DNA of 64,000 nucleotides from positions 544,001 to 608,000 of the forward strand of contig OZ219865.1 in assembly GCA_964291675.2 (NCBI GenBank), written 5' to 3'. The translations under genes and the position numbers were made by a program. The notes under the pieces were generated by a model. The model made no database searches. It saw only the letters and a list, made by a program, of their open reading frames with translations, and had not been told where the DNA came from. Source of the stretch: Alphaproteobacteria bacterium. Its GTDB lineage: Bacteria > Pseudomonadota > Alphaproteobacteria > MPNO01. Numbering within the stretch: position 1 is the first letter of the stretch; every line of letters begins with the position of its first letter. Shown piece after piece: positions 1 to 64,000 of the stretch.

Positions 1-1219
1 TGGATGTAGCCGTAGCGGCGGAGCATTCGGATCCAGCGCGGGGCGTTGCGCTTGACCATCAGCGCGTCGTAGTCGGCGGTGCGGTCGTAGTAGGGCCTGC
101 CGGTCTTGAGCACGACATAAACGATGCGCAGCATCTTGTGTGCGCCGGCCACGATGGCGCGCTTGTATCCGCGCCGGGCGGCGAGCGCGCGGTGGTGGGC
201 CTCGAACTGGCACCCCTTGGTTCGGGCCGCGCCGTGGGCACATTCGACGAGGCTGGCGCGCAGCGTCCTGGAGCCCCTTCGGGTGCGCGCGTTGCGGCGC
301 TTTCCGCCGCTTTCGTTGTTGCCGGGGCAGAGCCCGGCCCAGGCGGCGAAGTGCTGCTTGGAGGCGAACGCCTCGATATCCGGGCCGATCTCGATCAGGA
401 TGGTCGAGGCGGCGATGCGGTCGATGCCGGGGATGGTGGTCAGCAGGCGGAGCTGTTCCTGCCACGGCGTCATCTGCCGGTCGATCTTCTCGCCGTAGGA
501 CGCGATGCGCGCCTCGAGCGCGTCATGCTCGTCCAGCAGATCGCCGAGCATGAAGCGGTCGTTGTCGCCCAGGCTCAGGGAGAGCGCCTCGCCGAGCCCC
601 TCCAGCTTGTTGGCGACGTGGCCGGTGAGCGAGGCGAGGATGACCGCGCGCGGCGTGGCTTGCGCCAGCCCGTCGAGGATCTTGCGGCCGTTGACGCCGA
701 AGACGTCGGAGAGGATGCCGCCGATGCGCAGGCCGGCGCGGTCGACGATCTTCTGCACCCGGTTGCGCACGGTCGAGCGCTGCCTGACCAGGGTACGCCG
801 CTGGCGGCTCAGCGAGCGCAGCTCCCGGAACGGCTCGGGGGGAACATGGGAAGGCGTGCAGAGCCCGAACTGGCACACGCAGGCCAGCCACACGCTGTCG
901 GCGACATCGGTCTTGCGCCCCTTCAATGCTTGACCTGACGCGCGTGCACCAGGATCGCTTCGATCCCCGCCGCCTCCACCGCCGCGAAGGGCGCCTGCCA
1001 GTAGATCCCGGTCCCTTCCATGACAGCGGCCTCGACGCGGCGACCGGTCAGCCAGGCGACCATCTCCGCCAGACCGCTCGGAAGCGAGCTGAAGCAGCGC
1101 GTCTCCACCACCGGCTCGCCCTCGCCCTCGCACAGGCGAACCGTCGCGGTGATCTCCATCTTGTGCACGTCCAGACCCGCCGCGCGCGGCCGCACGACGT
1201 GCAAGCCTTCCGTCTTCAT
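1..1219 (-). pseudogene. IS110-family (DEDD/RuvC-like) transposase/recombinase, frameshifted near 926; C-terminus runs off the window
   Basis: ATG 1219 with GAGGAGG RBS. N-terminal motifs GLDVHK and MEGTGIYW; this frame stops at ...RQVKH* (923-925). The adjacent frame resumes LKGRKTDVAD...LLTTIPGI...WAGLCPGNNESGGK...RRGYKRAIVAGAHKMLRI, the typical IS110 C-terminal domain. A 1-nt loss at 926-928 explains the break. Confidence 0.9.
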
Positions 1220-1577
1220 CGCTGTCCTCCTCGTTGCGCTCTCGCCACGGCGGCGTAGGATCGCGCCGTGGCATCGCCACGGTGGAGGCGGGGACAGCGG
1301 TCGGAAAGACACGCACCCGTCGAGCGGGTGCGGTTCGATTTGCCGCGCGTCCACGGCCGCGGGCCGGGCACAGTACGGGGTGCGGAGCCGACCGCCGGAA
1401 GCAGTTTATATCTCGGGAACCACATCACCGATAAACGGAACGCTCACGCGTCGCCGCCTCCACCGTTCCCATCCTGCCACGGCAGACCCGCGCGACGATC
1501 GGCAAACCCTCAGCCGAACGCCCCGAGTTTCATGCCACGGGGTGGCTCAGCACCGCCGAGACCATGACGGTTTATAT
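1220..1577 (-). ncRNA. Structured non-coding end of the IS110 element; candidate bridge RNA locus
   Basis: ~340 nt upstream of the IS110 ATG with nested inverted repeats: 1279-1291/1454-1466 (13-bp perfect), GCCGTGGCA ~1265-1273/1475-1483, hairpin 1313-1331. IS110-group elements are known to encode bridge RNAs in this position. Confidence 0.55.
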
Positions 1578-1578
1578 G

Positions 1579-2890
1579 AGCTGGACCGGGCGCAAAGCCT
1601 TGTTCCGGGCGGGATATCGGCGCATCCGCCGGATCGGGACACGGATCGCCGCACGCCCGCACTTGCCGTCCCTGCCCCTGTGTTGTCACCCCGGCCGCGT
1701 TCCGGGCACCCACGGGCGGGGCGGGCCGCCCCCGGCTCCCGTACTCCTCCACCGCCACCCCCACCCCGTCATGGCCGGACTTGATCCGGCCATCCATGCG
1801 CAGACTTGATCCGCGCAACCACTGGCGCCACCGGTACAACGCCCCGTCGGGAGGAGCGGCGGCGCCAGTGGATGCCCGGATCGAGGCCACTGCTGTCCGG
1901 TTTGGATCAGCTGGACCGGGCGCAAAGCCTTGTTTCGGGCGGGATATCGGCGCATCCGCCGGATCGGGACACGGATCGCCGCACGCCCGCACTTGCCGTC
2001 CCTGCCCCTCCGTTGTCACCCCGGCCTCGTTCCGGGCACCCACGGGCGGGGCGGGCCGCACCCGGCTCCCGTACTCCTCCACCGCCACCACCACCCCGTC
2101 ATGGCCGGACTTGATCCGGCCACCCATGCGCGGACTTGATCCGCGCAACCACTGGCGCCACCGGTACAACGCCCCGTCGGGAGGAGCGGCGGCGCCAGTG
2201 GATGCCCGGATCAAGTCCACTGCTGTCCGGTTTGGATCAGCTGGACCGGGCGCAAAGCCTTGTTCCGGGCGGGATATCGGCGCATCCGCCGGATCGGGAC
2301 ACGGATCGCCGCACGCCCGCACTTGCCGTCCCTGCCCCTCCGTTGTCACCCCGGCCTCGTTCCGGGCACCCACGGGCGGGGCGGGCCGCACCCGGCTCCC
2401 GTACTCCTCCACCGCCACCACCACCCCGTCATGGCCGGACTTGATCCGGCCACCCATGCGCGGACTTGATCCGCGCAACCACTGGCGCCACCGGTACAAC
2501 GCCCCGTCGGGAGGAGCGGCGGCGCCAGTGGATGCCCGGATCAAGTCCACTGCTGTCCGGTTTGGATCAGCTGGACCGGGCGCAAAGCCTTGTTCCGGGC
2601 GGGATATCGGCGCATCCGCCGGATCGGGACACGGATCGCCGCACGCCCGCACTTGCCGTCCCTGCCCCTCCGTTGTCACCCCGGCCTCGTTCCGGGCACC
2701 CACGGGCGGGGCGGGCCGCACCCGGCTCCCGTGCTCCTCCACCGCGACCCCCACCCCGTCATGGCCGGACTTGATCCGGCCACCCATGCGCGGACTTGAT
2801 CCGCGCAACCACTGGCGCCACCGGTACAACGCCCCGTCGGGAGGAGCGGCGGCGCCAGTGGGTGCCCGGATCAAGTCCGGGCATGACGAT
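1579..2890. repeat. Tandem array of ~4 near-identical 330-bp units, each containing REP-like CGTCATG palindromes
   Basis: AGCTGGACCGGGCGCAAAGCCT recurs at 1579, 1909, 2239 and 2569 (period 330). Each unit contains CCCCGTCATGGCCGGACTTGATCCGGCCA and a CCACTGGCGCC...GGCGCCAGTGG stem. Confidence 0.95.
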
Positions 2891-2944
2891 GGGGGGAGGC
2901 ATGGCGCTGGGCGGGGAACGCCGGGCGCGGCCCGCGTCGAAGGC

Positions 2945-3135
2945 TAAACCGGACAGCAGTGGATCAAGTCCGGGCATGACGGCGGGGGGGTTGGCATGCC
3001 AGGGAAGGCGGCGGCCCGGGCGACCTTCCTCGACGTTCTCCCCACCCCGTCATGGCCGGACTCGTTCCGGCCATCCATGCGGCCCCACCGCGCGCGAGGC
3101 TGCCGGTCGGGAGCGGTGGCGGCGCCCATGGGCGC
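2945..3135. repeat. Additional dispersed REP-like palindromic copies
   Basis: GGATCAAGTCCGGGCATGACGG (~2961-2982, inverted relative to the array units) and CCCCGTCATGGCCGGACTCGTTCCGGCCATCCATG (~3045-3079). Confidence 0.75.
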
Positions 3136-3358
3136 CCGAAACACGCCCGGACGTGTTCCGGGGGCCGGGCGTTACGGGGAACGGGTTCGTTGGAACCGGA
3201 TGGGCTCCGGCGCGTCGCCGTCCTCGAACTGGCAGAGAACGGCGTCCCGCGCCATCTCCTTCGGATCGTCCCGGTCATCGCCTTGCGTGAAGATGGCGTG
3301 GCCGAGGGCGCGGGCGCCTTAGCCGCCTCCGCTCCCTTCCCCGCCCCTCGCCGGCGGA

Positions 3359-5644
3359 CTACTCGGCGGCCGCCCTGGTCTCGCCGCCGTCCATCAGCGC
3401 CAGCAGCTTGGGCGGCGACATCGGCAGCGACTGCGGCCGGATGCCGATCGCATCGCCGATCGCGTTGCCGATCGCCGCCAGCGTCGGCACCACCGGAACC
3501 TCGCCCACGCCCCTGAGCCCGTAGGGGTGGTTGGGGTTGGGGACCTCGACGATCACGGTGTCGATCATCGGCACGTCGGACGCCACCGGCATGCGGTAGT
3601 CGAGGAAGCTCGGATTGTCGAGGGTTCCGTCCTCGCGGTAGATGTACTCCTCGTTGAGCGCCCAGCCGATCCCCTGCACCGCGCCGCCCTGGTACTGGCC
3701 CTCGACCTGCAGCGGGTGGATCGCCTTGCCGGCATCCTCGACCACGGTGTAGCGGGTCACGTCCACCCGGCCGGTGCCGCGGTCGACCTTGAGGTCGACG
3801 ATATGCACCCCGAAGCCCGGCCCCTCGCCGGTGACGTTCATCTCCGAATGGCCGGCGATGGCGCCGTGGCTGACGCTGGTCCGGGACGCGATGTCCTTGA
3901 TCGAGAGCGGCTCGAAATCGCCCACATTGGCGCTCGCCGGCCGGCAATGGCCGTCCTCGAAGACGACCTCCTCGGGCGAGACGCCCCAGATCTCGGCCGC
4001 GCGCGAGACCATGGTGTCGATCGCCTTGCGCGCCGAGTCGACGATCACCATGCCCGACGAGAAGGTGGTCCGGCTGCCGGCCGTGACCCGGTTGTTGCCG
4101 ATGGCGCTGGTGTCGGCGAAGGTCGCCCGCACCTTGTCGAGCGGCACGCCCAGCTCTTCGGCCGCCATCATGCTGATCGAGACCCGCGAGCCGGCGACGT
4201 CGGAGGTCCCCAGCATGATGTTGACCGAGCCGTCGGGCGTTATCGTGAGCGATCCGGTGGTGTCGCCGCCCCGGTTGAACCAGAACCCGGCGGCGACGCC
4301 GCGCCCCTCGCCCGGCGCGACCGGCGCGTTGTAGTGCTCGGTCGCCTTCGCCGCCTCCAGCGTCTCGACGAAGCCGATCGGCCCGAAGGTCGCGCCGTAC
4401 AGCGTGGTATAGCCCTCGGTGGCGGCGTTCTTGAGCCGGAAGTCGAGCTCGTCCATGCCGATCTTGCCGGCGAGCTCGGTGACGATGGCTTCCACGCCGA
4501 ACACGATCTGCGGCACGCAGGGCGCGCGGAAGGCGTTCACCTTGGGCCGGTTGGAGACCACCTCGTAGGCGGTGGTCTTGATGTTCTCCAGCGCGTAGCG
4601 GGTGAACATCGCGTGCGGCGCGTTGAAGAACATCGAGCCGGTGAAGGCGCCGGTCTGGAAGATCAGCTCGGCCTCGGCCGCGGTGATCCTGCCGTCTTGG
4701 GTGCAGCCCATCCTGATCCGCGAGCGGGTGCCCGAGACCGGGCCGGTGCAGCGAAAAACCTCGTTCCGGGTCAGCACGATCTTGACCGGCCGGCGCGCCT
4801 TCTTGGACAGCAGCGCCGCCAAAGGCTCGCCGTAGAAGCTGGTCTTGCCGCCGAACCCGCCACCCATCTCGGACTGCATCACCTTGATGCGCGAGGAATC
4901 GAGCCTGAGGATGTCGGCCATCCGGTCGCGGAAGACGTGCGTCCCCTGGGTGCAGCACCAGACTTCGATCTCGTCGTTCTCGTTGCAGTTGGCGACGCAG
5001 CCCTGGGGCTCGATATAGCCCTGATGCATGGGCTTTGAGTCGTACTCGCGCTCGACGATGACGTCGGCCGCGGCGAACCCCGCCTCGGTGTCGCCCATCG
5101 CGAGGTCGAGCCGCTCGACGATATTGGTCGGCGTGTCCCCTCCCCCCTCGACGCCCTTGGTGCGCAGATGGTCGTGCAGGATCGGCGCGCCGGGCTGCAT
5201 CGCCTCGACCGGGTCGATGACATGCGGCAGGACCTCGTACTCGACCTCGATCAGCTTGAGCGCCCGCCTGGCGACCGGCTCGCTGGTCGCGGCTACCGCG
5301 GCCACCGGGTGGCCGTCGTAAAACACCTTTTCGCGCGCCATGACGTTGCGCGACAGGTCGCCGCCGGGCGTGCCCTGCGGCAGCTCGGGAAAATCGTCCC
5401 TCGTGACCACCGCCTTGACGCCCGGCAGGGCGTCGGCCTTCGAGATGTCGATCGACTTCAGCACCGCGTGCGGGTGCGGGCTCCTGAGGATCTTGCCGAA
5501 CAGCATGCCCGGCAGGATGAGGTCGGCGCCGAACTTGGCGCGCCCGGTCACCTTGTCCGGCCCGTCATGCTTGACCGGGTTGGTGCCGACGATCTTCAGC
5601 TCGCGATCGGGGTTGAAACCGGAATTCTCCAGAATGCTCGCCAT
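3359..5644 (-). CDS. Xanthine dehydrogenase/aldehyde oxidoreductase family, molybdopterin-binding large subunit
   Basis: Motifs DKVTGRAKF, RSPHPHA, HQGYIEP, GGGFGGK, QVEGQYQGGAVQGIGWAL, GVGEVP. Confidence 0.93.
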   Translation of the reverse strand: MASILENSGFNPDRELKIVGTNPVKHDGPDKVTGRAKFGADLILPGMLFGKILRSPHPHAVLKSIDISKADALPGVKAVVTRDDFPELPQGTPGGDLSRNVMAREKVFYDGHPVAAVAATSEPVARRALKLIEVEYEVLPHVIDPVEAMQPGAPILHDHLRTKGVEGGGDTPTNIVERLDLAMGDTEAGFAAADVIVEREYDSKPMHQGYIEPQGCVANCNENDEIEVWCCTQGTHVFRDRMADILRLDSSRIKVMQSEMGGGFGGKTSFYGEPLAALLSKKARRPVKIVLTRNEVFRCTGPVSGTRSRIRMGCTQDGRITAAEAELIFQTGAFTGSMFFNAPHAMFTRYALENIKTTAYEVVSNRPKVNAFRAPCVPQIVFGVEAIVTELAGKIGMDELDFRLKNAATEGYTTLYGATFGPIGFVETLEAAKATEHYNAPVAPGEGRGVAAGFWFNRGGDTTGSLTITPDGSVNIMLGTSDVAGSRVSISMMAAEELGVPLDKVRATFADTSAIGNNRVTAGSRTTFSSGMVIVDSARKAIDTMVSRAAEIWGVSPEEVVFEDGHCRPASANVGDFEPLSIKDIASRTSVSHGAIAGHSEMNVTGEGPGFGVHIVDLKVDRGTGRVDVTRYTVVEDAGKAIHPLQVEGQYQGGAVQGIGWALNEEYIYREDGTLDNPSFLDYRMPVASDVPMIDTVIVEVPNPNHPYGLRGVGEVPVVPTLAAIGNAIGDAIGIRPQSLPMSPPKLLALMDGGETRAAAE

Positions 5645-5646
5645 CT

Positions 5647-6126
5647 TCAAGCCTCCCTCATCTCTTCCGCCGCCGCCTGGACGGAACGGATGACCTTGTC
5701 ATAGCCGGTGCAGCGGCAGAGATTGCCGGCCAGCCAGAAACGGATCTCGGTCTCGCTGGGGTCGGGGTTGCGCTCCAGCAGCGCCCGCGCGGCGATCAGG
5801 ATGCCGGGGGTGCAGATCCCGCATTGCAGCCCGTTGAGCTCGAGGAAGTGGCGCTGCAGCGGGTGCAGCGCGTCCTCGCCTTCGGCCATCCCCTCGATGG
5901 TCTCGACCGACCCGCCATCGGCCTCGACCGCCAGCACCAGGCACGAGCAGACCAGCTCGCCGTCGAGCACCACCGAGCAGGCGCCGCAATCGCCCGTCGA
6001 GCAGCCCTCCTTGGTGCCGGTGAGCCCGAGCCCGTTGCGCAGCACGTCGACCAGGGTCTGGCCGGGCTCGCACAGCACCTCGTACTCGTCGCCGTTGATC
6101 GTCGTCGTCACATGAGCCTTGGGCAT
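5647..6126 (-). CDS. (2Fe-2S)-binding small subunit (CoxS/XdhC-like)
   Basis: MPKAHVTTTING...GTKEGCSTGDCGACSV...QCGICTPG...GNLCRCTGY; this is the C-terminal part of ORF 5647..6999. Confidence 0.93.
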   Translation of the reverse strand: MPKAHVTTTINGDEYEVLCEPGQTLVDVLRNGLGLTGTKEGCSTGDCGACSVVLDGELVCSCLVLAVEADGGSVETIEGMAEGEDALHPLQRHFLELNGLQCGICTPGILIAARALLERNPDPSETEIRFWLAGNLCRCTGYDKVIRSVQAAAEEMREA

Positions 6127-6995
6127 CAGCCTCTCCTCGCCCGCGCGAGCGCGTTCTCGGCCGCGCGCCTGGCCATCACGCCGGCGGTCCTGATCCGGTA
6201 TGCGATGGTGCCGCGCTTGTCGTCGATCGGATCGCAGGCCGCGCTCGCCGCCGCGGACAGCGCGTCCAGCGCCGCCTCGTCGACCGCCGTTCCGGCCAGC
6301 GCCGCGCCGGCGTCTGCGACCAGCAGCGGCGTCGGCGCCACCGCGCCGAGCGAGACCCGGGCGGCGGTGCAGATTCCGGCATCGTCGAGCGTCAAATTGA
6401 CCGCCGCGCCGACCACCGCGATGTCCATCTCGGTCCGCGGCGTCAGCCTGAGATAGCAATCCCCCGAACGCGGCGGGCGCCGGGGGAAGGTGAAGGAGAC
6501 CACGATCTCGCCTTCCTCCAGCGCGGTCTCGCCCGGACCGGTGATGACGTCCTCGACCGGCAGGTCGCGCGCCCCCGCGGGGCCCGCGATGTTGGCGACG
6601 GCGCCGGCCGCGATCAGCGGCGGGACGCTGTCGGCGGCGGGCGAGGCGTTGCACAGATTGCCGCCGACGCTCGCCCGCCCCTTGACCTGGACCGAGCCGA
6701 TCAGCGCCACCCCCTCGATCACCCCGGGCCAGGCGGCGGCGAAGCCCGCATGGTCCATCAGCTTCATCCCCGAGGCCGCCGCGCCGATGCGCCAGGCGCC
6801 GTCTTGCTCGACGATCTCGGTCAGCTCCGGGATGTGCTTGACGTCGACGATGAGGTGGGGGTCGATCAGGTCGCCGTGCAGCAGGACCAGCACGTCCGTG
6901 CCGCCGGCCAGGATCTTCGCCCCGCCGCCGGCTTCGGCGAGCATGCCCACCGCCGCGTCGAGACTGTCCGGCGCGGCATAGTTCAACTCCGTCAT
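6126..6995 (-). CDS. FAD-binding medium subunit (CoxM/XdhB-like)
   Basis: LAGGTDVL, IGSVQVKGRASVGGNLCNASPAAD, PIDDKRGTIAYR; coupled to the Fe-S subunit. Confidence 0.92.
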   Translation of the reverse strand: MTELNYAAPDSLDAAVGMLAEAGGGAKILAGGTDVLVLLHGDLIDPHLIVDVKHIPELTEIVEQDGAWRIGAAASGMKLMDHAGFAAAWPGVIEGVALIGSVQVKGRASVGGNLCNASPAADSVPPLIAAGAVANIAGPAGARDLPVEDVITGPGETALEEGEIVVSFTFPRRPPRSGDCYLRLTPRTEMDIAVVGAAVNLTLDDAGICTAARVSLGAVAPTPLLVADAGAALAGTAVDEAALDALSAAASAACDPIDDKRGTIAYRIRTAGVMARRAAENALARARRG

Positions 6996-7369
6996 CCATT
7001 GCCTCCCAAGCGCTTCGCCCGCATCCGTTGCGATGGTGCAGATTTCGCCCCGATTCGGCAAGCCGCCGCGGGGACGGGACGGCGACGGGACGGGGCGCCG
7101 ATCGGCAAGGAAAAAGGACGCCACCGCCTCCGGCGCCCGATTTCCGCGATCATAGAGTTTGTACCACAAATCGCGTCCCATGTCAAGAAAAATTATCAAA
7201 AAAGACGATTTTCTGTCCGTTCCCGCTTGGCGGCGCCGCGAGCCGTCGGCCCGCCCGGCATTGCGGGATGCGTCGTTTGCCCTATGATCCGGCGAATTGC
7301 GGACTCATGGCCAAGGCGTCCGGCCCGGCGACACGCGGGGTCTCGCGCGCCGGTCGCGGGAGGGTGGCG

Positions 7370-7585
7370 ATGGCGATACGGATCGAATACTGCCGGGTGT
7401 GAAACTACGAGCCGCGCGCCCTCCGTGCGAGGGACAGGCTGAAGGCGCTGGGCGCCGGCGATGTCGAGATCGCGCCCGGCGCGGCGGGCGCCTTCGAGAT
7501 CGCGATCGACGGGGAGACGGTGTTCTCCAAGCTCGACACCGGACGCTTCCCGACCGATGCGGAGGTCGACGCGCTGCTCGGCTGA
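7370..7585 (+). CDS. SelW/SelT/SelH (Rdx family) selenoprotein, 71 aa, Sec encoded by in-frame TGA at 7400-7402
   Basis: Read-through gives MAIRIEYCRVUNYEPRALRARDRLKALGAGDVEIAPGAAGAFEIAIDGETVFSKLDTGRFPTDAEVDALLG*. It has the CxxU motif and Rdx signatures GxFEI, VFSK, GRFP; GGGAGGG RBS upstream. Confidence 0.85.
7403..7440 (+). promoter_or_regulatory. Candidate bacterial SECIS hairpin
   Basis: Directly 3' of the TGA: AGCC(7410-7413)/GGCT(7437-7440) lower stem, CCCTC(7419-7423)/GAGGG(7429-7433) upper stem, CGTGC apical loop. Confidence 0.55.
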
Positions 7586-7600
7586 TCCCCCGGCCGGGGC

Positions 7601-9061
7601 TCAGTTGGTCGCCGGCGGCTCGCGGCGCGGGGGGCCGAACGCCCGGCTGGCCGCGCTGACCTGCTTCACCCCGTCCGCGCCCACCTCCATGATCGCGTAG
7701 CTCCGTTCCGAGAGCCCGTCGGCGCGGAAGCGGAACAGGCCGGATGCCCCTTCGAAGCCGCGCGCATCGACCAGCGCGGCGGCGCTGAAATCCGCGCCTC
7801 GCTCGCGCCGGCCGAGCAGCGCCGCGATCGCGGCCGCATCGTAGGCGAGCGCGGCCAGCGGGCCGGGGGGCTTGCCGAAGGCGGCCTCGAAGCGGCGCTT
7901 GAACAGGCTCGCGAGCTCGGTCTCGGGGCTCGCATACCAGGCACCCCGCAGCGCCGGTTCGTATCGCAGCTCCAGCCGGTTCCAGGTCGAGATGCCCAGC
8001 GCGCGGACCCGGTCGCTCGGGATGTCGTAATAGGGGAGCCGGGCGGCGATGGCATAGACCGGGCTGCTGCCGGACGGCAGCAGGATGGCGTCGAACCCGA
8101 CATCCCCCATCGTGTCCCGGTGCTCCAGATGCTCCAGGATCGCGCGCGACTCGGCATCGTCCCGGTCGCGGAGTCCCTGGCGGTACTCCTCCAGCTTCGC
8201 CTTGCGGAAATCGTAGTCGGCGAGGCGGCGCACCGCCCGGTCGATCGACGGAATGTCCTCGCCATAGGCAACGACGCTGTGCAGCCTGACCCCGGCCTCC
8301 CAGGCCGCGACGTCGGCGGCGACCGCCGCCTGGGCGCCGAACCTGCCGGTCGGGATCAGGGCGGCGACGCTGCGTATGCCGTTTCTGCCGGCATAGGCCA
8401 CCACCGCCCGGATCTGCGGCTCGGGACGATGGCCGAGCACGAAGACGTGACGTCCCGCCGCGGCGCGGTCGTTGGTGAAGGCGATCAGGTTCACCCCGGC
8501 GCGCGCGGCCAGCGGCGCGACGGCGGCGACCGCCTCGGAGAACAGCGGGCCCAGCAGCAGCCCCGCCCCCTCGTCCAGCGCCTCTCCCGCCGCCCGCGCC
8601 GCGCCGCCCGGCGTGCCCCCGGTGTCGTACGGCTTGAACGTGAAGCCCGCAGCCGCGTGGTCGAACACGGCCATCATCGCGCCGTTCAGCATCGCCCGCC
8701 CGAGCTCGCCGTCATCGCCGGAGAGCGGCAGGAGAATGCCGATGACGCCCCCCTCGCCGGGCGCCGGCCGGGGCGCGGAGGCATCGTCCGCGGCAGTTGC
8801 GGGGACGGGTCCGGCGGTGCGGTTCGCGGGGCGGTCGGCCGGGGTCGGCGGCGCGGCGCGCGCGGTATCCGGCGCGGGGGCCGCGCGCTGCGGCGGCGGG
8901 GCCGTTTCGACGCCGGGCGGCGGCGCCTCGGCATCCGGTGCGCAGGCGGCGAGGCCCAGGGCGGCCGCTATCGCGACCGCGCGGCACAGGGCGGCGCCCC
9001 GGTCCGGGCGCTTTCCGGATCGCCTGCGAGCGGCGGCGTCGATACGGCTACTCCTACTCAT
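7601..9061 (-). CDS. Penicillin-binding protein activator (LpoA/LppC-like) lipoprotein, periplasmic binding-protein fold
   Basis: Lipobox LGLAAC; IGILLPLSG...LGRAMLNGA, LLGPLFS, LAALAYDAA, GFEGASGLFRF. Confidence 0.8.
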   Translation of the reverse strand: MSRSSRIDAAARRRSGKRPDRGAALCRAVAIAAALGLAACAPDAEAPPPGVETAPPPQRAAPAPDTARAAPPTPADRPANRTAGPVPATAADDASAPRPAPGEGGVIGILLPLSGDDGELGRAMLNGAMMAVFDHAAAGFTFKPYDTGGTPGGAARAAGEALDEGAGLLLGPLFSEAVAAVAPLAARAGVNLIAFTNDRAAAGRHVFVLGHRPEPQIRAVVAYAGRNGIRSVAALIPTGRFGAQAAVAADVAAWEAGVRLHSVVAYGEDIPSIDRAVRRLADYDFRKAKLEEYRQGLRDRDDAESRAILEHLEHRDTMGDVGFDAILLPSGSSPVYAIAARLPYYDIPSDRVRALGISTWNRLELRYEPALRGAWYASPETELASLFKRRFEAAFGKPPGPLAALAYDAAAIAALLGRRERGADFSAAALVDARGFEGASGLFRFRADGLSERSYAIMEVGADGVKQVSAASRAFGPPRREPPATN

Positions 9062-9139
9062 ATCTTGTCATAGGAAGATGAGACAAAATATTGTTCTTGT
9101 TGATTTGTCCTTCCATCGCGGCACAACGGCCGCCAACGG

Positions 9140-9174
9140 ATCAGGGACCTGGCGGCGCGCGCCAGACCCCTGAT
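9140..9174 (-). terminator. Hairpin downstream of tRNA-Pro
   Basis: ATCAGGG...CTGGCG/CGCCAG...CCCTGAT inverted repeat just 3' of the tRNA. Confidence 0.45.
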
Positions 9175-9179
9175 TTCGT

Positions 9180-9256
<77 letters not shown>

Positions 9257-9499
9257 TCGGTATCGAACGCATCCGACCTTATAGCAGCTTCGGGCCGGAT
9301 GACAACGTCCGGGAACGGACCCGGTTCGAGCCCGATTCCTCCATCGGCTCGCAGACGGTGGCGATCCTGCCGGTCGCCCGCATCGGCATCCCTTCGACGA
9401 GCCGGCCGGAAACCTGAACACGCTTGTCCCGGGGCCGCCTGTCCATCCACGGGTACTACAGGAAAACCCTTGCTTTGTAATCGCTTAGTGATCGGACGT

Positions 9500-9772
9500 T
9501 CATCTTCCGGTCGACATCTGCCTGGCCACATGAAGGCCCAGAAGAGCCGACACCGCATCCTTCGCGGTCGGAAAATCAAGCTTTGCGGCCGGACCTCCGA
9601 GGCGCCAGAACTCATTCTTGCAGGCCTCGATCATCAGGTTCGCCATTTCGTCGTCGAACTGCACGACGAATTTCTCGGCCGCGTCGCCGCCTTGGGAAAA
9701 GTCGAGGACGTCCGGTATGCCTTCGACGTTCGGTGTCACCTGGCCAGAATGTCCGGTCTCGTTGCTGGACAT
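9500..9772 (-). CDS. Hypothetical protein (90 aa)
   Basis: ATG with AAGGAAGGAG RBS; protein-like composition; lies in a run of small minus-strand ORFs. Confidence 0.55.
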   Translation of the reverse strand: MSSNETGHSGQVTPNVEGIPDVLDFSQGGDAAEKFVVQFDDEMANLMIEACKNEFWRLGGPAAKLDFPTAKDAVSALLGLHVARQMSTGR

Positions 9773-9792
9773 CGCTCCTTCCTTTCAGCGCG

Positions 9793-10035
9793 TCAGAAGA
9801 GCAGCTTGGCAAGACCGAGCCCGACTCCGACAGTGACGCCGGCACCGACCGTCATGCGAATTGTGATCGTCGTCTCGAGCTTGGCAAGTCGGGTTTCGAA
9901 ACTGTCCTGCGTCACCATGCCGCCCCGGGAGGTTCTGGTGGTTTCGACGATCGCCTCGGCTGCCGCCCGCGGAATGCCGGCCGTCTCAAGGGCCCGGACG
10001 GCCCGTTGGGTGTCGAAATGGGGATCCGGAGTCAT
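9793..10035 (-). CDS. DUF1640/CCDC90-like small coiled-coil protein with C-terminal TM anchor
   Basis: FDTQRAVRALETAGIPRAAAEAIV matches the DUF1640 N-terminal pattern (FDT..v..L...G....QAEAI); hydrophobic C-terminus. Confidence 0.7.
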   Translation of the reverse strand: MTPDPHFDTQRAVRALETAGIPRAAAEAIVETTRTSRGGMVTQDSFETRLAKLETTITIRMTVGAGVTVGVGLGLAKLLF

Positions 10036-10047
10036 GCGCCGGACCGG

Positions 10048-10218
10048 TCACTCCGCGGCCTCGGCGGGGGCGGGCCTTTCCTTGTCTTCGTCCTTCCTGA
10101 ACCGCTCGTCCTTCGTATCCTCGATCCGGCCCGCGACGATCTTCCCGACATGCGCCGCGCATTCGACGGCATCGTCCGGGCGCCATTCTCCTCGGCGTAT
10201 TTCGTCGTCCTCAACCAT
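10048..10218 (-). CDS. Small hypothetical protein (56 aa)
   Basis: RPDDAVECAAHVGKIVAGRIED resembles small alphaproteobacterial mobile-region proteins with an RPxDxxxxAxxVxxIATGExED motif; start overlaps the upstream stop. Confidence 0.45.
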   Translation of the reverse strand: MVEDDEIRRGEWRPDDAVECAAHVGKIVAGRIEDTKDERFRKDEDKERPAPAEAAE

Positions 10219-10441
10219 GAACCGTCTCTGTAGACGACGCGGCCGGAGCTTCGATCGGGCGGCCCCTGATTTCGCCCCGCAACTCGGCGAACTCGCGGGC
10301 GAGAGACTGGAGATCCCGGGCGACGCCATCGACCCTGCCTTCCAGCCGATCGATACGGCGATCGAGCCGGTTCGTGACCTGCCACATGAACAGGGCAAGG
10401 GCGACGCCGACTCCCAGCATGGTGACGATCTCGGGGCTCAT
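10211..10441 (-). CDS. Small membrane-anchored coiled-coil protein (76 aa)
   Basis: MSPEIVTMLGVGVALALFMW (TM) followed by heptad-like RLDRRIDRLEGRVDGVARDLQSLAREFAELRGEI. Confidence 0.65.
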   Translation of the reverse strand: MSPEIVTMLGVGVALALFMWQVTNRLDRRIDRLEGRVDGVARDLQSLAREFAELRGEIRGRPIEAPAASSTETVHG

Positions 10442-10453
10442 TGTCCCATCCGC

Positions 10454-10546
10454 CGGTCGCGCGCACCCTAGCACGGGCATTCGTCCATCTACAAATCATG
10501 TATGACGAAATGGAGATATCGCCCCTCCTGCGCCTGCCGACGCATT
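10454..10546. repeat. Conserved upstream element, copy A
   Basis: ~92-bp imperfect direct repeat with 10862-10953 (CGCGCGCACCCTAGCACGGG..TTCGTC...TATGACGAA.TGGAGAT..CGCCC...ACGCATT). Confidence 0.85.
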
Positions 10547-10600
10547 CCCCGCTACGTCGGCCAGGCCCGCTCTGTCGGGTGGATGCCGAATACAAGAGCC

Positions 10601-10846
10601 TCATCCGGGCGAGGGACAGCTTCCCGCGCCAACTCGCTCGCGTTCGTAGAGGTGGCGGACATCTTCCCGAAGGCTTTGAATGGAGCGCGAAAACTCCGCA
10701 ATCATGCCCTCCAGCCTGGCAACCCGTTCCGCCAGAGCGCCGATCCGCCTGTCGATGTCCCTCATATCGCGATGCAAGGTCCACAGAAACGCCAACACGG
10801 CGACCAGCCCCGCCAAATTCGCGTAGCCCAACGTCTCTGGAGTCAT
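10601..10846 (-). CDS. Small membrane-anchored coiled-coil protein (81 aa), apparent paralog of 10211..10441
   Basis: MTPETLGYANLAGLVAVLAFLWTL (TM) followed by RDIDRRIGALAERVARLEGMI. Confidence 0.65.
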   Translation of the reverse strand: MTPETLGYANLAGLVAVLAFLWTLHRDMRDIDRRIGALAERVARLEGMIAEFSRSIQSLREDVRHLYERERVGAGSCPSPG

Positions 10847-10861
10847 GGATGCCACTGCTGT

Positions 10862-10953
10862 CGGCCGCGCGCACCCTAGCACGGGAATTCGTCGGCCTCC
10901 AAACAGGTATGACGAATTGGAGATGACGCCCTTGCCGCGCCAGCCCACGCATT
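10862..10953. repeat. Conserved upstream element, copy B
   Basis: Direct repeat of 10454-10546, offset ~408 bp. Confidence 0.85.
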
Positions 10954-10993
10954 GGATGACCCGCTCGAACCGGGTCGGTACCGGACGCCGGAC

Positions 10994-11488
10994 CTATTCG
11001 AGCGCGTCCCGAAGCCGGCGCCTGATCCGTTCGAGCTCGCCGAGGGTTTCGGCGAGCGCCGCCTTCAGCGCGGCGGCCTCGGACGCTTCGGCCGCGACCG
11101 CCGGGGCCGGGGCGGGGCGGGGCGCCACGACCGCTTGCGTGCGGTCGATCGGCGTGGGCTCGACCGTCGGGCGCGCGGGAAGCTGCCGCTCGGCCAGCGC
11201 CTTCGCGCCGCCCTCGCGCAGCAGCTTCTGCACACCCTTGATGGTGTATCCGTCGGTATACAGCAGGTCGCGGATCGAGCGCAGCAGGTCGATGTCCTCG
11301 GGCCGGTAGTAGCGCCGCCCGCCGCCGCGCTTCATCGGCTTGACCTGGATGAACTTGCTCTCCCAGAACCGCAGCACGTGCTGGGGGACCTCGAGCTCGC
11401 CGGCCACCTCGCTGATGGTGCGGAACGCCGATGCCGACTTGCCGGCCCCGCGGCGCCTGGGCTCGACCGATGGCGCGGCCTCGGCCAT
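10994..11488 (-). CDS. MerR-family transcriptional regulator
   Basis: [30 protein letters not shown]...[11 protein letters not shown]; conserved position downstream of ihfA. Confidence 0.93.
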
Positions 11489-11491
11489 CGC

Positions 11492-11821
11492 TCAGCCGCC
11501 GGACTCGTCGTCGGTGCCGCCGCCGGCCATCGTCTCGTTGATCCGCGACTTCAGCACGTTGGAAGCGCGGAACACCAGCACCTTGCGCGGAAGTATCGGC
11601 ACTTCCTGGCCGGTCTTCGGGTTGCGCCCCACCCGGGGCCCCTTCTGGCGGACCGAGAAGCTGCCGAAGGAGGAAATCTTCACCGGTTCGCCGCGGGTCA
11701 GCGAATCCGAGATCTCCCGCAGCACGGTTTCCACCAGCTCCGCGGACTCGTTTCGCGACAGCCCGATTTCCTGATAGACCGCCTCCGCCAAGTGCGCGCG
11801 CGTCACCGTCGCCGACGCCAT
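11492..11821 (-). CDS. ihfA: Integration host factor subunit alpha
   Basis: [11 protein letters not shown]...VKISSFGSF...[23 protein letters not shown]. Confidence 0.96.
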
Positions 11822-11956
11822 GTCCCAAAGCCCTCGCCTGTTCGACCCACAGGGTACGCCGAACGAAGAATTCAGTCAATTATCAATAGGATAGGCGGTT
11901 TGGCTAATGTAAAGCCACGATTTCCGGGGGTTTCCGGCCCCGAAGCGCTTCCCGGC

Positions 11957-12931
11957 TTACCAGCGAACCAGGCTCGCGCCCCAGGCGAAGCCGCCGCCCA
12001 TGGCTTCGAGCAGACAGAGATCGCCGCGCTTTATCCTTCCGTCCGCCACCGCCTCGGCGAGCGCCAGCGGGATCGACGCGGCGGAGGTATTGGCGTGGTG
12101 ATCGACGGTGACGATCACCTTCTCCTCCGGCATGCCGAGCTTGCCCGACGTGCTCTTTATGATCCGCAGATTGGCCTGGTGCGGGACCACCCAGTCGACG
12201 TCGTCCGCGGTCAGGCCGTTGGCCGCCAGGGCCTCCTGCATCACCGAGGCGAGGTTGACCACGGCGTGGCGGAACACGTCGCGGCCGGCCATCCTGAGAT
12301 GGCCGACCGTGCGGGTGCTCGACGGCCCGCCGTCGACGAACAGGAGGTCGTGATGGCGCCCGTCCGAGCGCAGGTGGTTGGAGAGCACGCCGCGGTCGGC
12401 GGCGGTCCCCTCCCCCTGTTCCGCGCGCAGCACCACCGCCCCCGCCCCGTCGCCGAACAGGACGCAGGTGGCGCGGTCCTGCCAGTCGAGAATCCGGGAG
12501 AAGGTCTCCGCGCCGATCACCAGGGCGGAGCCCGCCTGGCCGAGGCGGATGAAATTGTCCGCGACGTTGAGCGCGTAGATGAAGCCCGAGCACACCGCCT
12601 GGACGTCGAACGCGGCGCCCCGGCGCATCTCCAGCGCGTCCTGCACCCGGGTCGCGGTGGCCGGGAAGGTCTCGTCCGGCGTCGCCGTGGCGACGACGAT
12701 GAGGTCGAGTTCGGAGGACGGCATCGCCGCCCGGTCGAGCGCGATGCGGGCGGCGGCGGTCGCCAGATGCGAGGTGAACTCGCCCTCGGCGGCGACCCGG
12801 CGCTCGTGAATGCCGGTGCGCTGGACGATCCAATCGTCCGAGGTGTCGACCATCCGCGCCAAATCGGCGTTGCTGAGCACCTTCTCGGGAAGATACCCGC
12901 CGCAGCCGGCGACGACGGCCCTGGCCACCAT
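11957..12931 (-). CDS. fabH: 3-oxoacyl-ACP synthase III
   Basis: [55 protein letters not shown]. Confidence 0.96.
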
Positions 12932-13980
12932 CAGGATGCGGCCGCGCGGGTGCGGACCGGCATCGACAGCACGCCGCCGTCGAGCTGCGCGGTGATCTTC
13001 TCGTTGAAACGATGCGCCGCCATGTCCACCGCCACCCCGATCGCGTTGGCGAAGCCGAAGGCGTCGGTCGAGCCGTGGCTCTTGACCACGGTTCCGTTGA
13101 GCCCGAGGAACATGGCGCCGTTGTAGCGCCGGGGATCGACCCGGGCGCGCAGCTTGTTGAGGCTGCGCCGGGCCAGAAGGTAGCCGAGGCGTGCGCTCAC
13201 CGAGCTCTTGAACGCCCGGCGCAGGAACTCCGTATAGAGCTTGACCGAACCCTCGATCGTCTTGAGCGCGATATTGCCGGAGAAGCCGTCGGAGACGATC
13301 ACGTCGACCGTCCCCATGGCGATATCGTCGCCCTCGACGAATCCGTGGTAGCGGATGCCGGCGTTCTTCTCGCGCAGGATGGCGGCGGCCTGGCGAACCG
13401 CCTCGTGGCCCTTCACCTCTTCGGTGCCGACATTGAGCAGCCCGATCGAGGGGTCCTTGAGCCCGAGCACGGTGCGGCCGAACTCGGAGCCCATGATCGC
13501 GAACTGGATCAAATTGTCCGCGTCGCACTCGACATTCGCGCCGAGGTCGAGCATCACGCTCTCGCTGCGGTAGTTGGGGAAGACCGCCGCGATCGCCGGG
13601 CGGTCGATGCCGGGCAGGGTCTTGAGGGTGAACTTCGCCATCGCCATCAGCGCGCCGGTATTGCCGGCGGACACCACGCCTTCCGCCTCCCCGTCGCGCA
13701 CGGCGTTGATCGCAAGCCGCATGCTGGAGCGCTTGCCCTGGCGCAGGGCCTGCGACGGCTTGTCGTCGTCGCTGACCGCCTCCTCGGTGTGGTCGATGGC
13801 GATGACCTTGCGCAGCTTGGGCATCCGCTTGAGCAGCGGCGCGATCCGGCGTTCGTCCCCGAACAGGCGGAAGCGCACGCCGGGATAGCGCCGCCGCGCG
13901 ATGTTCGCGCCCCTGACGACGATGCGCGGCGCGTTGTCGCCGCCCATCGCGTCGAGCGCAATTGTCGCCAGCGCAGTCAA
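12931..13980 (-). CDS. plsX: Phosphate acyltransferase PlsX
   Basis: [51 protein letters not shown]; TTG start inferred. Confidence 0.95.
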
Positions 13981-14011
13981 CCGGATCCGCCTTCCAGCGA
14001 CGCGACGCGGC

Positions 14012-14194
14012 CTAGGCCGGGCTCGCCTCGGTGACTTCCCGGCCGTCGTAATGTCCGCAGGACGGGCAGACATGGTGGGGGCGCTTGTACTCGCCGCAGT
14101 TCGGGCACTCGCCGTAGGCCGCCGCGCTCAGCGCGTGATGCGAACGCCGCATGTTGCGGCGCGACTTGGACACTTTCTTCTTCGGTACAGCCAT
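14012..14194 (-). CDS. rpmF: 50S ribosomal protein L32
   Basis: [19 protein letters not shown]...[20 protein letters not shown]. Confidence 0.97.
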
Positions 14195-14280
14195 CGCCAC
14201 AGTCTCTGTTTGGGATGATCGAACGCCGAGCGTGCGGATACCTAGCCAAAGGACGCGCGGCCGGCAAGCCAGAGCGAAGT

Positions 14281-14808
14281 CTAGCTGTTTTCGCTCCGTT
14301 CTTCCAGCGCGCGAAACGGCGAATCGGCGCTGGCCGGGGAAAGCTCCCCGGTCTCGCCCGGGGCGAGCGTCGAATCGGCGTCCGGCGACCGGGGAAAGGG
14401 ATCGAGGGAGAGCGCGAGCTCCACCGCGACGGCCTCGCCGATGTCGATCGCCTCGCCGGCAAAGGGCTCGAAATCCTCGTCGGGCGGGATGACGACCGTC
14501 TTCGGCGCCGGCGCGTCGTCCGGCACCGGGCGCAGCAGAAGCGTCACCTCCTCCTCGATTTCGCCCGGCACCGGTTCCAGCGTCACCACGCAGTCCTGGA
14601 TCGCCCGGGCCGACAGGCGCGCGGCCAGCCGCACGTCGCCGTCGCGGGTGCGGCGCAGCGACACGGTGGCGGAGAGGCGCTCTATCGCGACGATGGCGAA
14701 GCGCCGGGCGAGCGCACGGCGTTCGGCCGCGTCGGCGGCGATCTCGCGGACGATGCCGGATTCCGAAATCCGCTCGAGGCGGACGATGCGCGAGAACTCG
14801 GGCGTCAC
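14281..14808 (-). CDS. DUF177 (YceD) family protein
   Basis: [49 protein letters not shown]; upstream of rpmF. Confidence 0.88.
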
Positions 14809-15365
14809 GGCGCCTCGCCCGGCGGGGCGGGGTGCGAGAACCCCGTCTCGAAGCGCACCTGGCCTTGCAATAACCGGTCGAGCGGCTGGGCCGCGAGCGC
14901 CGCGGCCTGGTTCCGTGCATAGCACGCCATCGCGGTCGCGCCGTCGGGGGGTGCGGAGACCGTGCCGTAGAGGTTGCGGCAGAGCGCCGAACGGAGGGCT
15001 TCCCGATCGCCATCGAGCCCCCGGTCGTAGGCCTTGACCCGGCCGAGGAACGAGCTCGCCATGAACTTGACGCGACGCCCGACGCCGAGGTCGCCCGCGC
15101 CCATCTCCCTGAGGCAGCGATCCATGTCGTCGAACATCGCATCGAACAGGGACTGCGCGAGGTCGCCGGTCCGCTCCGGATCCTCGCGCAGCCGGCGCAG
15201 GACGAGATAGGCGTGCAGCGCGATGAGCTCGAACCGGCCGTCGAGCGTATCCGGAACCCCGCCCGCGGTGTAGAACTCGGCCGAGCGGGCCCGCTCCACC
15301 GCCGCGGCGTAGAGCGCCTCGGCCGACATCCGGGTCTCCCTCCTGTCGCGCAGACGCTTCAACAT
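14805..15365 (-). CDS. Ubiquinol-cytochrome c chaperone (Cbp3-like)
   Basis: [44 protein letters not shown]. Confidence 0.9.
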
Positions 15366-15475
15366 CCCGTCATCGCCCGTGGCTTCGGATTGACAGGCGA
15401 CGAACTTGGTGCATTCTCTGCGCGAGGTCCAGCGATCCGGCCCTCCCGGGCCTGGGACAGCGGAAACCGCAGCCG

Positions 15476-15931
15476 ATGCACCGACGACGGTCCACCCTCC
15501 ATTTCGCCCTCGGCCTCGTCGCGGCCGCGAGCCTGCTCGCCTGCGCGCCGACCCGCGACAATCACGGCAACATCCCGCTCGAACAGAACGCCGAGACCAT
15601 CGCGCCCGGCAAGCAGACCCGCGAGCAGGTACGGGACGCGCTCGGCACCCCCTCCATCCAGGCCACCTTCGAGCAGGACGAGATCTGGTACTATGTCGGC
15701 AAGCGCACCGAGACGACCGCCTTTTTCGCACCCGACGTCCTCGAACATCAGGTCCTCGAAATCCGCTTCGGCGCCGACGGCCGGGTCAGCCGGATCAGGA
15801 CGGTCGATGCCACCAAGGCGGTGAAGCCCCGCCTCGTGGACCGCGAGACGCCGACCGAGGGCAACGAGCTTTCGATCCTCGAACAATTCGTCGGCAATAT
15901 CGGCCGTTTCTCGCCGCCGACGGGCCAGTAG
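15476..15931 (+). CDS. bamE: Outer membrane protein assembly factor BamE
   Basis: Lipobox LLAC; TREQVRDALGTPS, WYYVG; C-terminal TPTEGNELSILEQFVGNIGRF. Confidence 0.9.
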   Translation: MHRRRSTLHFALGLVAAASLLACAPTRDNHGNIPLEQNAETIAPGKQTREQVRDALGTPSIQATFEQDEIWYYVGKRTETTAFFAPDVLEHQVLEIRFGADGRVSRIRTVDATKAVKPRLVDRETPTEGNELSILEQFVGNIGRFSPPTGQ

Positions 15932-15947
15932 CGGCCGACCCGTACCG

Positions 15948-18053
15948 TCAGGCGGCCAGCACCGCCAGCAGCAGCAACGCCACGATGTTGATGATCTTGA
16001 TCATCGGATTGACCGCCGGGCCCGCGGTGTCCTTGTAGGGATCGCCCACGGTATCGCCGGTCACCGCCGCCATGTGGGCGTCCGAGCCCTTGCCGCCGTG
16101 ATTGCCGTCCTCGATGAACTTCTTGGCGTTGTCCCAGGCGCCGCCGCCCGAGGTCATCGATATGGCGACGAAGATCCCGGTCACGATGGTGCCGAGCAGC
16201 ATCGCCCCCAGCGTGGTGAACCCGGCCACCGGCCCGCCGATCCACGACATGACGAAATAGATCGCGATGGGCGCCAGCACGGGCAGCATCGAGGGGACGA
16301 TCATCTCGCGGATCGCCGCCCGGGTGAGAAGGTCCACCGCGCGGCCGTATTCCGGCCGGCTGGTCCCCTCCATGATGCCCTCGATCTCGCGGAACTGGCG
16401 CCTGACCTCGACCACCACGGCGGCGCCGGCCCGGCCCACGGCCATCATGCCCAGCGCGCCGAACAGGTAAGGCAGCAGGCCGCCGATGAACAACCCGATC
16501 ACGACATAGGGGTCGGCGAGCTGGAACGAGATGCCCTCGGCGACCTCGGGGAAGTAGTATTTCAGGTCCTGGGTGTAGGCGGCGAACAGCACCAGCGCCG
16601 CGAGACCGGCCGAGCCGATGGCGTAGCCCTTGGTCACCGCCTTGGTGGTGTTGCCCACCGCATCGAGCAGGTCGGTGTGCCGGCGCACGTCTTCGGGGAG
16701 ATCGGCCATCTCGGCGATGCCGCCGGCATTATCGGTCACCGGCCCGTAGGCGTCGAGCGCGACCACCATGCCGGCCAGCGCCAGCATCGTCGTCGCGGCG
16801 ATGGCGATGCCGTAGAGCCCGGCCGCGAAATAGGAGAGAATGATGCCGGCGCAGATCACCAGCACCGGCAGCGCGGTCGCTTCGAGCGAGACCGCGAGGC
16901 CCTGGATCACGTTGGTGGCGTGCCCCGTCTCGGACGCCCTGGCGACGCTCCTTACCGGGCGGTACGCGGTCGAGGTGTAGTATTCGGTGATCCACACCAG
17001 GAGCCCGGTCACGGCCAGGCCGACGAGCGCGCAATAGAGCAAGTGGCGCGGCTGGATGCTGCCGCCCTCGAGCGCGATCTCGGCCGAGAAGCTGCCGAAG
17101 ATCTGCCAGATGGCGAGCGCGATCAGCACCGCCGAGATCGCCGCCGCCGCGACGAAACCCTTGTACAGCGCGGCCATCACGTTGTTGCCGGCGCCGAGGC
17201 GCACGAAGAACGTGCCGATCACCGAGCCGATGATGCAGACCGCGCCGATCACCAGCGGCAGCGCCATCATCGCTTCCTGGGTGGCACCGGTGAAGAAGAT
17301 CGCGCCCAGCAGCATGGTCGCGACCACGGTGACGGCGTAGGTCTCGAACAGGTCGGCCGCCATGCCGGCGCAGTCGCCGACATTGTCGCCCACGTTGTCC
17401 GCGATGACGCCCGCGTTGCGGGGGTCGTCCTCGGGTATTCCGGCCTCGATCTTGCCCACCAGGTCGGCGCCGACATCGGCGCCCTTGGTGAAGATGCCGC
17501 CGCCGAGGCGGGCGAAGATCGAGATCAGCGACGCGCCGAAGCCGAGCGCCACCAGGGCTTCGAGGATATGGCGCAGCCCGGCCGGGTCGGACGGGTCGTG
17601 CACGCCGCGCAGGATCATGTAGTAGACGACGACGCCGAGCAGGCCGAGACCGACGACCAGCATCCCGGTCACCGCGCCCGACTTGAAGGCGACATCGAGC
17701 GCCGGCCTGATGCCGCCCTCCCGGGCCGCGTTCGCGGTCCGGACATTGGCCCGCACCGAGACGTTCATGCCGATATAGCCGGCCACCCCGGACAGGATCG
17801 CGCCGATGAAGAAGCCGAGCCCGACATAGACGTCGAGCAGCAGGCCGAGAATCACGCCGACCGCGACGCCGACGATGCCGATGGTCAGGTACTGGCGGTT
17901 GAGATAGGCGCGCGCGCCCTCCTGGATCGCGCCGGCGATCTCCACCATGCGTTCGGTGCCGGGGCTGGCGGCGAGAATCGATCTGACCGCGTAGAGCCCG
18001 TAGAGGATCGCCAGCACGCCGCAGGCGATGACCATCCAATAGGTTGCCATCAT
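15948..18053 (-). CDS. hppA: Membrane-bound H+-translocating pyrophosphatase (likely K+-independent)
   Basis: [48 protein letters not shown]; GNTTKA has Lys at the K+-dependence position. Confidence 0.95.
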
Positions 18054-18209
18054 GCTTGCAGGATTCCTTGTCTTTTCGAGACGGACACCGCCCGACGCGC
18101 GGCTATGAGCGCAGAGCCGTTTGCTGTTTGGCTGGTGAGGCTCGGATGAGCGCGCGGAACATGCCAGAACTCGATTTGCAAGGCAATATCGCGCCCCGCG
18201 GCGGGCCGC

Positions 18210-19403
18210 TCAGGCCGCCGCCCGGTGGCGCGCCAGATCGAAGCGGAGCCACAGGGTGGCGATCAGCGCGATCGCGATAAACGGCAGGGTCACGGTGTTG
18301 ACGATCGCCCATCCCAGGTGATGGATCGAGGCGCCGGAGAGCAGCGCGCCGACGGCGACGCAGCCCCAGATGCAGAAATCGTTGAATCCCTGGACCTTCG
18401 CCATCTCGGAGGGGCGGTAGCATTCGGTCAGCAGGGTGGTGCTGCCGATAAACAGGAAGTTCCACCCCACGCCCAGCAGGACCAGCGCGCTCACGAAGTT
18501 GAAATACTCGATCCCGGCCAGGTTGATCGCCACGCACACCGCCTGGAGCAGCCCGCCGACGATCATGATATTGGTCGTGCCGAAGCGGGCGATCAGATGG
18601 CCGGTGAAGAAGGACGGCAGGAACATGCCGACGATGTGCCACTGGATCACGCTCGCCGACTCGCCGAAGGCGAAGCCGCAATCGGCCATCGCCAGCGGCG
18701 TCACGGTCATCACGAAGGTCATGACCGCATAGGCCGAGACGGCGCCGAGAATCGCCACCATGCACCGGGTCTGGCCGAGGATTTGCGGCAGCGGACGCTG
18801 CTCCCCGCTCTTGTCCGCCGCGCTCATCGGCGGAATGGTGAGGAACGACAGCACCAGCCCCATCGCGAGATAGATCAGCACGATCACGGCAAAGGTGCCG
18901 GCGAAGACCAGCGGGTCGAACAGATCCCTGGTGAACCGCGCCAGGTTGGGGCCGGTGAAGGCGGCCACCACGCCGCCCAGCAGAACCAGCGAGATCGCGC
19001 GGCTGCGCATGTCGGGGCCGGCCGTGTCGGCGGCGGCGAAGCGGAAGAACTGGCCGAAGGAGAGGAACGAGCCGATCAGCGCGACGCCGAGCGCGAACAG
19101 CCAGAACGACGAGACCGCGATCGCCGCCGTGGCGATCGTCGCGCCCACGGCGCCGATCAGCGCGCCGGTCACGAAGCCGAGCCGCCGCCCGACCCGGCGC
19201 ATGTAAAGCGATGCCGGGATCGAGGTCATCATGGTCGCCACGAACTGGAAGGCGACGGGAACGGTGGCCAGCGCCTTGTCCTCGGCCAGCGCGTATCCGA
19301 TGATCGCCCCCGAGGCGATGATCGCCGAGGTGGTGGTCATCATCAGCGCCTGGCAGAGCGCCAGCAGCGCGACGTTTCGATTGATGCCGGAAAGGAACCG
19401 CAC
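18210..19403 (-). CDS. MFS transporter
   Basis: ~12 hydrophobic segments; MRRVGRRLGF, RFAAAD, QWHIVGMFLPSFFTG. Confidence 0.88.
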   Translation of the reverse strand: MRFLSGINRNVALLALCQALMMTTTSAIIASGAIIGYALAEDKALATVPVAFQFVATMMTSIPASLYMRRVGRRLGFVTGALIGAVGATIATAAIAVSSFWLFALGVALIGSFLSFGQFFRFAAADTAGPDMRSRAISLVLLGGVVAAFTGPNLARFTRDLFDPLVFAGTFAVIVLIYLAMGLVLSFLTIPPMSAADKSGEQRPLPQILGQTRCMVAILGAVSAYAVMTFVMTVTPLAMADCGFAFGESASVIQWHIVGMFLPSFFTGHLIARFGTTNIMIVGGLLQAVCVAINLAGIEYFNFVSALVLLGVGWNFLFIGSTTLLTECYRPSEMAKVQGFNDFCIWGCVAVGALLSGASIHHLGWAIVNTVTLPFIAIALIATLWLRFDLARHRAAA

Positions 19404-19454
19404 GGCGGCAAACTAAACCAAGAGGGCGGGAAGGCGAAACGGCGCGGCGGTGCG

Positions 19455-20438
19455 CTAGAAATGCGCGTAGCCGGCCTTGCCGATCTCCATCGGCGCACCC
19501 TCCCGGTCGAGCACCGACACCCCCTCCCCTTCGGTCATCGTGCCGATCCGGGTGACCGGGACGCGGGCCCGCGCCGCGGCTTCGCGGACCGCGTTGCCGC
19601 GATCCGCCGGCGCGGTGAAGACCAGCTCGTAGTCGTCGCCGCCGGTCAGCACATCGGCGATCCCGACCGCGCCCCGGCCGAGCGCCGCCCGCGCCGCACC
19701 CGAAACCGGGACCCGGCCGGCCTCGATCCGTGCGCCGAGGCCGGAGGCGCGGCAGATATGGCCGAGATCGGCGACCAGCCCGTCGGACACGTCGACCGCC
19801 GCCGAGGCCGGCACCGCCATGCCCAGGCGGAGCCTCGGCTCGGGCAGGCGGTAGCGGGCGATGGCGGCGTCGCGGGCGCGCCCGGCAAGGCCCAAATCCG
19901 CGCCCTGCAGGAGGCGCAGGCCGAGAGCGGCGTCGCCGATGGTGCCGGACACGTAGACGTGCTCGCCGGGCGCGGCGTTCGACCGCAGCAGCGCCCGGCC
20001 GGCTTCGACTTCGCCGATCGCGGTGAGCGAGAGAGTCGGTGGGCCGGTCGTCGCGGTGGTGTCGCCGCCCGCCAGCGCGATGGCGAACCGCTCCTGGTCC
20101 GCCGCGAGCCCGCGCGCAAACTCGCGCAGCCAGTCGAGATCGACCGATTCCGGGACGGCGAGGCCGAGCAGGCAGACGCGCGGCCGCGCGCCCATCGCGG
20201 CGAGGTCGGACAGGTTGACGCGCAGCAGCTTCTGCGCGACCTGGAAGGCCGGATCGTCGGCGAGAAAGTGGACACCTTCGACCAGCATGTCGACGCTGGC
20301 CGCCAGAAGGCAACCCGGCGCGGGCTCGATCAGCGCCGCGTCGTCGAGCAGGCCCAACGCCCCCCGCTCGCCGGCGGCGAGCGGCGCGAACACCTCCCGG
20401 ATCAGCGCGAACTCACCGGGAAGCGGCCGCCCGGGCAC
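19455..20438 (-). CDS. thiL: Thiamine-monophosphate kinase
   Basis: EFALI, DDAAL, EGVHF, VNLSDLAAMGA, GGDT, DVSDGL, GGDDYEL; start approximate. Confidence 0.94.
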   Translation of the reverse strand: MPGRPLPGEFALIREVFAPLAAGERGALGLLDDAALIEPAPGCLLAASVDMLVEGVHFLADDPAFQVAQKLLRVNLSDLAAMGARPRVCLLGLAVPESVDLDWLREFARGLAADQERFAIALAGGDTTATTGPPTLSLTAIGEVEAGRALLRSNAAPGEHVYVSGTIGDAALGLRLLQGADLGLAGRARDAAIARYRLPEPRLRLGMAVPASAAVDVSDGLVADLGHICRASGLGARIEAGRVPVSGAARAALGRGAVGIADVLTGGDDYELVFTAPADRGNAVREAAARARVPVTRIGTMTEGEGVSVLDREGAPMEIGKAGYAHF

Positions 20439-20949
20439 CCGTCGCGCCTCCGGATTCGCCGAGCTCCGCGCCGCGCAGAAGCTGTGCCGCGGCATCGAGG
20501 ACCGCGTTGGCCATGCCCTTCTGTGCCGCGGCGAAGAACGCATCGGCGATGTCGACATACTCGGTTATGACGACGCGGGCGGGGACGTCCGGCCGGGCGA
20601 GCAGCTCGAACACCCCGGCCCGCATGATGCAGGCGAGCAGCACCTCGATCCGCCCGAGCGGCCAGGACGGGCTGAGCGCGGCGCGCAGGATGTCGTCGAT
20701 CTCGCCCCGGCGCAGCGCCGTCCCGCGCAGGATCTGGGCGAAGAGCGACGATTTGGGGCGGACCGGGGTCTGGTCCTCGTCCAGCACGCCGCCGCGATGG
20801 AATTCGAGAAACTGGGACAGCACCTCCTCCAGCGGGGCGCCGGCGATCTCCATCTGGTAGAGCGCCTGCACCGCGGCCAAGCGCGCCGCGCTCAGCGGCG
20901 CCGCCGGGTTCGGACGGGGCCGGTCCGCGCCGGCGCGGGGTTCGGACAT
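20413..20949 (-). CDS. nusB: Transcription antitermination factor NusB
   Basis: SAARLAAVQALYQME, VVITEYVDIA, MANAVLD. Confidence 0.94.
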   Translation of the reverse strand: MSEPRAGADRPRPNPAAPLSAARLAAVQALYQMEIAGAPLEEVLSQFLEFHRGGVLDEDQTPVRPKSSLFAQILRGTALRRGEIDDILRAALSPSWPLGRIEVLLACIMRAGVFELLARPDVPARVVITEYVDIADAFFAAAQKGMANAVLDAAAQLLRGAELGESGGATGARAAASR

Positions 20950-20954
20950 GTCCG

Positions 20955-21404
20955 CTACAGCCCGAAGCGCGACTTGAGCTCGATCATCGCCAGACAGGCG
21001 CGCGCCGCCGCGCCGCCGCGGTCCGCCTCCTCCCGCCTCGCGCGATGCATCGCCTGATCGCGGTTCTCGCAGGTGAGGATGCCGTAGCCGATGGCGAGCC
21101 CGCGCTCAAGCGCGAGGTCCTGGAGCCCGCGCGCGCTCTCGGTGCAGACATAGTCGTAATGGGTGGTCTGTCCGCGGATGACGCAGCCCAGCGCGATGAA
21201 GCCGTCGAACCGGTGGGCCGGGTCCGGGCCCTCCATCGCCCTTGCGGCATAGCCGATGGTGGCCGGGATCTCGAACGCGCCCGGCACGGCGAAGCGCTCA
21301 TGGGTCGCGCCGGCCGCGTCCAGCACCGCCGTCGCCCCCTCGACGAGGGCATCGGTAATGGCCTCGTAGAACCGCGCCTCGACGATCATCACATGCGCCG
21401 CCAT
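20955..21404 (-). CDS. ribH: 6,7-dimethyl-8-ribityllumazine synthase
   Basis: IVEARFY, VPGAFEIP, LGCVIRGQTTHYDYV. Confidence 0.95.
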   Translation of the reverse strand: MAAHVMIVEARFYEAITDALVEGATAVLDAAGATHERFAVPGAFEIPATIGYAARAMEGPDPAHRFDGFIALGCVIRGQTTHYDYVCTESARGLQDLALERGLAIGYGILTCENRDQAMHRARREEADRGGAAARACLAMIELKSRFGL

Positions 21405-21413
21405 CGCCACCCC

Positions 21414-22640
21414 TCAGAACAGGACCGGCTCGATCGGCCGGTGGCCGACGATCCTGATCCCGTAGCCCTCGAGCCCGACCACGGTGCGGTTGTGGTTGGT
21501 CAGCAGGATCATGTCGGTGACCCCGAGGTCGCGCAGGATCTGCGCGCCGACGCCGTAATCGCGCAGCGCCGGGGTCGCGAAGGCGAGCTCGGCGCCGGTG
21601 GTCACGCTGACCTCCATCGAGGCGGCGCCCGGGTCGTCGGGGATCTCGTGGCGCTGACGCACCTGGTTGACGAAGCTCTGGGCGAAGGAATCGCGGATCA
21701 GCACCGCGACCCCGCGCTCCGCCTCGCCGATGGTGCGGATGCAGGACTCGATCACCCCGGCGCGGCCGCCGGTCTCGTCCTGCAGCACGTCGTCGAGCAC
21801 GTTGATCGCGTGCATGCGCACCAGCACCGGCTCCGGCCCGGAAATGTCGCCCTTGATCACCGCCAGATGCTCCGCGCCGGTGATCCGGTTGACATAGACG
21901 ATCAGCCGGAACTCGCCGCCGCGCTTGCGGATCAGGCGCGTCGCCAGCACCCGCTCGACGAGGCTGTCGTGGCGCAGCCGGTAGGCGATCAGATCGGCGA
22001 TCGTCGCCACCTTGAGGCCGTGGAACTGGGCGAACGGGACGAGATCGGGCAGCCGCGCCATGGTGCCGTCGTCCTTCATGATCTCGCAGATCACGCCGGA
22101 CGGGTTGAGCCCGGCGAGCCGGGCGATGTCGACCGAGGCCTCGGTATGGCCGGCGCGTTCCAGCACACCGCCGTCGCAGGCCACCAGCGGGAACACGTGG
22201 CCCGGCGTGACGATGTCCTCCTCGCCCGAGGTGGGGTCGATCGCGACCGCGACGGTGCGCGCCCGGTCGGGGGCGGAGATGCCCGTCGTCACCCCTTCCC
22301 TGGCCTCGATCGAGACCGTGAAGGCGGTCTGGTGCCGGGTGCGGTTGTTGCGCGACATCAGCGGCAGGCCGAGCTTCTCGATCCGCTCGCGGGTCATCGC
22401 CAGGCAGATCAGTCCGCGCCCGTGGGTGGCCATGAAATTGACCACCTCGGGCGTCGCCATCTGCGCGGCGACGACCAGGTCGCCCTCGTTCTCGCGGTCC
22501 TCGTCGTCGACCAGCACCACCACGCGCCCGTTGCGGATGTCGGCGATCACGTCCTCGATCGGCGACAGGAAGCCGGCGGTGTCGTCCAGCGCCGCCTCCC
22601 GGACCTTGGAAGGCGCCACGCGTTTGAGGCCGTCGCTCAA
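21414..22640 (-). CDS. ribB: 3,4-dihydroxy-2-butanone-4-phosphate synthase with degenerate C-terminal RibA-like domain
   Basis: VDDEDRENEGD, TAFTVSIEA, RAGHTEA, ICEIM; the C-domain lacks the Zn-binding Cys residues (VRMHAINVLDD); start approximate. Confidence 0.93.
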   Translation of the reverse strand: MSDGLKRVAPSKVREAALDDTAGFLSPIEDVIADIRNGRVVVLVDDEDRENEGDLVVAAQMATPEVVNFMATHGRGLICLAMTRERIEKLGLPLMSRNNRTRHQTAFTVSIEAREGVTTGISAPDRARTVAVAIDPTSGEEDIVTPGHVFPLVACDGGVLERAGHTEASVDIARLAGLNPSGVICEIMKDDGTMARLPDLVPFAQFHGLKVATIADLIAYRLRHDSLVERVLATRLIRKRGGEFRLIVYVNRITGAEHLAVIKGDISGPEPVLVRMHAINVLDDVLQDETGGRAGVIESCIRTIGEAERGVAVLIRDSFAQSFVNQVRQRHEIPDDPGAASMEVSVTTGAELAFATPALRDYGVGAQILRDLGVTDMILLTNHNRTVVGLEGYGIRIVGHRPIEPVLF

Positions 22641-22653
22641 GGCAGTCCCCCGT

Positions 22654-23241
22654 TCAGCTTCGCGCCAGCAGCCGGTCGACATAGCGGGCGATGGTGTCGA
22701 CCTCGAAATTGACCCGATCGCCCTCGGCCAGGCCGCCGAACGTCGTATGGCGGCGCGTATGGGGGATGATGTTGACCCCAAAGCCCGCGTCGTCAACCTC
22801 GTTGACGGTCAGCGACACCCCGTCGAGCGCGATCGAGCCCTTGGGCGCGATGTAGCGGCCGAACCCGTCCGGCGCGGCAAGGACGAAGCGCGTCGAATCG
22901 CCCTCGGCGCGCGTCCCGATCACCGTCGCCACGCCGTCGACATGGCCCGACACGATATGCCCGCCCAGCTCGTCGCCGATCCTCAGCGCGCGTTCGAAAT
23001 TGACCGGCGTGCCCACCGTCCAGCTCCCCAGCGTGGTCCGCGCCAGGGTCTCGGCCGAGGCCTGGACGGCGAACCTGCCCGGCCCCTTGTCGACCACCGT
23101 CAGGCAGGGGCCCGAACAGGCGATCGAGGCGCCGATCTCGATCTCGGCGGTGTCGTAGCCGGTGTCGAACTCGAACCGCGTGTCGCCGGCCTTCGAAATC
23201 GCGCGCACGCGGCCCAGATCGGTCACGATTCCGGTAAACAT
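22654..23241 (-). CDS. ribE: Riboflavin synthase
   Basis: MFTGIV, GASIACSGPCLTV, LGGHIVSGHVDG, KGSIALDGVSLTVN. Confidence 0.96.
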   Translation of the reverse strand: MFTGIVTDLGRVRAISKAGDTRFEFDTGYDTAEIEIGASIACSGPCLTVVDKGPGRFAVQASAETLARTTLGSWTVGTPVNFERALRIGDELGGHIVSGHVDGVATVIGTRAEGDSTRFVLAAPDGFGRYIAPKGSIALDGVSLTVNEVDDAGFGVNIIPHTRRHTTFGGLAEGDRVNFEVDTIARYVDRLLARS

Positions 23242-23249
23242 TCGTCAGC

Positions 23250-24341
23250 TCAACCGCCCGGCTTGCGAGCCGGCCGGTAGATCTCCTCGACATCGTCGCC
23301 CACCGGCCGGCTCGCAATCTTCTCGAAGTGCGGCGCGGCGTCAAGCGCGTCGACCCCGAGCCCGGCGACGGCGGGGCGCCCGTCGCCGCCGAAGGCGAGC
23401 GGCGCGCGGTACCAGACCAGCCGGTCGATCAGACCGGCGCCGAGCAGCGCGGCCGCGATCTTGCCGCCGCCCTCGACCAGCACCGAGGTGATCCCCTTGG
23501 CGGCGAGCGCGCCGAGCGCGGCGGCGAGGTCGACATTGCCGTCGGCGTCGGGCGCGACCGGCTCGACCGCCGCGCCGCTGCCGTCATAGGCGCGCGCGCG
23601 ATCGCCGGCGCGCGGCCGGGCCACCATGAACCAGGTCGGCAGGCGGCCCGCGCCGGCCACCAGCTCATGCGAAGCGGGGAGCGGCTCGCGCCCGTCGACG
23701 ACGACCCGTACCGGGCTGAGGCGATCGAGCCCCGGAAGCCGGCAGGTCAGGCTCGGGTCGTCCGCCCGGGCGGTACCGGCGCCGACCAGGATGGCGTCGT
23801 GGCGGGCGCGCAGCATATGGGCCGAGTGCCGCGCCGCCGCGCCGGTGATCCAGCGGCTCTCGCCGGTCCGCGTGGCGATCCGCCCGTCGAGGGTGGTGGC
23901 GAGCTTGAGGGTGACCGCCGGGCGGCCGCGGCGCACCCTGGTCAGGAAGCCGATCAGCCCGTCTTCCGCCTCGTCCGCGCAAAGCCCGGTCTCGACCGCG
24001 ACCCCCGCCGCCGTCAATCGGTCGACGCCCCGCCCGTCGACGCGCGGGTCGGGGTCGCGGCAGGCGACGACGACACGGGCGATGCCGGCCGCGATCAGCG
24101 CATCCGCGCAGGGCGGCGTCCCGCCATGGTGGGCGCAGGGCTCCAGCGTGACATAGGCGGTCGCGCCCCGCGCCGCCGCTCCGCAGCGGGCCAGCGCCTC
24201 CGTCTCGGCATGCGGGCGCCCGCCCGGCGCGGTCCAGCCGCGCCCCAGCGCAACGCGCTCGCCGACGATCACGCAGCCGACCGCCGGGTTGGGCCAGGCA
24301 TTGCCCAGGGCGCGGCGCCCGAGCGCTATCGCGGCGCGCAT
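23250..24341 (-). CDS. ribD: Riboflavin biosynthesis deaminase/reductase
   Basis: PNPAVGCV, HAE, TLEPCAHHGGTPPC, KLATTLDG, LVEGG; start approximate. Confidence 0.95.
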   Translation of the reverse strand: MRAAIALGRRALGNAWPNPAVGCVIVGERVALGRGWTAPGGRPHAETEALARCGAAARGATAYVTLEPCAHHGGTPPCADALIAAGIARVVVACRDPDPRVDGRGVDRLTAAGVAVETGLCADEAEDGLIGFLTRVRRGRPAVTLKLATTLDGRIATRTGESRWITGAAARHSAHMLRARHDAILVGAGTARADDPSLTCRLPGLDRLSPVRVVVDGREPLPASHELVAGAGRLPTWFMVARPRAGDRARAYDGSGAAVEPVAPDADGNVDLAAALGALAAKGITSVLVEGGGKIAAALLGAGLIDRLVWYRAPLAFGGDGRPAVAGLGVDALDAAPHFEKIASRPVGDDVEEIYRPARKPGG

Positions 24342-24351
24342 GAAGCGCCGG

Positions 24352-24816
24352 TCACTCGCCGCTCTCGACGACACCGAGATTGCCGATGAAGTCTCCGAAG
24401 TCGCGCGCCTCGCGGAAATTCCGATAGACCGACGCGAAACGCACATAGGCCACCTGGTCCAGCGTGGAGAGCGCGTCCATCACCATCTCGCCGATCGTAT
24501 CGGAGGCGATCTCGGTCTCCCCGGAGCTCTCGAGCCGCCGGATGATGCTGTTGATGACCAGCTCCACCCGCTCGGCCTCGACCGGCCGCTTGCGCAGCGC
24601 GATCCTCATCGAGCGTTCGAGCTTCTCGCGATCGAGCGGCTCGCGCGCGCCGTCCTTCTTGATCACCGTCAGCTCGCGCAGCTGGACCCGCTCGAAGGTG
24701 GTGAACCGCTGGCCGCAGGACTGGCAGGACCGCCGCCGGCGAATCGCGGAGCTGTCCTCCGTCGGGCGCGAGTCCCTGACCTGGGTGTCGCCGTGACCGC
24801 AAAAGGGGCAGCGCAT
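24352..24816 (-). CDS. nrdR: Transcriptional repressor NrdR
   Basis: MRCPFCG...DSRP...[16 protein letters not shown]; [12 protein letters not shown]. Confidence 0.97.
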
Positions 24817-24835
24817 CAGCCCATCCTAACCCCGC

Positions 24836-26146
24836 CTATTGACGGGGGTATATCGGAAATCGCTTGCACAAGGCGTGCACGCGTTCGCGTACCGACGCCT
24901 CGATGCTGCCGTTGTCGTTGCTGTCCGAGGCGAGACCGTCGAGCACTTCCAGGATCAGCGTCCCTACCCGCGCGAACTCGGCGGGGCCGAAGCCGCGCGT
25001 GGTCGCCGCCGGCGAGCCGAGCCGGACGCCGGACGTGACGGTCGGCTTCTCCGGGTCGAATGGGACCGCGTTCTTGTTGCAGGTGATCCCGGCGCGCTCC
25101 AGGCTCTGCTCGGCGATCTTGCCGGTCAGACCCTTGGGCCGGAGGTCGACCAGCATCAGATGCGTGTCGGTCCCGCCGGAGACGATGTCGAGCCCGCCAT
25201 CGGCCAGAGTCCTCGCCAGGATGCCGGCATTCTCGACCACCGCGGCGGCGTAGTCCCGGAAGGACGGCCGCAGGGCCTCGCCCAGCGCGACCGCCTTGGC
25301 CGCCACGATGTGCATCAGCGGCCCGCCCTGGGTACCCGGGAAGATCGACGAATTGATCTTCTTGGCGATCGCCTCGTCGTCGGTCAGCACCAGACCGCCG
25401 CGCGGCCCGCGCAGGGTCTTGTGGGTGGTCGTCGCCACGACATGGGCATGGGGCAGCGGGCTGGGGTGGACCCCGCCCGCGACGAGTCCGGCGAAATGGG
25501 CCATGTCGACGAACAGATAGGCGCCGACCTCATCGGCGATCGCCCGGAAGGCGGCGAAGTCGATGATCCGCGGATAGGCCGATCCCCCGGCGACGATGAC
25601 CCTGGGACGGCGCGCCTCCGCGAGCCGGGCGACCTCGGCCATGTCGATCCGGCCGTCCTCGGGACGGACCCCGTACTGCACCGCGTCGAACCACTTGCCC
25701 GACAGGTTGGGCGCCGCACCGTGCGTCAGGTGCCCGCCGGCGGCGAGCGACAGGCCGAGTATGGTGTCGCCGGGCCGGCAGAGGGCGAAGTAGACCGCCG
25801 CGTTGGCCTGGGCGCCGGAATGCGGCTGCACGTTGGCGAACCCGCAGTGGAACAGCGCCTTGGCGCGCTGGATGGCCAGCGATTCGGCGACATCGACGAA
25901 TTCGCAACCGCCGTAATATCGGCGGCCGGGATAGCCTTCGGCGTATTTGTTGGTGAGCACGGAGCCGGCGGCTTCGAGCACCGCGCGCGAGACGATGTTC
26001 TCGGACGCGATGAGCTCGATCTGGTCCTGCTGGCGCGCCAGCTCGGCGCGCAGGGCCGCGTCCACCTCGGGGTCCGACACGCCCACTCCGTGTTCGAAGA
26101 ACCCGGACTCGCGATCTCGCGTCTCGTCGAGCGTTCCTACCGCCAT
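24836..26146 (-). CDS. glyA: Serine hydroxymethyltransferase
   Basis: [42 protein letters not shown]. Confidence 0.97.
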
Positions 26147-26169
26147 GTCATCTCCGCCAAGCGCATCCC

Positions 26170-26616
26170 CTAGGCCATCCCGGCCGCGATCTTGCCGAGG
26201 CGCCGGCCGTGCCGCCCGCCTTCGAACGTGGCGGCGAGAAACGCGTCCAGGCATGCCTCCGCCTCGGTCTGCGACATCCGGCGCCCCGGCAAGACCAGGA
26301 TGTTCGCGTCGTTGTGCCGGCGCGCGAGACGCGCCGCCTCCGCGTCGAAGGCGAGCGCGGCCCGGACCCCGCGATGACGATTCGCGGCGATCGACATGCC
26401 GATCCCGCTACCGCAGATCAGCACGCCGCAATCCGCGCCTCCGTTACGCAGCACGTCGACCACCGCCGCGGCGAAATCCGGATAGTCGACCGCATCCTCG
26501 CTGTCGGTACCGAGATCCGCCGTGGCGATCCCCCTGCGGGAGAGCCAGCCGACGAGATGCGCCTTCAGCGCGAACCCGGCGTGGTCCGCAGCCAAGGCGA
26601 CGGTCATTCGGGTCAT
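26170..26616 (-). CDS. rpiB: Ribose-5-phosphate isomerase B
   Basis: [45 protein letters not shown]. Confidence 0.95.
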
Positions 26617-26975
26617 CGCGGTCCGACTGAAATGCCGAGGTCACCGCCTGATAGCACAGCGCCACGCCGGTTGCCAAGAATCGCGCGGAGGCTCGCCGTT
26701 GGATCGACGAATCCTCAAGCGCCGATCCCCGATCCGACACGCGGTATCGGCAATTCCGCAGTCTTCGCCAAGAGTCGCGAAACCCGGTTAGGTATAATTT
26801 TCTTGATTTCTTGAACAAAAATCTTTTGTACCAAGCCAAATACATGACCGGCTCACAACATGAGCTTGGCCATAAGATTTAGTTTTCTGCGGTTTTCTTT
26901 CGATTTCCTTTGACAATCGACGGGCATCGTGCCATCAGCAAGTCGTTCAACTCTTACGCGAGGCAATCGAGGAAG

Positions 26976-27428
26976 ATGGTGGACAATACCGAATATGCCG
27001 TGGACCGGTCCGAAATGCTCCGCATGGCAGTCCAAATTGTCTCTGCGTATGTCGGCAAGAATCCGGTAGCGGCCGACGAAGTGCCGGATGTCATCAGCAC
27101 GGTCTTCAATGCGCTGCACAGCCTCGATCAGCACGGGGCCCAACAAAGGATCGAGCCGCCGAAGCCGGCCGTCAGCATCCGCCAGTCGATCACGCCGGAC
27201 TTCATCGTCTGCCTGGAGGACGGCAAGAAGCTCAAGATGCTCAAGCGGCATCTGCGGGCCGTCTACGACATGACGCCCGAAGAGTACCGGACCAAGTGGG
27301 GGCTGCCGGCGGACTACCCGATGGTCGCCCCGAACTACGCCGCGAAGCGCTCGGAGTTCGCCAAGCGGATCGGGCTGGGCCGCAAGAAGGGGGAGAGACC
27401 CCGCCAGGCGCATCGCGCCACGGCCTGA
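26976..27428 (+). CDS. mucR: MucR/Ros family zinc-finger transcriptional regulator
   Basis: IVSAYV, PAVSIRQSITPDFIVCLEDGKKLKMLKRHL, YPMVAPNYA; AT-rich upstream region. Confidence 0.93.
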   Translation: MVDNTEYAVDRSEMLRMAVQIVSAYVGKNPVAADEVPDVISTVFNALHSLDQHGAQQRIEPPKPAVSIRQSITPDFIVCLEDGKKLKMLKRHLRAVYDMTPEEYRTKWGLPADYPMVAPNYAAKRSEFAKRIGLGRKKGERPRQAHRATA

Positions 27429-27543
27429 CCGGCTCCTCCGACAGCGGGATCCCGGTCGGAACGAAGCCCGGCGAATTCGCTCCATTTCAGACGATCGCAC
27501 TTCCCACCCTGCCGGTCGCGGAACGCATGGCCCGGCATCGGAT

Positions 27544-28149
27544 TCAGGCCCGGCCGCAATTCCGTATGGCGTCGCTGAGCGCCTCGTAGTCCTCGACCGC
27601 CGCAAAGCCGGGATGGGCCTGCCGGAGCGCGGCCGGAGCGCGGAACAGGATCCCGGCATCGGCCGCCTTCAGCATGGCGATGTCGTTGTGGGAATCGCCG
27701 GCCGCGGTGACGTGGAAGTTCAGCGCGCGGAACGCCTCCACGCTGGCGCGCTTGTGGTCCGGATGCCGCAGCCGGTAGTCGACGATAGCGCCGTCCGGCC
27801 CGACCACCAGCGAATGGCAGAACAGCGCGGCCCCGTCGAGCTGGGCCATCAGGGGGCCGGCGAATTCGCGATAGGTGTCGGACAGGACGATCACCGGGCC
27901 GAGCTCGCGCAGCCAGCGGAGGAATTCGCGCGCACCCGGCAATGGCGCCATGTTCGCCACCACCGCCTCGACGTCGCGCAGCCCGAGGCGGTGTCGTTCC
28001 AGCAGCCGCAGGCGCTGGCGCATCAGGGCGTCGTAGTCGGGGACGTCGCGCGTGGTCGCGCGCAGCGCGTCGATGCCGGTGCGCTCGGCGAGCCCGATCC
28101 AGATTTCCGGGATCAGCACGCCTTCGAGATCGAGACAGAACAGCCGCAC
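27544..28149 (-). CDS. thrH: Bifunctional phosphoserine phosphatase/homoserine phosphotransferase
   Basis: CLDLEGVLIPEIWI, ATTRDVPDYDALM, LSDT, AAGDSHND. Confidence 0.92.
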   Translation of the reverse strand: MRLFCLDLEGVLIPEIWIGLAERTGIDALRATTRDVPDYDALMRQRLRLLERHRLGLRDVEAVVANMAPLPGAREFLRWLRELGPVIVLSDTYREFAGPLMAQLDGAALFCHSLVVGPDGAIVDYRLRHPDHKRASVEAFRALNFHVTAAGDSHNDIAMLKAADAGILFRAPAALRQAHPGFAAVEDYEALSDAIRNCGRA

Positions 28150-28189
28150 GGGGAGCCGCCTCTTCAACCCGCCCGAAGTCCGGTATCGG

Positions 28190-29839
28190 TCACGCTTCCG
28201 AGGGAGGCAGGGTCTCGCGGCCGCGAATCAGGTCCGATGCGCGCTCGGCGATCATGATCACCGGCGCGTTGATGTTGCCGCCCACCAGGTCGGGCATGAC
28301 GGAGGCGTCCACCACGCGCAGCGAGTCGATGCCGCGCAGGCGGAGCTCCGGATCGACCACCGCCATGTCGTCGCTTCCCATGCGGCAGGTCCCGGCGGGG
28401 TGGTGCGCGGTCGCGGCGGTTCGCCGGATATAGGCGTCGATGTCGTCGTCCCCGGTCACCTCCGGCCCGGGGTCGACCTCGATCGCGCCGAACTTCCTCA
28501 GCGGTTCCTGCGCGCCGACCTCGCGCACCAGCTTCACCCCGTCGCGGATGGTCCGCACATCCGCCTCTTCGGAGAGAAAGTTCTGGTGGATCCGGATCTT
28601 GTCGCGGGGGTCCGCCGAGGCGAGTCTGAGCTCCCCCCGGCTCTGCGGGCGCAGCAGCACCGGGCGGCAGCCGAAGCCGTCGGCCCAGGCCGGCTTGACC
28701 ACGGGAAACCACGGCCAGGTGTCGTCCGGCAGGGCGCGGAACAGGAACTGGATGTCGGGCAGATCGACTTCGGGCCGCGACTTGAGGAAGGCCATGATGC
28801 CGCCCGGCAGGTCGGTCGCCGGCCCCGACCCCGCGACATAGGCCCGCGGCATGTCGACGGCGAGCCGGTCGATGCGCATCTGCCGGTGGAACGTGCCGCG
28901 GTCCTCGCGGCTGTAGGTGACCATCGCAGACAGGTGGTCCTGGAGGTTCTTGCCGACGCCCTTGAGGTCGTGCACGGCGTCGATCCCGTGCTCGGCAAGC
29001 TCGTCGGCCGGCCCGATCCCCGACAGCATCAGGACCTGCGGCGAGTTGATGACGCCGCCCGCGAGCAGGACTTCGCGCTCGCAACGGATCTCGTGACGCT
29101 GCCCGCCTCGGGCGAATTCGAGCCCGGCCGCGCGCCCGTTCTCGACGATCAGCCGGGTGACCAGCGCGTCGGTCTCCAGCGTGACGTTGGCGCGCTTCAG
29201 CGCGGGCTTCAGATAGGCGACGGCGGCGCTGCAGCGGCGCCCGTTGCGGATCGTCTGCTGGATCCAGGTAAAGCCTTCCTGGCGTTCGCCGTTGTAATCC
29301 TCGGTGAAGTCGTGGCCGAGCGCCCGCCCCGCCTCGATGAAGGCGTGCAGCACGGGGTCGTCGAAGATTCCCGCCCGCACCGACAGGGGACCGTCGCTGC
29401 CGCGGTAGTCGTCGCCGCCCCTCTCCCACGACTCGGCGCGCTTGAAATAGGGCAGCACGTCGGCGAAGGACCACCCCGGGCAGCCCTTCTGGCGCCAGCG
29501 GTCGTAGTCGCCCCGGTGGCCGCGGACATAGGCCATGGCGTTGATCGACGACGAGCCGCCGACCACCCGCCCGCGCGCGCATTCGATGGACCGGTTGTCC
29601 AGATTGGGCTCGGGCTCGGTGAAATACATCCAGTCGTGGCGCCGCTCTTCCAGGATCTTTCCCCAGCCGAGCGGGATGTGGATCATCGGGTCGCGGTCCC
29701 GGCCGCCGGCCTCGACGACCGCCACACGGACCCCGGCGTCCTCGCTGAGCCGGTTCGCGAGCACGCAGCCGGCCGAGCCGGCGCCGACGATCGCGTAATC
29801 GTATGTCGCTGCTTCGGCCAACCTGCCCTCCCCGGTCAT
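28190..29839 (-). CDS. GMC-family oxidoreductase (choline dehydrogenase-like)
   Basis: IVGAGSAGCVLANRLSED, GGSSSINAM, GKNLQDH, HPAGTCRMG, GNINAP. Confidence 0.92.
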   Translation of the reverse strand: MTGEGRLAEAATYDYAIVGAGSAGCVLANRLSEDAGVRVAVVEAGGRDRDPMIHIPLGWGKILEERRHDWMYFTEPEPNLDNRSIECARGRVVGGSSSINAMAYVRGHRGDYDRWRQKGCPGWSFADVLPYFKRAESWERGGDDYRGSDGPLSVRAGIFDDPVLHAFIEAGRALGHDFTEDYNGERQEGFTWIQQTIRNGRRCSAAVAYLKPALKRANVTLETDALVTRLIVENGRAAGLEFARGGQRHEIRCEREVLLAGGVINSPQVLMLSGIGPADELAEHGIDAVHDLKGVGKNLQDHLSAMVTYSREDRGTFHRQMRIDRLAVDMPRAYVAGSGPATDLPGGIMAFLKSRPEVDLPDIQFLFRALPDDTWPWFPVVKPAWADGFGCRPVLLRPQSRGELRLASADPRDKIRIHQNFLSEEADVRTIRDGVKLVREVGAQEPLRKFGAIEVDPGPEVTGDDDIDAYIRRTAATAHHPAGTCRMGSDDMAVVDPELRLRGIDSLRVVDASVMPDLVGGNINAPVIMIAERASDLIRGRETLPPSEA

Positions 29840-29889
29840 CGCCTCGCAGCGCCGAACATAGCAGACAGGCCCGGCCGATCCATCCGGGG

Positions 29890-30000
29890 CCGTCCTTCGA
29901 TACGCCCCCTTCGGGGGCTACTCAGGATGAGGGGAGGTTGGCAGGTGTCAAATGCATCCCCTCATCCCGAGTAGGCGCGCAGCGCCGTATCGAGGGACGC
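29890..30000. repeat. Inverted pair of REP-like palindromic elements (second family)
   Basis: CGTCCTTCGATACGCCCCCTTCGGGGGCTACTCAGGATGAGGGG is imperfectly reverse-complementary to CCCCTCATCCCGAGTAGGCGCGCAGCGCCGTATCGAGGGACG. Confidence 0.75.
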
Positions 30001-30035
30001 CGCGCCGCATCGCTTCGATCCAAGACCGGATCGCC

Positions 30036-30959
30036 TCAGTGGGCCGCCGACTGCACCTCCCGATCGACCAGCGAGGTCGGGTCGTCGGTCTCGCGCAGCA
30101 TGCCCCAGCTCCTGATCCAGGCGGCGGTGCGTTCGAGCTCGCGATCCGGGATCGGCGCCGGCTCCACGACGACGATCCGGCTCTCGCGCAGGTCGTCGGC
30201 GCGCAACGCCGCGATCTCCGGGTCGGTGCGGGCGTGGTAGTCGATGAAATAGCGCAGATAGCTGCGCTTGTCGGCGTCGATCCGGCGGACCGCCTCGCAG
30301 ACCGCGCGGTTGAACTGCGCATAGGTCGCCGCGTCGACCCGGTGCGAGGCGACTTCGGTGCCGTGGTAGAACGCCGCGGTGAGGATGCGGCAGCCCTTCT
30401 TCTCGGCCAGCGTGATATAGGGCTCGGTCAGGGTCGTCGCCTCGATCTCTCCCGACATCATCGAGTCCAGGCGAAAGCGCGAGCCCATCGGGGCGCTGCA
30501 AACCCTGATCCGCTCGCGCGGCAGGAAACCCTCGAGCATGTGGAGCGCCAGATAGTGGGTGCCGAAATAGAACGGCACCCCGACCAGGCGGTCGGCGAGC
30601 TGCTGGACGGTGAACACGTCCGACTCCGGGCGCACCGCGATCGCCGCGTAGGTGACGATCGAGCGCCGGCCGATCTGCCGCCCGCTGTCGATGCCGGAAT
30701 CCTGCACCCGGCAGTAGTTTCCCCACTCGCAGGCGTTGTACATGTCCGCCCGGCCCTCTTCGAAGAGCTTGCCGTGGCTCGAATGCGGGTCGAGACCGTC
30801 GGGGCTCAGGACCTCGACGCGGGTGCGCCGGTCCACCCCGGCTTCGCGGTCGACCCATTCGATGCTCAGCCCTTCATCCGCGAACAGCCCCTCGTCGTCG
30901 GCGACCAGCTCGCAAAGCCCCTGGAAGGGGGCGGTGTTCTCCAGCACCAGTGTCTGCAT
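30036..30959 (-). CDS. ABC transporter substrate-binding-like protein (NMT1/THI5/SsuA-like fold), no obvious signal peptide
   Basis: LVADDEGLFADEGLSIEW, AIAVRPESDVFTVQQLAD..VGV, TLTEPYITLAEKKG. Confidence 0.7.
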   Translation of the reverse strand: MQTLVLENTAPFQGLCELVADDEGLFADEGLSIEWVDREAGVDRRTRVEVLSPDGLDPHSSHGKLFEEGRADMYNACEWGNYCRVQDSGIDSGRQIGRRSIVTYAAIAVRPESDVFTVQQLADRLVGVPFYFGTHYLALHMLEGFLPRERIRVCSAPMGSRFRLDSMMSGEIEATTLTEPYITLAEKKGCRILTAAFYHGTEVASHRVDAATYAQFNRAVCEAVRRIDADKRSYLRYFIDYHARTDPEIAALRADDLRESRIVVVEPAPIPDRELERTAAWIRSWGMLRETDDPTSLVDREVQSAAH

Positions 30960-31086
30960 CGGTTCTCTCCCGGACGCCCCTTCCTATATCGGACGGGCGC
31001 CCGCAGCGCCAGCGCGAGGCGGGTTGCAATCGCGCCGCATCGGGTTCAGCTTTCCGCCAGGCGCGCGTGCTCAAGTCGCCAGCGAC

Positions 31087-31176
31087 GGATGGGTGGCCGA
31101 GCGGTCGAAGGCACCGGTCTTGAAAACCGGCAGGCGCGCGAGCGTCTCGTGGGTTCGAATCCCACCCCATCCGCCA
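31087..31176 (+). tRNA. tRNA-Ser(UGA)
   Basis: GGATGGGTGGCCGAGCGGTCGAAGGCACCGGTCTTGAAAACCGG...GTTCGAATCCCACCCCATCCGCCA; 90 nt with long variable arm. Confidence 0.97.
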
Positions 31177-31559
31177 CCGCCGGATCGGCGCAAAAAGAGG
31201 CGGAGCCTAGGTCGCGCGAGCGAGATAGGCTCCGCAAGTCACGGGGGGAACACAGGGAGGCATCTGGCAGGACAACCCGATTCCCCCGTCGCACAAGGGA
31301 CTCGCGGAAGGGAGAAACCGCAAATCCAAGAAAAATATTTCACAAATGCTCGGCGATTGTCACCGGAATGTGACCATGCGCAAGCTGTCGTGGGCCGAAA
31401 CAAGAGACCTGTGACTTTTAATCCTAAATCAATATATTATAGATCGTCCCTCACATACGATATTATCGAAGCGTTTCATCGGAAGCGAATCACCCCGTCC
31501 GATTCGGCATCGAGTCGTGCAAATTTGTGAACGCTCGTAAAGATTGAAAACCTCGATCC

Positions 31560-32906
31560 CTATGCGCGCAGATCCAGGAAGCGGGGCGCCTTGACGCTCG
31601 CCTCGAACTCGCGCGCCAGCACGCCGGACTCCACGATCACGATGTCGGGCGAGAGTTCGAACGTCGCCTTGGTCTGCCGCGCCAGCTCCTCGCGCAGGGT
31701 CTCGATGTCGGCGCCGCGCCGGGGCTCGACCGAGACCCGCAGACTCTCCAGCCCGGCGGCATCGCCGATCAGCTCGAGCTTGAAGTCGTTCACCGCGCGG
31801 TGCGCGAACATCATGTCCTCGAACTCCTGGTGGTTGACGTTGACGCCGCGCAGCTTGAAGAACCCGGCGGTCCTGTGGGCGTGGCGCATCGTCGGAAAGA
31901 CCGAGAACGCCCCGTCATCGCCCTCGGCCGGGCTCATGACGACGATATCGCCCGATTCCCAGCGCAGGAACGGCGCCCCGTTATTGCCGAACAGCGAGGT
32001 GCAAACCAGATGCCCGGGCTCGCCATCGGCGACCGGCTTGCCGGTATCGGGGTCGAGCACCTCGAATATCGCCAGATCGGTCCAGATCCTGAACCCCCGG
32101 CGGGACGGTCCCTCGGCGGCCAGCATGCTGATCTCGGTCATGCCGAAACAGTCGTAGACGGTCGCGCCCCAGTCGCGTTCGAGCTTCTCCCGCTTCGCCG
32201 CCGACAGCGCCTCGGCCGAACACAGCATCGTGGAGACCGAGCCCCCGGCGAGGTCGATGCCCTCCGCGTTGGCGAGGTTGGCGAGGTGCAGGCCGTAGCT
32301 CGACATGCCCATCCAGACGGTCGGCTCCAGCGACGAGATCAGGGCGAGCTGCTGGACCGACGGCAGCGACGCGCCGGACCCCGCCCAGACCGCTCCCATC
32401 CCCATGATCTGCGCCGCGCGCGCCCACATATGCCCCACCGGATGGACGCCGAGCGGCGTCGAGATATGCGTCCTGTGGTTGTGCCCGGCGCGGATCCCGG
32501 CGGATGCGAAGGTGCGGGTGAAGCCGACCATGTTGAACAGGATGTCCTCGAAGGTCTTCGGGTAGAACAGCGGCTTTCCGGTGCTCCCTCCCGAACGCCA
32601 GTACTCGCAGACCGGCTGGCCGCCGACGGTGCAGAAATCCCCGTAGAACCGCTCGGTCGTCATCGCCCGGAGCTCGTCCTTGGTGAGGATCGGAATCTTG
32701 GACCATTCCTCCGGATCGTCGAGCCGGCCGGTGTCGATCCCGGCGAGGCGCGGGCGCCAGAACGCGGACCGCCGGGCGCGTTCGACGGCGATGCGCTTGC
32801 GCCGGCGCTGGATGCCCTCGATTTCCTCCGGGCTTTCCGGGATGCAGAGGGGAAGGTCGGCATAGACGCCGGAGCTCCGCCCGGCCAGGGACTCGAGCAC
32901 GCTCAT
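31560..32906 (-). CDS. Phenylacetate-CoA ligase (PaaK-like) family protein
   Basis: IPILTKDELR, RSGGSTGKP, YDCFGMTE, EVLDPDTGKPVADGEPGHLVCTSL, LRWESGD, KLRGVNV. Confidence 0.85.
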   Translation of the reverse strand: MSVLESLAGRSSGVYADLPLCIPESPEEIEGIQRRRKRIAVERARRSAFWRPRLAGIDTGRLDDPEEWSKIPILTKDELRAMTTERFYGDFCTVGGQPVCEYWRSGGSTGKPLFYPKTFEDILFNMVGFTRTFASAGIRAGHNHRTHISTPLGVHPVGHMWARAAQIMGMGAVWAGSGASLPSVQQLALISSLEPTVWMGMSSYGLHLANLANAEGIDLAGGSVSTMLCSAEALSAAKREKLERDWGATVYDCFGMTEISMLAAEGPSRRGFRIWTDLAIFEVLDPDTGKPVADGEPGHLVCTSLFGNNGAPFLRWESGDIVVMSPAEGDDGAFSVFPTMRHAHRTAGFFKLRGVNVNHQEFEDMMFAHRAVNDFKLELIGDAAGLESLRVSVEPRRGADIETLREELARQTKATFELSPDIVIVESGVLAREFEASVKAPRFLDLRA

Positions 32907-33913
32907 CCGGCGCCGCTCTCTCCCAGGTAGCCGAGCGCGCCGATCCAGCGCCGCTGCTCCTCGTAGGCGGCGGGCAGCTCGCCCGCGGCCTCGGCGCGCG
33001 CCATGGCGGCGAGGCGTTCGGCCTTGGCCGGCGTCGCCTCCGGGATGTCGTCGAGGCTGTCGCCGATCATCCGCGCGAAGTCGTCGCCCACCGGGCAGAC
33101 GTCCTGGCAGCGCCGGCAGCCGGTGATGACGCCGGCCCCGCGCAATATGCTCTGCCAGAGGTTGAAGCTGGTCTCCGAGCGGATCATGTCGAGCCTGGCG
33201 GCGTCGTCCGGGGCGTCGAGGATGTCTCCGAGATGCTCGGCAAGCTGGGAGAAACCGTGCGGCGAGCGGTAGCGGTCGCAGGCCGGCCAGTCGCGGTCCC
33301 AATGCCCGACCACATCGCCCGGACAGGCGCTCAGACAGCGCCCGCATTCGGGGCCGAGGCAGAGCGTCGTCTCCAGCCGCTCGTCGGGCTCGCAATCCAC
33401 CGAGCACAGCACCGCGGTCACGATGACGCGCGGGCCGAACTCCGGCGTTATGAGCTGCTGGTTGAGGCCGAGCGTGCCGAGCCCCGCCTCGACGGCCGCA
33501 TGGGTCAGCGACAGTATCGTCGCCATGTGCTGGTTCTTGTCCCCGCGATAGAGCCACGGATCGGCGTGGGTCGGCGGGACGATGATCGCCGGGTAGCCGT
33601 TGTCCTCCAGCCAGAGGACGAGTTCCAGCGACGTCTCCTCCAGCATCGTGAGCACGAGCTCGTCGTTGTAGTATTTGTGCCGTTCGTCCCAGCGCGCGAT
33701 CCGCGTGGTGCCGGCGGAATAGCGCTTGGCGAGCACGATCGCCCGGCCGCCGTCATGCGCGGTGAGGTCCTTCGGACGGCGCGGGTGGCGCGGGTCCGGC
33801 GGGTAGGCGTCCATCACCGCGCCGTCGGCGATTCCGACCAGGTCCGCGCCGAGCGCCCTTGCCTGCTCCTTGATCCGGGCGGAATCGAGCGGGGTCTGGA
33901 ATACGCTGACCAT
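32903..33913 (-). CDS. QueG/reductive-dehalogenase-like double [4Fe-4S] protein (paralog 1)
   Basis: ALGADLVGIAD, LSLTHAAVEAGLGTLGLN.LITPEFGPRV, CLGPECGRCLSACP, GCRRCQDVCPVG. Confidence 0.8.
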   Translation of the reverse strand: MVSVFQTPLDSARIKEQARALGADLVGIADGAVMDAYPPDPRHPRRPKDLTAHDGGRAIVLAKRYSAGTTRIARWDERHKYYNDELVLTMLEETSLELVLWLEDNGYPAIIVPPTHADPWLYRGDKNQHMATILSLTHAAVEAGLGTLGLNQQLITPEFGPRVIVTAVLCSVDCEPDERLETTLCLGPECGRCLSACPGDVVGHWDRDWPACDRYRSPHGFSQLAEHLGDILDAPDDAARLDMIRSETSFNLWQSILRGAGVITGCRRCQDVCPVGDDFARMIGDSLDDIPEATPAKAERLAAMARAEAAGELPAAYEEQRRWIGALGYLGESGAG

Positions 33914-34930
33914 CTATTTCTCCGTCGCCGCGGTCTCGCGCTCGCGCTGCATGGCCTTGAAGGCCTGAAGCTGGCGCGCAACGATGCCCTGGTAACCCTC
34001 CGGCCCCACCCAGCGGACGTTCCAGTCGTTGCGCCCGGCGATCTCCGCGCCCGACTTTCGGGCCTCCTTGAAGGCGTTGGCCTTGTCGACCTTTTCGGGT
34101 GTCTTCTCGGGGATGATCTTCTGGAGATCGGCGAGATAGGCGTGGTAGTCGTTGCCGACCGGACAGACCGCGAGGCAGCGCGGGCAGTCGCCGAAGGAGC
34201 CGACCACCCTGAGCAACCCCTGCCAGAAGCCGTAGACCTCGCGGTCGGCGATCAGGCGCCGCCTGGTCTCGTCGTCGCAAGCGACAAAGTGCTCCCAGAA
34301 CTGGAGTATGGTCCAGAAGCCGAACTCCTGCGCCTCGGTCGCGCAGGCGCGCTTGTCGATGCCGAAATGACGCACCGCGTCGGATGGGCAGGAATAGAGG
34401 CAGCGGCTGCAGCTCTCCCCGATGCAGACCTGCTCGGTCATCGGCCGGTCGGGCTCGAGCTCGCATTCCGTGAGCACGCCGGTGAGGTAGAGCCTGGGCC
34501 CGAACTCGGGCGTGAGGATGTTCACCTCGAGCCCGAACGTGCCGAGCCCGGCCTCGGTGCCCAGATGGCGGGTCGACAGCCTGCCGTAGCTCGCGCGCTT
34601 GTAGCTCCACTCGGTCTCCTGCCCCGCGGTGACGAAGCTCGGATGGCCGGCGCGTTCGAGCGCGTCCACGAGACGGTAGGCGATCCGGTCCATCCGTCTC
34701 AGGATCAGCATGTCCATGTATTGGACGGGCACGGTGGTCTTGCACCTGAAGGCGCCGACGGGGATATGCTGGACGATCACGACCACGCTCTTGACCCGCG
34801 GCGAGATCCGGTCCGGCGTCTGCGGGTAGAGCGGGTCGGGCGGGAACGCGTTGAGGACCGAGGCGTCGGCGATCCCCACCAGATCCGCGCCCAGATCCCT
34901 GGCCAGTTGCTTTACTTCCTCGGCGTCCAT
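33914..34930 (-). CDS. QueG/reductive-dehalogenase-like double [4Fe-4S] protein (paralog 2)
   Basis: LGADLVGIAD, LSTRHLGTEAGLGTFG..ILTPEFGPRLYL, CIGESCSRCLYSCP, DCPRCLAVCPVG. Confidence 0.8.
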   Translation of the reverse strand: MDAEEVKQLARDLGADLVGIADASVLNAFPPDPLYPQTPDRISPRVKSVVVIVQHIPVGAFRCKTTVPVQYMDMLILRRMDRIAYRLVDALERAGHPSFVTAGQETEWSYKRASYGRLSTRHLGTEAGLGTFGLEVNILTPEFGPRLYLTGVLTECELEPDRPMTEQVCIGESCSRCLYSCPSDAVRHFGIDKRACATEAQEFGFWTILQFWEHFVACDDETRRRLIADREVYGFWQGLLRVVGSFGDCPRCLAVCPVGNDYHAYLADLQKIIPEKTPEKVDKANAFKEARKSGAEIAGRNDWNVRWVGPEGYQGIVARQLQAFKAMQRERETAATEK

Positions 34931-35034
34931 CGGCTCCCCGCCCGGCATGGCGGCGTCAAACTGGCACAGGGGGCGTGCGCGGGCAAGGCGGGGCCCGCGT
35001 TGCCCGGCCGCCATGCAGGGCGTATGTAGGAACC

Positions 35035-36183
35035 ATGAGTTCGGCGCCCGCAGAACACCCGCCGGGGCTGGCGATACCGGGGTTCGAGACCGGCGGTATC
35101 GCAGCGGTCGACCGCGCCGCGGGCGATCTTCGCCGCGGTCTCCCGGTGGTGCTGGCCGAGCCCGGCGAGGCCGGCGGCATCGTCGCCTTCGCCGCCGAGT
35201 TCGTCTCGGCGTCCCGGCTCGATGCGCTGCGCCGGCTCGGCGGAGAGCCCGACCTGGCGATCACCCACAACCGGGCGGCGACGCTCAAGATTCGGCTCTA
35301 CACGCCCGATGTGGTCCGCATTCCGGTGCCGGGCTGGCTGTCGATGGAAGCCCTGGCAAGCCTCGCCGATCCGGCGACCGACCTCGCCCAGCCGCTGCGC
35401 GGGCCGTTCGAGGCAAGGCGCGATCCGGTTCCGGCCGGGTTCGTCGCCGCCATCCGGCTCGCCAAGATCGCGCGTCTCCTGCCGGCCGCGGTCGCCGTCG
35501 AGGCGGCCGACCTCGCCGCCGCCCTCGGCGCGGAGAAGGCGGACCTGCTCCGTGTCGCCCCGTCGGCGGTCATGTCCTACGACGTCGCCGCCGCGCAGCG
35601 CCTGGAACGGGTGACCGGCGCGTCGGTGCCGCTCGACGGCGCCGAGGCCACGCGTATCTTCGCGTTCCGCCCGCGCGACGGCGGAACCGAGCATTTCGCG
35701 ATCCAGGTCGGCCAGCCCGAGCCGCCCGGCCCGGTCCTCGCCCGGCTCCATTCGGAGTGCTTCACCGGCGACCTGCTGGGCTCGCTCAAATGCGATTGCG
35801 GGCAACAGCTGCGCGGCGCGATCGCGCAGATCTCCGCCGCAGGGGAAGGCATCCTGCTCTACCTCGCCCAGGAGGGGCGCGGCATCGGGCTGATCAACAA
35901 GCTCCGCGCCTACGCCTTGCAGGATCTCGGCTTCGACACCGTCGAGGCCAACGAACGGCTCGGCTTCGAGGCCGACGAGCGGGTGTTCCTCCCGGCCGCC
36001 GAGATGCTGCGACGGCTCGGCTTCACGTCGGTGCGGCTGATGACCAACAACCCGGACAAGGTGGAGGCGCTCGCCCGCTTCGGCATCGAGATCGCCGAGC
36101 GGGTGCCGCACAGCTTCCCCTCGAACGACCACAACGCGTTCTACCTCTCGACCAAGGCGGAGAAGAGCGGGCACTTGCTGTAG
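35035..36183 (+). CDS. ribA: GTP cyclohydrolase II
   Basis: RLHSECFTGDLLGSLKCDCGQQL, QEGRGIGLINKLRAY, DTVEAN, LMTNNP. Confidence 0.94.
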   Translation: MSSAPAEHPPGLAIPGFETGGIAAVDRAAGDLRRGLPVVLAEPGEAGGIVAFAAEFVSASRLDALRRLGGEPDLAITHNRAATLKIRLYTPDVVRIPVPGWLSMEALASLADPATDLAQPLRGPFEARRDPVPAGFVAAIRLAKIARLLPAAVAVEAADLAAALGAEKADLLRVAPSAVMSYDVAAAQRLERVTGASVPLDGAEATRIFAFRPRDGGTEHFAIQVGQPEPPGPVLARLHSECFTGDLLGSLKCDCGQQLRGAIAQISAAGEGILLYLAQEGRGIGLINKLRAYALQDLGFDTVEANERLGFEADERVFLPAAEMLRRLGFTSVRLMTNNPDKVEALARFGIEIAERVPHSFPSNDHNAFYLSTKAEKSGHLL

Positions 36184-36249
36184 AGCAGCGCGCCCGCCCG
36201 ACCCGGCGACGGGCTTGACGCGACCCATAGTGTGTACTAAGTAGGACAC

Positions 36250-36603
36250 ATGACGCAATTCGGTCCCGCGATCCGCGAACGGCGCGAGCATCTGAGGCGC
36301 GACGACCGGCGCTTCTCGGTGCGCCAGGTCGCCCGGCGCATCGGCATCGAGCCGGCCTATCTGAGCAAGATCGAGCGCGGCGAGGTGGCGCCGCCGTCGG
36401 AGGCCACCACGGTCCGCCTGGCCAGGGAGCTGGGCCAGGATCCGGACGTGCTGCTGGCGATGGCCGGCAAGGTGTCCGGCGACCTGCAGGAGATCATCCG
36501 CAAGCGACCCAGGCTGTTCGCCGAGCTGATCCGGCAGTTGAGAGAGGCGCCCGACCACGCGGTCCTTCGCGTGGTCCGCGAAGTCCGGGACGGAGACTGG
36601 TAG
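36250..36603 (+). CDS. XRE-family HTH transcriptional regulator
   Basis: FSVRQVARRIGIEPAYLSKIERGEVAPPSE. Confidence 0.88.
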   Translation: MTQFGPAIRERREHLRRDDRRFSVRQVARRIGIEPAYLSKIERGEVAPPSEATTVRLARELGQDPDVLLAMAGKVSGDLQEIIRKRPRLFAELIRQLREAPDHAVLRVVREVRDGDW

Positions 36604-36614
36604 GGAGACGACGC

Positions 36615-37607
36615 ATGATAATCCTCGAACGGGACTGCCTGGAATTCCGCTTCCCGGACGTTCACCGGGATGCGTCCTGCACGATCGAGTTCCAGCGCAC
36701 GCTGCGCATACCCGACGACGGCCGGGAGTATCCATTGCCGCCCGGGCTCGGCCGGTTTCCGCTGCGTCATCTCGACGATCATGCGGCGCATCTTCCGCGG
36801 GCCTGGCGCCGGCGCGGCGGCGTGATCGCGCCGATGCACCAGGCGGAGGCGTTGTGGATCAACTTCGACGCCCGCTACCCGTTCGCCGTCAAGGTGGCGA
36901 CCGGCAAGGTCTGCGCGATCACCGCCGGCGCCTGGACCGACCATCTGAACCGCGACCCGCAGGACTACGCCGCGCTGCCCGAGCAGCCCTGGCTCGACGG
37001 GTACTGCGTGGAGCAGGGCGTGATCCGCCAGTTCGTCGCCATGCCGCTGGGCGCCGGCTATACGGTGGAAGAACAGCTCTACGGCGCGGGCGAGCACGGC
37101 GGCTTGCAGATCGTCGCCTATCCGATGAAGCGGGAGCGCTACGAGGCGCTCGGCGCCCGGCACGCGTCCATCGATGACGTATCGAAGACCTTCGGCATGC
37201 CGCAAAGCCCCGGCATGGGTCTGGCGCCCGGCGGGCGGATGCAGCAGGACATCTATGCCGATCCGCACGACTTCGACGCCTGGGACCAGCGGCGCGGCAG
37301 CCGTTGCTTCGTCACCCTGGTCAACTCGCTGCAATGGCTGGCGATCACCGGCGATCATCCGCCGACCCGGCCGCCCTCGGCCAGAACCTATGCCGAGACC
37401 GGCCTGCCGTGGTTCGACCACTACGCCGGCGACGCCGAAGCCCTGGCTGGCGCCGGCCGGTTCAAGGAGGTGGCGAGCGTGGCCCAGCTTGCGAAACAAA
37501 AGGGCGAAGCGCCGCTGCCGGAGAACGAGACCGCCGAGATCGCCAATGTCGTGGTGGTCGGGCAGGACGGCGCGCGGCTGGTGCGGGAAAGCTGGGGGAC
37601 GGCATAG
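36615..37607 (+). CDS. Conserved hypothetical protein
   Basis: Good RBS (GGGAG), high-GC3 coding pattern; motifs FQRTLRIPDDG..YPLPPGLGRFPL, QPWLDG, IRQFVAMPLG.GYTVEEQ, MGLAPGGRMQQDIY. Confidence 0.8.
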   Translation: MIILERDCLEFRFPDVHRDASCTIEFQRTLRIPDDGREYPLPPGLGRFPLRHLDDHAAHLPRAWRRRGGVIAPMHQAEALWINFDARYPFAVKVATGKVCAITAGAWTDHLNRDPQDYAALPEQPWLDGYCVEQGVIRQFVAMPLGAGYTVEEQLYGAGEHGGLQIVAYPMKRERYEALGARHASIDDVSKTFGMPQSPGMGLAPGGRMQQDIYADPHDFDAWDQRRGSRCFVTLVNSLQWLAITGDHPPTRPPSARTYAETGLPWFDHYAGDAEALAGAGRFKEVASVAQLAKQKGEAPLPENETAEIANVVVVGQDGARLVRESWGTA

Positions 37608-37616
37608 CCGCCCGGC

Positions 37617-38405
37617 CTATCGCCCCTTGAAGGCGGGCGGGCGCTTCTCCATGAAGGCGGTGCGGCCTTCGACGTAGTCCGCGCTGGCGAAGCAGGCATC
37701 GACCAGCGCCTGGCAGCGCGCGAGGTCGCGTTCGCCCTCGGGCTTCAGCACCTCGTTGACGATAAGCTTCATCCCCTTGACGGTAAGCGGCGCGTTGGCG
37801 GCGACGGTCCTGGCGTAGTCGGTCACGGTGTCGGCCAGCGCACCCGCCGCCACGACGCGCTGGACGAGGCCCATCGCATAGGCTTCCCCGGCCGGGATCA
37901 TGCGGGCGGAGAACACGATGTCGCGCGCCGCCCCCGGCCCGACCGTGTCGACCAGGCGCTTCAGCCCGCCGAACCCGTAGCCCAGCCCGAGCCTGGCGGC
38001 CGGCAGCGCGAAGCGGGACTCTTCCGAGCAGAAGCGGAGGTCGCAGCAGAGCGCCAGCCCGAGCCCGCCGCCGACGCAGTAGCCGTCGATCTCGGCGATG
38101 GTCGGCTTGGGCAGCGTCTCGACCATCGCATTGGCGGCGGAGACCCTGGCGTTGTAGTGCCGGATCGCTTCTTCCGAGGACCGCTCGGACTCGAATTTCG
38201 AGATGTCGGCACCGGAAACGAAGGCCTTGCCCCCCGCCCCGCTCAGCACCACGACCCGCACCTCGGGGTTCTCGGCGAACCCGCGCAGGATCGCCTCGGC
38301 CGCTTCCCACATCTCGAGCGAGACCGCGTTGCGGCGCTCGGGGTTGTTGAAGATCATCCGGCCGATCCCGGAGTCGATCTCGGACAGCATCTTGTCGGTG
38401 GCCAT
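37617..38405 (-). CDS. Enoyl-CoA hydratase/isomerase family protein
   Basis: NNPERRNA, AFVSGADISKF, PTIAEIDGYCVGGG, DYVEGRTAFMEKRPPAFKGR. Confidence 0.92.
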   Translation of the reverse strand: MATDKMLSEIDSGIGRMIFNNPERRNAVSLEMWEAAEAILRGFAENPEVRVVVLSGAGGKAFVSGADISKFESERSSEEAIRHYNARVSAANAMVETLPKPTIAEIDGYCVGGGLGLALCCDLRFCSEESRFALPAARLGLGYGFGGLKRLVDTVGPGAARDIVFSARMIPAGEAYAMGLVQRVVAAGALADTVTDYARTVAANAPLTVKGMKLIVNEVLKPEGERDLARCQALVDACFASADYVEGRTAFMEKRPPAFKGR

Positions 38406-38499
38406 TCCGGTCATCCTTCGCTTGGAACTGGATCGCGCCGCGGGCGCGGCGCCGGGCAATGCGGCATCGTGGCGGTCCCGCGAATCCAGTCGCGGCAGT

Positions 38500-39399
38500 C
38501 TAGCCGCCCTCGCCGCGGCCGCGATAGATCGAGAGATAGATCCCGGCCCCGATCAGGCCGACGCCGAGGGCGTGGAACCAGGCGAAGACCTCGCCCAGGA
38601 ACACGATCGCCATGATCACGGTGAAGGCCACGATCAGGTGGACGAAGATCCCCGCCAGGGACGGGCCGAGACGTTGGATCGCGTAGTTCCACAGATAGAC
38701 CGCGAAGACCGAAGAGAACAGCGCGAGCCCGACGACCGCGCCGATCGAGGGCAGCCCCCAGGTCATCGGCCGATCGACGGCCCACTCGATCAGGTAGAGC
38801 GGGATCATCATCAGCGCGCCCAGGAACAGGAGCAGGAAGAGCATCAAGCCCTGGTCCAGCGCGCGCGGGGCGAGCCTGAGATAGACGGCGTAGAGCGCCC
38901 AGCTCACATAGGCGAACAACACCAGGATGTCGCCGGCGTTGAAGTCGAGGGCGAGGATCGCCCGGGGATCGCCGCGCGCAATCAACGCGAACACGCCGAG
39001 CAGGGAGACCAGGACGCCGGCGATCTGGTTGGCCGTCACGCGGTCGCGGAAGATCGCCCAGGCGGCGACGATGATGAGCACCGGCTCGAAGGAGTTCAGC
39101 ACCCCGACATTGATCGCGATCGTGTATTGCAGCGAGAGGAAAAGGACGGCGTTGCCGCCCACGAACAGCAGGAAGGACAGAGCCAGGATGATCCAGAAAT
39201 GCCGCCGGACGAGGTGGATCTGCTGCACCAGCGGGCGCCAGGCGAAGGGCAGCACGACGGCCGCGCCGAGCAGGGTGCGCCAGAACGAGAGCCCCATCGG
39301 CGGGACCTCTTCGCGCAGGCCGCGGACCACCACGGTGCTGGCGGCCCAGCACAGCATGGCGACGGTGACCGCGAGATAGGGCGAGGTCAGGACGCGCAT
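38500..39399 (-). CDS. DMT/EamA family transporter
   Basis: ~10 hydrophobic segments; PPMGLSFWR, LQYTIAIN, LWNYAIQRLGPS. Confidence 0.88.
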   Translation of the reverse strand: MRVLTSPYLAVTVAMLCWAASTVVVRGLREEVPPMGLSFWRTLLGAAVVLPFAWRPLVQQIHLVRRHFWIILALSFLLFVGGNAVLFLSLQYTIAINVGVLNSFEPVLIIVAAWAIFRDRVTANQIAGVLVSLLGVFALIARGDPRAILALDFNAGDILVLFAYVSWALYAVYLRLAPRALDQGLMLFLLLFLGALMMIPLYLIEWAVDRPMTWGLPSIGAVVGLALFSSVFAVYLWNYAIQRLGPSLAGIFVHLIVAFTVIMAIVFLGEVFAWFHALGVGLIGAGIYLSIYRGRGEGG

Positions 39400-39583
39400 C
39401 GCGAGCCCGTCGGAGCTGGGTCGAAGCGGGCTCCTGCCCATCGGATGACCTTGTGTGACGAAGTTCCGCGCGCGCGGCGCGCGGGCAGGTTACGGCGCGC
39501 CCCGCCCGGCGGCAAGCGGGGGCTTGCCCGGCCCTCGGCGCGCGCCGAAACTGGCGCGGAGACATCTGGCCGGGAGGCGGGGC

Positions 39584-39976
39584 ATGGCGATCAGACGGGT
39601 TCAATCGACGGAGGTGGCGGAGCCGCCGCCGGAAACATGGTCGAATTGCCTGGTGGCGGGCGACCGGGTCTTCATCGCCGGCATGACCGCGCGCGGCGCC
39701 GATTTCAAGCCGCTCGCCGAGATGGACGAGTACGAACAGGCGAGGACCTGCCTGATCAAGATCCAGCGCCTGATTGAGGCGGCCGGCGGCACCATGGCGG
39801 ACATCGTCAGGGTCAACATCTTCGTCACCGACATCCGCAACCGCGAAGAGGTGTGGCGCGCCCGCCGCGAGTTCTTCTCGGGCGACTTCCCGGTCTCGAC
39901 CCTGGTGGAGGTGAGCGCGCTCGCCGCGCCCGAGATGACCGTCGAGATCGAGGCCGAGGGCGTGCTCGGCGGTTAG
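39584..39976 (+). CDS. RidA family protein
   Basis: VFIAGMTA, EAAGGTMADIVRVNIFVTDI, PVSTLVEVSAL..PEMTVEIEA. Confidence 0.9.
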   Translation: MAIRRVQSTEVAEPPPETWSNCLVAGDRVFIAGMTARGADFKPLAEMDEYEQARTCLIKIQRLIEAAGGTMADIVRVNIFVTDIRNREEVWRARREFFSGDFPVSTLVEVSALAAPEMTVEIEAEGVLGG

Positions 39977-41316
39977 GCGGTCGGCCGATCGCGCGAGCGC
40001 CCGGCCTTCAGCGCCGCGAGCTCGTTCTCGGCGGCCCTGGTGTCGTCGAGCCCGGCGCCGCGGTCGACCGGCACGGTTTCCCTGTCGTCGGCCGTCGGCA
40101 GCTTGTCGACCGGGTAGGTCGCGACCCGCTCGTTGCCGCCGGAGACATCGCGCTCCAGCGACAGGTCGCGCTCGTTGGCGGCGCGCGCAGCGACGATCCG
40201 GCCGCCCTCCTTCACCAGGTCGAGCCACCAGCGCTTGACCGGGTTGCGCTTGCCGTAGCCCAGCGCGTCGTCGAGCCAGATCAGGAAGCGGCGCGAGAAC
40301 GGCAGCCTGATCGCCGCCCACATCGCCAGGCGGTGGGCGAGCAGCCCCTCCTTGTTCCACGGGCACATCTTCATGCAGCGCCCGCAGGCCGATCCCTTGA
40401 GATTGGTCACGCGGTACCTGGTGCATTTCTCGACATCGGGCTTCCAGATCTCGTAGCCGTTGTAGAGCACCTTGTCGCCGTAGGGGATCGCCTGGGCCGG
40501 GCATTCGCGGGCGCATTTGCGGCACTTGTCGCAAAAATCCTGGAGCCCGAAATCGATCGGCTTGTCGGGCACCAGCGGCAGGTCGGTGGTGACCACCGCG
40601 GTCTTGTGACGCGGCCCGATGAACGGGTTGAGGACGAGCTCGCCGATCCGGCTCATCTCGCCGAGCCCGGCGAGCAGCATCAGCGGGATCTGCATCACGT
40701 CGCCATGGGCGTTGGAATGGGCTTGCGCCGGATAGCCGAGGCGGCGGATGTAGTCGGCGACGATGGTCGCCGTGGTCGAGCCGTTGAGATAGGCGCGGTA
40801 GCTCTGGGCGCCCGAGATCCAGTCGTCCCCGGACGAGGCCTCGAAGGTGTCCCAGCCCTGGTCGATGACGATGACGACGGCGTACTTGTGCCGTGTCGCG
40901 ATCGGCGTGCCGTCGCTCTCATGCGAGAACCAGGCGTATTCGGGAACCTCGCAGACCCCGACCATGTCGGCGTCGAGGAAATGGCAGAGAGACTTGATGT
41001 GCCGGGTGAGCTCTTCCGGGTCGTCGGGCAGCGGCGCCTTTTCATCCGCCGCATCGCCCTTGTGGGCGGGCACGTGCTTCCAGTGCAGATGGCCGATCGC
41101 GGCGTTCAGCGGGTTCTTGGTGATAAAGCGGCGGATTTCGCTCGCCGGCCTCGGCCCGAGATCGCCGTAGAAGGCGCGGACGAAAAAGCCGGCGCGCTTG
41201 GGCACCTGCCTGACGGCATCGGTGATCAGCGTCGTCGGCCGCTCGACCCGCCTGATCTTCTCCATCGGGTAGCGGCCGAGATGCATCGGCCGTCTCTTGC
41301 GCGAAAGGATCCGCAT
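39973..41316 (-). CDS. Reductive dehalogenase (catabolic, non-Tat type; cobalamin + 2x[4Fe-4S])
   Basis: HLGRYPMEKIRRVERPTT, HIKSLCHFLDADMVGVC, SGAQSYRAY, LAGLGEMSRIGELVLNPFIGPRHK, FCDKCRKCARECP, CGRCMKMCPWNK. Confidence 0.88.
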   Translation of the reverse strand: MRILSRKRRPMHLGRYPMEKIRRVERPTTLITDAVRQVPKRAGFFVRAFYGDLGPRPASEIRRFITKNPLNAAIGHLHWKHVPAHKGDAADEKAPLPDDPEELTRHIKSLCHFLDADMVGVCEVPEYAWFSHESDGTPIATRHKYAVVIVIDQGWDTFEASSGDDWISGAQSYRAYLNGSTTATIVADYIRRLGYPAQAHSNAHGDVMQIPLMLLAGLGEMSRIGELVLNPFIGPRHKTAVVTTDLPLVPDKPIDFGLQDFCDKCRKCARECPAQAIPYGDKVLYNGYEIWKPDVEKCTRYRVTNLKGSACGRCMKMCPWNKEGLLAHRLAMWAAIRLPFSRRFLIWLDDALGYGKRNPVKRWWLDLVKEGGRIVAARAANERDLSLERDVSGGNERVATYPVDKLPTADDRETVPVDRGAGLDDTRAAENELAALKAGRSRDRPTA

Positions 41317-41405
41317 CGCCGCCGCCCCCGTCCCGTAGACCCGAGTCGCGCGCCTCGCTTACCCGGCCGGCGCGTGCCGGCCGGGCGCGATCCCGGCGCT
41401 TCCGG

Positions 41406-42470
41406 CTACTGGATGCCGTAGAGCGCCTTGGTGTTGTGGTAGAGGATCTTTTCCTTGACCTCCATCGAGTACTCGTTGTCGGCGAGGAAGTCGGGCACGT
41501 CGGCGGTCAGATCTTCTTCCGTCGGCTCGTGCGGGAAGTCGGAGGCGTAGATGATGCGGTCCGACCCCATCGCGTCGATGACGTATTTGAGGCTCTTCTC
41601 CCCCATCTCGCAGGACAGCCAGATGCTCTCGGTATCGCGGATGACCTCTGACGGCTTCTTGGACAGCTTCGACCGGACGGGAACGCCGAACAGCGAATCG
41701 AACTCGTAGTCGAGCCGGTCCATCATGAAGGTGATCCAGGCGCAGCCGCCTTCGAGGAACGCGAATTTGAGATTGGGGAAGGTCTCGAACACCCCGTTGA
41801 ACATCATGTCGGTCATCTGGATCATCAGCGGGACCGGGTGTTCGAGGGTGTGGACCTTGAGGAAGGGCTTCAGGTTGTCGAGCCCGAAACCGCGGCTCAC
41901 CGCGCCATGGAAGGCGATGCTGATGCCCTGGCGCTCGGCCTCCTCGTAGATCGGCCAGTAGATCTCGTCGCCGAAATAGCGGCCGTTGACGGTGACCGTC
42001 GGCAGCAGCATGGCGCCGAAATTGACCCGCTCGGTGGCGCAGCGGGCGACTTCCTTCTTCGCCGCCTCGACGTCGTTGTAGGGGATCAACCCGACGCCCC
42101 AGAGCCGGCTGTCCTTCGTGGTGTAGTGCTCCTCCAGCCAGTTGTTGTAGGCGATGCAGGTGGCGGTCTGGAACTCCTCGCTCTGCATCAGCCCGTAGGC
42201 AAGCCCCGAGGTCGGGTAGAGGACGCTGCCTTCGAGCCCGATCTTGTCCAGGATCTCGGCCCAGATACCGGCGTCCGTCGTCCAGTATCTGCGGCCCTCG
42301 TCGCCCTCCTCCACGATCGAGCTCCGCGACCAGCCGTCGAGGCTCGGGAAGATGGTCATGCCTTCGAGGCGACGGTTGCCCGTCCACCTGCCCTCGTAAT
42401 GCTCCGCGAGCTCGCGGTCGGGCTCGAGGACATGGCCGTCGCCGTCGAAGACCGGGATCTCGTGTTTCAT
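41406..42470 (-). CDS. Amidohydrolase_2 family protein (metal-dependent hydrolase/decarboxylase)
   Basis: DGDGHVLEP, LYPT, AYNNWL, GVFETFPNLKFAFLEGG, YASDFPH. Confidence 0.88.
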   Translation of the reverse strand: MKHEIPVFDGDGHVLEPDRELAEHYEGRWTGNRRLEGMTIFPSLDGWSRSSIVEEGDEGRRYWTTDAGIWAEILDKIGLEGSVLYPTSGLAYGLMQSEEFQTATCIAYNNWLEEHYTTKDSRLWGVGLIPYNDVEAAKKEVARCATERVNFGAMLLPTVTVNGRYFGDEIYWPIYEEAERQGISIAFHGAVSRGFGLDNLKPFLKVHTLEHPVPLMIQMTDMMFNGVFETFPNLKFAFLEGGCAWITFMMDRLDYEFDSLFGVPVRSKLSKKPSEVIRDTESIWLSCEMGEKSLKYVIDAMGSDRIIYASDFPHEPTEEDLTADVPDFLADNEYSMEVKEKILYHNTKALYGIQ

Positions 42471-42612
42471 GGCGTCACCCTCCGTTCCTGTTCGAACCGG
42501 CCAAGATTGAAGCGGTTCGCCCGGCGGCTCAAGCCCCGCAACGCCGCCCGGGGCTGGACGGCGGCACCCGCATGCCCTATCAGTTGGGCCGCCGCGCTCC
42601 AGGGAGCCCCGA

Positions 42613-43770
42613 ATGAAGTCAACCGCCCGGCCGATCCGCAGGTTCGCCGCCGGCGTCGGCTGCTGCGTCGCCGCGCTCGGCCTCGCCGCCGGGACGCCGG
42701 GCGCGATGGAGACGGTGGCCAAGCAGGCCTATATCCTCGACCTGCAGACCGGCGCGGTGCTGCTGGCGAAGGACGCCGACACGCCTTCGCCGCCGGCCTC
42801 GATGAGCAAGCTGATGACCGTCTACATGGCCTTCGAGGAGCTCAAGGCCGGCCGGCTCTCGCTCGACGACAAGTTCGTCGTCAGCCGCAAGGCCTGGCGG
42901 ATGGGCGGCTCCAGGATGTTCGTCGAGGTCGACAAGGAGGTGCGGGTCGAGGACCTGCTGCGCGGGATCATCGTGCAATCGGGCAACGACGCCAGCATCG
43001 TCCTCGCCGAGGGGCTGTCGGGCTCGGAAGCCGCGTTCTCCGATGCGATGAACCGCAAGGCGCGGGAGCTCGGGCTGACCGACAGCCATCTGGCGAACTC
43101 GACCGGGTGGCCGGCGGACAACCATGTGATGAGCCCGCGGGACCTCGCCGTGCTGGCCCGCCGCATCATCGAGGACTTCCCGGAGTACTACCCCTATTTC
43201 GCCGAGAAATCGTTCCGCTACAACAAGATCAAGCAGGGCAACCGCAACCCGCTGCTGTATCGGGATACCGGGGCCGACGGGCTGAAGACCGGCCATACCC
43301 GGGCCTCCGGCTACAGCCTGGTGGCATCCGCCATACGCGAAGGCCGGCGCGTGGTCTTGGTGCTCACCGGCATGGAGAGCGCCCGGATCCGGTCCTTCGA
43401 GGCGCGCCGCCTGCTCAACTGGGCGTTTCAGTGGTTCCGGAACTACACGCTGTTCGAGCGCGGCGCGGAGGTCGAACGGGCCGATGTCTGGCTCGGCCAG
43501 GAGGACACCGTCCCCCTGGTCGCCGCGCGCGACGTCAAGGTGTCCCTGCCGCGCGCCTCCCGCCGCGGCCTCGAGGTCAAAGTCGTCTTCGACGGCCCGG
43601 TCCCGGCGCCCATCGAAAAGGGCGCGGAGATCGCCAGGCTGCTGGTCACCGCGCCCAATTTCGACACGCTTGAAGTGCCCCTGCTCGCCGGCGCCGATGT
43701 GGGCAGGATCGGCGTGTTCGGCCGCCTCGGCGCGGCGATCGGCTACCTGATCTGGGGTGCCGGCGGGTAG
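42613..43770 (+). CDS. D-alanyl-D-alanine carboxypeptidase (PBP5/6 type)
   Basis: SxxK (PASMSKLMT), SxN (SGNDA), KTG (GLKTGHT). Confidence 0.93.
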   Translation: MKSTARPIRRFAAGVGCCVAALGLAAGTPGAMETVAKQAYILDLQTGAVLLAKDADTPSPPASMSKLMTVYMAFEELKAGRLSLDDKFVVSRKAWRMGGSRMFVEVDKEVRVEDLLRGIIVQSGNDASIVLAEGLSGSEAAFSDAMNRKARELGLTDSHLANSTGWPADNHVMSPRDLAVLARRIIEDFPEYYPYFAEKSFRYNKIKQGNRNPLLYRDTGADGLKTGHTRASGYSLVASAIREGRRVVLVLTGMESARIRSFEARRLLNWAFQWFRNYTLFERGAEVERADVWLGQEDTVPLVAARDVKVSLPRASRRGLEVKVVFDGPVPAPIEKGAEIARLLVTAPNFDTLEVPLLAGADVGRIGVFGRLGAAIGYLIWGAGG

Positions 43771-44001
43771 TCGGGAGATACCCCTCCACGGAGCGAAGAC
43801 ACGACCTGAAGTAGCAGGCTTTACACGCCGCTTGCCGCCCGGCGTTCAATTGTTCGCGACTCCGCCCTGACGGCGCGGGCCCTTCTTGCGGCGGACCGTC
43901 GGCGTCCCATATGGTCGCCGGCATGGCGGATCGGTGCCGCCTGCCGACTGCCGGACACTTGGGTCCGTGCCGGCATCCTGCCACCAAGGAGAAAACGTCC
44001 G

Positions 44002-44304
44002 ATGAAGAAAAGCCCCGTGATCATGGCGGCCGCGCTGCTCGCCGCCGCCAATTTCGCCGCTTCCGACGTCGCCGAGGCGGCGGACAAGAAGGAGAAGTGC
44101 TACGGCGTCGCGCTCGCCGGCAAGAACGACTGCAAGGCCGGTCCGGGCACGACCTGCGCGGGCAGCTCGACCGTGGACTACCAGGGCAACGCCTGGACTC
44201 TGGTCCCCGCCGGCACCTGCGAGAAGATGACCTTCAAGACCAAGGACGGTCGCGAGGTGATGGGCAGCCTCAAGGAGGTCGACCGCGATATTCCGAAGTC
44301 CTGA
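44002..44304 (+). CDS. BufA1/DUF2282-family bufferin-type precursor peptide
   Basis: Signal peptide followed by [24 protein letters not shown]...[12 protein letters not shown] (4 Cys). Confidence 0.88.
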
Positions 44305-44368
44305 TCCTGCAATGCCCGGCGCGCCGCGGGAGCCCCGGTTCCCGCGGCGGCCGGGCGGTTTCCCGCCG

Positions 44369-45235
44369 ATGATGCCCGCCTCCTCTCCCTTCGCCGCCGT
44401 ACCGTCCCGAGCCGGCGCGAGCTTCAAGGGCGAGCATGCCGAGGCGGTCTTCGGGCAAGGTCCCGATATCGGCTGGTTCGAAGTCCATCCGGAGAATTAC
44501 ATGGTCGCCGGCGGGCCCCGGCTCGCCATGCTCGAAGCCCTGCGCGAGGCCTGGCCGCTGTCGCTGCACGGCGTCGGCCTGTCGCTCGGCGGCGCCGAGC
44601 GGCTCGACCGCGATCATCTCGCCGCGCTCGGCGCGCTCGCCGACCGGTTCGAGCCGGGCCTGGTCTCCGAGCACATCGCCTGGTCGGCGCATGGCGGCGT
44701 GTGGTTCGCCGACCTGCTGCCGCCCAGCCTCAGCGCGGCGGGGCTCGACCGGCTGTGCGACAATATCGACGAGATGCAGGAGGCGCTCCGCCGGGCGGTT
44801 CTGATCGAGAACCCGGCGAGCTACCTGGTGCTGCCGGACCGGGAGATGGACGAGCTTTCGTTCGTCGTCGAAGCCGCGCACCGCACCGGGTGCGGGTTGC
44901 TCGTCGACCTCAACAACATCCATGTCAGCGCGGTCAATACCGGCCTCGACGCCCAATCCTACGTCGATGCGATCCCGCACGCGCTGGTCGGCGAAATCCA
45001 TCTCGCCGGGTTCAGCCTCGACGATGCCGGCGATGAGCGCCTGCTGATCGACAGCCACGGCGCGCCGGTCGACGGCGCGGTCTGGCGGCTCTACGACCGG
45101 TTGGTCGGGCGCATCGGCGCCAGGCCCACTCTGGTCGAATGGGACAGGGACATCCCGGCCTGGGAGGTGCTGTTCGCCGAGGCGAAGAAGGCCGACCTGG
45201 CGCTTGCGCGCCTCGCCGAACCCGTGCCCGCATGA
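44369..45235 (+). CDS. DUF692 family multinuclear non-heme iron oxidative enzyme (MNIO, BufB-like)
   Basis: WFEVHPENYM, LSLHGVGLSLG, VSEHIAW, IENPASY, LLVDLNNI, EIHLAG, LIDSHG, TLVEWD. Confidence 0.92.
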   Translation: MMPASSPFAAVPSRAGASFKGEHAEAVFGQGPDIGWFEVHPENYMVAGGPRLAMLEALREAWPLSLHGVGLSLGGAERLDRDHLAALGALADRFEPGLVSEHIAWSAHGGVWFADLLPPSLSAAGLDRLCDNIDEMQEALRRAVLIENPASYLVLPDREMDELSFVVEAAHRTGCGLLVDLNNIHVSAVNTGLDAQSYVDAIPHALVGEIHLAGFSLDDAGDERLLIDSHGAPVDGAVWRLYDRLVGRIGARPTLVEWDRDIPAWEVLFAEAKKADLALARLAEPVPA

Positions 45236-46011
45236 CGCTCGCTTCGACGCAGGCGCAATTCGCCGCCGCCCTCGGGGACCCGGCGCCGGGTGCGGCGCCG
45301 GCCGGGCTCTCCGAACCCGCCCGGCGGCGCTTCCGGGTCTATCGCAACAACGTGCGCGTCGCCCTGATCGAGGCGCTGGCGGCGGCCTATCCCGCGCTGC
45401 GGCGGATCGTCGGCGAACGGTTCTTCGAGGCGATGGCCCGCGCCTACGCGACCGGCCGCCCGTCGGCGGCCCGCACCCTCAACTTCTACGGCGCGGACTT
45501 CGCCGGGTTCGTGGCCGGTTTCCCGCCGGCGCGCGATCTGCCCTACCTCGCCGATGTCGCGCGGCTGGAGCGTGCGGTGCTGGAGTCGCTCCACGCCGCC
45601 GATGCGCCGGCGCTCGACCCTGCGGCGCTGGCCGCGCTCGGCGCGGGCGTCGCGACGGCGCGGCTCGCGCCCCACCCGGCGGCCCGGCTGGTGCGCTCGC
45701 CCTGGCCGATCGCCCGGATCTGGCAGGCCAATGCCGGCGACTTCGCGCCCGGGGACGAGCTCGTCATCGCCGCCCAAGCCGGCGCCGCGCTGGTCGTCAG
45801 GCCGGCGCTCTCGGTCCGCGTCGAGGCGCTCGACCCGGCCGGCTGCGCCTTCGCCGGGGCCCTGCTGGCGGGCGGCGACCCGATGACGGCGGCGGCGGAC
45901 GCGGCCGCGCTCGACGGCGATTTCGACGTCGTCCCGGCGTTCAGGAACCTGCTCGCTTCCGGCGCCTTCGCCGGGCTCGCGGGCGCAACGGGCGAAGGAG
46001 CAGAGGCATGA
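45232..46011 (+). CDS. DUF2063 family MNIO partner protein (BufC-like)
   Basis: QAQFAAAL, RFRVYRNN, YPALRRIVGERFF, YGADF, PYLADVARLE. Confidence 0.88.
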   Translation: MTLASTQAQFAAALGDPAPGAAPAGLSEPARRRFRVYRNNVRVALIEALAAAYPALRRIVGERFFEAMARAYATGRPSAARTLNFYGADFAGFVAGFPPARDLPYLADVARLERAVLESLHAADAPALDPAALAALGAGVATARLAPHPAARLVRSPWPIARIWQANAGDFAPGDELVIAAQAGAALVVRPALSVRVEALDPAGCAFAGALLAGGDPMTAAADAAALDGDFDVVPAFRNLLASGAFAGLAGATGEGAEA

Positions 46012-46490
46012 GCAACGGCACACCGACGGCGGCCGGCGCGGCCGGGCTGGTCAGGCAGGCGATCGATATCGGCCACCGGATCGCCGAGCCCGTCGAGCGC
46101 CGGCTCGGGCCGGTCGCGCTGCTGGTCCTCCGGCTGCCGATCGCCATCGTGTTCTGGCGGTCCGGCCGCACCAAGGTCGAGGGGTGGAACATCTTCTCGG
46201 TCAAGGACAGCCAGTACTTCCTGTTCCGCGAGGAGTTCGGCATGCCGATGCCGGAGCTGACGGCGCATGTCACCGCCATCGCCGAGCACGTCCTGCCGAT
46301 CCTGCTGGTGCTCGGCCTGCTGACCCGGCTCAGCGCGCTCGGCATGTTCGTCATGACCATGGTGATCCAGCTCTTCGTCTACCCCGACGCCTGGTTCAGC
46401 GCCCACATGTTCTGGGCGGTCATCCTGTTCGCCGTCATGGCGCTCGGCCCGGGGCGGTACTCGATCGACGGGCTGCTGTTCCGCCGCTAG
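46008..46490 (+). CDS. DoxX family membrane protein (BufD-like)
   Basis: LRLPIAIVFWRSGRTK, AEHVLPILLVLGLLTRLSA, IQLFVYP, GPGRYSID. Confidence 0.88.
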   Translation: MSNGTPTAAGAAGLVRQAIDIGHRIAEPVERRLGPVALLVLRLPIAIVFWRSGRTKVEGWNIFSVKDSQYFLFREEFGMPMPELTAHVTAIAEHVLPILLVLGLLTRLSALGMFVMTMVIQLFVYPDAWFSAHMFWAVILFAVMALGPGRYSIDGLLFRR

Positions 46491-47212
46491 TCGCGGCCGG
46501 CGTCCATGATCGCCTGGGCGAGGCGTTCCGGCGCGGTGAAGCAGACCTCGTGCCCGCCCGGGATCTGGACCAGGCGGAACAGGCCGAGCTTCTCGGACAA
46601 TCTGGGGTGCCAGGTCATCGAGTGCGGCAGCGAGGTGTCCTCGGTGCAGTTGATGTAGGACTTGGCGAGCTCCATCTCCGCCGGGTTTTTCGACAGCGAG
46701 ATTTTCTCGGTGAAGGTGCCGTAGGGGTGCGGGTTGAGCTTGTCGTAGGCGGACTGGGACAAGTCTGCGTCGGCGTCGTTCATGAACGCCTCGCGCCAGA
46801 TCGGGTAAGGCAAGACGACCGAGCCGTCGCCGATCTCGGCGGCGATCTGCTCGAACAGGGCGACATAGTGCGGCGGCACCATGTCGTTGAGCGATTCGCC
46901 GTCATTCGGCACGAAGGCGTTCCAGTAGACCAGCCGGCGGATGCGCTCTCCCGCCCGGTCGGCGACGCCGGTGATCACCATGCCGCCATAGGAGTGCCCC
47001 ATCAGGACCACGTCGGAGAGGTCGTTGTCGGCGAGATAGTCGACGATCGACCCGACGGCATCGGAAAGCCCGACCGTCTTCGCGTCGCCCGGCCGGTTGC
47101 CGGCGAGCGTCGGGCAATGCACCTCGTGACCCGCCGCGCGGATCGGCTCGGCGGCGGCCTCCAGCAGGTCGCCCGAATGCCAGGCGCCGTGGACGAGGAC
47201 ATAGGTGGACAT
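46487..47212 (-). CDS. Alpha/beta hydrolase (esterase-like)
   Basis: VLVHGAWH, GHSYGG nucleophile elbow, GGHE. Confidence 0.9.
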   Translation of the reverse strand: MSTYVLVHGAWHSGDLLEAAAEPIRAAGHEVHCPTLAGNRPGDAKTVGLSDAVGSIVDYLADNDLSDVVLMGHSYGGMVITGVADRAGERIRRLVYWNAFVPNDGESLNDMVPPHYVALFEQIAAEIGDGSVVLPYPIWREAFMNDADADLSQSAYDKLNPHPYGTFTEKISLSKNPAEMELAKSYINCTEDTSLPHSMTWHPRLSEKLGLFRLVQIPGGHEVCFTAPERLAQAIMDAGRD

Positions 47213-47315
47213 GGGTTCTCCTCCCGGGACGGTTCGGTTGCGCTGCGGTCACGCTATGGGGGGCGACGGGGATTGGCAAGCGGGAAAAAGGTGTATGCGC
47301 ACTAGAAAATTGCAC

Positions 47316-47379
47316 CCTAACCCCTTGAAAAACTTGGTGCGCGCACCAGGACTCGAACCTGGGACCCACTGATTAAAAG
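47316..47379. repeat. att site (left): duplicated 3' portion of tRNA-Lys
   Basis: 47334-47379 is identical (46 bp) to 57457-57502; similarity extends to 47316/57439 (CCTAACCCCTTGAAAA) with 2 mismatches. Confidence 0.95.
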
Positions 47380-47533
47380 GCATTCCCGAGCGCCGTTCGC
47401 GACCGTTAGGCGCCGGCATGTCATCGTTAATAGATAAGCTATTTCAATCTCTTAGCAAGTCTCCAAATAGGCCATTGCGTTAATCGCCGTTAGTCCGTAT
47501 CGTGGCGACATGGCGACACACTGGAGACTCGAA

Positions 47534-48739
47534 ATGGCGACCGATGGGAAATCAGTGGCACTCACGGAGCGGCGCATCCGGGACGCCAAGGCCACCGGCA
47601 AGACCTACATCATCCGCGACACCCGCGTTGTGGGGCTGGGCGTCCGCGTGTCCAGCGCCGGCACCCGCGCCTATGTGATCGACTACAGGACCGGCGGGCG
47701 CCGCCGCCTCGCCACGCTGGGGCGCTGCTCCGAGATGACGCTGGCGGACGCGCGGAAGCTGGCCGGGCGCGAGCTGGCCGCCGTTCGGAACGAGGGCGCC
47801 GACCCCCTGCGGCGGCGCGCGGACGCCAAGGCGGCGCCGACTGTCGCCGACCTGATCGACCGCTTCCTAGACGACTACGCGCCCCGGCGGATCGACCAAG
47901 GGCGCCTCGCCCCGAAGACGTTGAACGAGTACCGCCGGCAAGCGAACGGCACCCTCCGGCCGGCGCTGGGGCGGTTGAAGGTGGCCGACGTGAAACGCGC
48001 CGATGTCGAGCGGGCCGTTGCCAAGTGCGCCCCTGTCGAGCGCAACCGGCAACTGTCGCTCGCGCGGCGGCTGTTCAATCTCGCCGAGGATTGGGAAATG
48101 CGCGAGCCCGGCACGAACCCGGCGAGGCGAATCGACCGGGCGCGCGAGGAACCCCGCGACCGCGTGTTGTCGCCGGCAGAGATTGGCGCGCTCGGTGCCG
48201 CGCTGGCCGGGCTCGACAATCCCATCGTCGCCGGGGCGATCCGATTCATGACGTTGACGGGCTGGCGCGGCGACGAAGTGCGGCGCCTCCGGTGGGAGAA
48301 CGTCGACACCGAGACGGGCGAGGCGCTGCTGCCGTCGACGAAGACCGGCCGCGACCGCCGCACCATCGGCGCCGCCGCGCTCGGCATCCTCGCCGACATG
48401 CCGCGCATTCACGGCAACCCGTTCGTGTTCGCGGGCGCCAAGGCGGCGGCGGTCTCCTACAAGACCATGCACCAGGCTTTCGGGCTCGCGTGCGAGCGGG
48501 CCGGCATCGAGGGCGCCCAGCCGCACGATCTTCGCCGCACCCTCGCCACGTCCGCCGCCGCGTCCGGCATGACGCTGGTGGGGCTTCGCGACCTGCTCGC
48601 GCACAAGACCACGACGATGGCCGCGAGATATGCGAGGCGGTCCGATAGCGTCCTGCGGGCCGCGCAAGACGACATGGCCGACCGGATGGCCGGCATGCTG
48701 GACGGGGCGGACGCCGAAATCGTGGCGATTCGCAAATAG
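47534..48739 (+). CDS. Tyrosine recombinase/integrase with N-terminal arm-binding domain
   Basis: IRDTRVVGLGVRV...RRRLATLG (arm-binding); catalytic R (TGWR), K (TKTG), HxxR (HDLRR), H (LAHK), Y (RYA); adjacent to att. Confidence 0.95.
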   Translation: MATDGKSVALTERRIRDAKATGKTYIIRDTRVVGLGVRVSSAGTRAYVIDYRTGGRRRLATLGRCSEMTLADARKLAGRELAAVRNEGADPLRRRADAKAAPTVADLIDRFLDDYAPRRIDQGRLAPKTLNEYRRQANGTLRPALGRLKVADVKRADVERAVAKCAPVERNRQLSLARRLFNLAEDWEMREPGTNPARRIDRAREEPRDRVLSPAEIGALGAALAGLDNPIVAGAIRFMTLTGWRGDEVRRLRWENVDTETGEALLPSTKTGRDRRTIGAAALGILADMPRIHGNPFVFAGAKAAAVSYKTMHQAFGLACERAGIEGAQPHDLRRTLATSAAASGMTLVGLRDLLAHKTTTMAARYARRSDSVLRAAQDDMADRMAGMLDGADAEIVAIRK

Positions 48740-48872
48740 GCGTTGCGCAACCACAATTCTGCGTATTGTTTAGGTGTCGCCCGTTAATTCGAGCGGGCGG
48801 CATGGTCACTCACCAACCGGGGGAACAGCCATGTCACGGAAGGAACCGACAACGACATAGGGGCTCCCCCCC

Positions 48873-49079
48873 ATGACCAGATTCGATCCCGAAGTCTTCT
48901 ATCGTTCGACCGATCCCGCGCTGGCCGTGATCGCGACCAGCGGCACGTTGCGTGTCTGGAGATGCCAGAAACGCGGGCCGCGCTATCACCGGCTGGGTGG
49001 GCGAGTCGTCTATTCGGGCAAGGACCTGAACGACTACATCGACTCGTGCGCCGTCGATCCTGCTGACGCCGCCGCCTGA
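48873..49079 (+). CDS. Excisionase/AlpA-like HTH DNA-binding protein
   Basis: TLRVWRCQKRGPRYHRLGGRVVYSGKDLNDYI. Confidence 0.82.
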   Translation: MTRFDPEVFYRSTDPALAVIATSGTLRVWRCQKRGPRYHRLGGRVVYSGKDLNDYIDSCAVDPADAAA

Positions 49080-49084
49080 ACGAG

Positions 49085-49117
49085 AAAACCCCCGGGCCAC
49101 GACTCCCGGGGGCTTTC
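49085..49117 (+). terminator. GC hairpin after the excisionase-like gene
   Basis: AAAACCCCCGGG-CCACGACT-CCCGGGGGCTTT. Confidence 0.5.
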
Positions 49118-49142
49118 CAGTGTTTGACCACGACGGCACATC

Positions 49143-49763
49143 ATGGACGGCGGGAACGTAGCCGACCGCGCGAGCCGGCGCAAGCCACCGCCGCTGATCG
49201 TGGCCGTTGCGCAGGCGCCGCGATACCGCGGCATCAAGCGGCTGGTGCTGTTGCAGCTTGCCCTTTGGGGCAACCGGGACGGCACCCGGATTTTTCCCTC
49301 CCTTGGCCACGTCGCCGAGCTCGCCGGCATCGACGTGCGCAGCGTGCGCCGCCACGTCCGGGCGTTCGAGACGGACGGCGTGTTGACCGCCGTGGCGCGC
49401 TCGCGGGGCGGGCGGGCGGCGAACGGGCGGGCCAGGACCACCGAATACAGGCTCAATCTGGCGGCGCTCAACCCGGACTCGGGAGTCCGGGTTAACCCGG
49501 ACTCTGGTGTCCCTCAACCCGGACTCTGGTGTCCCTCAACCCGGACTCACGAGTCCGACAACCCTGTAAGACCCTCCAAGACCCTTGCGCCGCCCGCCTC
49601 GCCTGCCGAGGGGCAGGCGGGCGGCGCTTCCGAAACGCGGGAAGAAATCGAGGCCGAGATAGAGGCGCTGCAAAACGACCTGCGGAGCTACATGGACCCG
49701 GACGCGGCGCGTGCCGTCCGCAGGCGGCTGGCCGAGTACAAGCGAAAGCTCACGACGGCATAG
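49143..49763 (+). CDS. HTH-domain replication initiator-like protein (lambda O-type architecture)
   Basis: KRLVLLQLA...IFPSLGHVAELAGIDVRSVRRHVRAFETDGVL...TTEYRL, followed by an internal iteron block. Confidence 0.72.
   Translation: MDGGNVADRASRRKPPPLIVAVAQAPRYRGIKRLVLLQLALWGNRDGTRIFPSLGHVAELAGIDVRSVRRHVRAFETDGVLTAVARSRGGRAANGRARTTEYRLNLAALNPDSGVRVNPDSGVPQPGLWCPSTRTHESDNPVRPSKTLAPPASPAEGQAGGASETREEIEAEIEALQNDLRSYMDPDAARAVRRRLAEYKRKLTTA
49470..49557. repeat. Iteron-like array (putative origin) inside the rep gene
   Basis: AACCCGGACTC at 49470, 49494, 49516 and 49538 (last three with 22-bp period); inverted copy at 49483-49493. Confidence 0.8.
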
Positions 49764-49772
49764 GAGGCCGAA

Positions 49773-49985
49773 ATGCACTACCCGACCACGCTCCCCGATA
49801 CCCCGGAACGCTGCGACGCGGCGATAGGCCGATGGGAACGGTTCGCGGACAAGCTCAAGCCGACCGACGAGCGCGAGATTGCAATCGTCGGCGGCTACAT
49901 CGCGACGCTGCTTCAGCACAAGCGCGACCTGAAGGCGGTCGCCGAGGCGGAGAACGTTGAACCCCTGCGGAGGACGGCGGCATGA
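49773..49985 (+). CDS. Hypothetical protein (70 aa)
   Basis: AGGAGG RBS; ATGA overlap with the next gene. Confidence 0.7.
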   Translation: MHYPTTLPDTPERCDAAIGRWERFADKLKPTDEREIAIVGGYIATLLQHKRDLKAVAEAENVEPLRRTAA

Positions 49986-50185
49986 CAGACCAGAAGCTCG
50001 AAATCGACCTTCCCGGAACGATGCATCCGGGCGATGAGGTGTACGGCGTAATCATCGGCATGGACGGCGGGGCGCGCGTGTGCTGGACCAATGCGTTCCT
50101 CGCCCTGCCACGGGAAGAACGTCAGCAAGTGGGCGTCCTGCTGCAAGAGGCGGTCAAGATCGTGCCGCCGAGGGAGCGTATCTGA
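49982..50185 (+). CDS. Hypothetical protein (67 aa)
   Basis: Translationally coupled on both sides (ATGA and TGATG). Confidence 0.68.
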   Translation: MTDQKLEIDLPGTMHPGDEVYGVIIGMDGGARVCWTNAFLALPREERQQVGVLLQEAVKIVPPRERI

Positions 50186-50481
50186 TGCCCTGCGAACGCT
50201 GTATCTGGTGGCGCACCGAGGACGATGCGCCGACCACCGATGAAGGCGTGCCGCACTACGGCACATGCCACGCCGCACCCCCTCGCCCCGAGATACGCCT
50301 GACCGACGACCCGAACGAGCTTCAAGGCAAGTTCGTCCAAACGGTCTGGCCGTGGACCAAGCCGCACGATCATTGCGGCGGGTTCGTTGATAGCGCCTGG
50401 GTGGACCCCTCAACCGGCACGATCAAGAGGCCGAACGTGCTGCCGCCTATGGACGATGACGGCACCGAGACGCTGCAATGA
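50185..50481 (+). CDS. Cys-rich phage-type hypothetical protein
   Basis: MPCERCIWW...GTCHAAPP...WPWTKPHDHCGGF (CxxC...C..PP...WP...C pattern); coupled start. Confidence 0.68.
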   Translation: MPCERCIWWRTEDDAPTTDEGVPHYGTCHAAPPRPEIRLTDDPNELQGKFVQTVWPWTKPHDHCGGFVDSAWVDPSTGTIKRPNVLPPMDDDGTETLQ

Positions 50482-51245
50482 GCGACGGCGATGCCACCCC
50501 CCTGTCAAACTGGCTGTGTGCCGAGGCCGACCGGCTGAGGGACCGCGCGCGGGAACGGCGAAAGGACATCATCGCGGACGGGCGGGCGCTGCTGGCCGCG
50601 AAGGACGAATGCAGGCACGGCGAGTGGCTTCCGTTCCTCTCGCGCGCCGGCATCGGCGAGCGCATGGCGCAAGAGCTCATGAAGATCGTCCGGGCTATCG
50701 ACGCGGGCGAAATCGAATCCGCAACGGTTGCGGATTTGGGCATCCGCGCTGCGCTCCAACAGCTACGCGGGCCGAAGGTGGTCCGCATTGCATCGCCGGC
50801 AGAATTGCACACGTTGCAGGACACGGCGAACGCCACCGGCGATCCGATAGTCGCGGAGCTATGGGGCAAACGGGTTTCGCTCAAACCCATCTCGCCGGAG
50901 GCGTCCCGCAATCGGGGCAAGATGTTCATCGGCTGCGCATGGCGGCTTGGGAGAGCGATAGAACGAAACCGCCCCGACCTGGCCGAGCTCGGCAAGCGGC
51001 TGCGGTCATCGTTCGAGGTGATCCACAAGGCGAAAATCAGGACGCTTGAAGAGGGCGCGGAAAAGGCCGCCGCCTTCTATCTCCGCTATCCAGCCGGGCC
51101 GCCCGACGTAGACGCCGAGCATGAGGCCGGGGCGGTTTTGGAGGCGCATGACGTGCCGGAATGGACCACCGCCTTGCTTCTAAGCTGCTGGACGCCGGGC
51201 CACCTTCCCGAGGCGTTCTGGAGCGACTTCAACGAGAGGGGCTGA
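50478..51245 (+). CDS. DUF3102-domain protein
   Basis: GRALLAAKDECRHGEWLPFL....IGERMAQELMKI fits the DUF3102 consensus (G..L..AK....HGEW..W.......R.A..LM). Confidence 0.72.
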   Translation: MSDGDATPLSNWLCAEADRLRDRARERRKDIIADGRALLAAKDECRHGEWLPFLSRAGIGERMAQELMKIVRAIDAGEIESATVADLGIRAALQQLRGPKVVRIASPAELHTLQDTANATGDPIVAELWGKRVSLKPISPEASRNRGKMFIGCAWRLGRAIERNRPDLAELGKRLRSSFEVIHKAKIRTLEEGAEKAAAFYLRYPAGPPDVDAEHEAGAVLEAHDVPEWTTALLLSCWTPGHLPEAFWSDFNERG

Positions 51246-51330
51246 GGGCGCCGGCAGGATTGACACGCCGCGCGGGGCTCGGATGGTGGAGGCGCGAGCT
51301 ATTTGGAACCAATCGAAAGGAGATCGATCC

Positions 51331-51486
51331 ATGGATTATCGCCGAGAATTGCAGAAAATAATCCAATCTGAAGACGAATTGCGAGAGGACTACGTGATTG
51401 CCGTCGCTGCGCTGGCCTTGTTGGAAAAGATGGACGATTTGCACTCAGGTCTTTCGGACATCGACCTGACCATGACGATGAAGTAA
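51331..51486 (+). CDS. Small hypothetical protein (51 aa), lower GC
   Basis: AAGGAG RBS upstream of ATG 51331. Confidence 0.5.
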   Translation: MDYRRELQKIIQSEDELREDYVIAVAALALLEKMDDLHSGLSDIDLTMTMK

Positions 51487-51780
51487 TTCCCCTGCACCGC
51501 TCGGGCGAGCATCGAGCATTTCCGAACGACGAGGGCCGGCAGCGGGGGTGACCTACTGCCGGCCCTCTCCCGAACGAGGAAACCACCGGTTGACGAGACC
51601 GGCGTGCGAACCCTGCCACGGACACACGCCCCTCGCAACAGGATATTGCGCAAAAGGTACTGTGACGGGCGGAATCGGGCGCGGTTGGGGGGCATCATCG
51701 CAATCTTTTCCGATTTCCGGGGCGCCTGGCGCAACAAACGGTTTGACCGCTAGGCCATTCCGCGCCACCTTGTTCTCACG

Positions 51781-53016
51781 ATGTTCGAGCGAATCCGGCA
51801 TGCCTTCCGGGGCGAATCGAGGTCATCCGAGCTTGACGTGGGGGCGCTCTATCAAGCCGCGTTCCAGTTCGAGGGCGGGAGCTATAGCTGGGCGCGCTCC
51901 CCGGCCCTTCTGGTCAGCTCCCTGTCCCTCCCGGACGCCGCCGGCGACAGTACGGGCGTACTGCTGACCGAAAGCCGGCGCCTGGGGCGCACGTCGCCGC
52001 TGTTGATCGCCTATAGGGGCGTCATGGAGACCGGCATCCTGACGGGCGAGCCGGAGGCGCCGGAGTTCCCCGACACCGTGCCGGAGAACGTCGCCGCCGC
52101 CGTGGCCGACCTGTGGCTCGACACCCACGACTGCGACCGCGAGCGCGACCTACTCGATAGGGTCATCGTCGACGGCGAGTTCCTGATTCTCGAGACCGGG
52201 GAAGTCGTGCCGCCGGACGGGTTCGAGCCGATCATGGCCGGGGCGAAATGGAATCCCACCGTGACAGGCTACCGAGTCGGCAAGTCGAGCCGCGCCCGCA
52301 TGGTCGGCGTCCGGCATGTCGGCGACCGCCCGATGGGCGCCGCCCGGGCTCTGCCGTGGCTGGCGCCCGCGCTCCCGCCCGCCGCCGGGCTGTTGAACGC
52401 GCGGACGGGCGCCGGGCATGCGCTCGGCATCATGGCGAAGATCGCCGCCGTGATCGCCAACGCCTCCCCGGATCGCCAGACCGCAGCCGCCGGGCATCGG
52501 TCGGGCGTAGTCGGCGCCGACCGGAACGAGCTGCCGCGCCAACCGATAACGACCGTGGGCGTGGGCGCCGTGCCGTTCCTGAAGATGGGCGAGGCGGTCG
52601 ACCGCGTTGAGGCCGGGCCGGATGAGACCGCCCGTAAGTACGAGGGGCAGCTCGAACGAGATGTCGCGTCGGCGCTCCACCTTCCCCTGTCCGAGCTTCT
52701 GAGCGACTACAGCACCGGCTCATTCAGCAACCTGCGCATGGCATGGGCGGACGGCGTGGCGGAGAAGCGGCGCCGCCGCGCATGGTGGCACCGCCACTAT
52801 CGGCGCCCGGCCTATCTGGACGTGCTGTCCACCGCCTTCGCGGCGGGGCGCCTCCCCCGCATGAGCATGGCCGTCATGGCCGCGCTCAAGCGCCCGTCAT
52901 GGCCGGGGCCGACCCCCATCGCACCCGAACCCCTCAAGCAAGCGCTCACCCTGTCGGAGCTTGTCGAGGCGGGAATCATCGACCCCGCCGCAGCGGCGGC
53001 ACAATTGGAGCAATGA
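51781..53016 (+). CDS. Phage portal protein (lambda-family-like, divergent)
   Basis: LSELLSDYSTGSFSNLRMA resembles the lambda-type portal motif (YxxLxxDYSxxxYSSxR); RGxPWL-like ARALPWLAP; first gene of the head module. Confidence 0.7.
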   Translation: MFERIRHAFRGESRSSELDVGALYQAAFQFEGGSYSWARSPALLVSSLSLPDAAGDSTGVLLTESRRLGRTSPLLIAYRGVMETGILTGEPEAPEFPDTVPENVAAAVADLWLDTHDCDRERDLLDRVIVDGEFLILETGEVVPPDGFEPIMAGAKWNPTVTGYRVGKSSRARMVGVRHVGDRPMGAARALPWLAPALPPAAGLLNARTGAGHALGIMAKIAAVIANASPDRQTAAAGHRSGVVGADRNELPRQPITTVGVGAVPFLKMGEAVDRVEAGPDETARKYEGQLERDVASALHLPLSELLSDYSTGSFSNLRMAWADGVAEKRRRRAWWHRHYRRPAYLDVLSTAFAAGRLPRMSMAVMAALKRPSWPGPTPIAPEPLKQALTLSELVEAGIIDPAAAAAQLEQ

Positions 53017-53020
53017 GACG

Positions 53021-54259
53021 ATGAAGAAATCGGTACAGCTTGCCGTCCGGGCATCCGAAATCCGGTCGGAGATCAACGGGCTCGATCCGGGCGAGGCGAC
53101 CCTGGAGAAGCGCCGCGAGCTTCTGGAACAGCTCAACACCGTCGAGTCGGAGTACCGCGCCGCGCTCACCACCGAGGCCGAGACGGACGCGGCGGCGCCG
53201 GACGCGAACGGGCTGACCGCCGAGGAACGCGAGTTCCGCGCGCTCGAAAGCCGGGCCGAGCTTCGCACCGCGTTCCGCGCGGTCATGTCGGACGCCCCGC
53301 TGGCGGGCGCCGAGAAGGAGTTGCAGGAGCATCGCGGGCTCTCCGGTCACGCGCTCCCCTGGGACCTGATCGCGCCGCGCGCCCGCACCGAGGAACGGGT
53401 GGACGCCGTGTCGGCGGCGCCGTCCGACTCCCATCTGCAGCAGCACCCCATCCTCGCCCGCGTGTTCGCCCGGTCGGCGACCGCGACGCTGGGGGTGGCG
53501 ATGCCGATGGTGCCGGTCGGGGAACAGAACTACCCCGTCATCACGACCACCGATAAGGCGGTCATCCTCGCCAAGGACGCGGCCGAGGGCGACACGGCGG
53601 ACGCCGGTATCACGGCGCACACCATCGCCCCGACCCGGTTGCAGCGCTCCTACCTGTTCCGCCGCGAGGACCAAGCGGTTCTGAGCGGGCTCGAGGAGGC
53701 GCTGAGGGCCGACCTGTCGGGCGCCGTGTCCGACCTGCTGGACGCTCAGGTTCTCGCGGGCGACGGCAGCGCGCCCAATTTCGGCGGCTTCCTCGCCACC
53801 GCCGCGAACGGCGGGCTCACGGATCGCAGCGACACGCCCGCCCGCGTGACGTTCGCGCTGGCGGCCGGCGAGGCCGCGCGGGGCATCGACGGGCTCTATG
53901 CCGGCGGGCTCGGCGAGTGCGCCATCGTGATCGGCGACGACACCGCGCGCGATCTGGCGAGCAAGTTCACCACCAACGGCGAGGAGTCGGCGCTCGCGTA
54001 CATGAGCCGCACGACCGCCCGCGCGATGGCGAGTGCGAACGTCCCCGCCGTCGCGTCCAATTTCCAAGAGGGCATTCTTGCCCGCATGGGCGCCGCCGGC
54101 ATGAATTCGGTCTGCCCGGTCTGGGATGGCATGTTCGCGATCCGCGACGAAATCAGCGGGCGCAAGTCGGGGCAAATCAGCATCACCATCGGCATGCTCT
54201 GCGGCTTCGACATCCTGCGTGCGGGCGGCTACGACCGGCTGAAATTCCGAGTCGCCTGA
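53021..54259 (+). CDS. Major capsid protein (HK97-like, N-terminal coiled-coil scaffold/delta region)
   Basis: 412 aa; charged helical N-terminus; capsid-like YPVITT...AEG, LEEALRADLSGAVSDLLDAQVLAGDGSAPNFGG, IRDEISGRKSGQISIT. Confidence 0.78.
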   Translation: MKKSVQLAVRASEIRSEINGLDPGEATLEKRRELLEQLNTVESEYRAALTTEAETDAAAPDANGLTAEEREFRALESRAELRTAFRAVMSDAPLAGAEKELQEHRGLSGHALPWDLIAPRARTEERVDAVSAAPSDSHLQQHPILARVFARSATATLGVAMPMVPVGEQNYPVITTTDKAVILAKDAAEGDTADAGITAHTIAPTRLQRSYLFRREDQAVLSGLEEALRADLSGAVSDLLDAQVLAGDGSAPNFGGFLATAANGGLTDRSDTPARVTFALAAGEAARGIDGLYAGGLGECAIVIGDDTARDLASKFTTNGEESALAYMSRTTARAMASANVPAVASNFQEGILARMGAAGMNSVCPVWDGMFAIRDEISGRKSGQISITIGMLCGFDILRAGGYDRLKFRVA

Positions 54260-54753
54260 TGGCTGTCGAGTACCGATTCGCCGCGCTGGAGTTCCGCAGC
54301 GACGGCGCCGTGATCGAGGGCGTCGCCATGCGTTACGGCGACGTGGCGCGCATCTATGGCGCCTTCGACGAATCGGTTGAGGCCGGCGCGTTCCGGTTCG
54401 ATGACGTGATCCTGAACCGGATGCACCAGCGCGCCGACCCCATCGCCCGGACGGGCGGCGGCGGGCTCGAATTGTCGGACTCGTCCGTGCGCCTCGCCGT
54501 GCGGGCGGACGTGCCGGAGTATCGGGCGGACGTTCGCGACATGGTGAAGCGCGGCATCCTCCGGGGGTTCTCTGTCGAGATGGACGTGACCGCCGAGGAA
54601 TGGCCGTCGCCGTCGCGCCGGATCATCCGCGCCGCAACGCTGTCGGGCATCGGACTCGTCGACCGCCCGGCCTATGGAGACGCGACCGCCGAGATTGCCA
54701 AGAGGGCGAAGGAATGCCGGACGGCAACGCGGTTCCTGCCCCTAGCGGTCTGA
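54259..54753 (+). CDS. HK97-family prohead protease
   Basis: IEGVAMRYG, FDESVEAGAF, LNRMH, VKRGILRGFSVEM, IGLVDRPAY. Confidence 0.88.
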   Translation: MAVEYRFAALEFRSDGAVIEGVAMRYGDVARIYGAFDESVEAGAFRFDDVILNRMHQRADPIARTGGGGLELSDSSVRLAVRADVPEYRADVRDMVKRGILRGFSVEMDVTAEEWPSPSRRIIRAATLSGIGLVDRPAYGDATAEIAKRAKECRTATRFLPLAV

Positions 54754-56576
54754 GGCGCTGGGCCGAGCGCAACGTCGTCGTCGGCGACGGGCCGCTTGCC
54801 GGCTCGCCCTACCGGGCAGGCGGCGGCGGACAGGGGCGCCCGCCAGTGCCGGCATGGGGCGAGGTGATCGACGCGTGCGACGACCCAGATCTAGAGCAAG
54901 TCACGATCCGGGGCAGCGTACAGAGCGGCAAGACCGCCGGGCTGATCGTGGCCGCGCTGGGCCATATGGCCGCCGGGCGCTCCGTGCTGATCTTCGAGCC
55001 CGACGACAGGCTCAAGCGCACCCTCGCCGCGCGCATTGTCGCGTGGGGGCGCCTCTGTAGGGACGAGGCTATCCGGGAGGCGTACGAACCCGCCCGGCCC
55101 CCTCACGCGCGCTCAGTGGCCGGCGGAGGGCGCCTGGAGGTGGTTTCCGCGCGAGAGGGCGGCGCCGGTCTCATGCGCACCGCCGAGATAGTCATCGTCG
55201 ACGAGCTGCGGGTGTTCCACCGCGACATGCTCGGCGAGCTGGTCGACCGCATGGCCGCCTATGGCGGCGCCGGCAGGCTTATCACCGCATCGTCGGCGGG
55301 GTACGAAGACGAGTGCCGAACGACCGTCGAGCTGGACAAGTCCGACGCCCGGCGATGGTTCCTGCGATGCCCCTCCTGCGGGCAGCAGAACATCGCTCAG
55401 TGGTCCAACGTGATCTACAAGGGCCGGGCGTCCCCGATCTACTGCATGCCCTGCTGCGGCGCCGCGCTCTCGTCAATCGAGTTCCGCCACGCAGTAGTGG
55501 CCGGCGAGTGGCGCCCGACGAAGGAGGAGTCCGTGCCTGGCACCCGGGGCTATCATCTGGACGCCTTCCTGAGCCCGTTCGAGTCCCTGCCGACCATCGT
55601 GCGCCAGTGGAAGCGCGCGGACGCCCACCGCAAGCAGACCGGCTCCATGGCCGACGTGATCAGCTTCCAATGCGGAAGGCTCGCGCTCCCGTACAAGCCC
55701 GAGGCCGCGCAAGGGGTAACGCCCGAGGCGCTGGCGACCGCGTGCCGCGAGGACTACGACCCCGACATCGTGCCGGCGGGCGCGTCCCTGCTGATAGGCG
55801 CCGTCGACGTGCAGGACAACCGCCTGGAGGCCGAGATAACCGCCTGGGGCGTTGTCGAGGTCGCCGCGCCGCAGGACGCGAGCGAAGTGAAGGGCTGGGG
55901 CTCGCACGAATTTCGCGGCCTCGCCCATGACGGGCGCTGGTATCGCCTGCGGCGATGGGCGATGGAGTACCGCCGCCTGTACGGCGACCCCGGCAACGCC
56001 GACGTGTGGGAGGCCCTGGCCGAGTTCATGGAGACGCCGCGCCCGCACGCGACCGGCGCCATGCTCCGCCCGGTCACGGTCGGCGTCGATATCGGCGGAC
56101 ACTACGGGCAGCAGGTTGCCGATTTCGTCCGCGTCCGTGGCGAGGGCTATCAGTGCCTGAAGGGCATTCCGGCCGGGCGGATCGGCGCGATGCTCGCGCG
56201 GCGATCGGTCACGGCGGACAGTCTCGACACCTACGGGCCGGCGGGGCTGATGCTGGTAGGGCCGGACTCCGGCAAGGCGACCGCCTTCAGCCTCATGCGC
56301 CAGAGCATCGCGGGCGCCGAGCCGCGCCCGATGGTCTGGCCGATGGAGGAGTCGCGCTACGGCCCTCAAGAGTTCGAGTCCATCGTGTCCGAGACCCTGG
56401 TGCGCGCGCTCGACAAGAGGACGGGGAGGACCACGCTGATGTGGAGGAAGATCGCCCGCGAGAACGAGGGACTGGACCTGATGGTGTACAGCTTGGCCAT
56501 AGCCTCCCACCTGGGGGTCGGGCTCATGCTGCACGAAGCCGCGACCATCGCCGCCGCCGAGAGGATCGCCGCATGA
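54714..56576 (+). CDS. Terminase large subunit, lambda GpA family
   Basis: RWAERNV, Walker A GSVQSGKT, Walker B IVIVDE, CPSCG...PCCG Zn motif, GEWRP, nuclease GAVDVQDNRLE, VDIGG, RENEGLDLMVY. Confidence 0.88.
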   Translation: MPDGNAVPAPSGLRRWAERNVVVGDGPLAGSPYRAGGGGQGRPPVPAWGEVIDACDDPDLEQVTIRGSVQSGKTAGLIVAALGHMAAGRSVLIFEPDDRLKRTLAARIVAWGRLCRDEAIREAYEPARPPHARSVAGGGRLEVVSAREGGAGLMRTAEIVIVDELRVFHRDMLGELVDRMAAYGGAGRLITASSAGYEDECRTTVELDKSDARRWFLRCPSCGQQNIAQWSNVIYKGRASPIYCMPCCGAALSSIEFRHAVVAGEWRPTKEESVPGTRGYHLDAFLSPFESLPTIVRQWKRADAHRKQTGSMADVISFQCGRLALPYKPEAAQGVTPEALATACREDYDPDIVPAGASLLIGAVDVQDNRLEAEITAWGVVEVAAPQDASEVKGWGSHEFRGLAHDGRWYRLRRWAMEYRRLYGDPGNADVWEALAEFMETPRPHATGAMLRPVTVGVDIGGHYGQQVADFVRVRGEGYQCLKGIPAGRIGAMLARRSVTADSLDTYGPAGLMLVGPDSGKATAFSLMRQSIAGAEPRPMVWPMEESRYGPQEFESIVSETLVRALDKRTGRTTLMWRKIARENEGLDLMVYSLAIASHLGVGLMLHEAATIAAAERIAA

Positions 56577-57142
56577 ACGTCTATCGCCACATGATCGACT
56601 ACGGCGAGTCCCTCCGATGGGAGCCGCCCGCCGGGACCGGCAAGTTCTTCGTGTGGCGCAAGATCGGCGAGGTCGGCGCCGCCATGCGCTGGCGCCGTGT
56701 CGGCGGCCATGACGTGGCCGGCGGCACCGAGATCACCGTGCCGGAAGGGACGTTCGCGGTTCCCGCCGCGCAGGTCGCCCTCGCCTGGGGCGACGTGCTG
56801 GCGCTGTTCGATGGGTTCGACCCGGAAGTGATCCAGGTCACGGCGCACGGCGACGGCGAGGCGCTGATACGGCGCGACACCTACACCCTCCCGCCGCCGA
56901 CCAGTATCGACGCGGACACCATCGCCGCCCAAGAGCGCCGGCTACTGAAAGCCCTGCTCGACCAACGCGCCGCCGTGGCGGACGTGTCGGGCATGGTGAA
57001 GGTCACGGACCCGAGCGGCACCGCCGTCGAATACCAGAACCTTGCCGCGCTCGACCGGCGAGTCGCCGAGGTCCGGGCGCGCATCGCGTGGTTCGAGCAG
57101 GCGGCGGCGGGGAACGTGCTTCCGCGCGCCGAATTCTGGTAG
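56573..57142 (+). CDS. Putative head-completion protein with gpW-like C-terminus
   Basis: C-terminal KVTDPSGTAVEYQNLAALDRRVAEVRARI resembles gpW-like head-tail joining proteins; ATGA-coupled to the terminase. Confidence 0.55.
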   Translation: MNVYRHMIDYGESLRWEPPAGTGKFFVWRKIGEVGAAMRWRRVGGHDVAGGTEITVPEGTFAVPAAQVALAWGDVLALFDGFDPEVIQVTAHGDGEALIRRDTYTLPPPTSIDADTIAAQERRLLKALLDQRAAVADVSGMVKVTDPSGTAVEYQNLAALDRRVAEVRARIAWFEQAAAGNVLPRAEFW

Positions 57143-57169
57143 GGCGCCGCGTGCTGCTACACTGGCCGC

Positions 57170-57391
57170 ATGTCGATGTTGAAGGAATTCGGCGACATGC
57201 TCGACGGTAAGGGGCCTGGCCCTGTGTCGACTTGGGCTGCTCGGCTGTTTCTGCTGTGGCTGACAGTCATGCTCTTCTGCATCGGCGTCCTCATGATTGA
57301 CCTGGTGAAAGACGTGTGGCTGGGCGGCGACGAGGACGTGCTGCGGCAAATCCTCGACATCCTCGACGAGCGCCTTCCGCCGCCCCGCTGA
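57170..57391 (+). CDS. Small single-TM hypothetical protein
   Basis: WAARLFLLWLTVMLFCIGVLMIDLV hydrophobic segment; last ORF before att. Confidence 0.5.
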   Translation: MSMLKEFGDMLDGKGPGPVSTWAARLFLLWLTVMLFCIGVLMIDLVKDVWLGGDEDVLRQILDILDERLPPPR

Positions 57392-57457
57392 GGCGACATA
57401 TTGGCAACATGCCGCCGCCGCCGTGTCGCCTGATTTCGCCTAACCCCTTGAAAAGAT

Positions 57458-57533
57458 TGGTGCGCGCACCAGGACTCGAACCTGGGACCCACTGATTAAA
57501 AGTCAGTTGCTCTACCACCTGAGCTATGCGCGC
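57458..57533 (-). tRNA. tRNA-Lys(UUU), integration target
   Basis: Reverse complement GCGCGCATAGCTCAGGTGGTAGAGCAACTGACTTTTAATCAGTGGGTCCCAGGTTCGAGTCCTGGTGCGCGCACCA; 76 nt. Confidence 0.97.
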
Positions 57534-57579
57534 ACCGGTACCGGCGTCGGGGACGCGGCGGGAAGGTATGGGGCCTCGG

Positions 57580-58806
57580 TTACAGGGTCAAGCGAGGCCG
57601 CAGCGTCGTCGTCACCCTTACTTCCCCGTGCAGGGTCCTGTGGACCGGGCATTTGTCGGCTATTTCCAGCAGCCTGGCGCGCTGTTCCTCAGCCAGCGGT
57701 CCAACCAGCTCGATCTCGCGCTCGAAGGAGTCGACCTTGCCGTCCACGGTCTCGCACTCGGCGCAGTCGGCGGCGTGGATCTTCTGCTGGCGCACGGTGA
57801 CGGCGGCGCGTTCCAGCGGCCATTGCTTGCGCGCGGCGTAAATGCGGAGCGTCATCGTGGTGCAGGTGCCGAGCGCCGATGACAGCAGCTGGTAGGGCGT
57901 GGGCCCCCGGTCGAGCCCGCCCACCGACGCCGGCTCGTCGGCCCGGAGCCGGTGTTCGCCTGCCGCGATGTCCTGGCCGAACGGGCCGATCCCGTTTTCC
58001 GCCACCACCACCGCGCCGGCCTCGGCTTCCGCCTCCGAGGCGCGCTTGGGCAGCAGGAAGCGGCTCGCCCAGGCGGCCATCATTTCGGCGGCATAGACCG
58101 CGTCCTCGCGCCGCGTCAGCAGGTGGTCCGCGCTGTCGAGCGAGATGAAGCTCTTCGGGTGCCTGGCTGCCCGAAAAATCTCGGCCGCGTTGTCGATCCC
58201 GACCGTCCGGTCGAGCGGCGCGTGCATGACCAGGAGCGCCTTGCGCAGCGCCGCCACATTCTCGCGCAGGCGCTGGCCCCGGATGTCGTCGAGAAACTGC
58301 TTGCGGATGCGGAACGGGCGCCCGGCGATCCTGACATCGGCCTCGCCCTCGCACTCGATGGCGGCGATCTCGTCCTGGAACAGATGGGCGACATGGCCCG
58401 GGTCGCTCGGCGCGCCGATGGTCACCACGCCCGCCGCCTCCTCCACCGCGCCGGCGGCGGCCAGCACGGCGGCCCCGCCGAGGCTGTGGCCGATCAGGAT
58501 CGACGGCGCCTCGCGCTCGGCGCGCAGCCAGTCCGCCGCGGCGACCAGATCCCCGACATTGGACGAGAAGTTCGTGTTGGCGAAGTCGCCGCCGCTCGCG
58601 CCGAGCCCGGTGAAGTCGAAGCGGAGCGTGGCGATCCCGTTCGAGGCGAGCGCGGCCGCGATTCGCGAGGCGGCAAAAATGTCCTTCGAGCAGGTGAAGC
58701 AATGCGCGAACAGGGCGTAGGCGCGGATCTCCCCCGCCGGGCTCTCGAGCCGGGCCGCGAGCACATCCCCGCCCGCCCCGGTAAAGGTCGCTTTCTCCGA
58801 TTTCAT
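57580..58806 (-). CDS. Bifunctional alpha/beta hydrolase / OsmC family protein
   Basis: [33 protein letters not shown]...[21 protein letters not shown]. Confidence 0.92.
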
Positions 58807-58931
58807 CGGCTCCGCCTTCTCGGTCGCGGCGGAACTTACCACCCGCGGCCCGTCCCGCCACCCCCGCGCACTTGGCCGCAACCGCCCGGTATGGTCAGAT
58901 CCGGCGCCGCAGAAATCGAGGGGATGCCGCG

Positions 58932-60290
58932 ATGCTCGGGACCAGACCGCTCGCCGGACTCGCCGAAGACCTCGCCACCGGGCGGACGACGAGCCGCGAC
59001 CTGGTGGAACGGGCGCTGGCCGCCATCGAGGCGCCCGAGGGGGAAGGCAGGCGGGCCTTCGTCTTTCTCGACGCCGAACGCGCCCGCGCCGAGGCGGATG
59101 CGAGCGACGCGCTGCGCAGGGCGGGCGTGGTCCCCTCCCCTCTCGCCGGCCTGCCGGTCTCGATGAAGGACCTGTTCGACGTGGCGGGCGAGGTCACCAC
59201 CGCGGCCTCGCCGACGCTTGCCGACGAGCCGCCGGCCGAGCGCGATTCGACCGTCGTCGCCAGGCTGCGGGCGGCAGGCGCCATCGTGCTCGGGCGCACC
59301 AACCTCACCGAGCTCGCCTATTCGGGGATCGGCATCAACCCGCATTTCGGCACGCCCGCGAACCCGTGGGACCGCGCGCGCGGGCGCATACCGGGGGGAT
59401 CGTCCTCGGGCGCCGCGGTCTCGGTCGCCGACGGCATGGCCGCCGCCGCCATCGGCAGCGATACCGGCGGCTCGGTGCGCATCCCGGCGGCGCTGTGCGG
59501 CGTCACCGGCTTCAAGACGACGACGGGACGGATTCCGCTCGACGGCGTGTTCCCGCTGTCGAACACGCTCGATTCGGCGGGGCCGCTCGCGCCCACCGTC
59601 GCCTGCTGCGCCCTGCTCGACGCGGCGATGGCGGGCGGCGACGTGTGGGCCCGCCCGGAGCCCCTGCCGCTCCGGGGTCTCCGCTTCGGGGTGCCGACGA
59701 CGATCGTCCAGGACGGCATGGACGAATCGGTCGGCGCGGCTTTCGGAGCGGCGCTCGACCGGCTGTCGGAAGCCGGCGCGCTGCTCACCGACATCGTCTT
59801 CGAGCCGTTCGCCCGGATTGCCGAGGTCAGCGCAGCGGGCGGCATCCTCGGCGCCGAAGCATGGGCGCTGCACCGCGGGCGGCTGGCGGCGAAGGGAAAC
59901 ATGGTCGATCCAAGAGTACGCGCGCGGATCGAGCGCGGCGCCAACATCTCGGGGGCCGACCTGCTCGACACGATCCGCGCCCGGGCGGACATCCGGGCGC
60001 GGGCGGACGCGATAGGCGCCGGCTACGACGCGCTGCTGATGCCGACGGTCGCCATCGTCGCCCCGCCGATCGACGACATCGTGGCGAGCGACGAGCTGTA
60101 CTGGGAGATGAACCCGTTCATTCTGCGCAACACCACCTTCGGCAACTTCCTCGACCGCTGCGCCCTGTCGATCCCGATCCACGAGCCGGGCAAGGCGCCG
60201 GCCGGGCTGATGGTGGTGGACGATACCGGCGCCGACGCCCACCTGATCCAAGTCGGCCTCGCGGTGGAGCAGGCCGTACGGCGGTTCTAA
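58932..60290 (+). CDS. Amidase (amidase-signature family)
   Basis: SMKDLFDV, GRTNLTELAYSG, PGGSSSGAAVSVA, IGSDTGGSVRIPAA. Confidence 0.93.
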   Translation: MLGTRPLAGLAEDLATGRTTSRDLVERALAAIEAPEGEGRRAFVFLDAERARAEADASDALRRAGVVPSPLAGLPVSMKDLFDVAGEVTTAASPTLADEPPAERDSTVVARLRAAGAIVLGRTNLTELAYSGIGINPHFGTPANPWDRARGRIPGGSSSGAAVSVADGMAAAAIGSDTGGSVRIPAALCGVTGFKTTTGRIPLDGVFPLSNTLDSAGPLAPTVACCALLDAAMAGGDVWARPEPLPLRGLRFGVPTTIVQDGMDESVGAAFGAALDRLSEAGALLTDIVFEPFARIAEVSAAGGILGAEAWALHRGRLAAKGNMVDPRVRARIERGANISGADLLDTIRARADIRARADAIGAGYDALLMPTVAIVAPPIDDIVASDELYWEMNPFILRNTTFGNFLDRCALSIPIHEPGKAPAGLMVVDDTGADAHLIQVGLAVEQAVRRF

Positions 60291-62245
60291 GCGGGGCTCG
60301 CGCCGGCCTGGCGGATCGCCTCGAGCGATTCCGGGTTGGCGAGCGAGCCGAGATCGCCCATGGGCTCGCCGGTCAGGGTCGCGCGGACGAGGCGGCGCAT
60401 GATCTTCTGGTTCCTTGTGCGCGGCAGGTCGGGGGCGAGCACGACCCGTTTCGGCCGGTAGGCCGCGCCGAGCCGTGCGACCACGGCATCCGTCAAGGCC
60501 CGCGCCAGGTCTTCTCCGCCGCTTTCCGCCGCCGCTGGAACGCACACGCAGGCGAGCGCCGAGCCCGTCACCGGGTCGGGCACGCCGACGACTGCCGATT
60601 CGGAGACCAGCCCGGTCCCGTTCAGCACCGCCTCGATCTCCGCCGGGCCGGTGCGCTTGCCGGCGATGTTGACGGTGTCGTCGGAGCGCCCGTGCAGGTA
60701 CCAGGAGCCGTCGGCACTGCGCGAGGCGAGGTCGCCCTGCAGCCACAGGCCGGGTATCGTCCGCCAGTACGCTTCGATGTAGCGTTCGGGCTCGTTCCAC
60801 AGCCCGCGCGTCATGCCGATCGAGGGGCAGCGCAACACCAGCTCGCCGACCTCGCCCGGCGGCAGCGAAGCTCCCCCGGCGTCGACGACGTCCGCGCCGC
60901 AGCCCGGCACCTTGTGCGAGAACGCGCAGGGTCCGATGGGTCGCATGAAGCTGCCGATCAGCACGGCGCCGCCGCATTCGGTGCCGCCGGCGTAGTTGAG
61001 GATCGGCAGGCGTTGCTTGCAGACGTGGCGAAAAAACCATTCCCAGGCCTCGCTCGTCCACGGCTCCCCGACCGAGATCGTCGCGCGCAGGGCGGACAGG
61101 TCGAGCCCGGCGAGCGCGGCCTCGCCGCCCGCGCGCATCGCCTGGCGCACCATGGTCGGCACCACGCCCAGGATGGTGACCCCGTGGCGCGCGGCCAGCC
61201 GCCACATGCGGGCCGGGTCCGGCCAGTCGGGGGTGCCTTCGGCGAGCACCAGGGTCGCGCCCATCAGCGCCGCGCTGACCACGATCTTGGGGCCGACGAT
61301 CCAGCCCATGTCGCTCATCCACAACAGTCGGTCGGACGGCTTGAGGTCGATGCACAACCCCATGTCGAGCGCGTTCTTCACCAGGACGCCGCAATGGGTG
61401 TGGATGGTACCCTTGGGCTTGCCGGTGGTGCCGGAGGTGTACATCAGCATCACCGGCGTCTCGGCGCCGAACGCCTGCGTGGGCAGCGCCGGCGGGGCGG
61501 GCAGGAGGCCGGACCGCCAGTCGACATGCCGCGTCCCGGTCTCCCGGCGCGCGTCCCCGCCGCGGCGCAGCACGACGACGGTGTGCACGGTCCCGGCCTC
61601 GGGCAGGGCTTGGGCGACCGTCGCGTCGAGCGCGATCGGCCGGCCGCGCCGCCAGGCGAGATCGGTCGTGACCACCGCGCGGGCGCCGCTGTCCGCCAGG
61701 CGGTCGACCAAAGGCTGCACGCCGAAGCCGGAGAACAGCGGCACGGCGATGGCGCCGATCTTGGCGACGGCGAACAGGGCGGCGGCCGCTTCGGGGACCA
61801 TCGGCATGTAGATCGCAACCGCGTCGCCGTAGCCCACGCCGCGCCCGCCGAGCAGCCCGGCGAGGCGGTCGGTCTCGCGCGACAGCTCGGCATAGCTCCA
61901 GCTCCGCGTCGCGCCGTCCTCCCCCTCCCAGACGATCGCCGGTTTCGACCAGGCCGGCGTGCCGCGATGCCGGTCGAGGCAGTTGGCGGCAAGGTTCGTC
62001 GTCCCGCCGACGCACCATCTCGGCCATTCGATCCCATCCGAGATGTCGAGCACGTCGGTGAACTTCTCGTCGAACCGGATGTCGAAGAAGTCGATCAGCG
62101 ACTCCCAGTACCAGCGCGGCCGCGCCTCGGCCTGGCGCAGCAGGTCGTCGATGTCCGACAGCCCGTGCCGCGCCATGAAGGCGCGCATGCTGGTCTGCCG
62201 GACGACTTCTTCGGTGGGGTGCCAGAGCGGCCCGTCCTCACCCAT
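60287..62245 (-). CDS. AMP-dependent acyl-CoA synthetase (acetate-CoA ligase-like)
   Basis: MYTSGTTGKPKG, SVGEPW, GGTE, GRSDDTVNIAGKRTGPAEIE, LPRTRNQKIMRR. Confidence 0.92.
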   Translation of the reverse strand: MGEDGPLWHPTEEVVRQTSMRAFMARHGLSDIDDLLRQAEARPRWYWESLIDFFDIRFDEKFTDVLDISDGIEWPRWCVGGTTNLAANCLDRHRGTPAWSKPAIVWEGEDGATRSWSYAELSRETDRLAGLLGGRGVGYGDAVAIYMPMVPEAAAALFAVAKIGAIAVPLFSGFGVQPLVDRLADSGARAVVTTDLAWRRGRPIALDATVAQALPEAGTVHTVVVLRRGGDARRETGTRHVDWRSGLLPAPPALPTQAFGAETPVMLMYTSGTTGKPKGTIHTHCGVLVKNALDMGLCIDLKPSDRLLWMSDMGWIVGPKIVVSAALMGATLVLAEGTPDWPDPARMWRLAARHGVTILGVVPTMVRQAMRAGGEAALAGLDLSALRATISVGEPWTSEAWEWFFRHVCKQRLPILNYAGGTECGGAVLIGSFMRPIGPCAFSHKVPGCGADVVDAGGASLPPGEVGELVLRCPSIGMTRGLWNEPERYIEAYWRTIPGLWLQGDLASRSADGSWYLHGRSDDTVNIAGKRTGPAEIEAVLNGTGLVSESAVVGVPDPVTGSALACVCVPAAAESGGEDLARALTDAVVARLGAAYRPKRVVLAPDLPRTRNQKIMRRLVRATLTGEPMGDLGSLANPESLEAIRQAGASPA

Positions 62246-62383
62246 TCGCTTGCGCCGCCTCCGCCGATACCGGAACCGTCAATGCCTATACCGGGAGCGC
62301 GGGCCAGGCAATTGCGGCGCTGGGGCTCCCGGTATAGTCAGTCCGGATTCCCAAAACCCCCACGCGACAGGAGCGATGCGGCC

Positions 62384-63265
62384 ATGAGCAGCCAGACCGA
62401 CGAGCGGAGCTACACCGACATCCTCTACGAGGTAGTCGACAACGTGGCCTGGGTCTCGATCGACCGTCCCCACGTGCTGAACGCGTTCCGCGAACAGACG
62501 CTGGACGAGCTGGCCCATGCGCTTTCCTCGACCCGCGAGGACCCGTCGATCGCCTGCGCCGTGGTCACCGGGGCGGGGGACCGGGCGTTTTCCTCGGGCG
62601 GCGACTTCCGCGCCATGATGCGCCTCAACAAGGCCAACGCCTATATGTGGAACGACCGCATGCTCAAGGTCGCGATGACCATCCGCGGCCTCCCGATCCC
62701 TGTCATCGCCATGGTGCACGGCCCCTGCGTCGGCGGCGGACACGAGCTCGCGCTGTGGTGCGACCTGGTGATCGCGGCGGACGATGCGTATTTCGGCCAG
62801 ACCGGGGCCAGGGTGGGGGCATGCCCCACGGTCGGCGCGACCCAGTACATCCCGCGGCTGATCGGCGAGCGGCTGGCGCGCGAGATGATCTTTCTCTGCC
62901 GCACCTTTGACGCCGAGGAGGCGGTGCGCATCGGGCTGATCAACCGCCGCGTCCCCAAGGCCGAGCTCAGGCAGGCGACGGAGGCGTGGTGCGAGGCGAT
63001 CAAGGGCTATAGCGGCCAGACGCTGCGCGCGACCAAGAAGTCGCTCAACTTCGAGTCCGACCTGCTCTACGCTTCGTGGCAGCAGGGCATGGAGCTGCTC
63101 GCCAATATCTGGGGGACCGAGGAGTCGCTGGAGGGCATGCAGGCGTTTCTCGACCGCCGCAAGCCCGATTTCCAACAGTTCCGCGAACGCAACCGCGAGA
63201 CCGTGCAAGCCTATCTCGACGGCGTCGAGCGCGGCGAGAACCAGGCCCCGCCGAAGCCGCGCTGA
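62384..63265 (+). CDS. Crotonase family, MenB/BadI-like (naphthoate synthase or ring-cleaving hydrolase-like)
   Basis: YTDILYE, RPHVLNAFR, AFSSGGD, VGGGHEL, FGQTGARVG, REMIFLCR, EGMQAFLDRRKPDF. Confidence 0.8.
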   Translation: MSSQTDERSYTDILYEVVDNVAWVSIDRPHVLNAFREQTLDELAHALSSTREDPSIACAVVTGAGDRAFSSGGDFRAMMRLNKANAYMWNDRMLKVAMTIRGLPIPVIAMVHGPCVGGGHELALWCDLVIAADDAYFGQTGARVGACPTVGATQYIPRLIGERLAREMIFLCRTFDAEEAVRIGLINRRVPKAELRQATEAWCEAIKGYSGQTLRATKKSLNFESDLLYASWQQGMELLANIWGTEESLEGMQAFLDRRKPDFQQFRERNRETVQAYLDGVERGENQAPPKPR

Positions 63266-63272
63266 AACGCGC

Positions 63273-64000
63273 TCAGCGCGGCAGCATGAAGGCGAAGTCG
63301 CAGCCCCGGTCGGCCTGCAACACCTCCTCGGCGTAGAGCCGGTCGTAGCCCCGGAGCTCGGACGGGTCTCGGGCGGCCGGCAGCGCGCGCCGTCGGCGCT
63401 CGAGCTCCGGCTCGTCGACCAGGAGGTCGATCCTGCGTTCGGCGACCGAGAGGCGGATCCGGTCGCCCGAGCGCACCAGCGCGAGCGGGCCGCCAACCGA
63501 GGCTTCCGGCGTGACGTGGAGCACGATGGTGCCGTAGGCCGTGCCCGACATGCGCGCATCCGAGATCCGCACCATGTCGCGCACGCCCTCGGCGGCGAGC
63601 CGGGCCGGGATGGGCAGGTAGCCTGCCTCGGGCATTCCCGACGGGCTCTTGGGGCCGGCATTCTGCAGGACGAGAAAATCCTCGGGCGCCACGTCGAGCT
63701 CCGGGTCGTCGATGCGCCCGGCGAGGTCCTGCAGCGAGGAGAACACCACCGCCCTTCCCTCGCGCTCGAACAGCGCCGGATCGGCGGCGGAGCGCTTGAG
63801 GATCGCCCCGCCGGGGGCGAGCGAGCCGAACAGGGCGACCAGCCCGCCCTCGGGCTCCAACGGCGCCGAGGCGGCGGCGATCGCCGTCCGGTCGACCGGC
63901 CCCGCTTCCCGTTCCAGCCGTTCGCCGAGGGTCTCGCCGGCCACCGTCCGGCAGTCGAGGTTGAGCAGGGGGCGGAGCTCGCGCAGCACCGCGCCCATGC
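63273..64000 (-). CDS. IlvD/Edd family dehydratase (N-terminus outside the window)
   Basis: LFGSLAPGGAILK, GMPEAG, DMVRISDARMSGTAYGTIVLHVTPEA, VLQADRGCDF. Confidence 0.92.
   Translation of the reverse strand, partial: MGAVLRELRPLLNLDCRTVAGETLGERLEREAGPVDRTAIAAASAPLEPEGGLVALFGSLAPGGAILKRSAADPALFEREGRAVVFSSLQDLAGRIDDPELDVAPEDFLVLQNAGPKSPSGMPEAGYLPIPARLAAEGVRDMVRISDARMSGTAYGTIVLHVTPEASVGGPLALVRSGDRIRLSVAERRIDLLVDEPELERRRRALPAARDPSELRGYDRLYAEEVLQADRGCDFAFMLPR

Follow-up and report, generated by a model that had tools for sequence, protein, structure and literature searches.

A 10-kb island at a tRNA-Lys gene carries its own head and lambda-type packaging genes and probably belongs to a new lineage of capsid-forming, tail-borrowing satellites

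The DNA analysed here (the window, 64,000 nucleotides of a genome catalogued as alphaproteobacterial) contains a compact element at the 3′ end of a tRNA-Lys gene. It is delimited by a 67-nt direct repeat (47316-47382 and 57439-57505) whose copies are identical at 64 of 67 positions (three mismatches; 96% identity according to the tool), share a perfect 46-nt core and lie 10,123 bp apart from start to start, which agrees with the intact att repeats and the spacing given in an earlier note on this DNA. The left copy, attL (47316..47382), comprises the duplicated 3′ part of the tRNA-Lys plus 19 nt, and the right copy, attR, extends into the 3′ portion of the tRNA-Lys(ttt) gene, which is intact (57458-57533; repeat and gene together 57439..57533, minus strand). 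Arm-type repeats read from the sequence, i.e., TGGCGACA twice in tandem plus ATGGCGAC (47503..47543, plus strand, overlapping the start of the integrase gene), are probable integrase arm-binding sites; the motif recurs beside attR as GGCGACA-N4-TGGCAACA (57392..57415, plus strand) and flanks the element of the related locus L008 on both sides. In a genome of the same genus (G009), both flanks (93% identical) join around one tRNA-Lys with a single copy of the repeat, and comparison with this empty site proves the insertion of the element. The same tRNA-Lys site is filled by a different capsid island of 13.2 kb in a sister species (G010).

The element comprises 14 genes, every one on the plus strand, as had been noted before. 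The first encodes a tyrosine integrase with an arm-DNA-binding domain (47534..48739; Phage_integrase, E 1.3e-18; Arm-DNA-bind_3, 1.3e-13; phrog_1, 3e-57), followed in the Xis/AlpA position by a small HTH protein (48873..49079) that matches HTH_17 at E 1.6e-4, below the Pfam cut-off, has homologues of 44-52% identity in L008-L011, and has a Phage_AlpA protein (1.8e-19) as its counterpart in L012. Next comes a replication initiator of the lambda O-like/HTH_36 type (49143..49763; PHROG replication initiators, E 1e-9 to 7e-6, of which phrog_270, 1032 and 391 match at 1e-9 to 5e-9), whose gene contains three 33-nt iterons (49457-49557). Three small coupled ORFs (49773-49985, 49982-50185 and 50185-50481) match no family in Pfam, PHROGs or NCBIfam, the last of them having a Cys motif (CxxC..WWR..GxC..PP) in common with ORFs in L011 and L013. 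A DUF3102-like protein (50478..51245; DUF3102 E 8.7e-4, below cut-off; phrog_15609, 2.7e-7; phrog_1748, 2.8e-7) has a counterpart in element L043 of the sister family described below (1.3e-5). A small acidic ORF predicted directly 5′ of the head operon (51331..51486) is weakly similar to the ORF that L008 has there (34% over 29 aa, E 6e-4), and the last gene of the element encodes a 73-aa protein with a single TM segment (57170..57391) and no family in Pfam or PHROGs.

These data bear on the possibility that the head module is kept in the service of the host, for phage interference or as a GTA-like device, and not for the element's own spread. Satellites are known to interfere with their helpers (PMC10085698, in the part of the text available), and the elements occupy conserved tRNA sites and persist across species. 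However, nothing in the integration and replication equipment (integrase, Xis, Rep with its iterons, att repeats, arm sites) is broken, and a search of 19 same-family genomes did not find the element. Moreover, of three species in one genus, one has the element at this site, one has nothing there and one has another island, which indicates recent mobility and not vertical domestication. We regard a host-serving role as quite improbable.

Between the early genes and the head operon, a GC-rich hairpin with a 12-bp perfect stem can be read from the sequence (51531..51568, plus strand); the terminator scan did not call it. It is followed by a conserved non-coding block (AAGGTACTGTG ... ATCGCA ... 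CGATTTCCGG; 51654..51730, plus strand), which begins 127 nt before the portal ATG and lies 91-139 nt upstream of that codon in the window and in L008-L012 (six of the seven distinct elements). This block is present once in the 4.8-Mb genome, has no RNA structure or Rfam match, and is a candidate cos/packaging site or late-operon operator.

The head operon starts with a short portal protein of the lambda family (51781..53016, 411 aa; Phage_portal_2, E 7.5e-13, 48.8 bits vs. a cut-off of 32.9; phrog_21, 5.7e-17; NCBIfam portal_lambda at 3e-5, below cut-off) and an HK97-type major capsid protein (MCP; 53021..54259). The latter matches Phage_capsid (PF05065) at E 0.0098 in the window and in 30 of the 32 aligned family members (best 3.9e-7), and has an N-terminal coiled-coil region of ~110-130 aa that is delta-domain-like; its structural model is confident for helices 3-89 and poor elsewhere (pLDDT 45.8), the HK97 fold not being confirmed by modelling. 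A 164-aa prohead serine protease of the S78/HK97 type (54259..54753; Peptidase_S78, E 2.3e-13) and a lambda GpA-type TerL with ATPase and nuclease domains (54714..56576; GpA_nuclease, 1.5e-45; GpA_ATPase, 1.7e-16; phrog_15, 1.8e-67), single-copy in the genome, complete the recognisable set. The genes are tightly packed, with a 4-nt gap between portal and capsid and overlaps of 1 nt (capsid/protease), 40 nt (protease/TerL) and 4 nt (TerL/g13). The earlier portal and capsid assignments thus survive profile searches, the portal, protease and TerL in their own right and the capsid at family level.

The gene directly 3′ of TerL (g13; 56573..57142) encodes a family-specific 189-aa protein with 148 homologues and without a Pfam match among 32 family members. 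Its structural model (pLDDT 83.4) consists of an Ig-like beta-sandwich (residues 1-109; best match Ig V-like, Z 8.2, rmsd 2.9, 96 aligned) and a helix-hairpin-helix (114-178) of predicted topology H114-137, E142-145, E151-154, H157-178. The earlier description of g13 as gpW-like fits this predicted topology and the position after TerL, just as W follows A in lambda. It fares less well in direct comparison: hhalign pairs residues 128-167 weakly with 7-50 of lambda W (E 0.039, probability 1.3%), and a structural match to a phage Chi neck chain (Z 6.8, rmsd 3.6, 67 aligned) is not distinctive, unrelated helical hairpins scoring equally well. No adaptor or connector family is recognised by sequence, and there is no second candidate gene beside g13. 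Among the five genes that the family conserves, g13 also varies most (33-58% identity vs. 56-80% for the MCP). From its model and position, we propose that g13 may be a head-tail adaptor. In cf-PICIs, adaptor and connector genes are described as variable and as setting tail compatibility (bioRxiv 10.1101/2025.02.11.637232, in the part available).

As in the earlier note, no tail, lysis (holin/endolysin), repressor or primase genes were recognised: searches of all 14 ORFs against Pfam, PHROGs and NCBIfam gave no match to these families, nor to TerS or HNH. Since six ORFs have no assigned function, a TerS could be hidden among them. A complete temperate tailed prophage was considered and rejected (10.1 kb vs. 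30-60 kb, with tail, lysis and immunity genes not found). RcGTA-like gene transfer agents likewise have small HK97-type heads encoded in alphaproteobacterial chromosomes; GTAs have tail genes, lack int, att and Rep, and package host DNA. This identity was also rejected, as the element has int, att and Rep but no recognised tail genes, and the host genome yields no hits for HK97-type capsid (PF05065), portal (PF04860) or TerL (PF03354) families. The genome likewise gave no hits for tape-measure (PF10145) and sheath (PF04984) proteins. Its only other phage-like region (contig 2, ~3.004-3.022 Mb) is SU10/podovirus-like, with two IS110-family transposase genes on its edge. A further island of the host, smaller than this one, has int, capsid and protease genes, but no TerL was found in it.

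Nine related loci were fetched from contigs, one genome per species, and six of them (L008-L013) have the same portal-MCP-protease-TerL-g13 order adjoining a tRNA gene. Four of these six are intact islands with full-length TerL ORFs and att repeats of 52-66 nt, spaced 9,883-12,416 bp apart (~9.9-12.4 kb) at tRNA-Thr, Met, Lys and Lys genes, and the compact architecture and size recur altogether at five tRNA genes (Thr, Met, Lys, Glu and Ser). The other two are damaged: L012, for which no att repeat was found, has in-frame stops in TerL and IS3-type insertions (HTH_Tnp_1 and rve transposase genes), and in L013 TerL is split over two frames. The members have exchanged early modules (primase-helicase, AAA_25 or HTH_36 Rep), and neither the TM protein nor the small ORFs show conservation. 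The closest elements come from MAGs that are labelled Alphaproteobacteria or, in one case, Immundisolibacterales, and 330 MCP homologues were found, the 120 listed being 60-100% identical. In the least saturated pair (L008 vs. L009), dN/dS is 0.32 for the portal, 0.17 for the MCP, 0.31 for the protease, 0.18 for TerL and 0.43 for g13, and the window compared with L008-L011 gives 0.15-0.26 for the MCP and 0.18-0.30 for TerL; all five head genes are under purifying selection. This family of ~10-kb capsid islands is widespread, and we found no published description of it.

Among deposited phages, the MCP found no match (50,697 records), and TerL matched 226 records, the twelve listed being 25-27.5% identical. 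With the capsid profile, 17 pattern matches were obtained in IMG/VR viral contigs, none of them confirmed, and the JGI metagenomes yielded a single locus, which is identical to L013. The reading of the element as a head module left over from a larger, decaying lambda/HK97-like prophage is largely refuted. Such a remnant might be suspected from the broken TerL in two of the six relatives and from the second island of the host, but it is at odds with the same architecture and size at five tRNA genes, the intact att repeats and ORFs of four of the six relatives, the purifying selection on the head genes, the lack of a related capsid in any full-size phage among the 50,697 records, the empty site in the sister species, and the failure to find leftover tail or lysis fragments among the ORFs. 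We consider it very improbable. The earlier note took the element to be independent, and these same relatives bear out that it did not arise from a 35-50-kb prophage by one deletion.

The element is a mosaic. A sister family (L043, L046, L048, L014, L015 and L132) likewise consists of ~10-kb tRNA-integrated islands, with integrases 48-50% identical (L043, L046 and L132), Xis proteins 37-51% identical, early genes of the same DUF3102, HTH_36 or AAA_25 kinds and, ahead of an S78 protease, a related capsid (27-47% identity), and it uses the same tRNA-Lys site in the sister species. It differs in having an HK97-type TerL of ~500 aa, HNH (found in L043, L046, L048 and L132 by the same Pfam scan that found none in the window element) and a short Phage_portal, arranged as TerL-(HNH)-capsid-protease-portal, and in lacking g13. 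In the MCP tree, the seven lambda-type MCPs form a clade (support 100/98) beside MCPs tied to HK97-type packaging. Since the capsid-protease pair is common to both families, the lambda-type packaging set is consistent with module replacement, which supports the chimeric lambda/HK97 nature claimed earlier.

What is known of capsid-forming satellites comes so far mostly from enterobacteria and Firmicutes, where they have one gene set of HNH, TerS, TerL, portal, protease, capsid, adaptor and connector. Like cf-PICIs such as EcCIEDL933 and KpCIDSM30104, the element is a ~10-kb integrative island in which int, a small HTH regulator and a replication module precede its own capsid, protease, portal and TerL genes, the early modules are interchangeable and the gene in adaptor position is the most variable. 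Its O-like initiator with iterons takes the place of a primase (relative L009 has a Toprim and AAA_25 primase-helicase) and may, by analogy, be equated with the primase-replicase module of cf-PICIs; a layout of int, regulator and replication modules is described for PICIs and cf-PICIs in the available part of PMC10085698. Set against the cf-PICI criteria (methods of bioRxiv 10.1101/2025.02.11.637232 and SatelliteFinder, PMC10085698, both as partly available), the element has the expected size (10,123 bp vs. about 10-18 kb, integrated) and a tyrosine integrase, its own MCP and prohead protease, its own portal and TerL, albeit of lambda families (Phage_portal_2, GpA_ATPase, GpA_nuclease) and not HK97-type, and neither lysis genes nor a tail module. 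Its HTH_17 protein, below cut-off, is a possible counterpart of the AlpA, MerR or Stl regulator. It departs from the criteria or from described cf-PICIs in having no HNH endonuclease (0/14 ORFs), no recognised TerS, head-tail connector or adaptor family, an order with the capsid ahead of the protease, a capsid without detectable relatives in deposited phages, and closest members outside enterobacteria and Firmicutes. By function, it has 7 of the 11 SatelliteFinder core components, where a cf-PICI needs at least 9 according to the available text of PMC10085698.

Other satellites are more distant. P4 is likewise integrative and small (~11.6 kb), replicates by its own means and is cos-packaged into a small capsid, but it lacks the capsid, portal, protease and terminase genes that the element has, reshaping the P2 capsid with Sid and Psu and using the P2 terminase. 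Classical PICIs/SaPIs, PICMIs and marine VEIMEs travel in phage particles; they resemble the element in being small, integrative and built from int, regulator and replication modules, and differ in lacking their own set of MCP, portal and TerL. In the available portions of the sources, AlpA is reported for P4-like satellites (PMC10085698), major capsid genes are stated not to be encoded by VEIMEs (PMC9618062) and capsid-remodelling genes not to be encoded by PICMIs (PMC10803314). The Streptomyces satellites of the Mulch and Flayer systems do encode their own encapsidation machinery, but they have tail adaptations and Actinomycetota hosts, lack key replication genes and include one that apparently does not integrate (PMC10690885, as far as accessible). 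Finally, "twilight-zone" mini HK97-fold genomes (<11.6 kb) share with the element an HK97-type capsid below the smallest tailed-phage size; integrase and Rep are common and tail genes rare among them, and the dominant group lacks portal, terminase and any packaging gene (PMC13669383, partial text), whereas the element has portal, terminase and packaging genes.

The element might be a self-sufficient minimal virus or a tail-independent transfer particle whose DNA-filled heads deliver without a phage tail; for instance, delivery could rely on a minimal device made of g13, the TM protein or unassigned small ORFs, or capsids lacking a tail could get in by a different route. Helper-type tail genes were indeed not found in the host genome, the Ig-like domain of g13 has variable loops like those of phage proteins exposed on the surface, no function is assigned to the TM protein and five ORFs, and 10.1 kb is less than the 11.6 kb of the smallest known tailed phage genomes (PMC13669383, in its available part). 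However, family-wide conservation is limited to five structural or packaging genes, and since the TM protein and small ORFs are not among them, g13 is the sole conserved candidate for an adsorption or ejection device. To our knowledge, moreover, known portal-bearing HK97-type particles deliver their DNA through a tail. We therefore consider tail-independent delivery unlikely.

The reading we favour, as a probable one, is that of a new lineage of capsid-forming, tail-borrowing satellites, known here from its genes, which works like a cf-PICI and fails the cf-PICI gene-set definition; it would most likely spread via the tails, and probably the lysis, of other phages. Counting against it are the absence of recognised TerS, HNH, head-closure and connector genes, the lack of an identified helper, with neither tape-measure nor sheath hits in the host genome and a single other phage-like region there, the unconfirmed matches in IMG/VR, the damage in two of the six relatives, the capsid model of low confidence and the weak likeness of g13 to gpW. 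Of the earlier interpretation, the independence of the element, the purifying selection and the mosaic hold, while the gpW likeness is weak and "new class" proves too strong a term for a new lineage or variant of the known capsid-forming satellite concept. In the cycle we envisage, Int and the small HTH protein would excise the element from the tRNA-Lys via the 46-nt core and the TGGCGACA arm sites, and the O-like Rep would replicate the circle from the internal iterons. The separately controlled head operon may then be activated via the conserved block that precedes the portal gene. To judge from the gene set, the lambda-type portal, the capsid with its N-terminal scaffold-like domain and the S78 protease would build a small, matured procapsid that needs no separate scaffold gene. 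Into this, the GpA-type terminase would pack a single 10-kb genome after cutting at a site peculiar to the element, for which the conserved block is a possible candidate. The protein g13, whose C-terminal helix-hairpin-helix weakly resembles lambda gpW, would cap the portal, and its variable Ig-like domain may help docking onto a foreign tail.

A bolder version of the tail-borrowing reading can be offered tentatively, and we hold it to be less likely than not by some distance. The family would then be among the smallest self-packaging HK97-fold lineages, i.e., a long-independent 10-kb "head-only" replicon in which five genes build the heads, one protein that fuses Ig and gpW-like parts stands in for the usual adaptor, connector and closure proteins, and tail-less filled capsids pirate the free tails of unrelated soil phages without a resident helper. 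Its long existence as an independent lineage is suggested because no sequenced phage has a related capsid. Together with the sister family, this version would make capsid-forming satellites a broad modular group of environmental Proteobacteria and Acidobacteriota, in which whole packaging modules are exchanged around a constant capsid-protease core.

As a new satellite lineage, the family would follow the lifestyle logic of the known capsid-forming satellites with different parts, in uncultured environmental bacteria and near the lower size limit for HK97-type particles, while its sister family keeps capsid and protease and exchanges the packaging machinery. If this is true, tail-borrowing elements would have a wider host range and diversity, and current satellite finders would be missing such elements, which would account for many unannotated genes for a "phage major capsid protein" that lie on short metagenomic contigs. 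The family would also offer a minimal system of five head and packaging genes in which to study how capsid size is controlled, how heads assemble without a scaffold and how they dock to tails.

The element is bounded by two direct 67-nt att repeats (left copy at 47316–47382, right copy at 57439–57505), which lie 10,123 bp apart, are identical at 64 of 67 positions by inspection, and share a perfect core of 46 nt. The 3′ part of a minus-strand tRNA-Lys(ttt) gene (57458–57533) falls within the right copy. In G009, a genome from the same genus, both flanks are 93% identical to those of the window and run contiguously around a single tRNA-Lys gene, which makes this locus an empty attB. A further congeneric species (G010) carries, at the same tRNA-Lys site, a different, sister-type capsid island of 13.2 kb (L132; positions 2179–15464 of G010:C1:4304001-4324000), bracketed by the same core in 55-nt copies. 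The integrase, Xis-like protein (the small HTH protein encoded after int), capsid and protease of this island are 48%, 37%, 31% and 34% identical to their counterparts in the window, respectively, and the island also carries an HTH_36 Rep, an HNH gene and an IS21 insertion, the latter apparently within or beside the terminase region. We regard the element as a real insertion at a tRNA-Lys hot spot. Moreover, short TGGCGACA-type repeats adjoin both att copies, and likewise occur on both sides of the related element L008; these are probably the arm sites of the integrase. The window further contains tRNA-Pro (ggg; 9180–9256, minus strand) and tRNA-Ser (tga; 31087–31176, plus strand) genes.

Between the att repeats, 14 ORFs are densely packed on the plus strand, with a gap of 4 nt between portal and capsid, and overlaps of 1 nt (capsid/protease), 40 nt (protease/TerL) and 4 nt (TerL/g13). 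By profile searches, the integrase is of the tyrosine type with an arm-binding domain, the small HTH protein matches HTH_17 below the cut-off, and the prohead protease belongs to S78. The replication initiator is lambda-O-like, with three 33-nt iterons located inside its gene, the portal belongs to the lambda family (48.8 bits vs. a cut-off of 32.9), and the large terminase (TerL) is of the GpA type (nuclease domain at 1.5e-45). One further ORF weakly matches DUF3102, four small ORFs and the 189-aa g13 protein encoded directly after TerL match no family, and a 73-aa protein has one TM segment. None of the 14 ORFs matched tail, lysis, repressor, primase, TerS or HNH families in these searches. 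Taken together, the repeats, the gene calls and the missing tail and lysis families bear out the description in the earlier note of an att-flanked gene set in which no tail or lysis genes were recognised.

Relatives were sought with a capsid profile in contigs representing one genome per species. At six of the nine recovered loci (L008–L013), the genes from portal through capsid, protease and TerL to g13 follow the order seen in the window, and g13 is closely followed by a tRNA gene (for Thr, Met, Lys, Lys, Glu and Ser, respectively). Of these six loci, five come from MAGs that bear the label Alphaproteobacteria or Micropepsaceae, and the sixth is labelled Immundisolibacterales. Four are flanked by att repeats of 52–66 nt, spaced 9,883, 10,199, 10,253 and 12,416 bp apart, and have a full-length TerL ORF, the longest carrying extra cargo that includes an IS1595 transposase. 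The tRNA-integrated relatives of about 10 kb, whose existence the earlier note had left to be established, were thus indeed found. The other two members appear damaged: in L012, TerL is broken by in-frame stops, two IS3-type insertions (HTH_Tnp_1 and rve transposase genes) are present and no att repeat was found, and L013, which is identical to the only JGI metagenome match (L017), has its TerL in two frames.

The content between the Xis-like gene and the portal is swapped between members: L009 carries a Toprim and AAA_25 primase-helicase there, L013 has AAA_25, and L011 encodes an HTH_36 Rep. The same layout, with an exchangeable "early" region, is described for PICIs and cf-PICIs (PMC10085698). 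Small proteins of the window (50185–50481), L011 (8337–8618) and L013 (7918–8379), whose early regions are otherwise unrelated, share the cysteine motif CxxC-x-WWR ... G-x-C ... PP and may be zinc-ribbon regulators. Two further genes were observed in individual members, i.e., a 243-aa ORF without Pfam match between capsid and protease of the otherwise typical L011 (11362–12093), and a DUF2635 protein (E 2.3e-11) after g13 in the Immundisolibacterales element L013 (14220–14453).

The family appears to be patchy in its distribution. No TerL relatives were found in the 19 same-family genomes searched, only weak TerL matches (25–29% identity) occurred, in 4 of 100 relatives, and among 400 further genomes from the class, four matched the capsid profile at E ≤ 1e-20. 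A single-protein TerL search in genome contigs and a capsid profile search of IMG/VR yielded no match, and plasmids yielded one weak match to the capsid profile (27% identity). A large protein collection contained 330 capsid homologues, and among the 120 listed, which showed 60–100% identity, almost all were unnamed and many were located on 6–12 kb contigs. No description of this element family was found in the literature searched, which did not extend to satellite catalogues in supplementary tables, where members could be listed.

The capsid call itself was weak for the window protein alone (E 0.0098 against PF05065), but holds at the family level, with 30 of 32 aligned homologues matching PF05065 (best 3.9e-7). 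The N-terminal ~90 residues were confidently modelled as helical, and the Pfam match begins near residue 144. In this model, the helical N terminus fits an HK97-like delta domain, which would explain the missing scaffold gene. The remainder of the model is unreliable (overall pLDDT 45.8) and too poor to serve as a search query, and the capsid profile gave 0 matches against PDB sequences.

Remoter capsid relatives (27–47% identity) reside in sister-type islands at six loci, four from the class of the window (L043, L046, L048 and L132) and two from Acidobacteriota MAGs (L014 and L015). Their layout comprises int, an Xis-like gene, DUF3102 / HTH_36 / AAA_25 genes, a TerL of ~500 aa, HNH, capsid, S78 protease, a small ORF and a short portal, and they adjoin a tRNA in L043, L046, L014 and L132. 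Where recognisable, their TerL matches TerL_ATPase or Terminase_6N; HNH is present in four of the six loci, and the portal (337–370 aa) matches Phage_portal in four of the six. The integrases of L043 and L046 are 49–50% identical to that of the window. The seven lambda-type rows group in a single clade of the capsid tree (100/98 support), next to rows tied to HK97-type packaging genes; the tree is only midpoint-rooted and sets no direction for the packaging swap. Moreover, the unusual order of capsid before protease is common to both types of island. Sister loci, tree and gene order jointly support the "chimeric" lambda/HK97 reading proposed earlier, and argue for a constant capsid-protease core combined with alternative packaging sets. 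In both Acidobacteriota loci the capsid gene is interrupted: in L014 (10001–12933), a 532-aa ORF lacking a Pfam match separates capsid residues 363 and 361, and in L015 (7966–10555), the capsid pieces are parted by a 397-aa ORF; the interrupting ORFs could represent a mobile intron, an intein-less insertion or an unknown IS.

Selection on the head genes was estimated as dN/dS by the Nei-Gojobori method, dropping the TerL rows of L012 because of its in-frame stops. In the least saturated pair (L008 vs. L009; dS 0.29–0.61), dN/dS was 0.32 for the portal, 0.17 for the capsid, 0.31 for the protease, 0.18 for TerL and 0.43 for g13; between the window and L008–L011, it was 0.15–0.26 for the capsid and 0.18–0.30 for TerL, at dS near 0.6–1.3. 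All valid pairs remained below 1, and the relaxed selection on head genes that the earlier note had named as speaking against its reading was therefore not seen. Furthermore, a capsid tblastn against 50,697 phage records gave no match, and TerL matched 226 of these records, all below 60% identity (25–27.5% for the twelve listed). The dN/dS values and the absent or remote phage matches indicate a functional head module that was not recently captured from any phage sequenced to date.

The g13 protein has 148 homologues, none of which is named or carries a Pfam domain. Pfam searches with 32 members and a search of PDB sequences gave no match, and no similarity was detected to lambda FII or to the 194-aa protein encoded after TerL of Roseobacter phage CRP-701. 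Matches in the protein Atlas scored ≤0.79 and were all hypothetical proteins, and a profile search of 1.84 billion representatives matched only 113 clusters, none informative. The g13 model (pLDDT 83.4) has two domains, of which the first (residues 1–109) is a predicted N-terminal beta-sandwich; among the fifty re-aligned Foldseek matches listed for it, all were Ig V-like (best Z 8.2, rmsd 2.9 Å, 96 aligned). The C-terminal domain is predicted to consist of a helix (114–137), a beta-hairpin and a helix (157–178). Lambda gpW has the topology helix, beta-hairpin, helix, and its gene sits directly after gpA, as g13 does after TerL. Alignment with hhalign paired g13 128–167 with W 7–50 (E 0.039, probability 1.3%), and for an 83-residue neck chain of phage Chi, 67 residues were aligned at Z 6.8, a score shared by many unrelated helical hairpins. 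The modelled C-terminal domain may thus be faintly gpW-like. Of the five conserved genes, g13 also varies most (33–58% identity), with indels in the Ig-like domain. Since variable adaptor and connector genes decide which tails are usable by cf-PICIs (bioRxiv 10.1101/2025.02.11.637232), we propose that g13 might act as a head-tail adaptor. A complex prediction for the portal and g13 105–189, run without controls (score 0.00, mark 0.32), was uninformative either way.

Upstream of the portal, a block of ~75 nt (AAGGTACTGTG ... ATCGCA ... CGATTTTCGGAG in most members) is located 91–139 nt before the ATG in six of seven distinct elements (the window and L008–L012). It lies downstream of a GC-rich hairpin and occurs once in the host genome. 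The block yielded no consensus RNA structure (–4.0 kcal/mol), no Rfam family and, by simple scan, no sigma-70-like promoter. Its candidate roles are a packaging (cos) site for the conserved GpA terminase and an operator that controls the head operon.

Searches of the host genome (4.8 Mb in 2 contigs, 93.7% complete) for the families Phage_capsid, Phage_portal, TerL_ATPase, tape measure and sheath gave no matches. Besides that of the window, a single phage-like packaging locus was found in this genome (L031–L033; contig C2, ~3,004,600–3,022,700). It carries Terminase_6N, major capsid and adaptor genes of SU10 type, a GTA_holin_3TM gene and a repressor resembling CI (HTH_3 and Peptidase_S24), and is adjoined by two IS110-family transposase genes. 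Since cf-PICIs can free tail-less capsids without a helper and later take up free tails (bioRxiv 10.1101/2025.02.11.637232), the satellite model does not strictly depend on a resident helper. A second, smaller island lies outside the window on the minus strand of contig C1 (L028/L029; ~679,200–686,513). Besides an integrase, it encodes a capsid homologue and an S78 protease (29% and 44% identical, respectively), two ORFs of 204 and 107 aa, and, in portal position, a 333-aa ORF without Pfam match. TerL went undetected in this island, which is perhaps a sister-type element that was reduced or has decayed.

Among known systems, GTAs have tails and lack int, att and Rep, whereas the window element shows the reverse. 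P4 has no head of its own. PICIs, PICMIs and VEIMEs likewise encode no head of their own (PMC9618062; PMC10803314), and the window element differs from all four in encoding head genes. Mini HK97 genomes mostly lack portal and terminase (PMC13669383), both of which are present here. The nearest comparison is with cf-PICIs, whose set includes HNH (absent from the window element when tested) as well as TerS and connector genes (none found), and which differ in gene order and in the families of TerL and portal. SatelliteFinder uses 11 components, of which at least 9 are needed (PMC10085698); by function, the window element would score 7 of the 11, and it fails as a cf-PICI member.

Finally, of the interpretation in the earlier note, an independent, compact, capsid-forming and mosaic element family is well supported, and a satellite lifestyle is what we infer as the best, and reasonably probable, account of it. 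Known here from its genes, the element functionally matches the concept of capsid-forming satellites, and instead of the "new class" suggested earlier, it is better placed as a variant among them.
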